DNA from: Pseudomonadota bacterium
Lineage (GTDB): Bacteria > Pseudomonadota > Gammaproteobacteria > Ga0077536
Assembly (NCBI GenBank): GCA_036130055.1
Contig: JAYYOR010000005.1
Coordinates: 2,533 to 66,532, forward strand
DNA: 64,000 bases
Reading direction: 5' to 3'
Shown piece by piece: positions 1 to 64,000 of this stretch; position 1 is the first letter of the stretch; each line of letters opens with the position of its first letter. Under the pieces are notes generated by a model. The model had not been told where the DNA came from, did no database searches, and saw nothing but the letters and a program-made list of their open reading frames with translations. The position numbers and the translations under genes were made by a program.

Positions 1-336
1 CGCATCGAAACATGCACGCTCATCAATTCCTGAAGGAACCGGGTGTTGAAGCAATATACCTTTCACCGAATCGTCATCGTTTAATTCCTCAATCCGACCT
101 AATAGCTGATTAGTTGATGTTCTCATCGGAAGTTCAACTTTTTTTGAGTCCAAACCAACTCTCTGACATGCGGCTTGTTTCATTTTTACATATGTGGCTG
201 AAGCAGGGTCGTCTCCAACAAGAATAGTAGCTAAGGATGGCGTTACACCTTTTTCGGATATTTTTTTTACCCTGGTCTTAAATTCATCCTCAAATTTTGA
301 GGCTAAAATCTTGCCTTCCAACAATAATGATTTCAT
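1..336 (-). CDS. folD: Bifunctional methylenetetrahydrofolate dehydrogenase/cyclohydrolase FolD, N-terminal part. Start codon at 334-336; the gene continues past the window start.
   Basis: Reverse-strand translation from the ATG at 336 gives MKSLLLEGKILASKFEDEFKTRVKKISEKGVTPSLATILVGDDPASATYVKMKQAACQRVGLDSKKVELP..., a typical FolD N-terminus. The ORF is truncated by the window edge, so it is absent from the ORF track. Confidence 0.8.
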   Translation of the reverse strand, partial: MKSLLLEGKILASKFEDEFKTRVKKISEKGVTPSLATILVGDDPASATYVKMKQAACQRVGLDSKKVELPMRTSTNQLLGRIEELNDDDSVKGILLQHPVPSGIDERACFDA

Positions 337-402
337 GCTTCCCCCTTTTTTAGGTATTATGTTGGCATAATTTAGACCAACAATAAAAAATAAGATTATA
401 GC

Positions 403-1242
403 ATGATTGAACTGGATGCCATTGATTATCATAAGCCTGTCAAATTGACGAATAACATTCATAGGTTAACTTCAAGAAATCCTAGTCAGATGACAGGCCC
501 AGGTACAAATACTTACATTGTCGGGCGTTCGAGCTTTGTAGTAGTGGATCCGGGACCAGCATTAGAATCTCACGTCCATAATATTCTGCATTACTTTGGG
601 CAACGTATAGAGGCTGTCTTAGTAACCCACACTCATAAAGACCATTCACCAGCAGCTAGAATTATCGCGAAGGAAACAGGGGCAAAACTCTTTGGGAGTG
701 TGATAGAAAACGACGGACATCAGGATACAACGTTCTCGTCACAAAAAAAAATTGAAGATAATGAAATTTTAAAATTCTCTGAAAATTCCGTTAAAGCCAT
801 TCAGACTCCTGGGCATGTAGCAAATCACATATGTTACCTCATTGAATCAGATAAATTTCTCATTACTGGAGATCATCTTATGGAAGGAACCACAGTAGTA
901 ATTATACCTCCTTCCGGTAGCATGAAAGACTACATGGATTCACTACAAAAACTTATGGACTATAATTTTAAATATATAGGGCCTGGACATGGAGTGGTAA
1001 TTAATAAGCCAAAACAAGAAATTGAGCGCGTTTATCGACACAGAGTAAAAAGAGAAAAAAAAATCTTAAAAATTGTTACAGAAACCAAACCTTCTTCGTT
1101 AGAAGAACTTACCAAAAAAGCTTATGGAGACGTTAACGAAAACTTGCATTTTTGGGCATCAAAATCGCTTCTAGCCCATTTAATTAAATTGGAATCAGAA
1201 AAACTAGTAGTTCAAAATAAAGGCAAGTGGTCAGCTTATTAA
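403..1242 (+). CDS. MBL-fold metallo-hydrolase (metallo-beta-lactamase superfamily)
   Basis: HxHxDH zinc-binding motif (VLVTHTHKDHS); the downstream His/Asp pattern fits the MBL fold. Confidence 0.8.
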   Translation: MIELDAIDYHKPVKLTNNIHRLTSRNPSQMTGPGTNTYIVGRSSFVVVDPGPALESHVHNILHYFGQRIEAVLVTHTHKDHSPAARIIAKETGAKLFGSVIENDGHQDTTFSSQKKIEDNEILKFSENSVKAIQTPGHVANHICYLIESDKFLITGDHLMEGTTVVIIPPSGSMKDYMDSLQKLMDYNFKYIGPGHGVVINKPKQEIERVYRHRVKREKKILKIVTETKPSSLEELTKKAYGDVNENLHFWASKSLLAHLIKLESEKLVVQNKGKWSAY

Positions 1243-2168
1243 TTTTTTGGAAAGATTTTTCTGTTATAAAATTCAATCAAATCCTTGGCACATTTCTCTG
1301 GGGCTTCAAGCATGGGTAAGTGTCCAACTTGTGACATTAACTTTGACTCATTACATTTAATTTTTTTTATCAACACCTTCATTCCATCGGGTGTTACAAT
1401 CCGATCACTATCCCCCCACACTATCAACGTTTCGCACTCAATGCCTCTGGCTAGCTCCTCAAGTTTTAAAGGATTTTCCGAAATGCTGTTGATCGAACCA
1501 AACATCTGCGTGAACAATTGCTCGTTAATGGAAAACCTTCTCATTGCTTTTTGTTCGAGAACTTCGTAAAACCAGCTTTTGGCAGGAGGATTATAAAAAC
1601 ACAATTGCGAGAGCCGCGCGAAGTCGAGAGAGTTTTTGACCAACAGAGGGTTTTTTCCTTTCAAAATAAGTTCCACACCCTCTGCGTGCTGCTCCGTGGT
1701 TACTCCAGCAGGAGCAAGCAACCACAAGCCAATAACTTTTTGTGGCGCTTTTGCGGCAATTACGGCAGAGAAAAACCCTCCTAAAGAGTTACCACCAATA
1801 ATATATTGGTCACTCGGAACAATACGCAAAAGGAATTCCATGATAACGCTAACTTGCTCATCCAAAGTATATTTCGCAAATGAGTTTAATGGAGATTCTC
1901 CGAATCCTGGAACATCTAAAATGATCAAGTTGAATTTATTTTTCAAAAACCTCGAAACTGGAAGCCAATGGTTTTTATCTGCCCCGAAGCCATGTATAAG
2001 TACAATTGTTGGGGCTGGCGGCGGCTTAAACAATTTTGTCTTGTAAAATACGATTTTCTGCTTGCCAACATAACTAGACTCCTGGCTCAAACCAAGATAA
2101 ATTAACAGCAACTTTTCAGTTATTTTAAGAATGAAAGCTAAGCTGATTAATTTTATTTTTTTAAACAT
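1239..2168 (-). CDS. Alpha/beta-fold hydrolase
   Basis: Nucleophile-elbow GxSxG motif (GGNSLGG) and an HGFG oxyanion-region motif. Its stop overlaps the stop of the convergent MBL gene by 4 nt. Confidence 0.75.
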   Translation of the reverse strand: MFKKIKLISLAFILKITEKLLLIYLGLSQESSYVGKQKIVFYKTKLFKPPPAPTIVLIHGFGADKNHWLPVSRFLKNKFNLIILDVPGFGESPLNSFAKYTLDEQVSVIMEFLLRIVPSDQYIIGGNSLGGFFSAVIAAKAPQKVIGLWLLAPAGVTTEQHAEGVELILKGKNPLLVKNSLDFARLSQLCFYNPPAKSWFYEVLEQKAMRRFSINEQLFTQMFGSINSISENPLKLEELARGIECETLIVWGDSDRIVTPDGMKVLIKKIKCNESKLMSQVGHLPMLEAPEKCAKDLIEFYNRKIFPKN

Positions 2169-2209
2169 TGTTAAGGATTTATCTTTGATCTCAAATTTAT
2201 AACTTTATC

Positions 2210-2953
2210 ATGACTACAAAATTTTACTCAAATTGCAGAGATATGGTCGCCACTATTACCAGTGGAAGTTCTTTAGCGCTTTTTAAAAATGCAATATCAT
2301 ATGTGATAGGTGCTCACCTCCTTAATAGCGCGGTAACAAATTTGCACGTCATCACCGTGCCGACCGGTGGTTTATTAATCGACCTTTTAATTAAACACCA
2401 AAAAATTTCTCATATTGAAACGTCTGGCATTTCTCTAGGAGAAAACGGACCTGCGAAAAACTTTACTAACCTGTTAGAAGGCCAAAATTTAATTGACTCG
2501 GAACCCCCTAGGAATGCAATCAGAATAACTGATGCCACTTGCCCAGCAATTTATGCAGGTCTTCAAGCGGCTGAAAAAGGTATACCTTTTATGCCAATGA
2601 GAGGGTTGCTCGGCTCGGACATTCTTCATAATCGCGAAGAATTGAAAGTCATCACCAATCCCTTTAAAAAAGACGATCTCATCGTCTGTATTCCCCCAAT
2701 AGTTCCAGACTTTACATTTTTTCATGTCGCCTTAGCCGATTCCGAGGGTAATGTATTTATCGGGTCAGATTCAGAACTTAAATTGCTAGCCCATGTATCG
2801 AAAAAAACACTTGTGAGTGCTGATATGATTGTTAAAACTAATTTGCTCATGGACCCTGATTATAAAAATAATACAATCTCTAATTTTTATATAGACGGAA
2901 TTACGGAAACAACTAGAAAAAATGAGTCTCTTATTTTAGAACCTTTTCAATAA
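2210..2953 (+). CDS. CoA-transferase family I, subunit A (3-oxoacid / glutaconate CoA-transferase type)
   Basis: About 250 aa with PF01144-like overall pattern; sits 3 nt upstream of a subunit-B-like gene. Assignment is by pairing, size and a distant motif resemblance. Confidence 0.55.
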   Translation: MTTKFYSNCRDMVATITSGSSLALFKNAISYVIGAHLLNSAVTNLHVITVPTGGLLIDLLIKHQKISHIETSGISLGENGPAKNFTNLLEGQNLIDSEPPRNAIRITDATCPAIYAGLQAAEKGIPFMPMRGLLGSDILHNREELKVITNPFKKDDLIVCIPPIVPDFTFFHVALADSEGNVFIGSDSELKLLAHVSKKTLVSADMIVKTNLLMDPDYKNNTISNFYIDGITETTRKNESLILEPFQ

Positions 2954-2956
2954 ATT

Positions 2957-3682
2957 ATGAATACCAACAAAGTTGAAATATTAATTTCTGAAATTTGCAA
3001 TATGCTCAAAAACTCAACCGCTATCGGAGTAGGCGTTCTATCACCTATCCCAGGCGCAGCATCTATTCTTGCAAAAATTGAGGCTGAGGATAAAAAAAGA
3101 GTAATAATACTCGGAAGCGAGCAAGCACCATATGCGCCCGAAAGCGCTACGGAGATATTTGATATAGCGGCTCAAGGAAAATTAGATTCGTTTTTTCTAA
3201 GCGGCGGTCAAATTGATGGTCACGCAAACATCAACTTAAATTGCCTTACTAATGAAAATAAAATAAATAAACGCTGGTCAGGTGCTTTCGGATCCCCTTT
3301 TCTCTATATGGTTGTCCCTCAAGTTATCCTATTTAAACTAGGTCATAGTTCTAACACTTTGGTAAAGAACGTCGACTTCGTCACTGCAACCGGAAGTTCA
3401 GATGCATTAACCTTCAGAAGAGGCGGGGCTGATTATTTAATAACTGATCTCTGTTGCTTCAAATTTGATAGAGTTAAGAAGATATTCAAACTACAATCGA
3501 TTCACCCTGGAAATAGCTTGGAAGAGATCAAGATGAAAACGGGGTTCAAATTTGACTATTCAGTAAAAATTAATATTACATCTGAACCTGATCAAATCAG
3601 GCAAAAAACTATACGAGAAAAAGTTGTGCCGGAACTTATGAAAATTTATCCCAAATTTGCAAAGACCTACTGGAAAAATTGA
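2957..3682 (+). CDS. CoA-transferase family I, subunit B
   Basis: C-terminal region (...YLITDLCCFKF...IHPGNSLEEIKMKTGF) resembles the conserved C-terminus of CoA-transferase beta subunits; tightly coupled to the preceding ORF. Confidence 0.55.
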   Translation: MNTNKVEILISEICNMLKNSTAIGVGVLSPIPGAASILAKIEAEDKKRVIILGSEQAPYAPESATEIFDIAAQGKLDSFFLSGGQIDGHANINLNCLTNENKINKRWSGAFGSPFLYMVVPQVILFKLGHSSNTLVKNVDFVTATGSSDALTFRRGGADYLITDLCCFKFDRVKKIFKLQSIHPGNSLEEIKMKTGFKFDYSVKINITSEPDQIRQKTIREKVVPELMKIYPKFAKTYWKN

Positions 3683-3685
3683 TTT

Positions 3686-5068
3686 CTAAAGGTTTTTTAA
3701 TAACTCGTCCAGACTCTCTTTAGCATCACCAAACAACATTCGTGTGTTATCTCCGAAAAACAATGGGTTATCTACTCCAGCATATCCGCTCGCAAGGCTG
3801 CGTTTTAGCACAACAACAGTCCCCGCGTTCCAAACTTCTAAAACTGGCATTCCAGCAATAGGGCTCTCTGGTTCAGTTTGCGCAGAGGGGTTTACAATGT
3901 CATTAGCCCCTATAACCACCACTACGTCTGTATCAGTAAAATCCTCATTGATTTCATCCATCTCTAATACAATATCGTAAGGGACTCTGGCTTCGGCTAG
4001 AAGCACATTCATATGTCCTGGCATCCGCCCCGCAACTGGGTGTATTGCAAATCTGACTTTTTTTCGTTGCTCTTTTAATTTTTTTGTAATTTGTTGGACC
4101 ACCGCTTGTGCTTGAGCCACCGCCATTCCATAACCGGGCACAAAAATAATACTCTGGCTTTGCTTAAAAATTTCAGCAGTTTCAACTGCTGATATCTCAT
4201 GAGCCTCACCAGTAAATCCTTTTGATCCAGTTGACCCGCTGGTTCCAAATCCACCGGCGATCACATGTAAAAATTTCCTATTCATTGCTTTGCACATGAT
4301 GTAACTCAAAATTGCCCCGCTGGAACCAACCAAAGCGCCTGTAACGATTAATAAATCATTTGAAAGCATAAAACCTGTGGCAGCGGCCGCCCACCCCGAA
4401 TAACTATTCAACATTGAGACAACGACAGGCATATCCGCTCCACCAATAGCCATAACCATGTGCACTCCAAAAATAAAAGCAATCAGGGTCATGATTAAAA
4501 GTAGCATTAAACCTTCTGAGTGATTAGCTGATGATACAAATTTGATAAGTATCACGAAACTAATCAAACCCAATGCCAGGTTAAACCAGTGTCTACCTGG
4601 AATAAGGAATGGCTTACCGTCTATAATTCCTTTTAACTTGCCGAACGCGACAACAGAACCGGTAAAAGTTACTGCTCCTATCAATATTCCCAAATAAATC
4701 TCAACGTCATGAATAACTTTCTCGGCACCAATATAATCCGTTCCTTCTAAAAAACTAGCAAAGCCGATCAAAACAGCTGCCATACCCACGAAACTATGCA
4801 GGATTGCTACCAGTTCTGGCATTTCTGTCATTTGCACTTTTTTTGCAACAATAGTTCCCACCGCAGCCGCTAATAACATGGTAACAATTAATATTGCGTA
4901 TGCAGTCACTTGGGCGCTCATGACCGTTGCGGCTATGGCTATTGTCATTCCGATAATGCCAAATAGATTACCTCTCCTTGAGGTCTCGGGATGACTCAAT
5001 CCTGATAGGCTCAAAATAAAAAATATCGCCGAAACGATATAACTTGCGGTTACCACTCCCTGTGTCAT
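3686..5068 (-). CDS. pntB: NAD(P) transhydrogenase subunit beta
   Basis: 460-aa polytopic membrane protein with a C-terminal NADP(H)-binding domain (…[10 protein letters not shown]…, GANDIVNP). Lies directly downstream of pntA on the same strand. Confidence 0.9.
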
Positions 5069-5077
5069 TGAATTCTC

Positions 5078-6631
5078 CTATTTCTGGAACATTTGCAACA
5101 TTCGCTTAGTTACTGTAAAACCACCAACAATATTTATTGTTGCAATGAATACCGATACCGTGGCCAAAATAATCGTTACCATTGAATTTGAGGATATCTG
5201 TAATACAGCACCTAAAACAATAATCCCTGAAATCGCATTAGTCACGCTCATTAGTGGTGTGTGAAGAGCAGGTGTGACGTTCCAAATTACTTGGTAACCT
5301 ACAAAACACGCGAGCACGAAAACAGTGAAGTGTGCCATAAATTCCGAGGGCGCAAAAAACCCCAAAACCCAAATGACTAAAGCAATTATTCCTAATAACC
5401 CCAACTGAGTGAGGCCATTGCTAGTTTTTTCAGTATTATCACTTTCTCTTGAAGATTCGGGTTTTTGACTATCGGATTTTTGAGCTACATTTAGTTTTGG
5501 TGGAGGCGCCGGCCAAATAATTGTGCCTGACTTAATTATGGTTGCACCTCTCACAACTTCGTCTTCCATATCAAATTGAATCTTTCCATCTTTTTCGGGA
5601 GTCATGTCATTGAGCAAGTGCACCAAATTAGTTGCATATAATTCCGAAGATTGGGTGGCTAGTCTACTTGGGAGGTCAGTGTATCCTATTATGTTGATAT
5701 CTTTATGAGCAACCACCTCATCTGCTTTTGATAATTCGCAATTCCCACCTTGCTCTGCGGCCATATCAACTATAACGCTTCCAGGTCTCATGGACTCAAC
5801 CATATCTTTAGTTATTAAAGTTGGAGCTGGTTTGCCTGGAATTAATGCAGTGGTAACGATTATGTCGACTTCCTTTGCTTGCTCCGTAAACAAAGCCATT
5901 TCCGCCTCAATAAATTCGTCGCTCATTACCTTAGCATATCCACCGCTACCTGAACCATCCTCTTCAAAATCTAGTAAGAGAAAGTCAGCCCCCATACTCT
6001 CGACTTGTTCTTTAACCTCAGGTCTTGTATCGAATGCTCTAACAATAGCACCAAGACTTCGAGCTGCCCCAATAGCTGCCAAACCGGCTACTCCTGCCCC
6101 AATCACTAGGACTTTAGCAGGATTTATCTTTCCCGCCGCTGTAATTTGGCCCGTAAAAAATCGACCGAAACAGTTAGCAGCCTCCACAACCGCCCTATAA
6201 CCGGCTATGTTGGCCATTGAACTCAAAGCATCCATTTTTTGGGCTCGAGATATTCTGGGCACACAATCCATGGCCATTAAATTAAATTTAATACCATTTA
6301 AGTCGTCTAGTAATTGCTGATTTTGAGCGGGATAAATAAAAGATATTACTGTTTGGTCATCACGTATCCTTCCAACTTCGCTTGCCTTATCGCTTCTTTT
6401 CCCGGATAGCCCCCTAACCTTTAAAATTATATCCGCACTATCCCAGCTAGTCGTTGGAACAATCGTCGCGCCTGCATTTTCAAATTGCTCATCTGTAAAG
6501 CTTGCTTGTTGGCCGGCCCCCTTCTCAACTAAAACTTCATAACCCAATTTTATTAACTTTGCCACCGAAGTAGGGGTTCCTGAAACTCGACACTCCCCTC
6601 CAATAGATTCTTTGGCTATTAATATTTTCAT
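5078..6631 (-). CDS. pntA: NAD(P) transhydrogenase subunit alpha (fused alpha1+alpha2)
   Basis: N-terminal alanine-dehydrogenase-like NAD(H)-binding domain ([17 protein letters not shown] Rossmann motif) plus a C-terminal four-helix membrane segment; canonical pntA-pntB order. Confidence 0.9.
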
Positions 6632-6793
6632 GCTTCGATCCTTGTTAACGTTACAGTCTTTTTAATGGTTTATTAATGTATTGTAACAAAACCCAACCGA
6701 TTAGAGGGATAAATCTAACCTTTTTTTTTAATTCAAATTTCAGATATTATTGCCTTTGTTAACATCTTTCGCTTACCTATAAGGCAAAACTAT

Positions 6794-7297
6794 ATGATAA
6801 ATAATAAAAATACTGAATTAATAGACTCCTACGAGAGACTACGGAAACTCATCGGTATGCCATCAGAGCAGGCTTTGAAGAAATCTCAACCAGCTCTATC
6901 ACCAGAACATAAAAAATTCATCTCTAAATCCCCATTTTTTTTGATATCGTCGTGCAGCGATAACGGTGAATGTGAAATATCACCAAGAGGCGATAAGCCA
7001 GGTTTTGTTGAAGTAATTAACGACAAAACATTTATATTTATTGAAAAACCTGGTAACAGGCGGCTAGATACTCTCTCCAACTTGATATCAAACAAGAATA
7101 TTGGGATATTATTTCTTGTACCACAGGAACAATACTGTTTGAGAATCAAAGGTAAAGCTGAGCTGTCTTATGAAATACCGTCAAACGATAAAAAAAAATA
7201 TTTGGTTCCACCTACAATCTTTGTAACCACTAAGGTTGAACAGGTTTTTTTTCAGTGTGCTAGAGCCATAAAAGCTTCTCAGATTTGGTCCTGCTAG
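6794..7297 (+). CDS. Pyridoxamine 5'-phosphate oxidase-like FMN-binding split-barrel protein
   Basis: 167 aa with a pattern (…FFLISSCSDNGECEISPRGDKPGFV…) typical of the PNPOx-like / general stress protein 26 family. Confidence 0.55.
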   Translation: MINNKNTELIDSYERLRKLIGMPSEQALKKSQPALSPEHKKFISKSPFFLISSCSDNGECEISPRGDKPGFVEVINDKTFIFIEKPGNRRLDTLSNLISNKNIGILFLVPQEQYCLRIKGKAELSYEIPSNDKKKYLVPPTIFVTTKVEQVFFQCARAIKASQIWSC

Positions 7298-7302
7298 ACG
7301 AC

Positions 7303-8196
7303 TCACACAGGCGGCAAGGTGCTGACCGGATTGATCTTAGATGACATCCACTCAATTAAGGATCCGTCGTATACTAGGACCTGGCGCTCGATAAACAAAC
7401 TGCGAATTACGAAAGCAACCAAACAAGCCGAAACGCCACCACCACAATAAAGTGCTATTGGTTTGTCTTCTTTTAGATTAATAAATTGATTCAGGATATC
7501 TCTGCAGACGCTTTCAGGTAAAAACCTTTCCGCTACTCTGGTTGTAAATAACTTATAATAAATATTAATACTTCCTGGAATATGACCAGCCCTACCATAT
7601 TTAACCTCCGAACCACGAAAGACTGCAGGTGATAAAGTGTTCACAAGAATTAAATTTTCTTCAATCAAGCCATTTTGAACCTCCCGCTTTGAGATCCACA
7701 TTGTTGGATTAATATTAAATTTATCGAATATCTTTTTTTGTTGCCTTTTTGCTTCTTTTTTAAAAAGACCTTCCTGCACTGGTAACCCTAATGATTCCCA
7801 ATGGTCTAGGTAACAATCTAAGAGTTTAACATTATTGAATCCATAGGATGTTAGAATCCACCAAACTCTAGGGGCCCATATAGAAGGGGATCGCTCATAA
7901 AGGATAATATGATCTTCGTAGCCTAAATCATGTTCAAACATAAAATCTATTATTTTCTTTTTCCCGGGCACTCCATATCTAACAGAATTAGTTGGCTCAG
8001 AAAGATACCTATTAACATCAAGATAAACTGAATTTGGTATTCTACTAACAATCCAAGTGTGTTTAAGTTCACGAGCATCGTATCCCACGCCGGAAGCGCT
8101 AGGGATCAATGATGTAGACACATCAAAAATCTTAAAGTCTGGATTTTCTAAATTAACAAGCAGATCTTCTGTTGAAATTATTTCAAATGTCGACAT
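7303..8196 (-). CDS. Thiosulfate / 3-mercaptopyruvate sulfurtransferase (tandem rhodanese domains)
   Basis: Two rhodanese-like halves; the active-site cysteine loop CGGGVSAC in the C-terminal domain resembles the SseA-type CGSGVTA loop. Confidence 0.75.
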   Translation of the reverse strand: MSTFEIISTEDLLVNLENPDFKIFDVSTSLIPSASGVGYDARELKHTWIVSRIPNSVYLDVNRYLSEPTNSVRYGVPGKKKIIDFMFEHDLGYEDHIILYERSPSIWAPRVWWILTSYGFNNVKLLDCYLDHWESLGLPVQEGLFKKEAKRQQKKIFDKFNINPTMWISKREVQNGLIEENLILVNTLSPAVFRGSEVKYGRAGHIPGSINIYYKLFTTRVAERFLPESVCRDILNQFINLKEDKPIALYCGGGVSACLVAFVIRSLFIERQVLVYDGSLIEWMSSKINPVSTLPPV

Positions 8197-8361
8197 GTTT
8201 TTTTTGATTACTGTATTGAATAAATCGATAAAATTATTATACAGATACTTCCTTTATTGATCCTAAAAAGACAAATTTAAAATCATATTATCAAGAAATT
8301 CGAATTTTAAAATTACTTCTGCTACATTGACTTAGGACTTCATATTGAATCAGGAGCAAAA

Positions 8362-10434
8362 ATGTTAGTCAACTCGACCTGTCCCCATGATTGCCCCTCT
8401 ACTTGTGCGTTACAAGTGGAAAAATTATCAAACACCAAAATCGGAAAGGTAAGGGGAGCGCCGGACAATACCTATACTGCGGGGGTTATTTGCAGCAAAG
8501 TCGCTCGTTATAAAGAAAGAATTCATGACCCAAATCGTATTTTAAAACCGATGAAACGGGTCGGTGCTAAAGGTTCCGGTAGAATGATGACTATAACGTG
8601 GGAAGAAGCGCTAGAAGAAATATGCGACAAATTCACAAAGATTGAACGGGAGTATGGTTCGGAGGCAATCTGGCCTTATTATTATGCAGGCACTATGGGG
8701 CTTGTGATGAGAGATGGTATTAACCGCCTCAGGCATGAGAAGAAATACTCAGGGGAACATCAAACAATATGCACGAATCAAGCATTCAATGGTTATATGG
8801 TAGGAGCTGGGAAAATGTTAGGCGTGGACCCAACAGAGATCAAAGAATCAGATAACGTAGTAATTTGGGGAACAAACGCTGCTATAACTCAAGTGAATGT
8901 TATGAGCCATGCAAATGAAGCAAGACGAACAAAAAAAGCAAAGATAATAGTAGTCGACTCTTATAGAAATGCAACAGCTAAACAGGCCGACCTGTTCTTA
9001 TGTGTGAATCCTGGAACAGATGGTGCCCTCGCCTGCGGAGTCATGCATTATCTCGTAAAAAATAATCTGCACGATATTGAATATTTGAAAACTTTCACTG
9101 ATTTCAATAGTGAATTTATGGCTCACTTAGAAAAAAAGACTCCAGACTGGGCATCAAGTATTACCGGCATAAAAAAGACCGACATAGAACAATTCGCAAA
9201 ATTACTCGGAAATAATCCGCGAAGCTATTTCAGGCTGGGTTATGGTTTTACCAGGCAAAAAAATGGCGCAAGTAACATGCATGCAGTAGCGTCGCTGCCC
9301 GCCATTTTAGGTTCTTGGAAGTACAAGGGCGGTGGAGCGTTAATGAACAATGGGAGTATCTATCACTGGGACAAAACGCTCATTGAAGGACTTGACTGTA
9401 TTGACCCTAAAATCAGATTGCTCGATCAGTCAAGAATTGGAGAAATTCTTCTCGGAAACAAAGAAGCGTTACACGCAGGACCACCAGTAATGGCGATGCT
9501 TATCCAAAATACGAACCCCATGTCCGTAGCTCCCGATCTGAATAAGGTTAATAAGGGCTTTTCACGTAATGATTTGTTTACCGTGGTACACGAACAGTTT
9601 ATGACAGATACAGCAAAAATGGCAGATATCGTTCTACCAGCCACAATGTTTTTAGAACACGACGATATATATCAAAGCGGTGGCCACAACCATATCCAGC
9701 TTGGCCCAAAGATAATAGACGCACCGGGTGAGTGTAGAAGTAATCATAACCTCATATGTGATCTGGCAAAGAAGCTGGGCTTAAAACACCGAGGTTTTGA
9801 CATGACACCCGAAGAAATTATAAATGAAACACTAATAGAGTCTGGATGGGGAACCCTTGACAACCTTAAAAGAAACAAGTGGATAAATGCTCAACCGTCT
9901 TTTAGGGAGTCCCATTTTCTAAATGGATTTGCACATAGCGATAAGTTATGGCACTTCAAAGCAGACTGGCATGCATTAAAGAAAACAAAATTTGTACCTG
10001 AGGAAAATATAAATGAGCTTCCGGACTATCCGGACCATCTAGACATCAATGAAAAACCCGACGACAGGCATCCTTTCAAATTAATAACGCCGCCCGCTCG
10101 GCATTTCCTTAACTCCACCTTCGCTAACACAAAAACTTCCGTACAAAGAGAACAGACGCCCAAGCTTTTGATAAATCCCGATGATGCTAAAAAACACAAC
10201 ATCTTAAGGGGAGCTAAAGTAAATATTTTTAACGAACAAGGTAAGGTCGATCTAATCGCGGAATATGAATCAACTTTAACTACGGGACTACTCGTAGCGG
10301 AAAGTATTTGGCCCAATGCTAACTTCAAAGACAATCTTGGAATTAATGTCCTTACTAGCTCAAAACCAATTGGTGTCGATGGAGGGGTTCCATTTCACGA
10401 CATAAAAGTCGGAATAAGAATTGCAATCAACTAA
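8362..10434 (+). CDS. Molybdopterin (Mo-bisPGD) oxidoreductase catalytic subunit with an N-terminal 4Fe-4S domain
   Basis: N-terminal C-x2-C-x3-C cluster motif (CPHDCPSTC). Size of 690 aa and overall similarity fit the nitrate-reductase/formate-dehydrogenase-like Mo-bisPGD family. No partner subunit gene is adjacent. Confidence 0.75.
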   Translation: MLVNSTCPHDCPSTCALQVEKLSNTKIGKVRGAPDNTYTAGVICSKVARYKERIHDPNRILKPMKRVGAKGSGRMMTITWEEALEEICDKFTKIEREYGSEAIWPYYYAGTMGLVMRDGINRLRHEKKYSGEHQTICTNQAFNGYMVGAGKMLGVDPTEIKESDNVVIWGTNAAITQVNVMSHANEARRTKKAKIIVVDSYRNATAKQADLFLCVNPGTDGALACGVMHYLVKNNLHDIEYLKTFTDFNSEFMAHLEKKTPDWASSITGIKKTDIEQFAKLLGNNPRSYFRLGYGFTRQKNGASNMHAVASLPAILGSWKYKGGGALMNNGSIYHWDKTLIEGLDCIDPKIRLLDQSRIGEILLGNKEALHAGPPVMAMLIQNTNPMSVAPDLNKVNKGFSRNDLFTVVHEQFMTDTAKMADIVLPATMFLEHDDIYQSGGHNHIQLGPKIIDAPGECRSNHNLICDLAKKLGLKHRGFDMTPEEIINETLIESGWGTLDNLKRNKWINAQPSFRESHFLNGFAHSDKLWHFKADWHALKKTKFVPEENINELPDYPDHLDINEKPDDRHPFKLITPPARHFLNSTFANTKTSVQREQTPKLLINPDDAKKHNILRGAKVNIFNEQGKVDLIAEYESTLTTGLLVAESIWPNANFKDNLGINVLTSSKPIGVDGGVPFHDIKVGIRIAIN

Positions 10435-10437
10435 TTT

Positions 10438-12252
10438 CTATTGCTGACGCCTACGGGCTCTCTCCTCTCTGGTAGCATCAAAGTCAACTGAGAGAGAATT
10501 CTGATCTGATTTTAAGATAACTCCATAAACTTCAGAGGCTCTTTCCGCAGTTTCCCATCTTTGCTCAACGTCTTTCAAAACCCTAGCAGGATCCCTGTCT
10601 AAAGGATCACCATAACCTCCGCCGCCTGCATCAAATCCTTGAATCCACTCGCCCGGTTTTAATTCGCATTCAGCTACTCCCGGTAATTTCTCTTTGGTGC
10701 CGCAGGCTTTTATTTTGTATGTTTGAGCTGGCGGACCAGAGTGGCCACCTTGCACACCTTGTGGCGCATTTATGTGAGCGTCACACATTGTGACAACAGT
10801 CATGGGATCAAATCTAGGACCATACATAACGTCAGCACCTGGGGCTCCACGAAACTCGCCGGCTCCACCACCACCTGGGATCACACGCATATGCTTGACC
10901 AAAATAGGATGTTTAGATTCCTCGACCTCTACAGAACCTCTGTACATTAACCCCGCTGCAACCGGCAGACCGTAATTCAACCAGCCATCTGATGTTGGAG
11001 TACCGGGGCCGCCGTTTACCACAAGCCACTCCTGGTTGATATAAGGCGCTCCTCCAAAGCGTCTATCCTTTCCCGATATCACCGCAGCACCTATGCCCAT
11101 ACCCATACTGCCCTCAGCCAGACCATATCCTTTTCCGAACTCAGCAAATGCCGCTTGAGTTGCGTTAACAATTCTATCGCCAATATTTGTAGTCGCCATC
11201 GAACAACTCATTGGAAACTCAGGAATTCCAGTAACGCATCCCTCTCGTAGTTTAACGGAAACTCTTTTAAAACTTCCGGCGTTATGAGGCACGTCAGAAT
11301 CAATACAGTTAAACACACCACAAAGTGCATTGCTTGTCGCGCATGCAACCGACTCGTTCAGCCCAAATTCCTTGCTATCTTCATTTTTCGTGAGATCAAC
11401 TTCGATTTTTGCATTTTCTGGGTCAATTTCAACTGATACATTTATGGGCAAACCAACGGGAAGAGTTGGTTCCATAGGATCGTATACGGTTGTCTTACTA
11501 ACGGTACCAGATGGAAGCTTTTTGATAGCTTCAATCATTCTTTTTTCAGAGTAATTAAACCAATCCTCAATAAATTGCTTAATTTCTTCTTTGCCATACC
11601 GACTCACCAATTCTTTGAGTCTTCTTTCTCCTATCCTGGCCGCTCCAACAGTAGCAAGATAATCCCCATACCATTGATCTGGAACTCTAATACGCCTGCG
11701 ACACATTCGGATTATGTCCTCCACATCCTCGTAATTTTCCTGCACTTTTACACACGGAAAAATTAAAGCCCCTTCTTCGTAAACATCTTTGGCATAAGCA
11801 TGATAGGTGCTCGGAATAGAATTACCGCAATCGGCCTGATGAGCTTTCGCACAAGCAGTAAACATATGCTCACCATCAACAAAAACTGGAACCATATACA
11901 TGTGGTCTGCGGCATGAGTGTTCCCCATATATACATCATTATGCAAAAATGCATCTCCCTCTTTCAGATTAGGGTGCGTTTCAAGCAATGATGCTGTTTG
12001 CAAACTGCTTCCAAATATATGAACAGGGACTCCTTCACCTGGTGCTAAAAGTCTATTATCAGCAGTTACCAGTGAACAAGAAAAGTCTCTCACCACGGCC
12101 AGGACGGCTGAACGTGCCGTTCTTAATAAAGTGTTTGTCATCTCACCGACGATCGCATTTAAACGGTTTGCCAAGATCGCCATAAGAATGGGATCGGTTT
12201 TATAATTTCTTTCGGATGAGCTAGATGGCATTAGAACTCCTTTTATTAACAA
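10438..12252 (-). CDS. hyuB: Hydantoinase B / oxoprolinase family protein (HyuB; acetone-carboxylase-family subunit)
   Basis: Typical HyuB N-terminus (DPILMAILANRLNAIVGEMTNTLLRTARSAVLAVVRDFSCSL…) and length of about 600 aa. Confidence 0.8.
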   Translation of the reverse strand: MLIKGVLMPSSSSERNYKTDPILMAILANRLNAIVGEMTNTLLRTARSAVLAVVRDFSCSLVTADNRLLAPGEGVPVHIFGSSLQTASLLETHPNLKEGDAFLHNDVYMGNTHAADHMYMVPVFVDGEHMFTACAKAHQADCGNSIPSTYHAYAKDVYEEGALIFPCVKVQENYEDVEDIIRMCRRRIRVPDQWYGDYLATVGAARIGERRLKELVSRYGKEEIKQFIEDWFNYSEKRMIEAIKKLPSGTVSKTTVYDPMEPTLPVGLPINVSVEIDPENAKIEVDLTKNEDSKEFGLNESVACATSNALCGVFNCIDSDVPHNAGSFKRVSVKLREGCVTGIPEFPMSCSMATTNIGDRIVNATQAAFAEFGKGYGLAEGSMGMGIGAAVISGKDRRFGGAPYINQEWLVVNGGPGTPTSDGWLNYGLPVAAGLMYRGSVEVEESKHPILVKHMRVIPGGGGAGEFRGAPGADVMYGPRFDPMTVVTMCDAHINAPQGVQGGHSGPPAQTYKIKACGTKEKLPGVAECELKPGEWIQGFDAGGGGYGDPLDRDPARVLKDVEQRWETAERASEVYGVILKSDQNSLSVDFDATREERARRRQQ

Positions 12253-12334
12253 AGAAAGATAATTACATAAGTATAATACGAATGTAACGAATTCAGTAGT
12301 GTTACCAAAGCAATAATTAAAAGACGAAGAAAAA

Positions 12335-13165
12335 TTATTCCTTTTGAAGCGCCTCTATTCTTTTGGATAGAGGCGGGTGAGTTGATAATAGTTCATTCAT
12401 TCCACCACTGATTGCAAATGCTTCAACTTCTTTTGGTAAAGCTTCAGATGAGCCTAAAGACTCCAGTTTTTTTAACGCTTTTATCATTTTATCCTTTCCA
12501 GCTAGCGTAGCTCCGCCAGAATCCGCTCGATATTCCCTAAATCTACTAAACCACATCAACACAAGTGAAGCTAAGAATCCCAGTATACTTTGAGCAATAA
12601 AATAACCGATAAAGTAACCCATTCCTCGTCCCCTGCCTTTATCTATCAAAGCAGCCAATAAATGAGCAAAAACCATAACAAAAGTATTCATCACACCTTG
12701 AAGTAAAGTAAGTGTAACCATGTCTCCATTCGCCACGTGACTAACCTCATGGGCTAAAACTGCCTCGATTTCGTCTCGATCCATAGTATGAAGTAAGCCC
12801 GTGCTTACCGCTACAAGAGATTTATCTCTGCTTGCACCGGTGGCAAACGCATTAGGAGCTTGAGACTCGAAGATAGCGAATTGAGGCGTCTCTATGCCAG
12901 AAGATTTGGCCTGTTCTGAAACTTGACTTACCAACCATTTTTCAATTTCATTTTGAGGTGTCTCGATTATTCGTGCGCCCACACTTCTTATAGCCATAGA
13001 TTTTGACATCATTAGCGATATGAATGCCCCTCCAAATCCGAAAATTGAGGCAAATATTATCAAACCTAAATGATTTCCTGTTCCACCAAGGCCAAATAGA
13101 CTAAGAACGATACTTAGAACGAACATTACCGCAAGATTCGTAATTAAAAACAATCCTATTCTCAT
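12335..13165 (-). CDS. htpX: Zinc metalloprotease HtpX
   Basis: HEXXH motif (HEVSHV); N-terminal TM helices; size and architecture of the M48 peptidase HtpX. Confidence 0.85.
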   Translation of the reverse strand: MRIGLFLITNLAVMFVLSIVLSLFGLGGTGNHLGLIIFASIFGFGGAFISLMMSKSMAIRSVGARIIETPQNEIEKWLVSQVSEQAKSSGIETPQFAIFESQAPNAFATGASRDKSLVAVSTGLLHTMDRDEIEAVLAHEVSHVANGDMVTLTLLQGVMNTFVMVFAHLLAALIDKGRGRGMGYFIGYFIAQSILGFLASLVLMWFSRFREYRADSGGATLAGKDKMIKALKKLESLGSSEALPKEVEAFAISGGMNELLSTHPPLSKRIEALQKE

Positions 13166-13201
13166 TTAAAATGCTCCATATAATGAAAGTTTGGGAATAA
13201 C

Positions 13202-14533
13202 CTATCTATCTATTCTAATTCTAACAGTTGTACCCTTGGTGAGTTCACTCTCTAAATCGAGATACCATCCAAATCTATCTATAATTCTTTTTACTAAGTT
13301 TAGTCCGATCCCGTTACCTCGAGCAAAAGATGGCGGCGTATTATCATGCATTACTTCAAACAGTTGTTCTCTAGTCATGCCGATTCCACTATCGGAAACG
13401 GAAACACTATTTCCGCTAACTTTTACCACAACGCTACCTGAATCCGTGTACACGAATGCATTACGGATAATATTGCCAAAAATTATCGAGACGAGCTTTG
13501 GGGAATTATTAGTTACGAGAATTGTGTCTTCTTCCAAATTATACTCCAAAAGTTTGTCTCCAAAGATCAGTGAGCAGTTAGATATTTCCTGCTTAATAAT
13601 GTCATTAATAATGACTTCCTCTTTAATTAAAGCACCCTCATAGTCTCTCGCAAGAAGTAAAAGTACTTCTGTAAGTTCTTCCATATCAGTGCTTGCTCGC
13701 TCTATTTTTTCCACCAGAGACTTCTGAGCTTCGTTAAACGGGCGCTGCTTTTTTAGTGAGGAGAGCGCTATTTTAATTACTGTGAGTGGTGTACGCAATT
13801 CATGACTCGCTTCTCTTGTAAACGTACGTTCTCTTTCTATGGATGTATCAACTTTTCGAAGCAAATCATCAATAGCGCCCGCAAGCTGAAGGGTTTCCAA
13901 ATTGAGACGGCGAAATTTGAATTTTTCAAGAAACGCGTCTATTTGTGGTCTATCCAAGTCAATATTTTTTACAGTGCGAGCCAAAAGGATGACGGGGGAA
14001 ACTGCCCTTTGAATTAACACGTAAGTGGCCCAAGCGGAACTATATAAAAAAACTAATAAAATTGCTAAGGGGATAATACCAAAATAAGTAGCAAGTTCTC
14101 CAACATTATCCGCATCAAAAACTAGATATAAACGCGCATCTTGGTTTTCACTAACATGCACCACACCTCGATTGACCGGCGAGACAAAATCGTGAATACC
14201 GGGATCAAGGCCGTCGAACTCAGCCGGAACTTCTACACTATCTTTAGTGAATAAGTATCCGATCAAAGTATTGGTATTCGGAGGGGGAGTTTCTCGGTCA
14301 ATAGAGCTTCTTGACCAAAAATATTCTGCCTCTCTTTTTAAAGCTGAGACAATTAAGACTTCCCTTATAGCGAATTCCGCGATGTAAACTCCACCAACCG
14401 CAACGATACTAATAATTGTAAGTTGCAAAAGAAAAGCGCGTAATAAACTTTTATTGAGAGGATTTTCTTTCTTCATCAAGAGCTTCAAGTTTCCAACCGA
14501 CACTCGGAATAGTATGAATGAGTGGTCTTTCAA
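13202..14533 (-). CDS. Sensor histidine kinase (two TM helices and a periplasmic loop). The true start is probably at the internal MKKEN Met near 14476.
   Basis: H-box HELRTPL; C-terminal HATPase N/G-box motifs (NAFVYT, DSGIGM); two hydrophobic segments flank a roughly 100-aa loop. Confidence 0.8.
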   Translation of the reverse strand: MKDHSFILFRVSVGNLKLLMKKENPLNKSLLRAFLLQLTIISIVAVGGVYIAEFAIREVLIVSALKREAEYFWSRSSIDRETPPPNTNTLIGYLFTKDSVEVPAEFDGLDPGIHDFVSPVNRGVVHVSENQDARLYLVFDADNVGELATYFGIIPLAILLVFLYSSAWATYVLIQRAVSPVILLARTVKNIDLDRPQIDAFLEKFKFRRLNLETLQLAGAIDDLLRKVDTSIERERTFTREASHELRTPLTVIKIALSSLKKQRPFNEAQKSLVEKIERASTDMEELTEVLLLLARDYEGALIKEEVIINDIIKQEISNCSLIFGDKLLEYNLEEDTILVTNNSPKLVSIIFGNIIRNAFVYTDSGSVVVKVSGNSVSVSDSGIGMTREQLFEVMHDNTPPSFARGNGIGLNLVKRIIDRFGWYLDLESELTKGTTVRIRIDR

Positions 14534-15155
14534 AAGGCTTATCGACAGATTTCCTTAAAGCGTATATATGACTTCGTAGCGCGTCACTATCTGGTGGCGA
14601 GTCATTCCAAATAAATTTTTCAATTTCTTTTTTGTGAACAACTCCGGGAGACTCACTCATCAAAATAGAAAGAATCTTTCTGCAAATCGGTGTTAGCGTA
14701 ATTTCTTTACTATCTCTAACGACGCTTTGGGTGCTTTGACTAAAAGTTAGATCGGCTACCTGCAATATTTGGTTAACACCCTTTCCCTGCGTTCTTCTGA
14801 TCAAAGCTTTCAATCTTGCAGACAACTCTTCCAAATCAAAGGGTTTAAGCAGGTAGTCATCTGCCCCTACATCAAATCCCTGAAGTTTGTCTTCTAAAGT
14901 ATCCCGAGCGGTTAACATTAGAATAGGGCAAGTAACATCGTTTTCTACTCTGAGCTTCTTACAAACGGTTAAGCCATCAATGCCCGGTAACATAACGTCC
15001 AGCACTATGGCGTCATAAGAGTTCTCCCTACCAAGGTTATACCCTAAATTGCCGTTATCTGCGTAATCAATAACAAAGTTGTCCCGCTCGAGATGTTCTG
15101 CAACCATTTCTGCAATGTCTCTGTGATCTTCTACAAGTAAAATTTCATGCGACAT
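14451..15155 (-). CDS. OmpR-family response regulator, trimmed from the listed ORF to the MSHEILLVEDH start
   Basis: Receiver-domain residues (LLVEDH…D in VLDVMLPGIDG…K) and a winged-helix OmpR/PhoB-type C-terminus. The listed ORF carries a 40-codon N-terminal extension with no similarity. ATG chosen at 15153-15155. Confidence 0.85.
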   Translation of the reverse strand: MSHEILLVEDHRDIAEMVAEHLERDNFVIDYADNGNLGYNLGRENSYDAIVLDVMLPGIDGLTVCKKLRVENDVTCPILMLTARDTLEDKLQGFDVGADDYLLKPFDLEELSARLKALIRRTQGKGVNQILQVADLTFSQSTQSVVRDSKEITLTPICRKILSILMSESPGVVHKKEIEKFIWNDSPPDSDALRSHIYALRKSVDKPFERPLIHTIPSVGWKLEALDEERKSSQ

Positions 15156-15162
15156 AATTTTC

Positions 15163-16035
15163 CTAACTCGACAACTTGCCGCTTTTAATAAATTTAACCG
15201 TTGAATCAAAATTAATGATTGATTCATCAATCCAATGAAACATCCATGTTGCACCAATATTCTTAAAATCAGCAACCGGGGTTCCTTTAACTTTCTCCTG
15301 CCCCAATATTACACTCGCAACATAATCATATTGTGATGATTGCTGGGGCCCAAGATTTTTTTTTCCATATTCTATTACTTTCTCGAATTCTTGGTACGAA
15401 GGTAACCAGTGATTCCAACCTGGATTAACTACATCTTCTGATGGCCTTGAGACTGGGAAAACTCCGTTCCAATTCATAGAGCGCTTAAGTCCTGCAGTAG
15501 CTGGTAAAGTTGCAGCTATCCAAATTGGAAATCTAGGCTTTTGATATGCTATTGGATTAAATTGAACGTTATCTACTTTATAGTAATCACCCTGGAACTC
15601 AACTTTTTGTCCTGATGACAACCGGTCTATCAACGTTAAACTTTCATCAACCTTTTTCGCTCTTACCTTTGCTGACGAGTCTTCACCGAAAGCTGTGAAT
15701 TCAAACTCAGGCGGCTCACCCAGCCCTGCGCCAAAAATAACTCTCCCTTTGCTAAGATGATCAAGGGAAACTAGTTCTCGTGAGACTTTCCAAGGACGTC
15801 TTCTAGCCAATGGAGTCACAATAGGGCCCAGCGAGATCTTACTAGTGGCTGAGGCAATCGCTGCTAGCGCTACTATCGGGTCAACAGTATCCAACGCCTC
15901 ATTTCCAGTTATATTTATATGGTCCCAGAGGAAGAAACCGTCGAACCCAGAATTTTCCGCGAGTACCGCAAGCTCAACCAACTTATTAACGCACCCAAAA
16001 CTTCCAAAATTAGGGGAATAAACGGCATTTTTCAT
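15163..16035 (-). CDS. LLM-class (luciferase-like) flavin-dependent oxidoreductase, short form
   Basis: N-terminal luciferase-like monooxygenase pattern (…LAENSGFDGFFLWDH…). Confidence 0.7.
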   Translation of the reverse strand: MKNAVYSPNFGSFGCVNKLVELAVLAENSGFDGFFLWDHINITGNEALDTVDPIVALAAIASATSKISLGPIVTPLARRRPWKVSRELVSLDHLSKGRVIFGAGLGEPPEFEFTAFGEDSSAKVRAKKVDESLTLIDRLSSGQKVEFQGDYYKVDNVQFNPIAYQKPRFPIWIAATLPATAGLKRSMNWNGVFPVSRPSEDVVNPGWNHWLPSYQEFEKVIEYGKKNLGPQQSSQYDYVASVILGQEKVKGTPVADFKNIGATWMFHWIDESIINFDSTVKFIKSGKLSS

Positions 16036-16076
16036 GAATACTTTTTCCCTATTTTTTTACTAATTTAAAAATGAGT

Positions 16077-17309
16077 CTATCCCGCAGAGGCACTCTCCAC
16101 TCTTGTCAAATTTGATGGTTTGATTTTATCAGTAAACTCTGGCCAAACTTTTTCTGTTAACAACTCAAGACTTCTCATCAATGGCTTATGCGGCATGTGG
16201 TTGTAAATGAAGTGCCAAAAGTAGTCAACCGGATAAGTTTTCAATTCTTTTTCTAACTTTTTACATACCGTAGACGGACTACCATGAATACAAAGCCCTG
16301 CTTCAGACAATGATTCAAATGTGGCAGGCTTATCCCAAGGGCCTTGACCTGGATCAGCAATTGCCGCCCCGAATCCAAAAGGTACAAAAAAATTATTCCA
16401 TATAAATGAGCCAGCTTCTCGCGCAAGAGCCTCCGCCTCTTGGTCAGTATCCGCTACAATAATCTCTCGAGTGATCGCCATACCCCCGCCAAATTTCAGA
16501 TTTCGACCAGCAGCGGCAGCCGCCTCTTGACCGGCTCTAAAATGAGGGACGCAAATTTCAGGATGAGTAATGATAGTAATAGGCACGACATTTCTTTCCA
16601 TAGCCCATTTTATAGAACGTTCAGAGGTTGCAAAGGGCATAAACATATCCAACATTTTGTCTTCGTATAAGCCAGGTGCTATGCCAACTTGTCGAATTAT
16701 CCCGTCCTGATCGCATCCCTTTCCGTATTTATGAGCCACGTCTTTGGCTATCCAATTGATATTATCAGTCGGAATATTCCAATGTTTTCCTTTGTGCTCA
16801 AAAACATCGTTTTTCCATGCTTTCATTATAATTTCGAAGTGCTCCTCGAAAAGCTCCCTTTTTAATATTTCATAATCCTCACCTTCCGCAGGTTCGGCTA
16901 GGCCCGCTTTCTGGCCAATGACATTTACCCATCTAGGCTGATAACCCCTAGCAAACCCGGCGAATGCTCTACCCTTATTCATCTGGGACATCATTGCTAT
17001 ATCTTCAGCTAAATTAATTGGATTTCGAGACGGTAGTACGTTTCCGAGTTGACCAAATTTCATATTTTTGGTCTTGCTTCCGAAATAAACATTAAGCATT
17101 ACAGGGTTAGTGGATACCTCTTCACCCTCAACATGAAAATGATGCTCCGTGGTACCACAACCGTAGTACCCGTGTTCATCCGCATATTGGAGCTGCTCTG
17201 TTATTTCTTTCAACATTTCCTGGTAAAGGTCGGTACGTTTTCCTGCCATACCGGCCTCTATATCTTTTTTGCGCCCCACAGACGGTAAATAAAAAAGTCC
17301 TACCTCCAT
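16077..17309 (-). CDS. LLM-class flavin-dependent monooxygenase (SsuD/LuxA-like TIM barrel)
   Basis: 410 aa with a luciferase-like monooxygenase N-terminal signature (MEVGLFYLP…ADEHGYYGCGTTEHHF…). Confidence 0.7.
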   Translation of the reverse strand: MEVGLFYLPSVGRKKDIEAGMAGKRTDLYQEMLKEITEQLQYADEHGYYGCGTTEHHFHVEGEEVSTNPVMLNVYFGSKTKNMKFGQLGNVLPSRNPINLAEDIAMMSQMNKGRAFAGFARGYQPRWVNVIGQKAGLAEPAEGEDYEILKRELFEEHFEIIMKAWKNDVFEHKGKHWNIPTDNINWIAKDVAHKYGKGCDQDGIIRQVGIAPGLYEDKMLDMFMPFATSERSIKWAMERNVVPITIITHPEICVPHFRAGQEAAAAAGRNLKFGGGMAITREIIVADTDQEAEALAREAGSFIWNNFFVPFGFGAAIADPGQGPWDKPATFESLSEAGLCIHGSPSTVCKKLEKELKTYPVDYFWHFIYNHMPHKPLMRSLELLTEKVWPEFTDKIKPSNLTRVESASAG

Positions 17310-17443
17310 TATGAAATCCTCCGTGTCTCCTCAGTTTTGCAAAGCTTTCCTGAACCACCCCGAATATCACTACTATAAACGGTAAACGTCGCTCCAGTCT
17401 ATAAGAAATTCTCCTAACTATCATTAAAAACTAACAAAAATCG

Positions 17444-17836
17444 TTAGATTTTGGCCGCTACTGCCTCGACCTCAAACCTCCACTCCTTTTTAACTAGAGC
17501 TTTTACAAGCACCGCTGTAGAAGCAGGTCGCGAATCACCCAAAAACTTGGCTCGACTACTAGCAAAAAAAGGATAATCATCTTCGTTAATAAGATAAGCC
17601 GTTATTTTCACAATATCCTCAGGCTCCATATTGGCAGCCTTTACACATTGAATGAGATTATCCCATGCTTTATCAGACTCAAGCTGAGGGTCATCTGGCA
17701 ACGTCCCATCAGAATTTAGACCAATTTGTCCTGAGATATATAAAATATTTGCATTAGACGGAATTACTACGCAATGGTGATAAGCATTATTAAACGGTTT
17801 CACTATTGTGCTCGGATTAAATTTTTTTATTGTCAT
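17444..17836 (-). CDS. RidA/YjgF-family reactive-intermediate (enamine/imine) deaminase
   Basis: 130 aa with the characteristic RidA pattern (…HHCVVIPSNANILYISGQIGL…). Confidence 0.8.
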   Translation of the reverse strand: MTIKKFNPSTIVKPFNNAYHHCVVIPSNANILYISGQIGLNSDGTLPDDPQLESDKAWDNLIQCVKAANMEPEDIVKITAYLINEDDYPFFASSRAKFLGDSRPASTAVLVKALVKKEWRFEVEAVAAKI

Positions 17837-17993
17837 TATTATTACCTCTTTATATTAATACTTATGCTCACATGAAAAATTTATTTTTTTAATTATGGTA
17901 AACTTTTTTACTCGCTCCGTGGTATTTTAAAGACTGAACCATGTCAATTCTGTATACATTAGAATGACGAAAAAGTAAAAGGAGATCTTCATT

Positions 17994-18755
17994 ATGATTT
18001 CACTCAAAGACAAAGTAATTTTCGTCGCCGGCGGAAGCACAGGAATCGGCAGAGCCACGTCTCAAATTCTCTGTAAGAATGGTGCTAAAGTAATTATTGG
18101 AGATACCAATAAACAAGAAGGTGAAAATTTTTCGAAAGAGATGTCCTCTGTGGGAAATACTGTCGACTTTCATCTATTAGACGTTACAGATCTTGAAAGC
18201 GTGACAAACTGTTTAAACCAAATCATTAATAAATTCGGCAGGCTAGATGGTGCCTTCAATAACGCGGGTATAGAGGGCCCAACGGCAAAATCGTCTGACT
18301 ATAAGATAGATTCATGGCACAAAGTTTTGGGTATAAACCTGACAGGTGTTTTTAATTGCGCCAAAGCAGAAATTGATGTAATGATTAGTCAAAACAAACC
18401 TTGTAGCATTGTAAATACTGCCTCGATCGCTGGCTTGGTCGCGATTCCTGGTGCAGTCGGTTACAATAGTGCAAAACATGGAGTAATAGGTTTAACGAAA
18501 ACTTTAGCCTTAGAATTAGCGACAAAAAATATTCGGGTAAATGCAGTATGCCCAGGCTTTACGGAAAGTCCAATGCTAAATAGAGTAGCTGGAGCAAGTA
18601 AAAAAATCAGAGAGCAACTTTTTAAAAGCATTCCTATGGAACGTATAGCAAAACCCGAGGAAGTTGGAAATGCCGTCGCTTGGCTGTTATCTGACGAATC
18701 AAGCTATATTACAGGCATCGCTCTCCCTGTGGATGGGGGCTGGATGGCCCAATAA
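17994..18755 (+). CDS. SDR-family NAD(P)-dependent oxidoreductase
   Basis: TGxxxGxG (GGSTGIGRA), NNAG, and the catalytic YxxxK (YNSAKHG). A good RBS (AAGGAG) lies 8 nt upstream. Confidence 0.85.
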   Translation: MISLKDKVIFVAGGSTGIGRATSQILCKNGAKVIIGDTNKQEGENFSKEMSSVGNTVDFHLLDVTDLESVTNCLNQIINKFGRLDGAFNNAGIEGPTAKSSDYKIDSWHKVLGINLTGVFNCAKAEIDVMISQNKPCSIVNTASIAGLVAIPGAVGYNSAKHGVIGLTKTLALELATKNIRVNAVCPGFTESPMLNRVAGASKKIREQLFKSIPMERIAKPEEVGNAVAWLLSDESSYITGIALPVDGGWMAQ

Positions 18756-18776
18756 AGTTTTAAAAGGGATTGGTTT

Positions 18777-19583
18777 ATGGCGTCAAAAGATAATAAAACT
18801 AGGCTTGCTAAAATAGAGCCCTACTATGAGGCTTTAGGCGATGAAACAGAAGTCTTTACTTCTGCATACAACAATAAATTGCCGATACTTCTTAAAGGGC
18901 CTACGGGTTGTGGGAAAACTAGATTCGTGGAATATATGGCCTGGCGGCTGAAGCAAAGACTGATCACGGTAGCTTGTCATGATGATTTAACCTCGTCAGA
19001 TTTAATAGGCAGATATCTAGTAAAAGGAGGTCAAACAGAGTGGATTGATGGCCCACTAACCGAATCCGTGAGAAATGGTCATATATGTTATCTTGACGAA
19101 ATAGTCGAGGCTAGAAAAGACACAACTGTAGTCATTCATCCTCTTTGTGATGATCGAAGAATCCTGCCTATTGAAAAATTAGGAGAATTTCTAACCGCTC
19201 CCAGCGAGTTTTCCCTTGTCATCTCGTACAATCCAGGATACCAGTCAATTCTGAAAGATCTAAAAGCAAGCACGAGGCAAAGGTTCGTTGCCATAGAGTT
19301 TAATTATCCTACTGCAGAGATAGAATTAAAAATCTTGATGACAGAGAGTGAGATAAGTAAAGAAAATGGTGAAAAATTAATAAAATTTGGGCAAATGACA
19401 AGAAATTTAAAAGAGGCAGGTTTAGAGGAAGGAGCGAGCACAAGGTTGCTCGTAAATGCTGCAAAATTGATAGGAAGTGGTATCACACCAGATACGGCCA
19501 CGAATACCGCGATTGCTTTACCGTTAACTGATGATCCTGAGATGCTTTCTGCCTTGAATGAACTAAGTAGCTCGATTTTCTAA
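18777..19583 (+). CDS. MoxR-class AAA+ ATPase of the NorQ/CbbQ/NirQ type
   Basis: Walker A (LKGPTGCGKT), Walker B (ICYLDEIVEA), a length of 268 aa as in CbbQ/NorQ, and a partner VWA gene 8 nt downstream. Confidence 0.8.
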   Translation: MASKDNKTRLAKIEPYYEALGDETEVFTSAYNNKLPILLKGPTGCGKTRFVEYMAWRLKQRLITVACHDDLTSSDLIGRYLVKGGQTEWIDGPLTESVRNGHICYLDEIVEARKDTTVVIHPLCDDRRILPIEKLGEFLTAPSEFSLVISYNPGYQSILKDLKASTRQRFVAIEFNYPTAEIELKILMTESEISKENGEKLIKFGQMTRNLKEAGLEEGASTRLLVNAAKLIGSGITPDTATNTAIALPLTDDPEMLSALNELSSSIF

Positions 19584-19590
19584 TCCATAA

Positions 19591-21411
19591 ATGAACCAAA
19601 AAAACAAAGGATTAAGTATCGAAAATCAAAAGCGACCAAAAGATGAGAAGACTTGCGATTTTGACGAGGTTGCAGCGTTTTTAGCCTATTACGTAAAAGG
19701 ACTAGGGGGCTCGACTTGTAAATTAGATACCAACGAAATCTTCTACAGTGATTCCCAAACAATATATCTCCCAGAAACCTTGTCAATTGAATCTTCTAAA
19801 GAATTAAACAAAAAATTATTTCAAATAATAGCTTCTCATCTTTGGGCACAGAATTTTTACGAAACCTGGAATCATCGAGTTCTATCAAAAATTGAAGAGG
19901 CCCAGGACAATCAAGAACAACTGTTGAAAATCTTCTATCGTTTAGAATGCATCAGATTAGATTTTTGTCTTGCCAGAGACTTGCCTGGCCTGTGGCGACA
20001 GTATCACCCTTTTAGATCAAACGACAAACAAAATAACAAAATTTGGAATGATTGGAAAAACAACTGTGAGGTTTTATCTGATAAACACAGCTCTTCGTTT
20101 ACCTCATTTTCGTTAATTTCTAATTTTCTAAATCATCCACTGCCTAAACTTGAAATTTTTCAGCAGGAATTTCAAATACATAACCTAAGTGAAATTTTAA
20201 ACAATAGGGCGGCAGATCAACGCGAAGATTTTCGCGCTTCGCTCCAAAAACTTTTGGACGAAAAATTAGAAGAAAACAACAGTACAAGTGCGGCAGAAGA
20301 CAAAATTGAATTTGATAACGAGGCCAACAACGAGACAAACGGTGATAGCAAATATGAACTATCCTTAAATGGTGAAAAAATTGAAATTTCTCAAAATCTT
20401 TCAGAATCTATTGGGGCAATCATAAAAGACTTGGGGTTCCTGCCCGAGGAATACCTAAAACCTAATTCTAATGGGCGCTACACAGACCAACTTAGCAACC
20501 AAAATCATGAAGAAGAACAAACAAGTTCGAAAAAATCCATAAAAACTTTTTTTTATGATGAGTGGGACTGTACCACTCAATCCTATAAAAAATCTTTTTG
20601 CGAGTTAAATGAAGTGGATATCATAGAAGGTGATGATACCTTTACAAAAGATACCCTTGAGAAATATAAAAATAATTTAAGGTCAATTAAAAAAACCTTT
20701 GAGGCTATAATTGAAGAAAACTCAATACAAAAAAAACAAATTGATGGAGACCAACTTGATTATAATGCGATCATCGAAACCATGCCAGACCTTCTCATGG
20801 GGAATGAACTGAGTGAACATTTATATGCGCGGTATCAAACCAAAGAACGCAATATCGCTGTAATGTTCATGGTTGATATGAGTGGCTCAACACTTGGTTG
20901 GGTCAATGATGCAGAAAGAGAATCTTTAGTCCTTCTTTGTGAAGCGCTATCTTTGTTAGGTGACCGATACGCAATTTATGGATTTTCGGGCAGAACCAAC
21001 AAAAAATGCGAGGTCTATAAAATTAAAGAATTTGATCAACCATATAATTATTCAGTAAAAGGTCGAATAAGTGGAATAAGACCAAAAGCCTATACTAGAA
21101 TGGGTGTCGCCATAAGACACTTAGGGAAAAAGTTGCAAAACACGTGTGCAAAAACCAAATTATTGGTTACCTTGTCTGACGGACGGCCTGAAGACTATGG
21201 AGGTTACAAAGGGACTTATGGAATCGAAGATACCCGCAAAGCCTTGTTAGAAATTAAACGGCAGGGTATCAATCCTTTCTGCGTAACTATTGATAATGAG
21301 GCTCAGGAATATTTACCAAGAATGTACGGTAAGATTAACTACACCGTCATTGATGATGTAAAAAAGTTACCATACAAGGTCGCTGATATATATCGGAAGC
21401 TAACTTGCTAG
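19591..21411 (+). CDS. NorD/CbbO-like protein with a C-terminal von Willebrand factor A (VWA) domain
   Basis: C-terminal MIDAS motif (DMSGST … T … LSDGRPEDYGG); N-terminal region carries an …DTNEIFYSDSQTIYLPE… motif resembling NorD/CbbO; immediately follows the MoxR ATPase. Confidence 0.7.
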   Translation: MNQKNKGLSIENQKRPKDEKTCDFDEVAAFLAYYVKGLGGSTCKLDTNEIFYSDSQTIYLPETLSIESSKELNKKLFQIIASHLWAQNFYETWNHRVLSKIEEAQDNQEQLLKIFYRLECIRLDFCLARDLPGLWRQYHPFRSNDKQNNKIWNDWKNNCEVLSDKHSSSFTSFSLISNFLNHPLPKLEIFQQEFQIHNLSEILNNRAADQREDFRASLQKLLDEKLEENNSTSAAEDKIEFDNEANNETNGDSKYELSLNGEKIEISQNLSESIGAIIKDLGFLPEEYLKPNSNGRYTDQLSNQNHEEEQTSSKKSIKTFFYDEWDCTTQSYKKSFCELNEVDIIEGDDTFTKDTLEKYKNNLRSIKKTFEAIIEENSIQKKQIDGDQLDYNAIIETMPDLLMGNELSEHLYARYQTKERNIAVMFMVDMSGSTLGWVNDAERESLVLLCEALSLLGDRYAIYGFSGRTNKKCEVYKIKEFDQPYNYSVKGRISGIRPKAYTRMGVAIRHLGKKLQNTCAKTKLLVTLSDGRPEDYGGYKGTYGIEDTRKALLEIKRQGINPFCVTIDNEAQEYLPRMYGKINYTVIDDVKKLPYKVADIYRKLTC

Positions 21412-21428
21412 TATCAGGATGAATTGAA

Positions 21429-23390
21429 ATGTTTAATAGTTTATTGATTGCAAATCGTGGAGAGATCGCTTGCCGAATTATAAAAACCGCAAAAAAAATG
21501 GGGATTGAAACACATGCTATTTTTCATCAAAAAGATTTTACGAGTCCTCATAGAAAACAAGCCGATTATGCTCACGAAATATTAGGACAAAACCCAAATG
21601 CAGCATATTTAAATAGTGCGCAAATAATTTCGATTATTGAAGATGCAAAAATAGAAGCTGTTCATCCGGGGTATGGTTTCTTGTCAGAAGACAGCTCGTT
21701 CCCAAAGTTACTTGAAAAACATAGGATTTCCTATATCGGCCCCAGATCCGAGAGCGTAGCGCTTATGGGTGACAAAATAGAAGCCTTAAATTATGCAAGA
21801 ACTCTTGATATCAGCACGCTAAGTAATGTGGTCCTTAAAAACTCGATAGACAAGTTTATCTCGGAGTGTAAGAAATTAAAATTCCCTATTATGCTTAAAT
21901 TATCCGGAGCCGGGGGAGGAAGAGGAATAAAAATAATTGATGATCCGAAAGAAATAAAAAAAAATGTTATTGATTTGAACAAAGAAAAGGAGCGAAACTT
22001 TGGTTCAAGCAATATTTTTGCTGAGGAATATATTGCAAACCCAAGACATATTGAAGTTCAAATTATTGGAGACGGTAACGGCAATATCCGCCACCTTTTT
22101 GAGCGAGAATGTAGTATCCAACGAAGATATCAGAAGATCATCGAAGAGACTCCAGCTCAACATCTTTCACCTGAACTGAGAAAAAAACTCTGCGAAGATG
22201 CTTGTAAATTAGCCGGCTCCATGAACTATTTAGGCGTTGGGACGGTTGAATTTTTACTTATGGGAGACAATTCAGACCGATATTTCTTTCTTGAAATGAA
22301 CACAAGAATTCAAGTAGAACACGGAGTAACAGAGGAAGTTTGTTCACTAGATTTAGTTGAAAAGCAAATTGAAATCGCCTATTCGAAAAAGTTTGACTTC
22401 GAGCAAAAAGACATCAAAGCAAAGGGGCACGCAATTGAAGCGAGAATTTGTTGTGAGGCATTTGACGCAAACTTCACTCCCCGAATTGGGAAAATTGAAT
22501 ATCTTAGACTCCCTAACCAGCCAAATATTAGAGTAGATTTTGGAGCAAATGCAGGACAAAGGATCACCCCTGACTTCGACTCAATGATTGGAAAACTTAT
22601 AAGCTACGGCAGAAACAGAGCAGAGGCTATCGACGAACTGATAATTGGATTATCTCAAATAACAATACTTGGATGCGAAACTAATATTAACGCTCTAAAG
22701 TCAATCCTAAGAATTGAGGACTTTGCTTCTAATCAAATTATTACGACAAATTTTGTCAAAGATAACATGGCCAGAATATTGGATGAATCTAATACCCCTA
22801 CTCATGAAGAAATTGCCGTAGCCACGTTGTTAGTTTTAAAAAACGACTATGTTTTGTCGCGCTCTGAATCAAATCAAAAGATATTTGGTTGGCAAAACCG
22901 TGTAAATTCGGTGATATTGTTGGATAAACAAAAGCGAGAAATAGAGGTAAAAATTGAACAAATCTATCCAGAAATTGTATTAATGATTTCAAATACAAAA
23001 ACCCTAAAAATCCCATCCTACGAGTTTTCTAATGAAAATCTAAAAGTTAACATTAACGACGAATCAAATTCCTGTAAATATCAAATATTTGAGAATCAGC
23101 TACACATTAAATTTAAAGGAAACCATCGATATTTTGAACTACCTATTGTCGAGTTGAAATCTAACTCTAACCCGGAACTTAATAAATCCATTAAAGCAGA
23201 TATGCCAGGTACAGTAATAGCAATCAAGACAAAACAAGGAGCCCAGATAAAAAACGGAGAAGTATTGATGGTAGTGGAATCCATGAAAATTCAGACCAAT
23301 ATAACTAGCAAAGTAAATGGTACTATCAAAAAAATATATTACTCAGAAAATGAAAGTTTCGAACGTGGTTCGATTTTAATTTCACTGTAA
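21429..23390 (+). CDS. Biotin-dependent acyl-CoA carboxylase alpha subunit (biotin carboxylase plus C-terminal BCCP lipoyl-like domain), MCC/GCC type
   Basis: ATP-grasp biotin carboxylase core (…HPGYGFLSE…, …EMNTRIQVEHGVTE…) and a C-terminal biotinyl domain with the lysine in VVESMKIQ. Length of 653 aa is like methylcrotonyl-/geranyl-CoA carboxylase alpha. Confidence 0.85.
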   Translation: MFNSLLIANRGEIACRIIKTAKKMGIETHAIFHQKDFTSPHRKQADYAHEILGQNPNAAYLNSAQIISIIEDAKIEAVHPGYGFLSEDSSFPKLLEKHRISYIGPRSESVALMGDKIEALNYARTLDISTLSNVVLKNSIDKFISECKKLKFPIMLKLSGAGGGRGIKIIDDPKEIKKNVIDLNKEKERNFGSSNIFAEEYIANPRHIEVQIIGDGNGNIRHLFERECSIQRRYQKIIEETPAQHLSPELRKKLCEDACKLAGSMNYLGVGTVEFLLMGDNSDRYFFLEMNTRIQVEHGVTEEVCSLDLVEKQIEIAYSKKFDFEQKDIKAKGHAIEARICCEAFDANFTPRIGKIEYLRLPNQPNIRVDFGANAGQRITPDFDSMIGKLISYGRNRAEAIDELIIGLSQITILGCETNINALKSILRIEDFASNQIITTNFVKDNMARILDESNTPTHEEIAVATLLVLKNDYVLSRSESNQKIFGWQNRVNSVILLDKQKREIEVKIEQIYPEIVLMISNTKTLKIPSYEFSNENLKVNINDESNSCKYQIFENQLHIKFKGNHRYFELPIVELKSNSNPELNKSIKADMPGTVIAIKTKQGAQIKNGEVLMVVESMKIQTNITSKVNGTIKKIYYSENESFERGSILISL

Positions 23391-23402
23391 GCGAGCCCGA
23401 CT

Positions 23403-25010
23403 ATGAACATTATAAAAACTTCTATAAACACTTCTTCTGATGAATTTATGAGTAATTATAAATTCAATAAAAAAATGGTTGAGGACTTCAGATTTCGCCA
23501 GGAAAAATCAAGGTCAAAAAGAAATGTCAAAGATATAAAAAGGGTGAAGTCTCAGGGAAAAATGCTACCAAGAGAACGCATTTCGCTTTTGTTGGACAAA
23601 GGTTCCCCATTTCTCGAATTATCCTCTCTTGCTGCATGCGAAGCTTATGAGGGACAAGCGCCACTTGCGTCTTGCATTGTAGGTATAGGAATTATCAAAG
23701 GTAAGCACATTCTTATAATTGCTAACGATCCAACAGTGAAAGGTGGCGCATGGTTTCCTTTAACTGTTAAAAAGATTGTCAGGGCTTTGGATATAGCAAT
23801 TGAAAATCATTTACCGGTTGTCCACTTATGCGACAGTGCGGGGGGATTTCTGCCGCTGCAAGCAGAACTCTTCGCCGATAAAGAGCATGCTGGAAGAATG
23901 TTTCGTAACCAATGTATTCTGTCCAAATTAGGAATAAAACAACTCGCTATAGTTTTTGGTCATTGCACGGCAGGAGGAGCCTACGTCCCAGCGCTATCTG
24001 ATTACTCAATTATTGTAAAAGGAACCGGAGCTGTATTTTTAGCTGGACCGCCTTTAGTAAAGGCAGCTACTGGTGAAAATGTCACGGCAGAAGAGCTCGG
24101 TGGAGCTGAATTGCATACCCAAAAAAGTGGAACTTGTGATTACGCAGCTGAAAACGAACATCACGCAGTCGAAATTGGCCGTGAGATAGTTGAATGTTGG
24201 ACAGATAATCCTTTATCAATAAAACCAAAAACTAATGTAAAAGATCCTTATTACCCGACCAGTGAGCTATACGGAATCATCCCAAACGATATAAAAAAAG
24301 GTTATGACAGTAGAGAAATATTAGCAAGAATTGTAGACGGCAGTGGTTTTCATGAATTTCAACCTGACTATGGAAAAACACTTATTTGCGGATATGCGTA
24401 CATTTGGGGGTACAAAGTCGGCATATTGGCCAACAACGGCGTTCTATTTAATGAAAGCGCTCTTAAAGGGGCGCATTTCATTCAGCTATGTGATAGAAAC
24501 ATTACACCTATACTTTTCCTTCAAAACATTACAGGGTTTATGGTGGGAAAAGAATACGAGCGACAGGGAATAACAAAAGATGGTGCAAAATTCCTAATGG
24601 CACAGGTCGGTTGCTCGGTACCTAAAATCACTTTAATGTGTAACGGATCTTTTGGCGCAGGCAATTATGCTATGTGCGGAAGGGCTTTCGATAGTAGATT
24701 TATCTTCTCCTGGCCCAATCATCAAATAGGAATTATGGGTGGGGAACAAGCTGCTAAAACTTTAGTAGAGGTAAAAGAAAGACAGCTAAAAAAGGCAAAT
24801 AAGAGCATCAAACAAAAAGACTTAGACCTTATCTACCAAAACACTCTTACTGGATTTAAAGAACAAATGTCAGCTTATCATGCAACTAGCCAACTCTGGG
24901 ATGATGGCATCATTGATCCGCTCGACACAAGAAGCTGCTTGGGGATGGTTCTAACAGTTATTAGTAAGTCTAAGTTCAAAGATATAGGCTATGGTGTAAT
25001 GAGATTCTAG
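23403..25010 (+). CDS. Acyl-CoA carboxylase carboxyltransferase beta subunit (methylcrotonyl-CoA carboxylase beta-like)
   Basis: Alignable by eye along its length with MCCB (LPRERISLLLDKGSPFLELS…, IIANDPTVKGGAWFP…, HLCDSAGGFLP…, GHCTAGGAYVPA…, FLAGPPLVKAATGE…). Confidence 0.85.
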   Translation: MNIIKTSINTSSDEFMSNYKFNKKMVEDFRFRQEKSRSKRNVKDIKRVKSQGKMLPRERISLLLDKGSPFLELSSLAACEAYEGQAPLASCIVGIGIIKGKHILIIANDPTVKGGAWFPLTVKKIVRALDIAIENHLPVVHLCDSAGGFLPLQAELFADKEHAGRMFRNQCILSKLGIKQLAIVFGHCTAGGAYVPALSDYSIIVKGTGAVFLAGPPLVKAATGENVTAEELGGAELHTQKSGTCDYAAENEHHAVEIGREIVECWTDNPLSIKPKTNVKDPYYPTSELYGIIPNDIKKGYDSREILARIVDGSGFHEFQPDYGKTLICGYAYIWGYKVGILANNGVLFNESALKGAHFIQLCDRNITPILFLQNITGFMVGKEYERQGITKDGAKFLMAQVGCSVPKITLMCNGSFGAGNYAMCGRAFDSRFIFSWPNHQIGIMGGEQAAKTLVEVKERQLKKANKSIKQKDLDLIYQNTLTGFKEQMSAYHATSQLWDDGIIDPLDTRSCLGMVLTVISKSKFKDIGYGVMRF

Positions 25011-25011
25011 T

Positions 25012-26595
25012 CTACACCTTAACCTGTAGTGCACGCTCAACTGCCGCAATCTCCTCTATTTTTGCTAACGTGAGCTCGTCCAACTCTTTAGAAACTGCTA
25101 GTACTGCTATAGCGAGCTGCATATTTTCGTGAACACCAACTTGCATTCGAGAAATGTTTATACCCATACGCCCTAAAATATCACCAAGAATCCCAATAAC
25201 CCCAGGTTGATCAGCATGCCAAGTTATCAAGAGTTGCCCCTCTAGTGGTGACTCAACAATATAATTATTAATTCTTGTAAGCCTTGAATGCCTACCATCA
25301 AACACACTCCCCTCTACGGTAATTGTTTGGTTTTCAGAAACCAATGAAACCTCAATTACTGAAACGTAATCTTTGGAATCAGATGATTTTATCTCAACCA
25401 CCTTGATTCCCTGCCTTTTCGCGAGCTGCTTGGCGTTAATTTGGTTTACGGGGACAGATAGCTGATTAGTTAAATATCCGATTAAAACAGAGCTTGTAAT
25501 CGGGTGGGAATCAAGATTATTGACCTCTCCATAACTGCTCACTTTTATGGAAGAAACACTCCCTGTAGACATCGCATTTAGCAATACCCCGAGTTTCCTT
25601 CCTAATTCAATAAACGGCAAAAACTGAGCTTCCTTACCTTGATCTATACTTGGAACATTAACTGCATTAATAACTTGTCCTTTTATTAAATAGGAGGCTA
25701 GGTTGTGAGCTATCTCAACCCCCACTGCCGTCTGGGCTTCGTGTGTTGAGGCGCCCAAATGCGGAGTAAATTGAATTTTGTCACATTTAAACAAAGGGCT
25801 ATCCCCCGGGGGCTCATTTTCAAATACATCCAACGCCGCACCAGCCAACTGGTCATTTTGAACAGCATCCAATAAAGCATTCTCATCGATCAATCCGCCT
25901 CTAGCACAATTTATAATGTGAGCTCCTTTTTTCATCAGTCTGATTTTATCAGAGTCAAGAATATTTTTTGTGTCCTCGGTAACTGGACAGTGGAGGCTGA
26001 CATAATCTGATTCGGTTAGCAAAGAATCCAAATCCATCTTATTGATATTATGACTTTTAAAAGTTTCCTCTGTAACGAAAGGGTCAAAACCTAAAACTCT
26101 CATACCTAAACCGACACACTTTTCTGCAAACAATCGTCCTATTGTACCAAAGCCGATGATCCCAACAGTTTTACCTGTTAGCTCGATTCCCAAAAAGTTG
26201 TTTCTTTCCCAAAGTCCAGAGCGGACTGAGTGATCCGCTCTAGGCAGGCTTCTACTTAAGGAAAACATGTGAGCCACTGCCAACTCTGCTGTTGTTGTAG
26301 CATTTGCATCGGGTGTGTTGAGCACCACTATACCTCTTTCAGTCGAGACATCTAGGTCAATATTGTCGACACCAATGCCTGCTCTTCCAATGACTTTTAC
26401 CCTATCTGCTTCTTCTAGCAGCATACCTTTCATTTTGGTAGCACTACGTACAATTACTCCATCGGCATCTTTTACGTATTTTTTTGCCTCTTCGGGAGAC
26501 AATCCAGGTTTAAATATAATCTCTAGCTCTGGATATTGCTTTAAAGCATCTATACCCTCTTGAGCTAATTCATCTGCTACGAATACTTTAAACAT
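25012..26595 (-). CDS. serA: D-3-phosphoglycerate dehydrogenase, long form with C-terminal ACT domain
   Basis: 2-hydroxyacid dehydrogenase NAD-binding motif (GIIGFGTIGRL); a length of 527 aa with a C-terminal regulatory domain; adjacent to serC. Confidence 0.85.
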   Translation of the reverse strand: MFKVFVADELAQEGIDALKQYPELEIIFKPGLSPEEAKKYVKDADGVIVRSATKMKGMLLEEADRVKVIGRAGIGVDNIDLDVSTERGIVVLNTPDANATTTAELAVAHMFSLSRSLPRADHSVRSGLWERNNFLGIELTGKTVGIIGFGTIGRLFAEKCVGLGMRVLGFDPFVTEETFKSHNINKMDLDSLLTESDYVSLHCPVTEDTKNILDSDKIRLMKKGAHIINCARGGLIDENALLDAVQNDQLAGAALDVFENEPPGDSPLFKCDKIQFTPHLGASTHEAQTAVGVEIAHNLASYLIKGQVINAVNVPSIDQGKEAQFLPFIELGRKLGVLLNAMSTGSVSSIKVSSYGEVNNLDSHPITSSVLIGYLTNQLSVPVNQINAKQLAKRQGIKVVEIKSSDSKDYVSVIEVSLVSENQTITVEGSVFDGRHSRLTRINNYIVESPLEGQLLITWHADQPGVIGILGDILGRMGINISRMQVGVHENMQLAIAVLAVSKELDELTLAKIEEIAAVERALQVKV

Positions 26596-26618
26596 TTTCT
26601 ATTCCTTGAAACTTGAAT

Positions 26619-27785
26619 CTACGTTTTGAAATTACGGCTTTCAACAGACCGGTAAGCCCAATCTAACCACTCGCATAAAGAATGAATATCGGATGATTCA
26701 ACCGGGCCTCCACCCCATATACGAAAACCGGGTGGGGCACTTCTATAGGCTTCAATATCATAAGCGACTCCCTCAAACGCAAGAAGTTCTACTATTTCTT
26801 TGATAAAACTTCTTTGCTCAGATTCTTGTAAACCAGATATTTTTTTGTCAACTATTTGAAGACAAATTGACGTATTTGAAATTGTTTCAGAATTCTTGGC
26901 TAACATATCTATCCAACTTGTTTGCGATACCCATTGCATAATAATTTCTAAGTTTTGCTTTGACCGGCCAATCAATTGAGCGAGGCCTCCCATATTTTGA
27001 ACCCATCGAAGGGAAACAAGATAATCCTCAACACAGAGCATCGAAGGAGTATTAATTGTAGAACCAGAAAAAATGGCTAGGTTTGGTTTATTGTTTTTCG
27101 TTAATTTAAATAACTTTGGTATTGGCCATTCGGGAGTGTATTCCTCTAACCTCTGTAGGGCTCTGGGACTTAGAATCATCACACCATGTGCCGCTTCTCC
27201 CCCCAAAACCTTTTGCCAAGAAAAAGTACAGACATCAATTTTTTTCCATGGAATATCCATTGCAAAAATCGCTGAGGTCGCATCGCAAATCGTAAGTCCA
27301 GTTCGGTTTTCTGGAATCCAGTTTCCGTTAGGCACTTTGACTCCAGAAGTCGTCCCGTTCCAAACGAAGACAACATCATTTTTAAAGTTTACTTTTTCGA
27401 GATCCGGCAATTCACCATATTCAGCGATATGGCTATTTACATTAGGCAATTTTAGCTCAGCAACAATATCGCTAAGCCAATCAGAACTAAAACTTTCCCA
27501 AACCAAGACATCCACTCCTAAAAAACCAAGTAAGTTCCACATCGCTAATTCAATAGCCCCAGTATCAGAACCTGGAACAATTCCCACAACGTAATCATTT
27601 GGCAAATTGAGAATTTCTTTTGTCTTTTTAATCGCCTCCTCAAGTTTTTTCTTACCAACCTTTGAACGATGAGACCTGCCCAAAGTCGCATCTCCCAGAT
27701 CTTCTAACTTCCATCCTTTGAATTTGGGGCATGGCCCTGAGGAAAATGACGGATTAAATGGACGTTTAATCGGTTTCTCATACAT
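26619..27785 (-). CDS. serC: Phosphoserine aminotransferase (class V aminotransferase, long bacterial/archaeal type)
   Basis: N-terminal [12 protein letters not shown] pattern typical of the roughly 380-aa SerC type; a class V aminotransferase lying immediately downstream of serA on the same strand. Confidence 0.7.
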
Positions 27786-27841
27786 TCTACTTTTTTTCCT
27801 TATGTATCTATTTTGACCAAGTATTAAAACAAACTTTTCAG

Positions 27842-30800
27842 CTATTGGAAATCCCTTGAATTAAAATTTAAATCAGAAAACAAATAACTAATATCGGTAA
27901 GCTTTTTAACTATGATATGAGCGACACTATTTTGAATTTGTAATTTACCTTCACTTTTCAGTATACATGATTTAACTATGGTTTTCCTAAATAACCTGCT
28001 TATGCTGGGCCATATAATCAAATTAATAAATCCAAATTCGTCCTCTAATGTTATAAATATAACTCCAGATGCTGTCTTAGGCTTCTGTCGGCTGACAACC
28101 AAACCTACAACTTCGACATCATCGCCATTTTTCAAAAGACCTAAATCTTTCGATGAAAAAGAAAAATTATTTTGAAATTTTGCCTTTAATATAGATATTG
28201 GATGCTCTCCAAGCGAAGCACCGTAAGATCTATAATCCATTTTACATGATTCTATTTTAGACAAACTATTTAACATTGGCGAAGACAAATTATTATGCTT
28301 CACCGAAGCAAACAACTGTCCTTGACCTCTTAATGGTACGCTTTGCCAGACTGCTTCATACCTATTATTAATAAAAGAAGAAAAAGCGCCTGACTTTGCT
28401 ATCAATTCCGATTGTTTATCATCAATTTGAATGTTTGAAAGAACATCTTCAATATCACCAAAATCTATTTTTTTTCTTTTCTCAATAATTTCGTCTACTA
28501 CAGATTTTTTAATCCCTTTTATCATCATGAATCCAAGACGAATGGCAAATTTAGAATTCGCGTGATCTCGTTCAACTTTGCAAAACCAATCACTTTTTTT
28601 AATGTGAATACATTTAATTTCAATACCATGTGCTAAACAGTCGTTAATAATTTGTGATTGAGAATAAAATCCCATTGGCTGGCTGTTCAATAAGCTTGCT
28701 GCAAATATTTCTGGGTGATGTTTTTTAAGCCAAGCAGATGCATAAGCTATAAGAGCGAAACTTGCCGCATGTGATTCAGGAAAACCATATTCTGCGAAAC
28801 CTTTAATTCGGTCAAACAAATCTTTTGCAAAACCTTCACTGTAGCCTCGATTAATCATGCCTTTTATCAACTTACTATGAAAAGAATCAAATAATTTATT
28901 TTTGTCCCATGAAGACAAAGCTCTACGCAACTCATCTGCTTCGCCTGCTGTAAACCCAGCGGCGACAACTGCCAACTTTATAATCTGCTCTTGAAAAAGG
29001 GGGACTCCTAATGTTCTTTCTAAAACCATTTTTATATCCTCGTCAGGATAAGAAGCTTTCTCAATACCATTTCGACGTCTCAGATAAGGATGAACCATAT
29101 CACCTTGTATTGGGCCAGGCCTTATAAGTGCTATCTCAATAACCAAATCATAGTAACAAGAAGGCTTAAGCCTAGGTAGCATAGCCATTTGTGCTCTCGA
29201 CTCTATCTGAAAAACTCCTACAGTGTCTGCTTTTTGAATCATATGAAAAGTATCGACATCATCATCTGGAATATCAGAAAACGAAAAAGGTCTTTTATAA
29301 ATTTCTTCTAATAGTAAAAAACTTTTTTTTAATACTGAAAGCATACCTAAGCCCAAGCAATCGAACTTTAAAATACACATATCCTCCAAATCATTTTTAT
29401 CCCACTGTATTACACTTCGATTGTCCATAGAGGCTTTCTCTATAGGAACTATATCACTCAATTTATTTTTTGAAATAACAAAGCCACCAACGTGTTGCGA
29501 AAGATGACGGGGGAAACCTATTAAATCTTTTGCTAAGCAAAGTAAGAACTGCTTCCTTGTTTTAAAAAATCCTGTAAAATTTGATTCTGGAAGATTAAAC
29601 GACTCGTTTTTTGAATTATATTGATCAATAATTCCATTAATCTCATCGTCACTGAAGCCCAATACTTTTGCGATATCCCTCATAGCACTTTTGAATCTAT
29701 AAGTCACCACGCTTGCCGTCAACGCTGCTCGTTCTCTTCCATAGCGACTATATATATACTGAATGACTTCTTCTCTTCGCCCACTCTCAAAATCAACATC
29801 GATATCTGGCGGTTCATTCCTTTCTTTCGACACAAACCTTTCGAATAACATTTCAATTTTTGATGGATCAACTTCTGTTATACCTAGACAATAGCAAATT
29901 ACAGAATTAGCAGCAGATCCCCTCCCTTGACATAAAATTCCGCGTGATTTGGCAAAAGAAACGATATCTTCCACCGTAATAAAAAAATTCTCATAATTTA
30001 GTTCAGAGACCAAGGAAAATTCGTGCTCAATCAAATCTCTTATCGCTTTACTTTCACCATCCGGCCATCTCCTTTTTACCCCTCTTTCCAATAAAAATCG
30101 AAGGTAACTTTTAGCTGTATAGGTTTTAGGAACAACGATATCTGAATATTCACAGTTAACCTGACTTAGTTCAAAAACACATTGATTAGCAATATTCACA
30201 CTTTCCTTTATGAAAGAGGTGGGATATAACTTTTCTAATCTATCTACAGGCCTCAAATATCGTTCGGAGTTGCTAAAAAAACAACCGGGCTGCAATTCTG
30301 AAATTTTTTTATTATTTCTTATAGCTGTAATAGTATCGAGAAGAAACCTCCTTTGCGGCTTGTGCATGTGTACATCGCCTACAGCAGTTATCGGAATTTT
30401 ATATCTCTCGCTTATTCGGGATACAAAGTCTTCAATGTTCTGGTAGTTACTTTCATAGTGGTTACTAATACCAAGCCACAAACTATTTGGAAAGTAGCGT
30501 TTTAACTTTTTGATAGATCCTTCAATGTTTGTTGTATTTAAACATTTTATAATCACTATAGGATCTTTTAAATTTAATATATCATTTAATAGGATTTTGT
30601 AATCGCCTTTCGATGTCCTACAACGTGCTTTCGTGATTACATTAGATATCTCTTTATAGGCCTGTCTGTTGCTAGCTAATAAAATTAATTTTAAATTTTC
30701 ATGAACTTTAAATTCTGAACCAATGATTAACTTTATTTTATTTTTCTTTGCAGATCTGTATGCACGAACAATTCCAGAAAAAGAGCACTCATCAGTTATT

Positions 30801-30934
30801 GCAACAGCTAAATAACCATTAATAGCGGCTGTTTCAATTAATTCTTCCGGATGAGAAGCTCCTTTTAAAAAAGAGAAATTTGTTATGCAATTTAATTCTG
30901 CGTAATTAATTTTTTCTTTATTAAAATTATTCAT
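27842..30934 (-). CDS. dnaE2: Error-prone DNA polymerase DnaE2 (ImuC)
   Basis: N-terminal PHP domain ([22 protein letters not shown]). A length of 1030 aa is much shorter than replicative DnaE. A LexA box lies 23 nt upstream. Confidence 0.8.
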
Positions 30935-30956
30935 AATTAATGGAAAATGACTTTTA

Positions 30957-30976
30957 TACTGTTAATAAATACAGTA
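30957..30976. promoter_or_regulatory. LexA (SOS) box TACTGTTAATAAATACAGTA
   Basis: Perfect CTGT-N8-ACAG palindrome matching the gammaproteobacterial consensus TACTGTATATATATACAGTA. It lies in the divergent intergenic region, 23 nt upstream of the dnaE2 start. Confidence 0.6.
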
Positions 30977-31068
30977 TATCAAAAAATATAACCTAATCCA
31001 TACCTCATTTTTTTTATTAAATTTTTTTTAATTTGGGCTATACTATTTTATTAAAAAAGCAACATGCA

Positions 31069-32259
31069 ATGTTTGAGAATATTACACCCTTAACTGCAGA
31101 CCCTATCCTTGGCCTAATGGCAGAGTTTAGAGAAGATAAAAGAAATTTAAAAATAGATCTTGGAGTCGGAGTTTATCGAGATGACCTCGGAAATACTCCA
31201 ATAATGCTGGCTGTTAAAGAGGCTGAAAGACAAAAAATAAAGCTGGAATCAACGAAATCTTATATCGGCCCTACCGGTTCTGAAAATTATAATAAGCTTA
31301 CTCAAGATATAACACTGGGAGAAGAACATAGAGTTTTAAAAGACAAACGCATTACTACAATTCAAACTCCAGGTGGATGCGGCGCTCTAAAAATCGGGGC
31401 CGATTTTATAAATAAAGTTAGGCCAAATTCAACAATTTGGGTGAGCTCTCCTACTTGGGCAAATCATATCCCCTTATTAGGTGGCGCGGGACTTAGAATA
31501 AAAGACTATAGTTACTATTGCCCAAACAATAAAAGACTAGATAAACCAAAAATGCTTGATTCATTAAGGCAAGCATCAGAAGGTGATATTATTTTAATAC
31601 ACGGGTGTTGTCATAACCCATCCGGCGTAGATTTAGATGAAGAGGCTTGGGAAAAACTTATAGAAATATTAACAAGAAGGCACTTACTTCCCTTCATTGA
31701 TCTAGCGTACCAAGGGCTCGGAGATGGTTTAGAAGAGGACGTGAAAGGTCTGAGGAAATTAATCGGGGCTATCCCAGAGGCACTAATTGCCTGTTCATAC
31801 TCTAAAAACTTCGGCCTCTATAGAGAAAGAACTGGCGCCCTACATGTAGTATTAAAGTCACCCAAAACTGTTAAAGCTGTATCTGATCAGCTGGGCTCAA
31901 TAGCTCGAGGAATCTATTCGATGCCGCCAGCTCATGGGGCTTTATTGGTTGAACGCATTCTAGCTGATGAACCTTTAAAATCTTTATGGACCAACGAACT
32001 AAATCAGATGCGGAAGAGAATATCCACGTTAAGATTGGAACTTGCCCAGAAACTTAACCAGGCTACTAAATTAGACTTCAATTTCATAACAGAGCAAAAA
32101 GGAATGTTTTCATTCTTAGGAATTTCTAAGGAACAAATCAGCGAGCTAAAAATTAACCACGCAATTTATATGGTTGACTCTAGCCGAATCAATATTGCAG
32201 GTTTGAACGCCAACAATATAGACTATTTTGTCGAAGGGATTCGCCAGGTACTAAAATAA
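31069..32259 (+). CDS. Aspartate / aromatic-amino-acid aminotransferase (class I, AspC/TyrB type). Start trimmed from the listed 31033 to the MFENITPL ATG at 31069.
   Basis: N-terminus MFENITPLTADPILGL matches the AspC/TyrB start; the PLP-lysine region (…SYSKNFGLYRERTGAL…) fits the same family. Confidence 0.8.
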   Translation: MFENITPLTADPILGLMAEFREDKRNLKIDLGVGVYRDDLGNTPIMLAVKEAERQKIKLESTKSYIGPTGSENYNKLTQDITLGEEHRVLKDKRITTIQTPGGCGALKIGADFINKVRPNSTIWVSSPTWANHIPLLGGAGLRIKDYSYYCPNNKRLDKPKMLDSLRQASEGDIILIHGCCHNPSGVDLDEEAWEKLIEILTRRHLLPFIDLAYQGLGDGLEEDVKGLRKLIGAIPEALIACSYSKNFGLYRERTGALHVVLKSPKTVKAVSDQLGSIARGIYSMPPAHGALLVERILADEPLKSLWTNELNQMRKRISTLRLELAQKLNQATKLDFNFITEQKGMFSFLGISKEQISELKINHAIYMVDSSRINIAGLNANNIDYFVEGIRQVLK

Positions 32260-32261
32260 GT

Positions 32262-33101
32262 TTATCGGTATACAATTTTTTTGACCTTTCCTTCTGACAT
32301 AGAGCCTAGAACCACTTTGTCAAAACTCCTTGTCTCATTCAGTGCCATTTCTGCTATATCAACACCATCAGCGAGCTCTTTTTTTGAATCTACCATATTA
32401 ATAAGCGGAATGATTTTGACTCTCTCTAAATTTCTTAAAAAACCATCCTTCGATACCATTAATTTGACAATCTTTTCTTTCGTTATGATACATGCCGGTG
32501 ATGCCTTCCAAAGCTTGCATAGCTCAGCAACTCGATGAGCGATTTCTGGTGTTAATCTCTCTCCTAGGGCTTTAATAGAAAGAATCGGTATTACTAAATC
32601 ACAAGCACTAGGGATAACTGGTTCTTTTTGATTTGGCCCTTTAATCAATTTAGATCGAGCACCATCGGCCTTACAAAACATAAAATCAAATTTCTTTGAA
32701 AACCAAATTTTACTTAATTCAGCGTCTGTCAGACCGGCAACACGCCCGCTTTTATTAGATTTTTTTTTAAAAGCAATAACCCTATTAGTCGAACTCAGCG
32801 GATCATAATCATCATTATTAAGATCAACGACTCTGTCAACATAAGCTCTTTTATAATCGAACATCTGAGTAGTTGAAGACAATGCGACCCGGCCCGTAAC
32901 AAATTTACTTAAAGCATACATGGTAGACTTTTTCCCACCAGCACCAATAAACGAAATGAATCCTTTTGTAGATTCTAAAAACACGTTCACAATAAAACTA
33001 TCCTCACAATCTGAAAGTGATTTAATTAAATTATTAATATAGAATACAGAATTAAAAAGAAATAAAAAAATAGATTTAGTTTCAAGTGGAAGTTTATACA
33101 A
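32262..33101 (-). CDS. P-loop protein, possibly a YqeC-like (selenium-dependent Mo-hydroxylase accessory) family member
   Basis: GAGGKKST P-loop near residue 55; a downstream …SSTTQM… and …CKADGA… pattern is reminiscent of YqeC-type proteins. Weak assignment. The listed start overlaps the divergent LLM gene, so the true start is probably internal. Confidence 0.3.
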   Translation of the reverse strand: MYKLPLETKSIFLFLFNSVFYINNLIKSLSDCEDSFIVNVFLESTKGFISFIGAGGKKSTMYALSKFVTGRVALSSTTQMFDYKRAYVDRVVDLNNDDYDPLSSTNRVIAFKKKSNKSGRVAGLTDAELSKIWFSKKFDFMFCKADGARSKLIKGPNQKEPVIPSACDLVIPILSIKALGERLTPEIAHRVAELCKLWKASPACIITKEKIVKLMVSKDGFLRNLERVKIIPLINMVDSKKELADGVDIAEMALNETRSFDKVVLGSMSEGKVKKIVYR

Positions 33102-34123
33102 CTATTGATCAAAAAAATTTGAATGTCGCCCAAAGCTCTGCGATAGGGGCGGAAACCCTTGGCTTCGATGGAATCTACACTCTAGAAAACAAACATGATC
33201 CTTTTCTACCTTTAGCCTCAGCACTTGTTGCAACCAAAAATATTGCCCTTTCCACAGGAATAGCGCTCGCTTTTACCCGCTCTCCAATGCTAACAGCCAA
33301 TTTAGCTTGGGATCTTCAAACTTCATCCGGTGGTCGTTTTACCTTGGGCTTAGGCCCCCAAATAAAAGCCCATAATGTAAGAAGATTCAGTGTTTCCTGG
33401 TCAGCACCCGCCCCAAGAATAAAAGAATATATAATGGCTATAAGACATATCTGGGACTGCTGGACAACGGGAACAAAATTAAATTTTCAAGGTAAATATT
33501 ATCAATTTGATCTCATGCCTCCTAATTTTGTCCCTGAACCCACTGATGTAGCTCCCCCTCCAATTTTTTTAGGTGCCGTTGGTCCCACGATGATGAAAGT
33601 TGCTGGAGAAGTTGCTGACGGAGTTATACTACATCCCCTATGTACAGAAAAATACTTTGACCAAATCGTGATGCCAAATTTATCCATTGGTCTAAAAAAA
33701 GCGAGGAAAAAACGTGAAAATTTTAAGGTGATTGGGGGGCGGTTTTTTAATACAGGGAGAACCGAGAAAGAAGTAAATTCAAAACGAGCGTGGGCGAAAG
33801 AACGAATTGGATTCTATGCTTCTACCCCTGCATACTGGCCTGTCTTGAATTCTGAAGGAGTAGAAGAGATTGGACCTAAATTAAGAGAACTCACAAGACA
33901 GGGAAAGTGGAGCCAAATGTCAGATATCGTGCCAAATAGCCTAGTAGACGCATGTTGCTTAAGCGGTACGTATGACCAAATTGCTGAGGAAATTCTCAGA
34001 AAAGTAGGCACTCAAATTGACACTATTCTGGTCAGCCAAAGCTATGAAAAACAAGTTTGGCTTCCTACTAAGACCATAGAGGATATACAAAAAATTGCTA
34101 CCCCATTTAGAAACTATATTTAA
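33086..34123 (+). CDS. LLM-class flavin/F420-type oxidoreductase (paralogue of the ORF at 42630-43670)
   Basis: Luciferase-like TIM-barrel signature (…GFDGIYTLENKHDPFLPL…). Shares long blocks with the 42630-43670 ORF (…FDKPAARIEEYIRCIKSIWDCF… versus …WSAPAPRIKEYIMAIRHIWDCW…). Confidence 0.7.
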   Translation: MEVYTTIDQKNLNVAQSSAIGAETLGFDGIYTLENKHDPFLPLASALVATKNIALSTGIALAFTRSPMLTANLAWDLQTSSGGRFTLGLGPQIKAHNVRRFSVSWSAPAPRIKEYIMAIRHIWDCWTTGTKLNFQGKYYQFDLMPPNFVPEPTDVAPPPIFLGAVGPTMMKVAGEVADGVILHPLCTEKYFDQIVMPNLSIGLKKARKKRENFKVIGGRFFNTGRTEKEVNSKRAWAKERIGFYASTPAYWPVLNSEGVEEIGPKLRELTRQGKWSQMSDIVPNSLVDACCLSGTYDQIAEEILRKVGTQIDTILVSQSYEKQVWLPTKTIEDIQKIATPFRNYI

Positions 34124-34146
34124 AAAGATAGGAAAAGGAAACTAAT

Positions 34147-35544
34147 ATGCGTTTATCTAGCAAACTTACTAGAAGAGCCTTCTTTTATTTGATCGGTTTA
34201 GTGGCAACTGGGATCAGTCTGGCCAACCCCGTAAAGAACTTTGAAATGAAAAAAATTAGAATTAAAAATTGGAATTCTATCCTTAAAGACGCGAAACAAT
34301 TTCCATTTTTAAAAGCCTTGTATTCCCGAAGGTCTCGACGCTTTGGGTGGGGCATGGAGATTCCCTCGGGACCTTTAAAATTTAAATCTCAAAAGCCTCC
34401 CATCGGTCTAGATGAGTTTGAAAATGCTTTTATAGTAGCTTCGGGAATGGGTGTCTCCGGTTGGCATAATGGAATACCTTTTTCTTCTTCGCAAGAAGGC
34501 TTATGTAGTTACAATGTTAGATTCACTGGAAGAACGTTCCCTTGTACTGCGGGAATTGGAAACGTTGATTTATTTTATACCAATGATTCAGGTACATATT
34601 TTGTTTCGACCAGAAATGGAGATGGAAACAAGCCTTGGGACATGACAAATGAAAGCGAAGCAGAAAATTTGATAAATCAAGTCAATCAACATACGACCAA
34701 GTTAAACAGCGAACGATTAGAGCTGACCAGAGACGGGAAAAACTTTAGTGCTCACAATATTTGGAATGGTAATACTGAAGGCTCAACTTTGTACATTCCT
34801 GCGGCAAATGTATCCGAACAATTGATCGCAATGCTTTTTATAGTTGTTGAATCAGGCTATATCGTTTTTGACGATATCAATAAAACAAAAGCGGGTGACC
34901 TCGACAGATACATCGAAAATGGAGTATTAAAAGAAGATAGAAGGTATCCTCTTTCATATCTCGAGCAATATACACTTACACAGTGTGCGGTGGAAATGGG
35001 AACGATGGGGCATAATATGTCTCTATCATTGCAACCATTAGGCTTAGGAGGATGGTTCTATTCTGGGATAAACCCCTTTTCTGTAATGGGCCTAAAAGCA
35101 AAAAATGGACAACCAGGGCTTGGGTTTGAATTTGAATATAATAAAGATTGGGGGGTGCCAAATCCAACTGGAATCTCTGAGTTTTATTTTTCAATGACCC
35201 CTCCTCACTTCAAAACGATGTCTGAGGCCGTTGAATCATTCATTGAAAAGAAATTTGGCAATAATGGCACTTTTAGAAATAAAAACCATCCTTATAAAGA
35301 AGAAACATTTACCAATAACGCAAACACACCTAGCGAGGAAAAAATAGAATGTGTGAAAGAAATTGCTGAATACATTTACCAAAAATTTAGCAAATTTCCA
35401 GGTACGGTACCAAGTATTTTTATAAGATATTATGTCCAAGCACATCGCCTAGAAACCGACTATTATGATAAATTTTTTAAACCAGGATCCTACATAGAGA
35501 CCCATAAAGCCAACGTTCAAAGATGGCAAGGGCTAGACACCTAA
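34147..35544 (+). CDS. Tat-signal exported protein with a nitroreductase-like (RRSxRxF) motif
   Basis: Twin-arginine signal (LTRRAFFYLIGLVATGISLA^NP); internal YSRRSRRFGWG…PIGLDEFENAFIVA resembles the N-terminal motif of nitroreductase-fold flavoenzymes. No confident family assignment. Confidence 0.4.
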   Translation: MRLSSKLTRRAFFYLIGLVATGISLANPVKNFEMKKIRIKNWNSILKDAKQFPFLKALYSRRSRRFGWGMEIPSGPLKFKSQKPPIGLDEFENAFIVASGMGVSGWHNGIPFSSSQEGLCSYNVRFTGRTFPCTAGIGNVDLFYTNDSGTYFVSTRNGDGNKPWDMTNESEAENLINQVNQHTTKLNSERLELTRDGKNFSAHNIWNGNTEGSTLYIPAANVSEQLIAMLFIVVESGYIVFDDINKTKAGDLDRYIENGVLKEDRRYPLSYLEQYTLTQCAVEMGTMGHNMSLSLQPLGLGGWFYSGINPFSVMGLKAKNGQPGLGFEFEYNKDWGVPNPTGISEFYFSMTPPHFKTMSEAVESFIEKKFGNNGTFRNKNHPYKEETFTNNANTPSEEKIECVKEIAEYIYQKFSKFPGTVPSIFIRYYVQAHRLETDYYDKFFKPGSYIETHKANVQRWQGLDT

Positions 35545-36186
35545 ATGCTACTCTACGTCGCACAGGGACCCTCTTCTAGAGTTGTCGAAATGTTTCTGAT
35601 TGAGAGCCAAATCAAAATAAAAAAAATATTTTTAAACCTAGTAAACGGCGACAACCTCCAACCTGACTATCTCAAGAAGAACCCGCTTGGGCAAGTTCCT
35701 TGTTTAACCCTAGGGGATGAAGCAGTCTGTGAAAGCACGGCAATATGCGAATATCTTGATAAATTTAATAACAAAGAAAATAGTTTATACGGTCAGAATG
35801 AAATCGAAAAAGCAAAAGTAAAAATGTGGCAGCGTCGTATTGATCTTTACATATGGGAAAATATTTTTTTTGCATACAAATCGTCTATCGGGCTTGAGAT
35901 TTTTAAAACAAGGATCCTAACGCTTCCTGATGCTGCTGAGGAATTTGCGAAAGTGGCTAAAGACAATTTAAAAATTTTTGATAATCAACTTAAAAACCAT
36001 CGCTGGATAAGCGGTGAAAATTTTTCAATTTGCGATATCTCTCTTTTTTGTATACTTGATTTTGGGCTACAAAATAAACAACCATTTGACCCAGGACTTT
36101 TGGAACTTAATGTATGGTACTCAACCATGATGACCAGAGAGAGCATATATAAAAGCAAAGAAAATTTGGAAATGAAAAATGAATAG
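35545..36186 (+). CDS. Glutathione S-transferase
   Basis: N-terminal thioredoxin-like GST domain (MLLYVAQGPSSRVVEMFL…NPLGQVPCL); alpha-helical C-terminal domain. Confidence 0.75.
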   Translation: MLLYVAQGPSSRVVEMFLIESQIKIKKIFLNLVNGDNLQPDYLKKNPLGQVPCLTLGDEAVCESTAICEYLDKFNNKENSLYGQNEIEKAKVKMWQRRIDLYIWENIFFAYKSSIGLEIFKTRILTLPDAAEEFAKVAKDNLKIFDNQLKNHRWISGENFSICDISLFCILDFGLQNKQPFDPGLLELNVWYSTMMTRESIYKSKENLEMKNE

Positions 36187-36418
36187 TGAAAATAAAAAAA
36201 TTTTAGACACAAAAGGCCTAAATTGCCCTTTGCCTCTTCTGAAAACCAAAAAAGCGCTATTATCAATTGCCAAAAATGAAATTCTGGAAATTTACGCAAC
36301 CGATCCAGGTGCAGAAAAAGATTTGAAAAACCTCTGTGAGGTCACTAAATATAAGCTAATCTCCTTTAGAATAAAAAAGGATGGTACTTATATATTTCAA
36401 ATAACAAAAAATGATTAA
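36179..36418 (+). CDS. TusA-like sulfur-carrier / SirA family protein
   Basis: CPxP motif (LNCPLPLL) in a 79-aa two-layer alpha/beta protein. Its start overlaps the GST stop by 8 nt, and its stop overlaps the NUDIX start by 8 nt. Confidence 0.7.
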   Translation: MNSENKKILDTKGLNCPLPLLKTKKALLSIAKNEILEIYATDPGAEKDLKNLCEVTKYKLISFRIKKDGTYIFQITKND

Positions 36419-37070
36419 AAAAAATAAAATTGTAAAACCCGTGGATGCTGGAAGTTTAGTGATTTATCAAATGAAAGGACAACGAATACAGGTTTTAATG
36501 GGACGGCGAGGAAGTAAAGCAAAATTTCAGCCGGGCTTCTATGTCTTTCCCGGAGGTGTGCTAGAAAAAAGTGACCACAAAGCTAAATTTACGAATAAAA
36601 TTGATCAAAATTCAATTAAATATATGGCAGTAGGAAACAAAGCGTCAAAAGCAAACTCGCTGGCATTGACCAGCATCAGGGAGGCTTATGAGGAGGTTGG
36701 CCTCGTATTCGGAAAAAGAATTCCTAGCACTGAAAAAAAAACTGATGGTAAATGGGAATATTTCCAAAAAAACAATATTTGTCCAGATTTAGGTGTTCTC
36801 GAATACTTAGGAAGAGCTATTACACCAAACTATCTTCCTATCAGATATCATGCTAGATTTTTTTCAATTAATATTAAACATCTCTTAACTAAAGAAACGG
36901 CCGATGGAGAGCTTGAGGACATAAAATGGGTTGACCTAGAGAAGACGGATACCGTAAAAATGATGGGGGTTCAAAAAATGATTTTAAATGTATTAAAAAC
37001 TAGGCTGTGCACTGGAGAACTGAGACCAAAGTTTTTATTTTTCAAATGGAATAGGAAAAATATAGTTTAA
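36411..37070 (+). CDS. NUDIX hydrolase
   Basis: Nudix box G-x5-E-x7-REAYEEVGL. Confidence 0.7.
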   Translation: MIKKNKIVKPVDAGSLVIYQMKGQRIQVLMGRRGSKAKFQPGFYVFPGGVLEKSDHKAKFTNKIDQNSIKYMAVGNKASKANSLALTSIREAYEEVGLVFGKRIPSTEKKTDGKWEYFQKNNICPDLGVLEYLGRAITPNYLPIRYHARFFSINIKHLLTKETADGELEDIKWVDLEKTDTVKMMGVQKMILNVLKTRLCTGELRPKFLFFKWNRKNIV

Positions 37071-37078
37071 TTCAATAG

Positions 37079-37453
37079 CTATAGGGCTTTTAATTCGATT
37101 TTATTTTCCTCAATATCGTAGAAATATAATGACTCTCCGTAGCCTGAAGCACCGAATCTGCTTGCCGGTGGCTCGAACCGAACTTTATTCTTTCTAAAAT
37201 GATTTTGTATTTTATGGCATTCAAATGGAAAAACACATAAGCAAAAATGTTCAATATTATTGTTTCGAACTCTTGGTAGTTGAGATGATGCAGAATCAAC
37301 TAAGTCAATAAGTATAGAACCGAGCCTAAGTTGTGTCATATCTGGAATTTTTCTTGCGACTGAAAAGCCCAATACTGTGCAATAAAACTCTTCCATCTTT
37401 ATTCTGCTGTTCACGTTAATCACTATATGGTCGATTATTGCGTCTTCAAACAT
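37079..37453 (-). CDS. VOC (glyoxalase / bleomycin-resistance / dioxygenase) family protein
   Basis: N-terminal IDHIVINV…FYCTVLGF pattern typical of VOC-fold proteins. Confidence 0.6.
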   Translation of the reverse strand: MFEDAIIDHIVINVNSRIKMEEFYCTVLGFSVARKIPDMTQLRLGSILIDLVDSASSQLPRVRNNNIEHFCLCVFPFECHKIQNHFRKNKVRFEPPASRFGASGYGESLYFYDIEENKIELKAL

Positions 37454-38664
37454 TTTCTGCTTTTCTCTGATTGTTTAAGGTCATGCTGAATCCCAAAAAA
37501 TACGAAAACTGCACCGAGACTACAGGCTATTCCAACGATAAACAATCCGGTATTAAATGGAAATATAGCGAGTGAAAAGCTAGCAAGAATTGGTCCAAAC
37601 GAAGAACCACCATCTGTAAGCAATCGCCAAACACCAAGAAATTCTCCTTTATTTTTTGATGGCGCATTATCGGTACCTAGCATCATTGTAATCCCCGTGG
37701 ATAATCCATTGGCAACTCCGAGTATAACGGCTATAAATATGAGTGCCAAATAACTCTGTACAAAAGCTAAAGACATCAAACCTATGCTAAATAAAATAGA
37801 GCTTGGAATTGCACCAGCCCTTCTTCCAAACCGACTCATCAAGATACCAGCCGGATAAAACAAAATTAGATCTATAGCTGCGGATAAAGAGACAACAAAA
37901 CCAATCGAAGTCACACTCAAACCTAACGAATCTCCAACAATTGGAATTAATACTATTCGAGCTGCTCTCATTAACATAAATATGACTGATGCGACACCAG
38001 CAGTTAAAAAAATTTTTTTATTTTCAGAAATAACTTTTATGTAAGATGAAAAAAAATCCGATTTTACCTCAATCCGATTTTGCTCATTAATTTTGGTTGT
38101 AACAATATAGAATCCAAAAAATAAAAAAAATGAACTAATCAAGAATGTAGTTTGAAACCCAACAGCTTCAGCAAGTATCCCACCGATGATCGGGCCTATA
38201 AGAGCCGTTAATCTCAAACCTCCAGCAAGCATCGCAATAACCCGACTCCTTAAGTTAAAATCATATTTATCTGATATATAGAGCATACGTCCGACTAAAA
38301 ATAATGCACTAACAAAACCATGGATTAAAGCCAAAGATAGATACACAGTTGGCGAGCTTGCAAGTCCATAAAGTAGGAATAAAATGAACAATAAAAAGGT
38401 AGCTATTGACATTGCGGCTCTGCTACCGATTCGGGATACCAGGAAGCCCGCTGGAATATCAAACAACATCATTCCGAGCCCTTTCAATCCTAATACTGCA
38501 GCAGCCTGAGAGGTTGAACCTCCCGCGTCTAGGACTGCTAAAGGGAGAATTAGAAAAGACGAATAGGTGGCAGTGCCAATTAACAATAGCGGCAAATAAA
38601 TCGAAATGAAAGGCTCTTTATGTTGCAATAATCCAAGCCGAATATTCTGACTAATGTTACTCAA
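37435..38664 (-). CDS. MFS transporter
   Basis: Twelve predicted hydrophobic helices; MFS-like loop motifs (…GRRAG…). Confidence 0.8.
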   Translation of the reverse strand: MSNISQNIRLGLLQHKEPFISIYLPLLLIGTATYSSFLILPLAVLDAGGSTSQAAAVLGLKGLGMMLFDIPAGFLVSRIGSRAAMSIATFLLFILFLLYGLASSPTVYLSLALIHGFVSALFLVGRMLYISDKYDFNLRSRVIAMLAGGLRLTALIGPIIGGILAEAVGFQTTFLISSFFLFFGFYIVTTKINEQNRIEVKSDFFSSYIKVISENKKIFLTAGVASVIFMLMRAARIVLIPIVGDSLGLSVTSIGFVVSLSAAIDLILFYPAGILMSRFGRRAGAIPSSILFSIGLMSLAFVQSYLALIFIAVILGVANGLSTGITMMLGTDNAPSKNKGEFLGVWRLLTDGGSSFGPILASFSLAIFPFNTGLFIVGIACSLGAVFVFFGIQHDLKQSEKSRKCLKTQ

Positions 38665-38693
38665 TTGAAACTAAATCGCAAAACATAATAATC

Positions 38694-40292
38694 TCAGTCA
38701 ATTTCTCGTTCCCGTAATTCAATCCTTCTTATTTTACCGCTCACAGTTTTGGGCAACGAATCAACAAACTCTATTTTTCTAGGATACTTATACGGTGCTG
38801 TGATTTCCTTAACATGTTCTTGTAACATTTTTGATGTTTCTTCGTTTGCCGTAAATCCCTCTGCTAAGATTACAAAGGCTTTCACCACTGCCCCTCTTGT
38901 ATTATCAGGGCTGCCGACAACTGCCGATTCAATCACTGCGGGATGTTTGAGTAGAGCGCTCTCTACCTCGAACGGACCAATTCTGTAGCCTGCGGACAAA
39001 ATAACATCGTCCGCACGGCTGATAAACCAAAAAAAACCATCCTCGTCGACCTTCCCTCGGTCTCCTGTGATATACCAGTCTCCAACAAAACAACTATCGT
39101 ACCTTTCTCTATCTTTATAATAATCTATGAAAAGGCCGGGAGTTCCCTCGGCTTGAATTCTTATAGCTATATCACCTTCTTCGTTCGCGCTTAGTTTCTG
39201 ACCCCTCGCATCTATGATTCCCATCTCGAAATCAGGCATTGGTTTCCCCATTGAACCCAGACGAACCTCACCATTCGGAAGATTTCCGCAAATAAGGACT
39301 GTCTCAGTCTGGCCATAACCGTCCCGAATAATCAAACCGGTCGCTTTTTGCCAAGTCTCAATAACCTCAGGATTCAAGGGCTCGCCAGCACCAACACAAT
39401 GCCGCAGATTAAGCGGCTTAAAATCCGACAAGTCCTCCTGAATAAGCATCCTATAAACAGTTGGCGCCCCACACATTGTCGAAATTGGATATTGCATTAA
39501 CATTTTAATGGTTTCTTTTGGGGTGAAAATAGGATTGTTTGAAACGAATAAAGCGGCCCCTTGATTCCAAGGCCCAAAGTAGCTTGAATAAGCTGCCTTA
39601 GCCCAGCCATTATCACTTATATTCCAGTGCAAATCGCCTGAAGTTAAGTCAAGCCAATTTCTTCCCGTAATCTGATGGGCATAGCCGTAGCTATGATTAT
39701 GAATTGTCATCTTAGGATAACCAGTTGTTCCTGATGTAAAATAGCATAATGCTCGATCGCTCGACCTAGTTTTTAAAGCTGTGAATGGTGGATTCGATTC
39801 TTCAATTATCGCATTTAAGTTTTTCCAGTCATTTTCAACTTCGCCAATTTTAATTTTTGTCTTCAGGGTTGGGCAAATTTGACTAATTTTTTCAATTTTT
39901 CGCGCATTTTCATGATCGGTAATAACGCAGGTTGCTTCAGCTGCTTTTATTCTATACGCAATATCATCGCTAGATAGTTGGGTTGTTCCTGGAGAACAAA
40001 CCGCACCCATCCGTAAGCATGCTGTTAGGGCTATCCACCATTCAATTTCTCTACCCATAATCAAAAGCACTATGTCATCTCTCTTGCAACCTAATTTGAC
40101 AAGTCCCTCAGCAAGCCGCTTCGATTTTTCTGAGATATCTCGAAAAGTTAACTCGACTGTCTTCTGCCCATTAGTCCATACCATCGCAACCTTATTATTT
40201 TTTTCTGCGGCCCATTTATCTACCACATCCGTTGCAAAGTTATAAAATTCTGGCGGAGGCCAACTTATTTTTGCAAGCCCTGATTGTTCCAT
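38694..40292 (-). CDS. AMP-forming acyl-CoA synthetase (medium-chain type)
   Basis: AMP-binding signature FTSGTTGYPK; C-terminal …SGKIRR… lysine motif. Confidence 0.85.
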   Translation of the reverse strand: MEQSGLAKISWPPPEFYNFATDVVDKWAAEKNNKVAMVWTNGQKTVELTFRDISEKSKRLAEGLVKLGCKRDDIVLLIMGREIEWWIALTACLRMGAVCSPGTTQLSSDDIAYRIKAAEATCVITDHENARKIEKISQICPTLKTKIKIGEVENDWKNLNAIIEESNPPFTALKTRSSDRALCYFTSGTTGYPKMTIHNHSYGYAHQITGRNWLDLTSGDLHWNISDNGWAKAAYSSYFGPWNQGAALFVSNNPIFTPKETIKMLMQYPISTMCGAPTVYRMLIQEDLSDFKPLNLRHCVGAGEPLNPEVIETWQKATGLIIRDGYGQTETVLICGNLPNGEVRLGSMGKPMPDFEMGIIDARGQKLSANEEGDIAIRIQAEGTPGLFIDYYKDRERYDSCFVGDWYITGDRGKVDEDGFFWFISRADDVILSAGYRIGPFEVESALLKHPAVIESAVVGSPDNTRGAVVKAFVILAEGFTANEETSKMLQEHVKEITAPYKYPRKIEFVDSLPKTVSGKIRRIELREREID

Positions 40293-40304
40293 AATTTCTC
40301 CCTA

Positions 40305-42110
40305 TTAAAACCAATCTTTTTCCATTGTCACAAAAGCCAAGTCAAACCTTTCAATAAAGCGTAACCTTTCTTGTATTCTAGGAAATTCATGGCCAAAATA
40401 AAATCTTATCGCAGCTTTTTTTCCGAGATAAAACGGATTTTGACCATCTTTTTTTAAGTTTTTAAATACTACTGCGGCTTGCTTCAGCCACATCCAACCT
40501 ATAAGGATATGACCAAAAGTATCTAAAAATATTCCAGCATTCGATAACCCAATATAATCACCCGACTTCTTTCGGGTAAGTTTTATTATCTCGACGACTG
40601 ATTCTAACTGTACCAGCAAACTCTCGAACTGTTTTCCAAACTCATCAAGTTCAGGGTCAACTTTTGGGCCTGAAATGGTTTCCCTTATTAAAGTCAATAA
40701 ATAATGGAAGGTTCTACCGTTACTCATAAATATTTTTCTTCCAAGCAAGTCCAAGGCTTGAATTCCATGAGTCCCCTCATGAATCGGATTCAGTCTGTTA
40801 TCCCTATAAAAACGTTCAAGAGGAAAGTCTTTCGTATAACCATATCCACCTAAAACTTGAATTGCGTGCTTATTAGCTTCTAGACAAAATTCGGAAGGCC
40901 AGGATTTCGCGACTGGGGTAAGAAGCTCCAATAATGAATTTATTTCCTCTTTTACTGAAATATCGGTTTCTATAAGATATCGGTCATACATGTAGGCGCA
41001 ATAAAGAGTTAAAGCCAAACTCCCCTCCACTGCAAACTTTTGCATCATTAGTAATCTTTTCACATCAGGATGTTCAACGATACAAACCTGATTTGACCCA
41101 GATTTCGGCGACCCAAGTTTTCGTCCTTGGATTCGATCTTTAGCATAAGCCAAAGAATGTAAATAACCGGTGTAACCTAGTGCAGTTGCGTGCATACCAA
41201 CTCCGATTCTTGCTTCATTCATCATATGAAACATGTACCGAAGGCCTTCATTAACTTCACCTATTAGATAACCATGGCAATCTTGATTTTCGCCATAGTT
41301 CAGTACCGTATTTGTGGTTCCATGCCACCCCATCTTTTGATTCAACCCTATGACCTTAATGTCATTTCTTTTTGAAAAACTACCCTTTTCATCCTCGCGA
41401 AATTTGGGCACAAGGAACAACGAGATACCTCTGACGCCAGGTGGGGCCCCGTCAATTCGGGCAAGAACCATATGGACGATATTTTCAGACAGCTCGTGTT
41501 CACCGCCTGAAATCCACATTTTTGTGCCACTGATTAAGTAATGATCTGAATCGGTAGGCCTAGCTGACACTCTAATATCACCTAAAGAAGAACCAGCCTG
41601 AGGTTCAGAAAGGTTCATCGTACCAAAAAACCTACCCTCTATCATGGGTCTCAAATATTTATCCTTCAGAGTATTATTCGCGTACTTAGAAATTAGGTTT
41701 GCGGCAGCCGTAGTAAGAAAACTATATGCTACCGCACTTACATTTGCAGCTGCCAAGAAAGCACCAGCTGCTTGCGCAACTACAAAAGGAAGTTGCATTC
41801 CTCCGGAATCAATTTCAGCCGACATCTTGGTAAAACCCAACTCCCTAAACTCATCCAGAGTTTCTTTTAGCTTGGGATAGGTAATAACTTTATCTTTCTC
41901 AAGATAGGGCTCACTCGAGTCAAGTTGTTTTGCTAAAGGGTAAAATTTCTGCTCGGCAAAGTTTTTGGCAAGTTCTAAAACTGCATCAAAAGTTGACCGA
42001 TCATGCTGTTCGTATCTGTCGCTTTTTGTCAATTTATCAACTTGAAACACTTCATAAAGAAGAAATTCCATGTCTCTATTTTTAATTTGTAAATCATCCA
42101 TTATTATCAA
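40305..42110 (-). CDS. Acyl-CoA dehydrogenase, long (about 600 aa) form
   Basis: ACAD middle and C-terminal domain patterns (…QVLGGYGYTKDFPLERFYRDNRLNPIHEGT…). Confidence 0.8.
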   Translation of the reverse strand: MIIMDDLQIKNRDMEFLLYEVFQVDKLTKSDRYEQHDRSTFDAVLELAKNFAEQKFYPLAKQLDSSEPYLEKDKVITYPKLKETLDEFRELGFTKMSAEIDSGGMQLPFVVAQAAGAFLAAANVSAVAYSFLTTAAANLISKYANNTLKDKYLRPMIEGRFFGTMNLSEPQAGSSLGDIRVSARPTDSDHYLISGTKMWISGGEHELSENIVHMVLARIDGAPPGVRGISLFLVPKFREDEKGSFSKRNDIKVIGLNQKMGWHGTTNTVLNYGENQDCHGYLIGEVNEGLRYMFHMMNEARIGVGMHATALGYTGYLHSLAYAKDRIQGRKLGSPKSGSNQVCIVEHPDVKRLLMMQKFAVEGSLALTLYCAYMYDRYLIETDISVKEEINSLLELLTPVAKSWPSEFCLEANKHAIQVLGGYGYTKDFPLERFYRDNRLNPIHEGTHGIQALDLLGRKIFMSNGRTFHYLLTLIRETISGPKVDPELDEFGKQFESLLVQLESVVEIIKLTRKKSGDYIGLSNAGIFLDTFGHILIGWMWLKQAAVVFKNLKKDGQNPFYLGKKAAIRFYFGHEFPRIQERLRFIERFDLAFVTMEKDWF

Positions 42111-42122
42111 TAATCAGTTATT

Positions 42123-42581
42123 TTACTCATCCATTTTTTTTACAATAAATTTACTGAAATCATATTGGGGTGCCTCGATTGAAACAGGTTCTGTTAAAAT
42201 AGCACCGACCTCAGATAATGAGAACTTAGAAGTATCGTAGTTGGCCGGTTCAACAGTTTTATAATCAATTAACAAGGCACCTGGTTCGGCCAAATTTGCC
42301 TCAATAGACTTAAATTCTATCTGTTTTGAAGTATTCTGGACGGAGGGAATGGCCTCTTTGGAAATCGTTACAATCGCACCTCTTTCAGACATAGCCGTTT
42401 TATATTTTTGTGCCTCTTCAAAAGAAATATTTTTTTTTAAAACCACAGCTGAATCAGTAAATATTTTTTTTCGTAAGTGTTCCGGATCGACTCTAAATAG
42501 CTTACCCAGCTCACTAGTCACCTTTTCTCGTGACCAACCGTCTTTCAACTCTCCGGCAAACGTAATACAAAACTTATCCAT
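42123..42581 (-). CDS. Hypothetical protein with a short internal repeat
   Basis: No recognisable family. The C-terminal half contains repeated P-x-YD-x-SKF motifs (EPANYDTSKFSL / APQYDFSKFIV). Embedded in the catabolic operon between an LLM gene and the ACAD gene. Confidence 0.4.
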   Translation of the reverse strand: MDKFCITFAGELKDGWSREKVTSELGKLFRVDPEHLRKKIFTDSAVVLKKNISFEEAQKYKTAMSERGAIVTISKEAIPSVQNTSKQIEFKSIEANLAEPGALLIDYKTVEPANYDTSKFSLSEVGAILTEPVSIEAPQYDFSKFIVKKMDE

Positions 42582-42629
42582 ATTTTACTTCTATATAAAA
42601 TTTACCTTATAAATAATAATATTGTAGCT

Positions 42630-43670
42630 TTAGTTTTTATTAACCGCCAATATGTTTATAATCTCAGAAGGTAAATTTTTAAAGCTTTCCAAACTTTGTT
42701 CATCATCTAAAAAAGAATAAACAGAAAAGCGATTTAAAACACCCAAGTAACGGTCAATAATCCTCTGTGCTAGATTTTCAGGATTGTCGATGATTACAAT
42801 CTTTTCTAACAATTCATCTGGAATAAGGTCTCCCATAGTGTCTAATTCACCACGTTTAAGAGAAAGATTTAATTTTTTCCCTAGATCAGGGTAACCATGA
42901 TATTGAAAAAGAACTGCGTAATTTGGAGTTGACCCATAAAAAGCAATTTGTTGTCGAACAACCCTCTCCATACCAAGCTTTTCCTCATACGTTTCTCCCG
43001 TAATCACAAAAATAGGGGCATATAACTCGAAATTTCTCTCAGGTTCTTGAGACGATATAAGTCCTTTATTTACATTTGGTATAACCATATCTTTTAGAAA
43101 TTCTACCGTATGCATTGGATGAACATGGAAACCGTCCGCTACCTTGCCAGCAACCTCACACATGAGAGGATTGACCCCAGCCAAATAAATCGGAATTCTA
43201 GGCCATTTAATCGGACCTGGGTTAAAAAAATCCGTTAACAAGGAAAACTTATAAAAGTGCCCATCAAAATCCGGTTGTTTACCCGTTTGAAAACAATCCC
43301 AAATTGATTTTATACAACGAATGTATTCTTCAATCCTAGCAGCGGGCTTATCGAATTGAACTGAATACCTTCGTTCAATATGAGATTTTACCTGAGTCCC
43401 CAATCCGAGATTAAATCTTCCTCTCGAAAATTTTTGTAAATCCCAAGCGGTTTGCGCCAAGGCAAAAGGTGTTCTCGCAAAAGCAACTGTAATATTGGTT
43501 CCTAAATTGATTTTATTTGAAGACCGAATGGCAAAACTTAACGGCAAAAATGGGTCATTCTTAGCTTCAAAGGTCCAAGCCCCGCTGAATCCGTATTTTT
43601 CCAAAAAGCGGATTTCAAAGTCAATTTCCTCCGGACTTCCGGCTTTTAATAAAGCGTCGACTTTTATCAT
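42630..43670 (-). CDS. LLM-class flavin/F420-type oxidoreductase (paralogue of the ORF at 33086-34123)
   Basis: Same family signature as the 33086-34123 ORF (…GFSGAWTFEAKNDPFLPL…). Confidence 0.7.
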   Translation of the reverse strand: MIKVDALLKAGSPEEIDFEIRFLEKYGFSGAWTFEAKNDPFLPLSFAIRSSNKINLGTNITVAFARTPFALAQTAWDLQKFSRGRFNLGLGTQVKSHIERRYSVQFDKPAARIEEYIRCIKSIWDCFQTGKQPDFDGHFYKFSLLTDFFNPGPIKWPRIPIYLAGVNPLMCEVAGKVADGFHVHPMHTVEFLKDMVIPNVNKGLISSQEPERNFELYAPIFVITGETYEEKLGMERVVRQQIAFYGSTPNYAVLFQYHGYPDLGKKLNLSLKRGELDTMGDLIPDELLEKIVIIDNPENLAQRIIDRYLGVLNRFSVYSFLDDEQSLESFKNLPSEIINILAVNKN

Positions 43671-43679
43671 ATTTTTTGA

Positions 43680-44339
43680 TTAATCTACGAGCTTATCTTC
43701 AAAAACTTTTGGGAAAATTAGGCTTAATTCTGCGAGAAGTTGTTCTTTATTTATGACTTTAATTGTTTTTATTCCTAGCTTACTTGCTGGCTTTAGATTA
43801 ATACCCAGGTCATCAAAATAAACTATTTCTCTAGGGCTCAAATTCAACGTCTCAATAGCTATCTTATAAATTCGGGGATCAGGCTTCCTTAATCCTAGTT
43901 TACTGGATTCTATAACATGATCAAAATTTCCCATTATATTCTTTAATCTTACACTATAGTTATCATCATTTATCTCAGAGGGGGGTAGTTTTTTAATATT
44001 ATTTGTTAAGCAGAGCTGAGAAATACCTATTTTTTTAACTTTAATTATAAAATTTACTATATCATCGCGGATCCGGCAGTTAATTAAAGGAAGAACATCA
44101 TATCCCCTTATCGCATGGCCAAGATTCTTCGATTCTTGCTGGAACAAATTGTCAAATGTTGCATGACTAATTTCACCTCTTTCTAATAAGGCCCACGCGT
44201 TAGAATCTGAATTATTAGCATTAACAGCCCTAATAAATCCGGTTGGAAGCCCATGAGTTGCTTCAAATTTATTGAAGTTTTCAAAAGGAGAGCTCGTGAC
44301 GACCCCACCAAAATCCCAAATTATACCTTTCTTATTCAC
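43680..44339 (-). CDS. HAD-superfamily hydrolase
   Basis: N-terminal motif I-like GIIWDFGGVV and the overall size of HAD-IA-type phosphatases/dehalogenases. The second Asp of motif I is replaced by Gly. Confidence 0.5.
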   Translation of the reverse strand: MNKKGIIWDFGGVVTSSPFENFNKFEATHGLPTGFIRAVNANNSDSNAWALLERGEISHATFDNLFQQESKNLGHAIRGYDVLPLINCRIRDDIVNFIIKVKKIGISQLCLTNNIKKLPPSEINDDNYSVRLKNIMGNFDHVIESSKLGLRKPDPRIYKIAIETLNLSPREIVYFDDLGINLKPASKLGIKTIKVINKEQLLAELSLIFPKVFEDKLVD

Positions 44340-44449
44340 TATAGAATTAGAACTCCTAGATTTTACTCTTATGGATATTGCATCTTAGTTTTTATCCAGT
44401 GTAGAGTAAGGATTATGAATATTGCAATCTCAGCGTCTACAAAAATTCC

Positions 44450-45613
44450 ATGTTTAATCACATAAAATCTTGCAGAAACATCTCCGATTTTCAACGATTG
44501 GCCAAAAAAAAACTACCAAATGCCATATTTCATTATATCGATGGAGCGGCCGAAGATGAAACCACTTATCGTCGAAACACGAATGCGTTTGAGGAAGTCG
44601 ATCTAGTACCTAATGTCCTTAGGGACGTTTCTAAAATAGATATGTCAGTAACTATAATGGGCCAAAAACTAGAAATGCCACTGTTTTGCTCTCCTACAGC
44701 TTTACAAAGATTATTTCATTTTCAAGGTGAAGAGGCGGTTGCAGAAGCTGCCAGTCACTTTGGTACCATGTTTGGGGTATCATCTCTCACTACCACCAGC
44801 CTTGATAAAATAAAGTCACTATCCACTAGTCCAAAAATATTTCAATTTTATTATCACAAAGACCAAGGGTTAAATCGCGCCATGATTGAAGCCGCAAAAG
44901 AGGCTGATTTTAATGTGCTAGCATTAACAGTAGATACCATTACAGGAGGCAATCGCGAACGAGACTTAAAGACCGGCTTCACTTCACCTCCTCGATTAAC
45001 GCCAAAAACATTATTCAGTTTTATAACCCATCCCAGATGGACCGTAAACTACCTAACCCACGATAATTTCAGTCTTCCCCTATTAGAAAACTTCGTAAAA
45101 GAAGGGTCGAAAATATCGATTACAGTTGGAGAATATTTTTCGACCATGCTTGATCAATCTCTTGATTGGGATAAAGCATCGGAATTAAGAGAAATGTGGG
45201 GAGGACCCTTCTGTCTAAAGGGGATAATGAGTGCAGAAGATTCAAAAGCCGCCTTATCCATAGGCGCTTCTGGGATCATGGTTTCAAATCACGGCGGCCG
45301 GCAACTAGACGGGTCGCGGTCCCCTTTTGATCAGATTAGCGAAATAGCTGATGCGGTAGGCGATGAGATTGATGTTATTTTAGACGGAGGGATACGCCGT
45401 GGAAGTCACGTTTTAAAGGCACTTGCTTCGGGCGCTAAAGCTTGCTCAGGCGGAAGAATGTACCTCTATGCCCTTGCCGCGGGCGGTCAGGTGGGTGTTA
45501 AAAAAGCTCTAGGAATTATGAAAGAGGAAATTGCTCGAGACATGAAGCTAATGGGTATATCCAAGATAAACAAACTGGATAACACTATGATAAGAAGAAG
45601 AATTAAGAATTAG
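44450..45613 (+). CDS. FMN-dependent alpha-hydroxy-acid dehydrogenase/oxidase (L-lactate dehydrogenase LldD / glycolate oxidase family)
   Basis: N-terminus …LPNAIFHYIDGAAEDETTYRRN… and active-site region …SNHGGRQLDGS… match the family. Confidence 0.8.
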   Translation: MFNHIKSCRNISDFQRLAKKKLPNAIFHYIDGAAEDETTYRRNTNAFEEVDLVPNVLRDVSKIDMSVTIMGQKLEMPLFCSPTALQRLFHFQGEEAVAEAASHFGTMFGVSSLTTTSLDKIKSLSTSPKIFQFYYHKDQGLNRAMIEAAKEADFNVLALTVDTITGGNRERDLKTGFTSPPRLTPKTLFSFITHPRWTVNYLTHDNFSLPLLENFVKEGSKISITVGEYFSTMLDQSLDWDKASELREMWGGPFCLKGIMSAEDSKAALSIGASGIMVSNHGGRQLDGSRSPFDQISEIADAVGDEIDVILDGGIRRGSHVLKALASGAKACSGGRMYLYALAAGGQVGVKKALGIMKEEIARDMKLMGISKINKLDNTMIRRRIKN

Positions 45614-45614
45614 A

Positions 45615-46199
45615 TTACGGGAATAACAAAGTCTCTGTCCAATTACCATCTGCAGTCAGCTCGTAAAATTCCCTAAGATGAAGTCTGTAAGGCATATCCT
45701 GCCAAAATTCAAAGTTTTCCGGTTTTACCCGAAAGCCAGACCAATAATCTGGTCTGGGAATGTCGCTATCTAAAAACTTCTTGGTTAGTAACTCAATTGA
45801 TTCCCCCAAAGAAGTACGAGAATTTAATACCCTCGATTGATCTGATGCCCACGCTCCCAACTGCGAGCCACGGTCGCGTGTCGCAAAATACTCATCTGCG
45901 ATCCTGCCGTCAATTTGATTCGCTTCACCTTGTATTCTCACTTGCCTCTTTAAAGACTTCCAATGAAAACAGAGGGATACAAAAGGGTTCCCACCGAGTT
46001 GAATGCCTTTATTACTCTGAGTATTTGTGTAAAAAACAAATTCTTTTTTATGAAAACCTTTAAACAGAACTATCCTTGAAGAAGGCCGTCCTAATCTATC
46101 AACGGTTGATAAAGTCATCGCGTTAGCATCTAATTCAAGCTCGGAAGCCTCTTTTAACCAATCATCAAATCTATCAAAAGGGAAATTAAATTCTTCCAT
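45615..46199 (-). CDS. pdxH: Pyridoxamine 5'-phosphate oxidase
   Basis: …SSRIVLFKGFHKKEFVFYTNTQSNKGIQLGGNPFVSLCFHWKSLKRQVRIQGEA… is a typical PdxH core. Confidence 0.8.
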   Translation of the reverse strand: MEEFNFPFDRFDDWLKEASELELDANAMTLSTVDRLGRPSSRIVLFKGFHKKEFVFYTNTQSNKGIQLGGNPFVSLCFHWKSLKRQVRIQGEANQIDGRIADEYFATRDRGSQLGAWASDQSRVLNSRTSLGESIELLTKKFLDSDIPRPDYWSGFRVKPENFEFWQDMPYRLHLREFYELTADGNWTETLLFP

Positions 46200-46200
46200 T

Positions 46201-48721
<2,521 letters not shown>

Positions 48722-48740
48722 ATCTTAAATAGCCAATATT

Positions 48741-49607
48741 TTATTGTATTTGACCTGCTGGGTTACCGAAGAACTTAAAAAAGTCTGAATCGGGTTCCAA
48801 TAATAAAACATCATTATTATTCCCAAAACTCGATTTATATGCATTCAGGCTTCTATAAAAATCATAAAATTCCGAATTTTTATTATAAGCCTTTGCGTAT
48901 ATTTCCGACGATTTGGCATCACCCGCACCCCTCATCTCCTCGGCATCTTTATAGGCTGCAGCCGAGATAACGATTCTCTGCCGGTCAGCATCAGCTCTAA
49001 TTGTGATTGCCTCTTTTTCACCCCTTGCTCGGAATTCTCTGGCTACGCGAGCTCGCTCAGAACGCATTCGCTCGTATACATTAGCGCTAACTTCCACGGG
49101 TAAGTCAATTTTTTTCAGCCGTAAGTCTAAGATCTCCATACCCAAGTCAGCCGCTCTTTCGTTCGCAGTTTGAGTCACAACCTCCATTATTTTGCCACGT
49201 TCACCGCTTACTACTTCTTGTACTGTCCTTTTACCGAATTCACTTCTAAGACTATCATTTATTTTTTGATAAACTAAAAGGCCGGCTCTTCGAATGTCTC
49301 CGTCTGTTGACTTATAAAATTGCTCAACATTCTGTATTCTCCACCTGGCAAAAGAATCAACTATCACATCTTTTTTCTCTCCAGTTAAGAAACGCTGAGG
49401 CTCCGCGTCTAAAGTTTGTAAACGTTTATCGAATTTCTTGACGTTTTGAACACCAGGAATCAAAAAATGTAGCCCAGGTTTGAAGTCAGAGCGCTCAATT
49501 TTTCCAATCTGAAACAGGATGGCTGATTGGTACTCGTACACTCTAAACGTTACGAGGTACAGTATTCCTAAAACAATTACTAAACCTAATGATATTTTTG
49601 TAAACAT
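48741..49607 (-). CDS. hflC: Protease modulator HflC
   Basis: SPFH/band-7 domain with an N-terminal TM helix; follows hflK. Confidence 0.85.
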   Translation of the reverse strand: MFTKISLGLVIVLGILYLVTFRVYEYQSAILFQIGKIERSDFKPGLHFLIPGVQNVKKFDKRLQTLDAEPQRFLTGEKKDVIVDSFARWRIQNVEQFYKSTDGDIRRAGLLVYQKINDSLRSEFGKRTVQEVVSGERGKIMEVVTQTANERAADLGMEILDLRLKKIDLPVEVSANVYERMRSERARVAREFRARGEKEAITIRADADRQRIVISAAAYKDAEEMRGAGDAKSSEIYAKAYNKNSEFYDFYRSLNAYKSSFGNNNDVLLLEPDSDFFKFFGNPAGQIQ

Positions 49608-49629
49608 TTGTCTTCTCTTTTTTTTACTT

Positions 49630-50772
49630 TTATCTGGTTTCTCTGTCTCTATCCCATCTTTGTACGGTGGTGTTAGAGTCGATCATTTGATTTGTTTCAC
49701 TTGAGTTGGCGTTGCCAGATTCAAGTGATCTTTGATTACTTTTACCGCCACCGCGTTCTATTAACTTGTCGATTGGTAAATACATCAAGCTGGACCCACT
49801 TTCATTGTCTAAAATTACTTTATTCGTTTTCGACAAAACCGATTCAATTGCTTCGATGTACAATCTTTTTCGTGTCACCTCAGGAGCCTTGCTATATTCC
49901 TTATAGAGCTGGTCAAATCTGCTGGCTTCACCTTCGGCCTGCGCAATAACTTTATCGCGATAACCTTCTGCCTCGAGTCTGATCCTAGCTGCCTCACCAG
50001 CTGCTCGTTCCACAACTTCATTTCGATAGGCCTCAGCTTCGTTTATTTTCCGCTGCTCATCTTCTCTTGCTTTAATCGCGTCATCGAACGCCGCTTTGAC
50101 TGCTTCTGGTGGTTTTGCTGGTTGCATGTTAACACTGGTAACCTCAATGCCAGACTCGTAAACATCCAAAACATCCTGTATTAACATCATCGCCTCTGTC
50201 GCTATTTGTGCTCTACCTTCTGTAATGACGTAAGTAAGTGTGCTTTGACCTATGATATCCCTAATTGCCGATTCTGTGACCCTTCGTACCGAAACATCTG
50301 GGTCTGCGATTTTAAATAGATAATCTGTAGCCTCTTTAATTCTGTATTGCACAGCTAACTCAACTTCAACGATATTCTCATCTCCCGTAAGCATTGATGA
50401 TTGAGACGTGATGGTTTGAATGCGCTCTACATTTACTTTAATAACTTCTTCTATCGGCCTGGGTAATCTAATATGCGGACCTGGCTGCAATGTAGAGACA
50501 TACTCTCCAAACCTCATTACTACACCTCTCTCCGCTGGGTCGATCCTGTAAACCATCTCATATCCAAGAATGAGCGCAAAAAGTACACCTGCCACAATTA
50601 GAAGTGGGGTTTTTGGTTCATCGTTTCCTTTTTTTGAACCCCCACCCCCACTAAATATCTTTCCGATACCTTCTTGCATTTTCTTTACCACCTCATCTAA
50701 GTCTGGCGGCCCCTGGTTGCCTGGTCGATTGCCCCAAGGATCTTTATCTTTGTTATCTGGATTCCATGACAT
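49630..50772 (-). CDS. hflK: Protease modulator HflK
   Basis: SPFH domain; Gly/Pro-rich N-terminus; canonical hflX-hflK-hflC order. Confidence 0.85.
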   Translation of the reverse strand: MSWNPDNKDKDPWGNRPGNQGPPDLDEVVKKMQEGIGKIFSGGGGSKKGNDEPKTPLLIVAGVLFALILGYEMVYRIDPAERGVVMRFGEYVSTLQPGPHIRLPRPIEEVIKVNVERIQTITSQSSMLTGDENIVEVELAVQYRIKEATDYLFKIADPDVSVRRVTESAIRDIIGQSTLTYVITEGRAQIATEAMMLIQDVLDVYESGIEVTSVNMQPAKPPEAVKAAFDDAIKAREDEQRKINEAEAYRNEVVERAAGEAARIRLEAEGYRDKVIAQAEGEASRFDQLYKEYSKAPEVTRKRLYIEAIESVLSKTNKVILDNESGSSLMYLPIDKLIERGGGKSNQRSLESGNANSSETNQMIDSNTTVQRWDRDRETR

Positions 50773-50814
50773 TATTTTTATTCCCGTTTTTAATTTTATT
50801 CATTGCTTATCCAA

Positions 50815-52110
50815 TCAAATACTTCTAGCAGCTAACTCTTGATCTGGGTTGTGCCCATCAGTAGGCAACAATTCGTAACTATCTTTATATTTTAACACCA
50901 AATCCCTCTCAAACCGGTCAACCTCTAATTCAAGTATGATATCGCCAGTTCTGTCTACCACCTCAGCCAATACAAGCCCTCGATCATAAAATAAAGCTCT
51001 TAGACGTCCAACTGATTGGGATAGTTTAACAGTGATACGGTTCTTTGCACCATAAAGATTTTCTTCTATTATACGTTTTAATAAACTTATTCCTTGTTTA
51101 TTGATGGCTGAAACCTCTACAGAATCAATTAGCTTGTTACCAATCGATTTATTTTTTTGCTTCAAACCCTCGAGCAGGTCAGATTTATTGTATACCATTA
51201 CGGTAGGCACATTACCCGCTCCTATCATCCGAAGAATTTTGTTCACCACGTCAATTCGCTCATATAATTCCGGATGAGCGGCATCTACAACGTGCAATAT
51301 CAATTGTGATTTGATAGTTTCCTCCAGGGTTGCGCCAAATGCGGCAATAAGTGTCGGTGGTAAATTTTCTATAAAGCCAACTGTATCCGTCAACAAAATT
51401 CGCTTATCTCTACCCACCTCCATTGCCCTAGTTGTTGGATCCAAGGTGGCAAACATAAGATCCCTCGCCTCGATGTCACTTTTTGTTAAAACATTAAATA
51501 AACTTGATTTTCCCGCGTTTGTATAACCGACTAAGGCAACAGTTGGTCTTCCTCTTTTCTTCCTAAGACCGCCTGCTAATCTTCTCCTTGATTTAATCTT
51601 TTTGAGACGGGTAGATAGTTGCTTGATTCGGACACCAAGCAACCGTCTGTCAGTTTCCAATTGTGTCTCACCTGGACCTCTGAGTCCTAAGCCGCCTCTT
51701 TGCCTCTCTAGATGGGTCCACTCTCGAGTAAGCTTGCTTTTCAAATAATCTAATTGAGCTAACTCGACTTGTACGCGACCTTCAAATGAGCGAGCTCTCT
51801 GCGCAAAAATATTTAAAATAAGCCCGGTCCTATCAATTAATTGGCAACAGAGCTTTCGCTGTATATTTCGGTGTTGACTTGAAGATATATCTCTATTGAC
51901 GACTACAAACGAAGTGTTATTGACGGAAACTAAATCTTTAAGCTCGTCAAGCTTTCCGGACCTCACATATGATTTTGGATCAAATTTATCCAAAATTGCT
52001 GAACATGAAAATTTTATTTCTAAATTTGCACTTCGAATTAGCTCATAAAATTCGCTGGGATCATAGTAGCTCCCCTTAAGAGAGACAATAAGTACGCCTA
52101 CTTCGTTCAA
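50815..52110 (-). CDS. hflX: GTPase HflX
   Basis: G1 motif GYTNAGKSSLFN, the …DTVGF… G3 motif, and an N-terminal HflX domain; downstream of hfq. Confidence 0.9.
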   Translation of the reverse strand: MNEVGVLIVSLKGSYYDPSEFYELIRSANLEIKFSCSAILDKFDPKSYVRSGKLDELKDLVSVNNTSFVVVNRDISSSQHRNIQRKLCCQLIDRTGLILNIFAQRARSFEGRVQVELAQLDYLKSKLTREWTHLERQRGGLGLRGPGETQLETDRRLLGVRIKQLSTRLKKIKSRRRLAGGLRKKRGRPTVALVGYTNAGKSSLFNVLTKSDIEARDLMFATLDPTTRAMEVGRDKRILLTDTVGFIENLPPTLIAAFGATLEETIKSQLILHVVDAAHPELYERIDVVNKILRMIGAGNVPTVMVYNKSDLLEGLKQKNKSIGNKLIDSVEVSAINKQGISLLKRIIEENLYGAKNRITVKLSQSVGRLRALFYDRGLVLAEVVDRTGDIILELEVDRFERDLVLKYKDSYELLPTDGHNPDQELAARSI

Positions 52111-52170
52111 TTTTTATTACCAATCATAAGATATGAGTTTTGATAATTGGAGTCAGATGAAAAGAGAGGA

Positions 52171-52404
52171 TTAGTCAACGGGGTGTTGCTCAATCTTTAC
52201 GTTCGTACTCGGCACAACAGTAGAAATAGCGTGCTTATATACCATCTGATAGACAGAACTCTTCAACACAATCACAAATTGGTCAAACGAATCAACTGTA
52301 CCCTGAAGCTTTATGCCATTTACTAAAAATATCGAAACCGGGATCTGCTCTTTCCTTAATGTGTTTAAAAATGGCTCTTGCAAGGATTGATTTCTACTGC
52401 TCAT
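52171..52404 (-). CDS. hfq: RNA chaperone Hfq
   Basis: Sm1/Sm2 motifs (…[29 protein letters not shown]…[10 protein letters not shown]). Confidence 0.9.
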
Positions 52405-52440
52405 TTTTTTAAAAACCAGCGTTCAATTGCCTGTTCTCGT

Positions 52441-53376
52441 TTAATTTTTATTCTCATAGCGACTCAATTCTACCATTATTTTTGCTAAAGCATCATCAAT
52501 ACCATCACTTTCTACCCAAATAACATTCCTTTCCTTCTTAAACCAAGTCATTTGGCGTTTTGCTAGTTGCTTTGATTCTTTAATCGCCTGTGCTCTCATT
52601 TCAGAAAAACTAAGAGCCCCCATCAGATATAAGATTACTTGACGGTAGCCGACGGTATTGAGCCCGGGAGAATGAATGTTAACCGGGTTTCTTTGGAGCA
52701 AGAGCTTAACCTCGTTTATCAAGCCAAACTCGAGCATATTGTCAAACCTTTTTGCGAGTCTATCGTGATGCAAATTTTTATTAGGCTCGTGTATAACAAT
52801 TTTCAAAGGATTCTTTACTAATGGAACTTTACTTTCTTTGGAATGAAATGAAGAAAGTGGCTTCCCTGTTGCTTCGTACACTTCCAGGCCTCTTATAATT
52901 CTCTGCCTATCATGGGGATGCAGATTCGATGCCAGCTGAGGGTCTATATTTACTAATTTTGCATATAAGGTAGCCAAACCCATATTGTCCAATTCTTTTT
53001 CAACTTTTTCCCTAAATGATTTATCAACTTTTGGAACCGATGAAAGCCCTTCCTCAATGGCTCGAAAATAAAGACCTGTGCCACCAACAAAAAATGGGAG
53101 GCGACCTACATTAGATTTTTCTTTCAAAACAGAGCCGCAGTCCCTATAAAATCGTGCGACAGAATACCTCTCAGCTAAACTAATTTTTCCCGACAAGAAA
53201 TAATCTATTCCTATTTTTTCAAAGGGTGTGGGCAATGCACTACCAATTCGTAAATTCTTATAAATTTGAACTGAATCGACATTAATCACAAAAAAACAAT
53301 TAGTCGTCCTCAATCTACTTAATAACTTTGTCTTGCCTACTCCTGTTGGGCCCATAATAAAAATTGCGTCGTACAT
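52441..53376 (-). CDS. miaA: tRNA dimethylallyltransferase
   Basis: P-loop IMGPTGVGKT with a MiaA-like core; upstream of hfq. Confidence 0.9.
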   Translation of the reverse strand: MYDAIFIMGPTGVGKTKLLSRLRTTNCFFVINVDSVQIYKNLRIGSALPTPFEKIGIDYFLSGKISLAERYSVARFYRDCGSVLKEKSNVGRLPFFVGGTGLYFRAIEEGLSSVPKVDKSFREKVEKELDNMGLATLYAKLVNIDPQLASNLHPHDRQRIIRGLEVYEATGKPLSSFHSKESKVPLVKNPLKIVIHEPNKNLHHDRLAKRFDNMLEFGLINEVKLLLQRNPVNIHSPGLNTVGYRQVILYLMGALSFSEMRAQAIKESKQLAKRQMTWFKKERNVIWVESDGIDDALAKIMVELSRYENKN

Positions 53377-53386
53377 AAAAGTACTC

Positions 53387-54646
53387 TCAGTTAAGAGGCG
53401 GAATTTTCAATAATTCGCCCTCTTTTATTTTGTCTCCACTCAGACCGTTGACACGTTTTAATTCTTTTACAGCAATCCCAAATTTTAACGCTATCGCTGA
53501 AAGTGTGTCACCGTAGGTCACACGATAATCACCTAGATAACTTTTATTAGAATGCTCTAGTCCGAAATAATCGCAAACACCTCGATAAATCCAATGGGCG
53601 ATTTGCCTTTGAGCTTTAGGCTCACTAAGTCTTTTTTCTTCAACAGGGTTAGAAATGAACGCGGTTTCAATAAGAACTGATGGGATATCTAAAGCTTTCA
53701 AAACCATAAAACCCGCATATTGGACCATCGGCTGATGAACTGGACCAAAATTTCTTAACTGTTTTATTATTTTACCTGCCACCTTAACACTTTCTTCAAT
53801 AGTGGCTCTTTGCGAAAGATCAACCAATGTTTCCCATAAATCTTCATCCTTCTTTTCTCTTTTAATGTCGCCAATAAAATCGCTTTCATTCGATTTTTTT
53901 GCCAGCATCCGCGCTAACTCGCTACTCGCACCACTCTGAGAGAGAACATATACCGATGAACCTCGAGCCGATTGATTGTCAATTGCATCCGCGTGGATTG
54001 ACAAAAACAAGTCTGCATTAGAGTCCCGAGCGATTTTGACCCTTTGTCGTAAACGAATCTTATTGTCATCGCGTCGGGAGAGAATTGCGCGCATCTGAGG
54101 ATGGCTATCAATAAAATTAGCTAAATATACTGAAACATTCAGGGTAATGTGCTTTTCCAAGACACCTGTTGGGCCAACCGCGCCGCTATCTTTACCCCCA
54201 TGACCCGCATCTACAACAACCGCAAATTTTTTTTCAATATTTTTCTGGCTATTCCTAATCGTTTTACCATCCTCTATCTTTTTAATTATAAATGTAATTT
54301 GCGGTGCATCCTCTGAAGTATTTTCATTCAAAGTTAGCTGAGACGGATCAATAGTTAGCTCAACCACAAGGCGCAACACGTTATCGTTCCGAAAACCATA
54401 CCTAAGGTTCCGTACGAGTCCATTTGTAGATGCCGGGATTAAGCTAGGTTCAAAGTTACCATTAGTTTTAACATCTAAAACCAATCGCGAAGGTTCGCTC
54501 AAAAAAAAAGATGAAATAAATATAGGTTCATTACTCTTAACCTTAATTGCAGAAGAAGACTGTCGATTATCAATTTCGATCGACAAGGAAGCTTTTGCAA
54601 TCAAAGGGGAAAATTGGGCTAATAGATAGACGGTAACGAATACCAA
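53387..54646 (-). CDS. amiC: N-acetylmuramoyl-L-alanine amidase (AmiB/AmiC type) with an N-terminal AMIN domain and a C-terminal LysM
   Basis: Amidase_3 domain (…VVVDAGHGGKDSGAVG…); C-terminal LysM (YRVTYGDTLSAIALKFG). Confidence 0.8.
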   Translation of the reverse strand: MVFVTVYLLAQFSPLIAKASLSIEIDNRQSSSAIKVKSNEPIFISSFFLSEPSRLVLDVKTNGNFEPSLIPASTNGLVRNLRYGFRNDNVLRLVVELTIDPSQLTLNENTSEDAPQITFIIKKIEDGKTIRNSQKNIEKKFAVVVDAGHGGKDSGAVGPTGVLEKHITLNVSVYLANFIDSHPQMRAILSRRDDNKIRLRQRVKIARDSNADLFLSIHADAIDNQSARGSSVYVLSQSGASSELARMLAKKSNESDFIGDIKREKKDEDLWETLVDLSQRATIEESVKVAGKIIKQLRNFGPVHQPMVQYAGFMVLKALDIPSVLIETAFISNPVEEKRLSEPKAQRQIAHWIYRGVCDYFGLEHSNKSYLGDYRVTYGDTLSAIALKFGIAVKELKRVNGLSGDKIKEGELLKIPPLN

Positions 54647-54688
54647 TTCGTGTTTATATCTAATAATTCTAAATACCTCCCGTTTGAG

Positions 54689-55162
54689 TTAAAATCTTAG
54701 ATTACTAAGAAGCTCTTTTCCTTGCTGTGTGAACACAGTAAAAATAGCTTCGCGTCCGGATTCGAGTACATCGAATGTTACATTAATATCGACCTTTGAA
54801 ACGAAATTTAAATCAAACTTAGGCCATTCTACTAAATAAGTAGTTTGTGCTTTCGAACTCAGATCCAGTCCAAAATAATTTAACTCCCTTACGTCCTCTA
54901 CTCGGAACAAATCGAGATGAAATAGATCAAACGATTCAAATTCATAATACTCAATTAATGTAAAGGTCGGGCTTTTAACGTGGCCGTCGTACCCTAATGA
55001 GCGAAGAAAACCTCTAACGAAAGTAGTTTTCCCAGCCCCAATTTGACCCTCTAAAGTAACGGTTAGACCAGGTTGATGGAGGTTCCCTATTTTATTTCCA
55101 AGCGCCTCTGTTTCCATTTCATCTTTTACAATTATCTTCATCTCATTAGACACTTCAACCAA
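54689..55162 (-). CDS. tsaE: tRNA threonylcarbamoyladenosine biosynthesis protein TsaE
   Basis: P-loop GQIGAGKTTFVRGF; about 150 aa; follows nnr, as in the E. coli yjeF-yjeE order. Confidence 0.8.
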   Translation of the reverse strand: MVEVSNEMKIIVKDEMETEALGNKIGNLHQPGLTVTLEGQIGAGKTTFVRGFLRSLGYDGHVKSPTFTLIEYYEFESFDLFHLDLFRVEDVRELNYFGLDLSSKAQTTYLVEWPKFDLNFVSKVDINVTFDVLESGREAIFTVFTQQGKELLSNLRF

Positions 55163-56624
55163 TTAAACCTCGTATTATTGGCAATAAATCCGTCGGCAAC
55201 ATCCCTTTTAAACCCGAAATTCGAGCCCGATCTGCGGCTTGATTATGAATTGAGCACCCCAGACAAGCGGCATCAAAATTATTTAGACCTTGACCCATAA
55301 AGGACAAAATAATTCCTAAAAGCAAATCGCCCATTCCACCGGTAGCCATCCCGCTATGACCTCCGGAAATAATCCTGGGAATCCTTCCCATCCCGGCAAC
55401 AATGGTTCCTGGCCCTTTAAGGAGGCAAACCCCACCATATGTTTCGACAATCTTAGCGACTGACAAAAATCTATCAGATTCTATCTTGGATTCGCTGATT
55501 CCCAGAAGCCGTGCAGCCTCCTTGGCATGAGGCGTTAACACTCGATTATTATTGTAGCTCCGGTTACGAGCAAGGATGTTTAAAGCATCAGCATCAAAAA
55601 CAACGGGCTTTTTAAGATTTTGTATTTCTTGATACATTCGTTTGCTCCAATCAGACAGTCCCAACCCAGGTCCAATCCCAATTACTGAAGCACGGGACAC
55701 CAAACCTTCTAGATCTTTTATTCGTTTGATTTTATGAAACATTATTTCTGGTTGACCACTGATCAAGCCTTCGGAATTAGAAAAATGAGTTGCCAGCGAA
55801 ACTAAGCCTGAACCACTTCTCAAAGCTGCCTTACAAGAAATTAGCGGTGCTCCAGCATATCCCGGGGCACCGCCAATAACTAAGTTATGTCCATAATCAT
55901 GTTTATTTGAATATTCTCGTCTTGATGGAAGAAAATCCAATGATTCCTCAAAACCCAGAAGCTTGGAAGATGTCACCTTCTTCAATTCATCATCAACGTC
56001 CAATAATAGGTTATCCACGACAATTTTCCCAGAGTGGCTTTTACCAGCACCCGTTAAGCTACCTTGCTTCACAGCGAAAAAACTGACAGTCAAATCTGCT
56101 TTAACTGCAACATCATAAACCCAACCAGAAGAAGAATCGACTCCTGTTGGAACATCGATCGCAACAGTTACTGCGGGTGTGTCGTTGATATTTTTAATCA
56201 ATGACTTAGTTGCTGCAGATAGCTTTCGATTCAAGCCGACACCAAAAATCCCATCAACAATGACCGATGTGTCACATACTACATATTTATCAATATCAAA
56301 TATTGGTACATCTTGTTTTTTTAACTCTTTTTGAATGTGAAATTGGAGGGAACTTTCAGGATAATCTGAACGGAAAGCATATACTCTAACCGAGTAACCC
56401 TCTTTTTTTGCATGCCTCGCTACTTGGAAACCATCAGCTCCGTTTTTTCCAGGACCACAAACAATATCTAGTTTTTTTCTTGTCGGAAATTCATTTGAAA
56501 TTACTTCGAAAACCGCCCTGCCTGCCCGATCGACAAGTTCTTTTTCGGTTAGGTTAAACTTCTTGATTAATGCTTGGTCAAGCAATTTTGCCGATTGACC
56601 ACAAACCAGTTCATTGTAAGCCAT
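55155..56624 (-). CDS. nnr: Bifunctional NAD(P)H-hydrate epimerase/dehydratase
   Basis: N-terminal YjeF-N domain and C-terminal carbohydrate-kinase-like domain (…GGAPGYAGAP…); overlaps the tsaE start by 8 nt. Confidence 0.85.
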   Translation of the reverse strand: MAYNELVCGQSAKLLDQALIKKFNLTEKELVDRAGRAVFEVISNEFPTRKKLDIVCGPGKNGADGFQVARHAKKEGYSVRVYAFRSDYPESSLQFHIQKELKKQDVPIFDIDKYVVCDTSVIVDGIFGVGLNRKLSAATKSLIKNINDTPAVTVAIDVPTGVDSSSGWVYDVAVKADLTVSFFAVKQGSLTGAGKSHSGKIVVDNLLLDVDDELKKVTSSKLLGFEESLDFLPSRREYSNKHDYGHNLVIGGAPGYAGAPLISCKAALRSGSGLVSLATHFSNSEGLISGQPEIMFHKIKRIKDLEGLVSRASVIGIGPGLGLSDWSKRMYQEIQNLKKPVVFDADALNILARNRSYNNNRVLTPHAKEAARLLGISESKIESDRFLSVAKIVETYGGVCLLKGPGTIVAGMGRIPRIISGGHSGMATGGMGDLLLGIILSFMGQGLNNFDAACLGCSIHNQAADRARISGLKGMLPTDLLPIIRGLIG

Positions 56625-56630
56625 TTGCTT

Positions 56631-57185
56631 TCAAACACTATTGTTGAATATAGATTCCTTATAATAACGTAATTCTGCTATTGATTCTCTTACATCATCA
56701 ATTGCCCTGTGAGCGCCTTTCTTTTTAAATTTCAACTGGTCGGGATACCATAAGTTCGTAAGAATTTTTATGGAGCTTACGTCTAAATTTCTATAGTGAA
56801 AAAAATCATGTAAATTCGGCATCCATCTACGCAAAAATTGCCGATCTTGACAGATGCTATTGCCACACATTGGAGAAGTATCCGGCAAAATATATTCATT
56901 AAGAAATAGTAAAATCTCATTCTGTACGAACTCCAAAGAGTTCGTGCTTTCCAAGACCTTTTTATATAAACCTGATTTTTTATGCTGCCTAGTATTCCAG
57001 GAATCCATTGACTCCATTAATGATAGAGGCTGGCTGACAACCAAACTCGGACCCTCTATGATATCTGCACAATCTTTATCCGTAACTGCTACAGCAACTT
57101 CAATAATCTGATCTTTTTCAGGATCCAGTCCCGTCATTTCTAAATCAATCCAAACTAAATTAGTCTCTAATTTATTCATCGCCAA
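56631..57185 (-). CDS. orn: Oligoribonuclease
   Basis: DEDDh exonuclease motif (LVWIDLEMTGLDPEKDQIIEVA); 184 aa. Confidence 0.9.
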   Translation of the reverse strand: MAMNKLETNLVWIDLEMTGLDPEKDQIIEVAVAVTDKDCADIIEGPSLVVSQPLSLMESMDSWNTRQHKKSGLYKKVLESTNSLEFVQNEILLFLNEYILPDTSPMCGNSICQDRQFLRRWMPNLHDFFHYRNLDVSSIKILTNLWYPDQLKFKKKGAHRAIDDVRESIAELRYYKESIFNNSV

Positions 57186-57194
57186 AATTTCAAT

Positions 57195-57791
57195 TCAGTA
57201 TTTCTGCCTGCCCCGAAATGCATGCATTATAGTGGTGCTATTAACATATTCGAGCTCACCGCCAGAGGGAACTCCATGTGCGATTCGAGTTACCAAAACT
57301 GAGAAGCGTGCTCCCATTTCCTTTAGAAAAAACGCTGTCGCATCACCCTCCATCGTCATACTCGTTGCAGCAATTATCTCGCTGATGGTGCCAGCATTCA
57401 ACCGTCTCTCTAGATGTTCCAAGCCTAAGTCCTCGGCTAACACATTATCTAAAGGCGAAAGCCGTCCAAAAAGCACAAAGTATAATCCGTCATAATCTGA
57501 ATTGGATTCTATTGCCTCAACATCAAGTGGATTTTCAACAACGCATATTTTTGTATGATCCCTATCTGGATTTGAGCAAATTGGACAAATCTCCAATTCA
57601 CTAAAATTTCTACAACTTTTACAATGCTCTATTTTTTCCAAACATTCTGACAGTGTGTCTATCAGAACACGAGATTTGGCTTGCGCTTTTTCGATCATAA
57701 AAAAGGCCAGTCTTTGAGCCGATTTTGGCCCTATTCCTGGTAAAAACTGTAAAGCGTTAACCAAATCTTTAACAAGTGGAGAAGATTTCAT
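57195..57791 (-). CDS. recR: Recombination protein RecR
   Basis: C4 zinc finger (CKSCRNFSE…CPICS), a Toprim domain, and an N-terminal HhH (LPGIGPKSAQRLAF). Confidence 0.9.
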   Translation of the reverse strand: MKSSPLVKDLVNALQFLPGIGPKSAQRLAFFMIEKAQAKSRVLIDTLSECLEKIEHCKSCRNFSELEICPICSNPDRDHTKICVVENPLDVEAIESNSDYDGLYFVLFGRLSPLDNVLAEDLGLEHLERRLNAGTISEIIAATSMTMEGDATAFFLKEMGARFSVLVTRIAHGVPSGGELEYVNSTTIMHAFRGRQKY

Positions 57792-57809
57792 GCAGTTCGA
57801 TCGCCTATG

Positions 57810-59423
57810 TTATTCATCCTTTAACTCGAGACCACTTAGCTTCGCATCAAAAACTTCCTGCAGATCCCTTATCGGTGAGCGACCTAGCAACCTTTCCTTC
57901 TCTCTGGCTTTTTGCTGCTCTTGTTCTATTCTTTTTTGATTGGCTGGCGAGTCTAGTGAAGCTGTTGACTCTTCAACGGACACAATTACCTTTAAAGGCC
58001 TCGAATATGTATCAATTAACTTTTTTTCAATTGCATTGATGTAAGCCTGCTGATTGAGGTGCTGAAAATTAGCCGAAATTTTTAATGAAATAGTATTGTT
58101 TTTCAATTTTACCATTTCAGAATTATTCACAAGTTCTCCTGGAAGCCCAGACAGTTTAATTGATTCTACTATTTCAGACCACGTTAAACTGTCTATCAAT
58201 TTCTGGTGGGTGGGGTCTCCTTCTTTAAGTTTGTTTTTTTTTGTTGTTAAGACTACTTCCTCGACTTTTTTATCGGCGGTTATTTGGGAATGGATAACGG
58301 CTTTATCAGCAGGTAATGAAATAGAATCAGAATAACCTTCGGTAACCGGCATAAATGAGAGCAAACGAACCAGCATTATTTCAAATGCAATGATAGGCTC
58401 AACCGAATGGATGAGATTACGCTTTGTGAGCAGACAGATCTCAAAAAAAAGTTGGCAAATCTCAGGCTTGATTGTTTTTGCTAACATTAAAAGTTTTTCA
58501 TCATTCTCGGATAACTTGTTTGATTCCCCAATTGCCTGAAGCACTGCAATGTCCTTTAAAGTAGACAGCATCTGGTCAATTACAAGTTCGTAATTTGGCA
58601 CTAAATCAGCCAGATTGCGCGACAATCGAAACAAATTAGCTTTTTCTTTTTTTATTAAAAGTTCGAGAATCTCATTAATAATATTATCATCGACAATACC
58701 GAGCAATTTCGACACGTCTTCGGTTATGATGTCCCCTTCGCTTAAAACTATTATTCGATCGAGCAGACTCAAAGCATCTCTTGCACTGCCGTCTGCACTC
58801 TTTGCAATAATATCAATTGCACTTTTTGAGAATTTTATCTTCTCTCCGTTTAAAACCTTTTCAATATATTGATGAAGAAATTTCTGCGAAATTTTTTTTA
58901 AATTTAACTTGAGACAGCGTGATAAAACTGTTGCAGGAATCTTTTCATAATCAGTCGTTGCTAACAAAAATTTTACATGCTCGGGGGGTTCTTCTAGCGT
59001 TTTCAGTAATGCATTGAAGGAATGCTTTGAAAACATGTGTATTTCATCGATCAAATAAATCTTAAAACGGCCCTGGGTCGGGGTATATTGAACGTTATCT
59101 AATAACTCGCGTGTCTCTTCGACCTTTGTTCTAGACGCTGCATCTACTTCAATCAAATCAACCATATTGTTATTGTCAATTCCAACACAACTGTAACATT
59201 CGCCGCAAGGGGTGCTAGTAACCCCTTTATCACAATTTAGTGCCTTGGCAAAAATTCTAGCCATAGTTGTTTTGCCAACACCTCTAGTTCCGGTAAACAG
59301 ATACGCATGGTGAACTCGTTGAAACGACAAAGCATTGATTAAAACAGAAACAGCTTCGTGCTGCCCGACCACTTCATCGAAATTTTTTGGACGCCATTTC
59401 CGCGCTAAAGCCTTGTAACCCAT
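57810..59423 (-). CDS. dnaX: DNA polymerase III subunit tau/gamma
   Basis: AAA+ clamp-loader motifs (GTRGVGKTT, the zinc module CGECYSC, SRC motif in …LSRCLK…). Confidence 0.9.
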   Translation of the reverse strand: MGYKALARKWRPKNFDEVVGQHEAVSVLINALSFQRVHHAYLFTGTRGVGKTTMARIFAKALNCDKGVTSTPCGECYSCVGIDNNNMVDLIEVDAASRTKVEETRELLDNVQYTPTQGRFKIYLIDEIHMFSKHSFNALLKTLEEPPEHVKFLLATTDYEKIPATVLSRCLKLNLKKISQKFLHQYIEKVLNGEKIKFSKSAIDIIAKSADGSARDALSLLDRIIVLSEGDIITEDVSKLLGIVDDNIINEILELLIKKEKANLFRLSRNLADLVPNYELVIDQMLSTLKDIAVLQAIGESNKLSENDEKLLMLAKTIKPEICQLFFEICLLTKRNLIHSVEPIIAFEIMLVRLLSFMPVTEGYSDSISLPADKAVIHSQITADKKVEEVVLTTKKNKLKEGDPTHQKLIDSLTWSEIVESIKLSGLPGELVNNSEMVKLKNNTISLKISANFQHLNQQAYINAIEKKLIDTYSRPLKVIVSVEESTASLDSPANQKRIEQEQQKAREKERLLGRSPIRDLQEVFDAKLSGLELKDE

Positions 59424-59457
59424 AATTCATCTCATACAACAAAATATCAACATTAGA

Positions 59458-59560
59458 GTGATAGCCGCTTCACTCAACTATACCCAGAAAGTTCGATACC
59501 GTTGCTCCCTCTCGGGCCTGGCGGGGTTTTCGAGTTTCAGTCATAATTTTATACAAAACG
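59458..59560 (-). ncRNA. ffs: Probable signal recognition particle RNA (4.5S / ffs); boundaries approximate
   Basis: The minus-strand transcript contains …CCAGGCCCGAGAGGGAGCAACGG…. This matches the SRP RNA domain IV consensus (AGG-UCC-GGAA-GGA-AGCA): a GNRA tetraloop closed by CCC/GGG and an AGG/AGCA symmetric loop. Flanking GAAAC-UCGA / UCGA-AC-UUUC segments can pair as the terminal helix. It sits directly upstream of dnaX, the position ffs often occupies. Confidence 0.5.
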
Positions 59561-59683
59561 GCTATCAAGAAAATAGTAACATATTAACAATCTAGTTCGT
59601 GTACAATCATAAAACAAAAAAGTTTTAGCACCGAATTGTGGTATTATCAAATAAAAGCGTAATGAAACTTCAAAGGGAGCATC

Positions 59684-61759
59684 ATGGAATATAGAGTCTC
59701 TGTAGACACCGGCGGAACGTTTACGGATGTGGTAGTCACAGACAGTGACGGAAATTTTACTGTCGGAAAAGCACTTACCGATAAAAAACGAGCATTTAAC
59801 AGCATTAATTCAGGACTAGCTGTAGCGTCAGAGCAACTTCAAACAACAGTAGCAGAACTCCTATCAAAAACCAGCGTTTTCATTTACGGAACCACTAGAG
59901 CTACTAATGGGATAGTTGAAAGAAAAACAGCAAAAACAGCATTTCTCACCACTAATGGTTTTCCAGATATTTTATTATTGAAAGAGGGTGGAAAAACAGA
60001 ACCCCATAATTTATCGATCCCATACCCAGAACCCTATATCCCTAGAGACCTCACTTTTGAGATACCTGAACGTATCAATGCAGAAGGAGAAATTGAAGAA
60101 AAACTAGACACAGAATTTACCAAAGAGTTAATTGGAAAACTTCTTGAAACTGGAGTCGAGGCAGTCGCAGTCTGCTTCCTCTGGTCGGTGGCTAACCCAA
60201 AACATGAACTTGAAGTTGAAGAATTAATTCGTTCTATCAACCCAGAACTACCAATAACACTGAGTCACCGTTTGAACCCTATCGTACGAGAATATAGAAG
60301 AGCTTCATCAGCCGCTATTGACGCTAGCTTAAAGCCTCTTATGCAAAGCTACCTTTTAACTCTTCAAAAGGATTTAGCCGAAGCGGGATACCAGAACGAC
60401 GTTTTGGTGAGCACATCCTACGGTGGGGTGATGCATTTAACTGACATAGTCGAAAAGCCGATTTTTTTGGTCAAATCTGGGCCAGCCATGGCTCCAATTG
60501 CAGGTAAAGCTTATGTAAGTGCCGAGAGTCTTGATAATAATATTATCGTTTGCGATGCTGGCGGTACGACATTTGATGTAAGCTTGGTAAGAGATGGTAC
60601 GATCGAATTTTCTCGTGATACTTGGCTTGGACCTCGTTGGATGGGGGATAATCTTGGGATGGCATCAGTGGCCGTTCACAGTATTGGCGCAGGAGGCGGG
60701 TCAATTGCATGGGTCGATTCAGGAGGACTTTTGAGAGTCGGACCAAATTCCGCGGGATCAGAGCCAGGACCAGCATGCTACGGCTTGGGCGGAACAAATC
60801 CAACCGTAACAGATGCGGCTGTAATATTAGGCTACATAGACCCAGCCCATTTTCTTGGAGGTAGAATGGATCTCGATGAGAAAGCTGCTTATGAAGCTAT
60901 CGCGAAATTAGGCAACGCAATAGGACAGGATGTGGACAGAACAGCCTATGCCATCATGGCGGTCGCGAATGAGAATATGATAGAAGCCATTAAAGAACTT
61001 ACAATAAATGAAGGAATTAATCCCGCCGAATCAACTTTGGTCGCTGGAGGGGGTGCAGGAGGGCTCGGAATCATCCCTATAGCCAACGAACTAGGTTGCA
61101 AAAAAATATTAGTTCCCAGAACCGCTGGGGCATTAAGCGCTTCGGGAATGCAATTTTCAGACATTATAACCGAAGCCGGTGCCAGTAAATTAACAACAAC
61201 AGATGATTTTGATTATGACGGGGTAAATCTAGCGATTAACAAGATTAACAAAGATTTAGAAAATTTTAGAAAAAATCTAAATAATCGGGGCATCGAGGAA
61301 ACTGAGATTAGGTATTTTGTAGAAGCTAGATACAGATTCCAGGTATGGGAACTAGAGATCGAATTAAAAAATGGTGAATTCAAATCACAGACTGATATAG
61401 AAGATTTAATAGCTAAATTCCATCAAATGCATGAAAGAGTGTTTGCTATAATCGATGAAGGACAAACCGTAGAGTGTCTTAACTGGAGAGGTAGATTAAT
61501 AGGGAAAGTAGATGCTCCATCACTGGAGCCCTCCAGGACGTCTAGCGCAAAATCAAAAAAACACGACAGAGAGAAAGAAACCATCTTTGATGGCAAGAAA
61601 GTGAAAACTTCGATATATAAGGGAGAAGCACTATCAGTAGGAGACAGAATTTCAGGACCAGCGGTAGTTGAAGAGCCGACATCTACTCTAGTAGTATATC
61701 CCGGTTCCTCGGTGGTGGTAAGCGGAGGAGGTAGGTACATAATTAGTCTCAGCGACTAA
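59684..61759 (+). CDS. hyuA: Hydantoinase A / oxoprolinase family protein (HyuA; acetone-carboxylase-family subunit)
   Basis: N-terminus …VSVDTGGTFTDVVV… and length of about 690 aa are typical of HyuA. Confidence 0.8.
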   Translation: MEYRVSVDTGGTFTDVVVTDSDGNFTVGKALTDKKRAFNSINSGLAVASEQLQTTVAELLSKTSVFIYGTTRATNGIVERKTAKTAFLTTNGFPDILLLKEGGKTEPHNLSIPYPEPYIPRDLTFEIPERINAEGEIEEKLDTEFTKELIGKLLETGVEAVAVCFLWSVANPKHELEVEELIRSINPELPITLSHRLNPIVREYRRASSAAIDASLKPLMQSYLLTLQKDLAEAGYQNDVLVSTSYGGVMHLTDIVEKPIFLVKSGPAMAPIAGKAYVSAESLDNNIIVCDAGGTTFDVSLVRDGTIEFSRDTWLGPRWMGDNLGMASVAVHSIGAGGGSIAWVDSGGLLRVGPNSAGSEPGPACYGLGGTNPTVTDAAVILGYIDPAHFLGGRMDLDEKAAYEAIAKLGNAIGQDVDRTAYAIMAVANENMIEAIKELTINEGINPAESTLVAGGGAGGLGIIPIANELGCKKILVPRTAGALSASGMQFSDIITEAGASKLTTTDDFDYDGVNLAINKINKDLENFRKNLNNRGIEETEIRYFVEARYRFQVWELEIELKNGEFKSQTDIEDLIAKFHQMHERVFAIIDEGQTVECLNWRGRLIGKVDAPSLEPSRTSSAKSKKHDREKETIFDGKKVKTSIYKGEALSVGDRISGPAVVEEPTSTLVVYPGSSVVVSGGGRYIISLSD

Positions 61760-61966
61760 TCCAATTGGCTAAATTTCGAAATAGACCATAACTGTAACTT
61801 AATTAAAATGATGCTTCTCTAGATAAAGCAAGAAGATAACTAGCCCCTGGGAAGACTGAAAAAAATACTATCTCGTCCTCGGTTTAATTTCTTCTGGAAA
61901 CTTTGACCGAACATAGTCTTACTGGCATTTTCAAATAGGGGGTAGAGACCTTCGATATCACATACA

Positions 61967-62887
61967 TCATTGCTTATAACTCATTATAATATTTTTTGAA
62001 CGATACAAATTCACCCAAATGACTCCAATTATTGTAAGAATGCCACCAAACAGAACAACACCACTCAATTGTTCTTTGATTAAAAGATATGAAAGAAAAG
62101 TTCCAAAGATAGGTACCAAATTTAAATACATAGATGCGGGTGCGGTGCCCAATTCTTTTATTCCTTCATAATACCATAGAAAACCAAGTCCCATTGTTAA
62201 AACTCCTTGTGCTATCAGCACTATCACGACAATTGGTTCAGACAACATAATCACAGAGTTTTCGCCATTGAACGCCATATTTGGTATAAGAAAGATTCCA
62301 CCAAACAAACAAGAAAAAGCGGTTATCCAAATCGGGGAATTTTTTTCCAAAAGAGGTTTTGCAATTATTGAATAGAAACCCCAACCGACTATTGCTATTA
62401 GAAATAAGGCTTCACCAGTCCCTACTCCAGATTCCAAAATTTGAATAAAATTGCCCTCTGTAATCACAAGTAAAACGCCAATAAAACTTATAGCCGCACC
62501 TGCGAGCATTCCTGAACGAATTATCTTTTTGAAAAATATAAAATCGAGAGCCATTACGACAATAGGAATTGCGCCATTAATCAAAGCGCCTTTTGTTGCC
62601 GAAGTATACTGCAAACCGATAAACATAAGATAATTGTGAATAACAAATCCAAAAAAGCCGAGGATCATTAATTTTAAAATGATTTTCCTGTTTAAACTGA
62701 CGAGTTCTGTTCGAGTAATTCTAGCTAGTATCATTAAAAAAACAAAAGCGGTGAAAACCCGAATAACCACAATCGCCTCGGGCGCTTTGTAATGAGATAA
62801 CCAAACACCTATTGGATAAGAAGTAGCCCAGAACATGGCCATAAACGTTAATTTAATATGATTAAGTGCTTTAGGCTTTTGATTCAA
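61967..62887 (-). CDS. DMT-superfamily (EamA-like) transporter
   Basis: Ten predicted TM helices arranged as two EamA-like repeats. Confidence 0.75.
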
Positions 62888-63821
62888 AATATCGCTCTAC
62901 ATCTAGCGCAGCCATACAACCCGTGCCAGCTGAAGTAATTGCTTGTCGATATACGGAATCAGCCACATCTCCTGCAGCAAAAACATTTTCTCTGCTTGTT
63001 TGAGTTTGAAAATGACCAGCTCCCTTATTAACAATTATGTAGCCGTCTGCCATTTCTAATTGGTCGGTAAATAATTTTGTGTTCGGTTCATGACCAATTG
63101 CCACAAACACACCATCTAGCATTATTTTTTTTATTTCATTCTCATTTTTATCTAAAACCTCGATCGATTTCACGATCTGGCCATCTCCAATTACCTCAAC
63201 TAATTCATGGTCCCAGAGAATATCTACGTTTCCCTTCGACTGCTTCTCAAATAATTTTTTAATCAATATCTTTTCAGCTCGTAAAGTATTTCTACGATGT
63301 ATAAGGATGACTTTGGCCGCAATATTCGACAAATAAAGTGCCTCCTCTACGGCGGTATTTCCTCCTCCGACAACAGCAACAACGGCTCCTTTGAAGAAAA
63401 ACCCATCACAAGTAGCACAAGCTGAAACACCTTTCCCTAGGTATGCTTTTTCAGACTCGAGCCCTAAATATTTCGCAGACGCCCCTGTCGCGACAATTAA
63501 AGTAGCTGCTGTATAAGATGAATTTTCTCCAAAAAGCTTCAAATTTTTATTTTGCAAATCAACAGATGTAATTGAATCATATACTATTTTAGTACCAAAC
63601 CTCTCCGCATGGTTTTTCATCCTGATCATTAATTCAGGGCCTTGAACCCCTTTGTCGTCGCCTGGCCAATTGTCCACATCTGTAGTCGTTGTCATTTGGC
63701 CGCCAACCTCAAGACCAGTTATTAACAAAGGTTCCAGGGCAGCCCTGGCGGCATAAACTGCCGCGGTGTAACCAGCCGGGCCAGAACCCAAAATAATCAC
63801 TTTCTCTATTTTATTATCCAT
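62871..63821 (-). CDS. trxB: Thioredoxin-disulfide reductase
   Basis: FAD motif ([12 protein letters not shown]), the redox-active CATCDG motif, and an NADPH motif ([12 protein letters not shown]). Confidence 0.9.
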
Positions 63822-63849
63822 ATTTAATAATCTTTCCTTCTCCCAACTA

Positions 63850-64000
63850 TCTTGGTCTCTCGTTTCCTATAGTCACGCGTAAGAGGAGCCTGTCATAGCC
63901 ATCATATCCACCCTCTGCTCTATGTATTACCCGCCTATTATCCCAAATCACCAAAAAGCCGTCATCCCAATTTAATTTAAACTGATACCTAGGAGCAGTG
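63850..64000 (-). CDS. C-terminal fragment of a TauD/TfdA-family Fe(II)/2-oxoglutarate dioxygenase; the gene begins beyond the window end.
   Basis: Reverse-strand translation gives …[46 protein letters not shown]. The WDNRxxxHRA motif is characteristic of the TauD/TfdA C-terminus. Stop codon at 63847-63849. Confidence 0.5.

Follow-up and report, generated by a model that had tools for sequence, protein, structure and literature searches.

The paired genes for a MoxR AAA+ ATPase and a VWA/MIDAS protein in the 64,000-nucleotide stretch of DNA analysed here (the window) probably represent an orphan module of the NorQD/CbbQO kind, which came to lie beside a biotin-dependent carboxylase when a streamlined genome lost intervening genes. 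The pair is a self-contained, conserved two-gene unit belonging to a clade that is linked to neither Rubisco nor nitric oxide (NO) reductase, and the carboxylase encoded directly downstream is probably not its dedicated client.

Composition and spacing of the five-gene string

The pair and the carboxylase lie in a string of five genes at 17994–25010. Its ORF coordinates and Pfam domains agree with the five plus-strand genes and the protein families named in a preliminary description of this DNA, and the divergent upstream genes for RidA, LLM410 and LLM290, as well as hyuB at 10438–12252, are the neighbours that it listed. The features used below are as follows.

13202–15275, minus strand: histidine kinase and OmpR-type response regulator (Pfam HisKA/HATPase_c, Response_reg/Trans_reg_C)
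15163–16035, minus strand: LLM290, second luciferase-like oxidoreductase (Pfam Bac_luciferase, 1.7e-35)
16077–17309, minus strand: LLM410, luciferase-like flavin monooxygenase (Pfam Bac_luciferase)
17444–17836, minus strand: RidA-family protein, between LLM410 and the pair (Pfam Ribonuc_L-PSP)
17837–17993, no strand: divergent intergenic region, RidA to SDR
17994–18755, plus strand: SDR oxidoreductase, first gene of the string (Pfam adh_short_C2, 7e-65)
18777–19583, plus strand: CbbQ/NirQ/NorQ-type MoxR AAA+ ATPase, 268 aa (Pfam AAA_5 and CbbQ_C)
19591–21411, plus strand: VWA/MIDAS partner protein, 606 aa (Pfam VWA, 2e-06, residues 424–583)
21429–23390, plus strand: carboxylase alpha subunit, biotin carboxylase (BC)–BCCP fusion, 653 aa (Pfam Biotin_carb_N, CPSase_L_D2, Biotin_carb_C, Biotin_lipoyl)
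23403–25010, plus strand: carboxylase beta subunit, MCC-beta-type carboxyltransferase, 535 aa (Pfam Carboxyl_trans, PF01039, 3e-130)
25012–26595, minus strand: serA, marking the end of the string (NCBIfam PGDH equivalog, 4e-176)

With stop codons counted inside the genes, the spacers from SDR through ATPase, VWA and alpha to beta measure 21, 7, 17 and 12 nt; the values given previously (22, 8, 18 and 13) were each one nucleotide too high. The term 'tight operon' needs qualifying, as such spacing is unexceptional in this window: coding density reaches ~92%, spacers between same-strand genes have a median of 20 nt, those between convergent genes measure 1–8 nt, and the stop codons of the convergent beta-subunit and serA genes are separated by 1 nt. 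No terminator was seen in the window sequence between the pair and the carboxylase genes and, with spacers of 7–21 nt, the two are almost certainly co-transcribed in the window's clade. SDR orthologues occupy the same position solely in the loci closest to the window (lineages L004, L007, L008, L091–093, L095 and L096 of the survey described below). The motifs quoted in the preliminary description (LKGPTGCGKT, VDMSGST, SDGRPED, VVESMKIQ and IYLPE) are all present in the translations.

Relationship of the pair to NorQD and CbbQO

The ATPase carries AAA_5 (PF07728, 1.4e-34) and CbbQ_C (PF08406, 5.7e-27) domains with an intact Walker A motif, GPTGCGKT, and is 65–86% identical to the ATPases of related loci. 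Its PDB matches are CsoCbbQ (5c3c, 1e-93) and NorQ (9qhd, 4e-93), which are about equally close (E ~1e-93), and CbbQ (6l1q, 1e-88). The NorQ/CbbQ-type assignment made earlier is thereby upheld and, judged by sequence, the enzyme is a member of the CbbQ/GvpN/NorQ (CGN) subfamily of MoxR AAA+ proteins. Membership of CoxD/CoxE or another MoxR subfamily was rejected, as the CbbQ_C domain marks the ATPase as a CGN protein.

Its partner is, from the same kind of comparison, a protein with a C-terminal VWA/MIDAS domain and what appears to be a family-specific N-terminal domain. The NorD VWA domain (9qhd_G) matches residues 320–604 in a phmmer search against the PDB (1e-47), confirming that the C-terminal domain is homologous to NorD, as had been proposed from the size and motif signature of the pair. 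A Foldseek search also returned NorD VWA domains on top, with only the VWA part of the 606-aa protein matched, and the N-terminal half gave no PDB match by sequence or by fold. An alignment of 17 homologues shows no variation at the MIDAS residues, and ~105 N-terminal residues of the 713-aa homologues are absent from the window protein.

NorQ/NorD, a chaperone of the MoxR AAA+/VWA type, supplies cytochrome-c-dependent NO reductase with its FeB (PMC13036017, PMC9976466; PDB 9qhd, 9qh6), and CbbQ/CbbO is a Rubisco activase (PMC4660213; PDB 5c3c, 6l1q). The window pair resembles NorQ/NorD in the architecture and very similar sequence of its ATPase (E 4e-93), in its homologous VWA/MIDAS domain (1e-47, ~30–33% identity) and in its bicistronic Q-then-D gene order. 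It differs in that norC and norB are missing from the window and related loci, in that most relatives of the VWA protein have 713 aa (NorD, ~630 aa), and in its host, a marine MAG, with no sign of denitrification in the window. The ATPase is equally close to CbbQ (1e-93 and 1e-88), and the Q6O1 complex of CbbQ/CbbO, with its MIDAS-mediated client recognition, would provide a natural mechanistic model for the pair; CbbO, at ~770 aa, is longer than the partner protein, which has 606 aa in the window and 713 aa in relatives.

It is very improbable that we are dealing with a conventional NorQD or CbbQO that has its NO reductase or Rubisco client encoded elsewhere in the genome. Homologues are named 'NorD' in source databases, and a NorD from a norCBQD cluster aligns weakly over nearly the full length, in one BLASTP alignment covering residues 19–605 at 25% identity with a gappy N-terminal part. 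However, matches to true NorD proteins are concentrated in the VWA half (~33% identity), tblastn alignments with plasmid-borne NorDs are restricted to residues ~320–605, and the N-domain family is small and distinct (211 representatives). No Rubisco, NorB/NorC or COX1 domain was found by domain search among the ~50 window ORFs scanned, in keeping with the earlier statement that these genes are absent, and a six-frame search of the first 86 related loci detected no RbcL motif. Furthermore, no norCB was seen in the mapped surroundings of the pair at related loci, the only true norCBQD clusters came from distant plasmid matches, and the hosts include marine heterotroph MAGs with compact genomes.

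A MoxR–VWA conflict or anti-phage system is effectively refuted. PADLOC returned only weak, P-loop-level matches for the ATPase (IetA, the best, at 1.6e-06, and two RtcR-type AAA models) and no match for the VWA protein; the locus encodes no effector or VMAP-like protein, and it is stable and vertically inherited among metabolic genes.

The carboxylase and its distance from the pair

The best PDB match of the carboxyltransferase is 9tps (5.9e-173), whose depositors named it a propionyl-CoA carboxylase beta subunit; MCC beta chains (human MCCB 2e-168, P. aeruginosa MCC 1.6e-163) and Mtb AccD1 come next, and GCC scores lower (1e-141). It falls in the MCC-beta group and the alpha subunit comprises BC and a C-terminal BCCP, so the enzyme is MCC-type, as described previously. 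Compared with MCC and GCC of known structure (PDB 8j4z, 3u9r, 5ikl), the beta subunit can be aligned over its full length with MCC beta chains (E ~1e-165), and the BC–BCCP alpha subunit, at 653 aa, has the typical MCC alpha length; related loci also have an upstream enoyl-CoA hydratase gene, comparable to liuC of the liu clusters. In contrast to those systems, genes for isovaleryl-CoA dehydrogenase and HMG-CoA lyase are both missing from the vicinity, the biotinylation motif in the window reads SMKI (ESMKI in full, with the MK motif present alongside the BC domains and Biotin_lipoyl), and sister lineages encode the alpha subunit in two parts, L001, L003 and L013 having a BC of ~490 aa and a separate BCCP of 166–171 aa. 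L008 likewise has a 490-aa BC.

The pair is conserved as a two-gene unit, with 3364 homologues of the VWA protein and 571 confirmed loci among GTDB species genomes. Its genomic contexts were tallied by lineage, using ~65 lineages delimited at 85% VWA identity. Direct abutment of the carboxylase (21–52 nt) is confined to three lineages plus the window, 4 of ~65 and all from the window's own clade, and five other lineages have it 1.0, 3.0, 6.2, 6.6 and ~9.8 kb away. Co-conservation of the two as neighbours, for which the preliminary description suggested a survey, is not seen. Five further LLM-clade lineages with full flanks, and every outgroup locus (~45 lineages), are without a carboxylase inside 10 kb (the rest of these genomes may carry one); L006, L019–25 and L021/32 are among the loci lacking one at that distance.

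Directly 3' of the VWA gene, L001, L003, L006, L013, L017 and L018 have a FAH-family gene on the opposite strand; in L011, L014 and L033 one or two short ORFs intervene before it, and the stretch downstream of the pair in L014, L017 and L033 includes GGDEF and CBS genes. With this opposite-strand gene after it, the pair ends its own transcription unit in those lineages. Where the interval was mapped (L001/L003 and L013), the FAH-family gene sits between the pair and the carboxylase. The housekeeping gene serA, taken as a synteny control, is syntenic in L001–5, L007 and L008, and serC, dnaE, an M48 peptidase and a molybdopterin oxidoreductase are also syntenic in the same loci; the shared gene order thus largely reflects common descent. 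A neighbour-joining tree of 77 VWA proteins shows that context follows clade, with the window group on a long branch. The clade of the pair is widespread, spanning Gammaproteobacteria, some Betaproteobacteria and Desulfobulbaceae and its context differs from clade to clade, the outgroup contexts including a dihaem cytochrome c with UvrD, and qmoAB–hdrCB-like genes, which neighbour the pair in sulfur oxidisers. In Desulfobulbaceae, the pair is solitary beside the ffh–rpsP–rimM–trmD operon.

These observations bear on the proposal that the MCC-type carboxylase has the pair as its dedicated activase, which would release an inhibitory ligand or aid assembly or biotinylation. We regard this as decidedly unlikely. 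It draws on the direct same-strand adjacency, with spacers of 17 and 12 nt, on the recurrence of the window's abutting arrangement in L004, L005, L007, L008, L091, L092 and L096, and on the presence of the carboxylase within 10 kb in 9 of ~16 LLM-clade lineages, more than would be expected of a random gene; by analogy, Rubisco, the known client of CbbQO, is also a carboxylase. The adjacency is, however, confined to one clade and elsewhere gives way to distances of 1–9.8 kb or to no carboxylase within 10 kb, housekeeping genes are equally syntenic, and close spacing is the rule throughout the genome. To our knowledge, the MCC-type carboxylases of well-studied organisms work without such partners. 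The earlier view of the carboxylase as the 'only plausible client' is hence not sustained: an adjacency found only in the compact-genome lineage is poor evidence for a carboxylase-specific activase and, with intervening genes presumably lost and the adjacency not conserved, the carboxylase is probably not a dedicated client. The compact arrangement is nevertheless kept down to 54% VWA identity (L008, L095), which leaves room for selection for co-expression. A search of the accessible literature found no paper linking CbbQ/NorQ-type ATPase/VWA pairs with a biotin carboxylase, in line with the earlier remark that no biotin-dependent carboxylase is known to have a dedicated AAA+/VWA activase.

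LLM410 and candidate clients

The most consistently conserved neighbour of the pair is LLM410 (408–410 aa), which is always divergent and occurs in 16 lineages including the window; its orthologues in the other 15 are 69–97% identical. The link holds in every lineage of at least 47% VWA identity with enough upstream flank, except L021/32. The preliminary description overlooked LLM410 as the best-conserved neighbour. The histidine kinase and response regulator travel with it in most related loci, RidA is kept in about half of the related lineages, and LLM290 is retained in some related loci. Upstream of cbbQ, related lineages have conserved promoter-like elements, TATAGTGTCGG or TAAAGTCGGGCACAATG, and their divergent intergenic region also contains a palindrome, TGTATACA. 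The best PDB match of LLM410 is 3,6-diketocamphane 1,6-monooxygenase (4uwm, 1e-21).

It is possible, if unlikely, that LLM410 is the client, with the pair reactivating or maturing this TIM-barrel enzyme and the adjacent two-component system co-regulating both from the intergenic region that they share. The 3,6-diketocamphane monooxygenase that LLM410 resembles is a Baeyer–Villiger enzyme. Consistent with such a role, the divergent link outlasts changes in downstream context, LLM410 is much better conserved (~72%) than the VWA protein (~48%) at the same loci, its 397–401-aa paralogues (≤68% identity) are not beside a pair, and the palindrome and promoter-like elements lie in the shared region; an orthologous LLM adjoins a CobW/COG0523 GTPase in another lineage, which may hint at a need for a chaperone. 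Set against this, LLM410 orthologues in L126–L141 (~70% identity) have no pair within 3–8 kb, the cytochrome-c clade has the downstream gene order of L023/L025 with no LLM upstream, more distant relatives of the pair stand alone, and under neutral decay of gene order the nearest gene is expected to remain adjacent longest. We know of no flavin LLM that requires metal insertion or reactivation. LLM410 is the best client candidate encoded nearby, and it is no less likely that the client's gene lies elsewhere in the genome.

For the favoured explanation, an orphan module brought beside the carboxylase by gene loss, we infer an ancestral arrangement of HK–RR–(LLM290)–LLM410–(RidA) divergent from cbbQ–VWA, as seen across other LLM-linked lineages, with a convergent FAH-family gene downstream and an ECH–BC–BCCP–CT carboxylase cluster some kilobases beyond it. 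The window's compact, low-GC lineage would then have lost the intervening genes and gained the upstream SDR gene, giving an apparent five-gene operon; this order of loss and gain around the juxtaposition is our reconstruction. By homology with CbbQO and NorQD, one VWA protein would dock on a hexamer of the CbbQ-type ATPase, its MIDAS ion would bind an acidic residue on the client protein, and ATP hydrolysis would remodel the client so that a tightly bound ligand is released or insertion of a cofactor or metal is allowed.

The broader idea that the pair acts as an ATP-driven activase or maturase dedicated to a metabolic enzyme from a neighbouring gene, neither Rubisco nor NO reductase, is one that we hold only tentatively, with LLM410 the likelier enzyme and the carboxylase the less likely. 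If it is true, LLM410 or the carboxylase would be a new class of client for CbbQ/NorQ-type MoxR–VWA machines, and this clade without Rubisco or NO reductase, found also beside qmoAB–hdrCB-like genes, could be a family of client-switching remodellers.

The five-gene string and its packing

The preliminary description of the window had reported five closely spaced plus-strand genes, an observation that is confirmed by a six-frame ORF list and Pfam assignments. The coordinates were exact, whereas the spacers (21, 7, 17 and 12 nt) are each 1 nt shorter than had been given. The genes are as follows.

17994-18755, plus strand: SDR (Pfam SDR)
18777-19583, plus strand: AAA+ ATPase, 268 aa (Pfam AAA_5 and CbbQ/NirQ/NorQ C-terminal domain)
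19591-21411, plus strand: VWA protein, 606 aa (Pfam C-terminal VWA at residues 424-583)
21429-23390, plus strand: carboxylase alpha subunit, 653 aa (Pfam BC N-terminal, ATP-grasp and C-terminal domains, and biotinyl domain)
23403-25010, plus strand: carboxylase beta subunit, 535 aa (Pfam carboxyltransferase)

The motifs quoted for these proteins (Walker A, DMSGST, SDGRPED, ESMKI and IYLPE) were all found in the translations, and the divergent upstream neighbors are, as described, RidA, a 410-aa luciferase-like flavin monooxygenase (LLM410) and a second, 290-aa LLM (Pfam). Downstream, serA and serC are convergent with the string. No Rubisco or NorB/NorC domain was present in the approximately 50 window ORFs scanned, and a promoter and terminator scan of positions 17300-25200 gave no signal above shuffled expectation.

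The spacing of the five genes is uninformative, because the window is ~92% coding with a median same-strand spacer of 20 nt, and its convergent gene pairs lie only 1-8 nt apart (the serA stop codon is 1 nt from the end of the carboxyltransferase gene). Close packing is a trait of the whole genome, a marine "Pseudomonadota bacterium" MAG of ~39% G+C, and is not peculiar to this string. Flavin and acyl-CoA catabolic genes are abundant in the window: four luciferase-like monooxygenase genes (15163-16035, 16077-17309, 33086-34123 and 42630-43670) accompany an acyl-CoA dehydrogenase, an AMP-dependent ligase, a CoA-transferase-like gene and an FMN-dependent dehydrogenase. The Hydantoinase_B (hyuB-like, 10438-12252, minus strand) and Hydantoinase_A (hyuA-like, 59684-61759, plus strand) genes are ~47 kb apart, not the usual adjacent pair.

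The ATPase and the VWA protein

The ATPase matches carboxysomal CbbQ (5c3c, 1e-93), NorQ (9qhd, 4e-93) and A. ferrooxidans CbbQ (6l1q, 1e-88) about equally; it belongs to the CbbQ/GvpN/NorQ subfamily of MoxR proteins, which excludes a CoxD-type assignment. For the VWA protein, the resemblance to NorD is concentrated in the C-terminal half: the NorD VWA domain matches residues 320-604 at 1e-47, and true NorD proteins, from rhizobial and roseobacter plasmids, are ~33% identical over residues ~320-605. A fold search of the PDB with an AF2 model of moderate quality (pLDDT 66.5) likewise matched only the VWA half, to the MIDAS domains of NorD and midasin. The NorD of one verified norCBQD cluster aligns across residues 19-605 at 25% identity; the N-terminal part is thus at best a distant relative of its NorD counterpart. 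Source databases name the VWA homologues "NorD", by homology.

A search with the N-terminal part (residues 1-330) returned a small family of 211 representatives at 50% identity clustering, mostly 690-760 aa long, whose names, on cluster look-up, were uninformative. Some 105 N-terminal residues of the usual 713-aa form are absent from the window protein and also from its close relatives of 572-578 aa, which would fit shortening of the gene as the genome was streamlined. The short N-terminal motif picked out in the preliminary description is conserved family-wide as "LYLP", with L60 and P61 invariant. The Walker and MIDAS residues are intact in the pair, with those of the MIDAS invariant among homologues, and the two genes together are a bona fide, selectively maintained CbbQ/NorQ-VWA module.

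Neighborhoods of the pair and the carboxylase

The carboxylase encoded 3′ of the pair had been put forward as its client. The label MCC/GCC-like was apt: the carboxyltransferase falls in the MCC-beta group (human MCCB, 2e-168; Mtb AccD1, 6.5e-166; P. aeruginosa MCC, 1.6e-163; GCC, 1e-141), and the biotinylation motif, SMKI, differs conservatively from AMKM and retains the invariant Met-Lys. In the window's clade BC and BCCP are fused in one alpha subunit, whereas two related loci, L001 (15098-17073) and L013, encode them separately, with ~490 aa for the BC and 166-171 aa for the BCCP; the BC of locus L008 is likewise 490 aa. Of the two subunits, beta is much the slower to diverge, at 63-82% identity against 36-61% for alpha.

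In all, 3364 homologues of the VWA protein were found. When GTDB was scanned with one genome taken per species, 571 loci were confirmed, of which the best 80 were kept; loci from exact-protein look-ups and 80 metagenome loci recovered with LLM410 as the query were added, the window proteins were mapped onto all of them, and grouping at 85% VWA identity reduced the set to 65 lineages. Across these lineages, loci in which only 21-52 nt part the carboxylase from the pair are confined to the window's own clade (L004/5/91/92, L007/96 and L008), and there the SDR gene likewise precedes the pair. Five more lineages have the carboxylase 1.0, 3.0, 6.2, 6.6 and ~9.8 kb downstream, and none is present within the full 10-kb flanks of five lineages of the LLM-linked clade (L006, the L019/L020/L023 groups and L021/32) or in any outgroup locus examined. 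The next gene after the VWA gene belongs to the FAH family and runs on the opposite strand in L001, L003, L006, L013, L017 and L018, with one or two short ORFs intervening in L011, L014 and L033; in L001/L003 and L013 this FAH gene sits between the pair and the carboxylase. Genes for a GGDEF protein, a 912-940-aa protein, a CBS protein and enoyl-CoA hydratase also occur 3′ of the pair in some loci.

The graded distances and the intervening opposite-strand gene indicate decaying synteny, not a conserved operon, and the M48 peptidase, serA, serC, dnaE and molybdopterin oxidoreductase genes keep their synteny there too, so that descent accounts for much of the gene order these loci share. The link between pair and carboxylase is thereby shown to be lineage-specific and derived. 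That the MCC-type carboxylase is a dedicated client, as its position in the window invites one to suppose, is therefore improbable; the simplest explanation for what looks like a "carboxylase activase" is that gene loss joined two unrelated units. A motif comparison of the divergent intergenic regions revealed promoter-like elements conserved just upstream of cbbQ, in keeping with the pair standing first in a transcription unit of its own. Between LLM410 and cbbQ, loci L019-L025 and L097-L102 share conserved GATTACTAC, a TGTATACA palindrome and TAAAGTCGGGCACAATG, and RidA-type loci carry TATAGTGTCGG at the matching position; all four are candidate operator and promoter elements. The comparison of these motifs identified no client.

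Other contexts and candidate clients

The best-conserved neighbor of the pair is LLM410, which lies divergently upstream in 15 lineages and the window (69-97% identity), with RidA in between in about half of those lineages and, as a rule, a histidine kinase and response regulator further out. Among solved structures it is closest to 3,6-diketocamphane 1,6-monooxygenase (1e-21). This conservation makes LLM410 a possible client, yet none of its 397-401-aa paralogues adjoins a pair, and high-GC metagenome contigs (L126-L141) carry orthologues (~70% identity) with no pair within 3-8 kb. The expectation that all LLM410 orthologues carry the pair was rejected on these contigs; the link is not obligate, and we regard LLM410 as a rather unlikely client, though a likelier one than the carboxylase.

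Among the pair-less contigs, L127-129, L131, L134, L135 and L140 have a GAF-domain sigma-54 activator divergent from the LLM gene. The orthologue in L126 (9349-10698) and its counterparts in L127 and L128 (70% identity, no CbbQ/VWA pair) are directly followed by genes for a CobW/COG0523 metallochaperone-type GTPase and a CN-hydrolase, and on the upstream side a PhnD-type ABC transporter is the immediate neighbor in L126 and lies past the sigma-54 activator gene in L127/L128. The CobW/COG0523 neighbor was rejected as a general metallochaperone hint, being confined to three loci of one lineage. Orthologues of 408-410 aa have a 10-13-residue C-terminal tail (consensus ~PSNTxRVAxxA in the LLM410 alignment, A2) that is absent from the 397-401-aa paralogues; the tail was dropped as a marker of the pair because several pair-less orthologues align to the end of the query and so probably carry it.

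When 77 VWA proteins are placed on a neighbor-joining tree, context tracks clade. In a sister clade (L026-L028, L030, L031, L034, L037, L040 and L041) the gene diverging from the pair encodes a dihaem cytochrome c of 212-318 aa (two CxxCH motifs in L026, the sequence inspected), with a UvrD/Rep helicase gene past the cytochrome in most loci. L028 has its downstream gene order in common with two LLM-type loci, L023 and L025, which points to rearrangement on the upstream side of the pair. In sulfur-oxidizing Gammaproteobacteria (Thiohalobacter, Sulfuricaulis and others), relatives of the pair ~41-43% identical adjoin Qmo/Hdr-like genes, namely QmoA-like, QmoB-like (MvhD/FlpD domain), HdrC-like and HdrB-like (CCG), divergent where all four are present.

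Loci with the Qmo/Hdr context: L042-L044, L048, L054, L056, L058, L059, L064, L065, L076-L078 and L082 (e.g. L043:3364-8445, minus strand)

One of these sulfur-oxidizer loci also holds a ribonucleotide reductase large-subunit gene with a LAGLIDADG domain, probably an intein (L043:18140-21463). In Desulfobulbaceae (L175:8180-11280 and L176:8123-11283), a VWA relative of 759-760 aa, sharing 31% identity with that of the window, stands alone with its own CbbQ, flanked on one side by the ffh-rpsP-rimM-trmD-rplS operon and on the other by a MamS/MamX-like gene; the VWA gene of L176 faces a convergent CCG-domain (HdrB-like) gene. The 760-aa protein P0415 was rejected as a true CbbO, its family comprising the Desulfobulbaceae pairs alone beside ffh, with no Rubisco link. 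A PADLOC defense-system scan gave no significant match.

To our knowledge, the few known clients of CbbQ/NorQ-type MoxR-VWA machines are Rubisco and cNOR; CO dehydrogenase and methanol dehydrogenase are clients of other MoxR subfamilies. A six-frame search of the first 86 loci found no RbcL motifs, and we consider it very improbable that a classical client, Rubisco or cNOR, is encoded elsewhere in the genome. The remaining and larger share of the probability falls to a client other than the carboxylase, LLM410, Rubisco or cNOR. The literature searched showed no link of CbbQ/NorQ/MoxR with acyl-CoA carboxylase, biotin carboxylase, LLM or Qmo. By homology with CbbQO and NorQD, a Q6O1 complex would recognize its client via the MIDAS site and remodel it by ATP hydrolysis (PMC4660213, PMC13036017), and we infer that the pair should act like those two systems.

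The case warns against over-reading operon-like spacing in streamlined genomes. It also brings out a large clade of pairs with no Rubisco or NOR link, in marine heterotrophs, sulfur oxidizers and Desulfobulbaceae, which is a concrete target for a client search.
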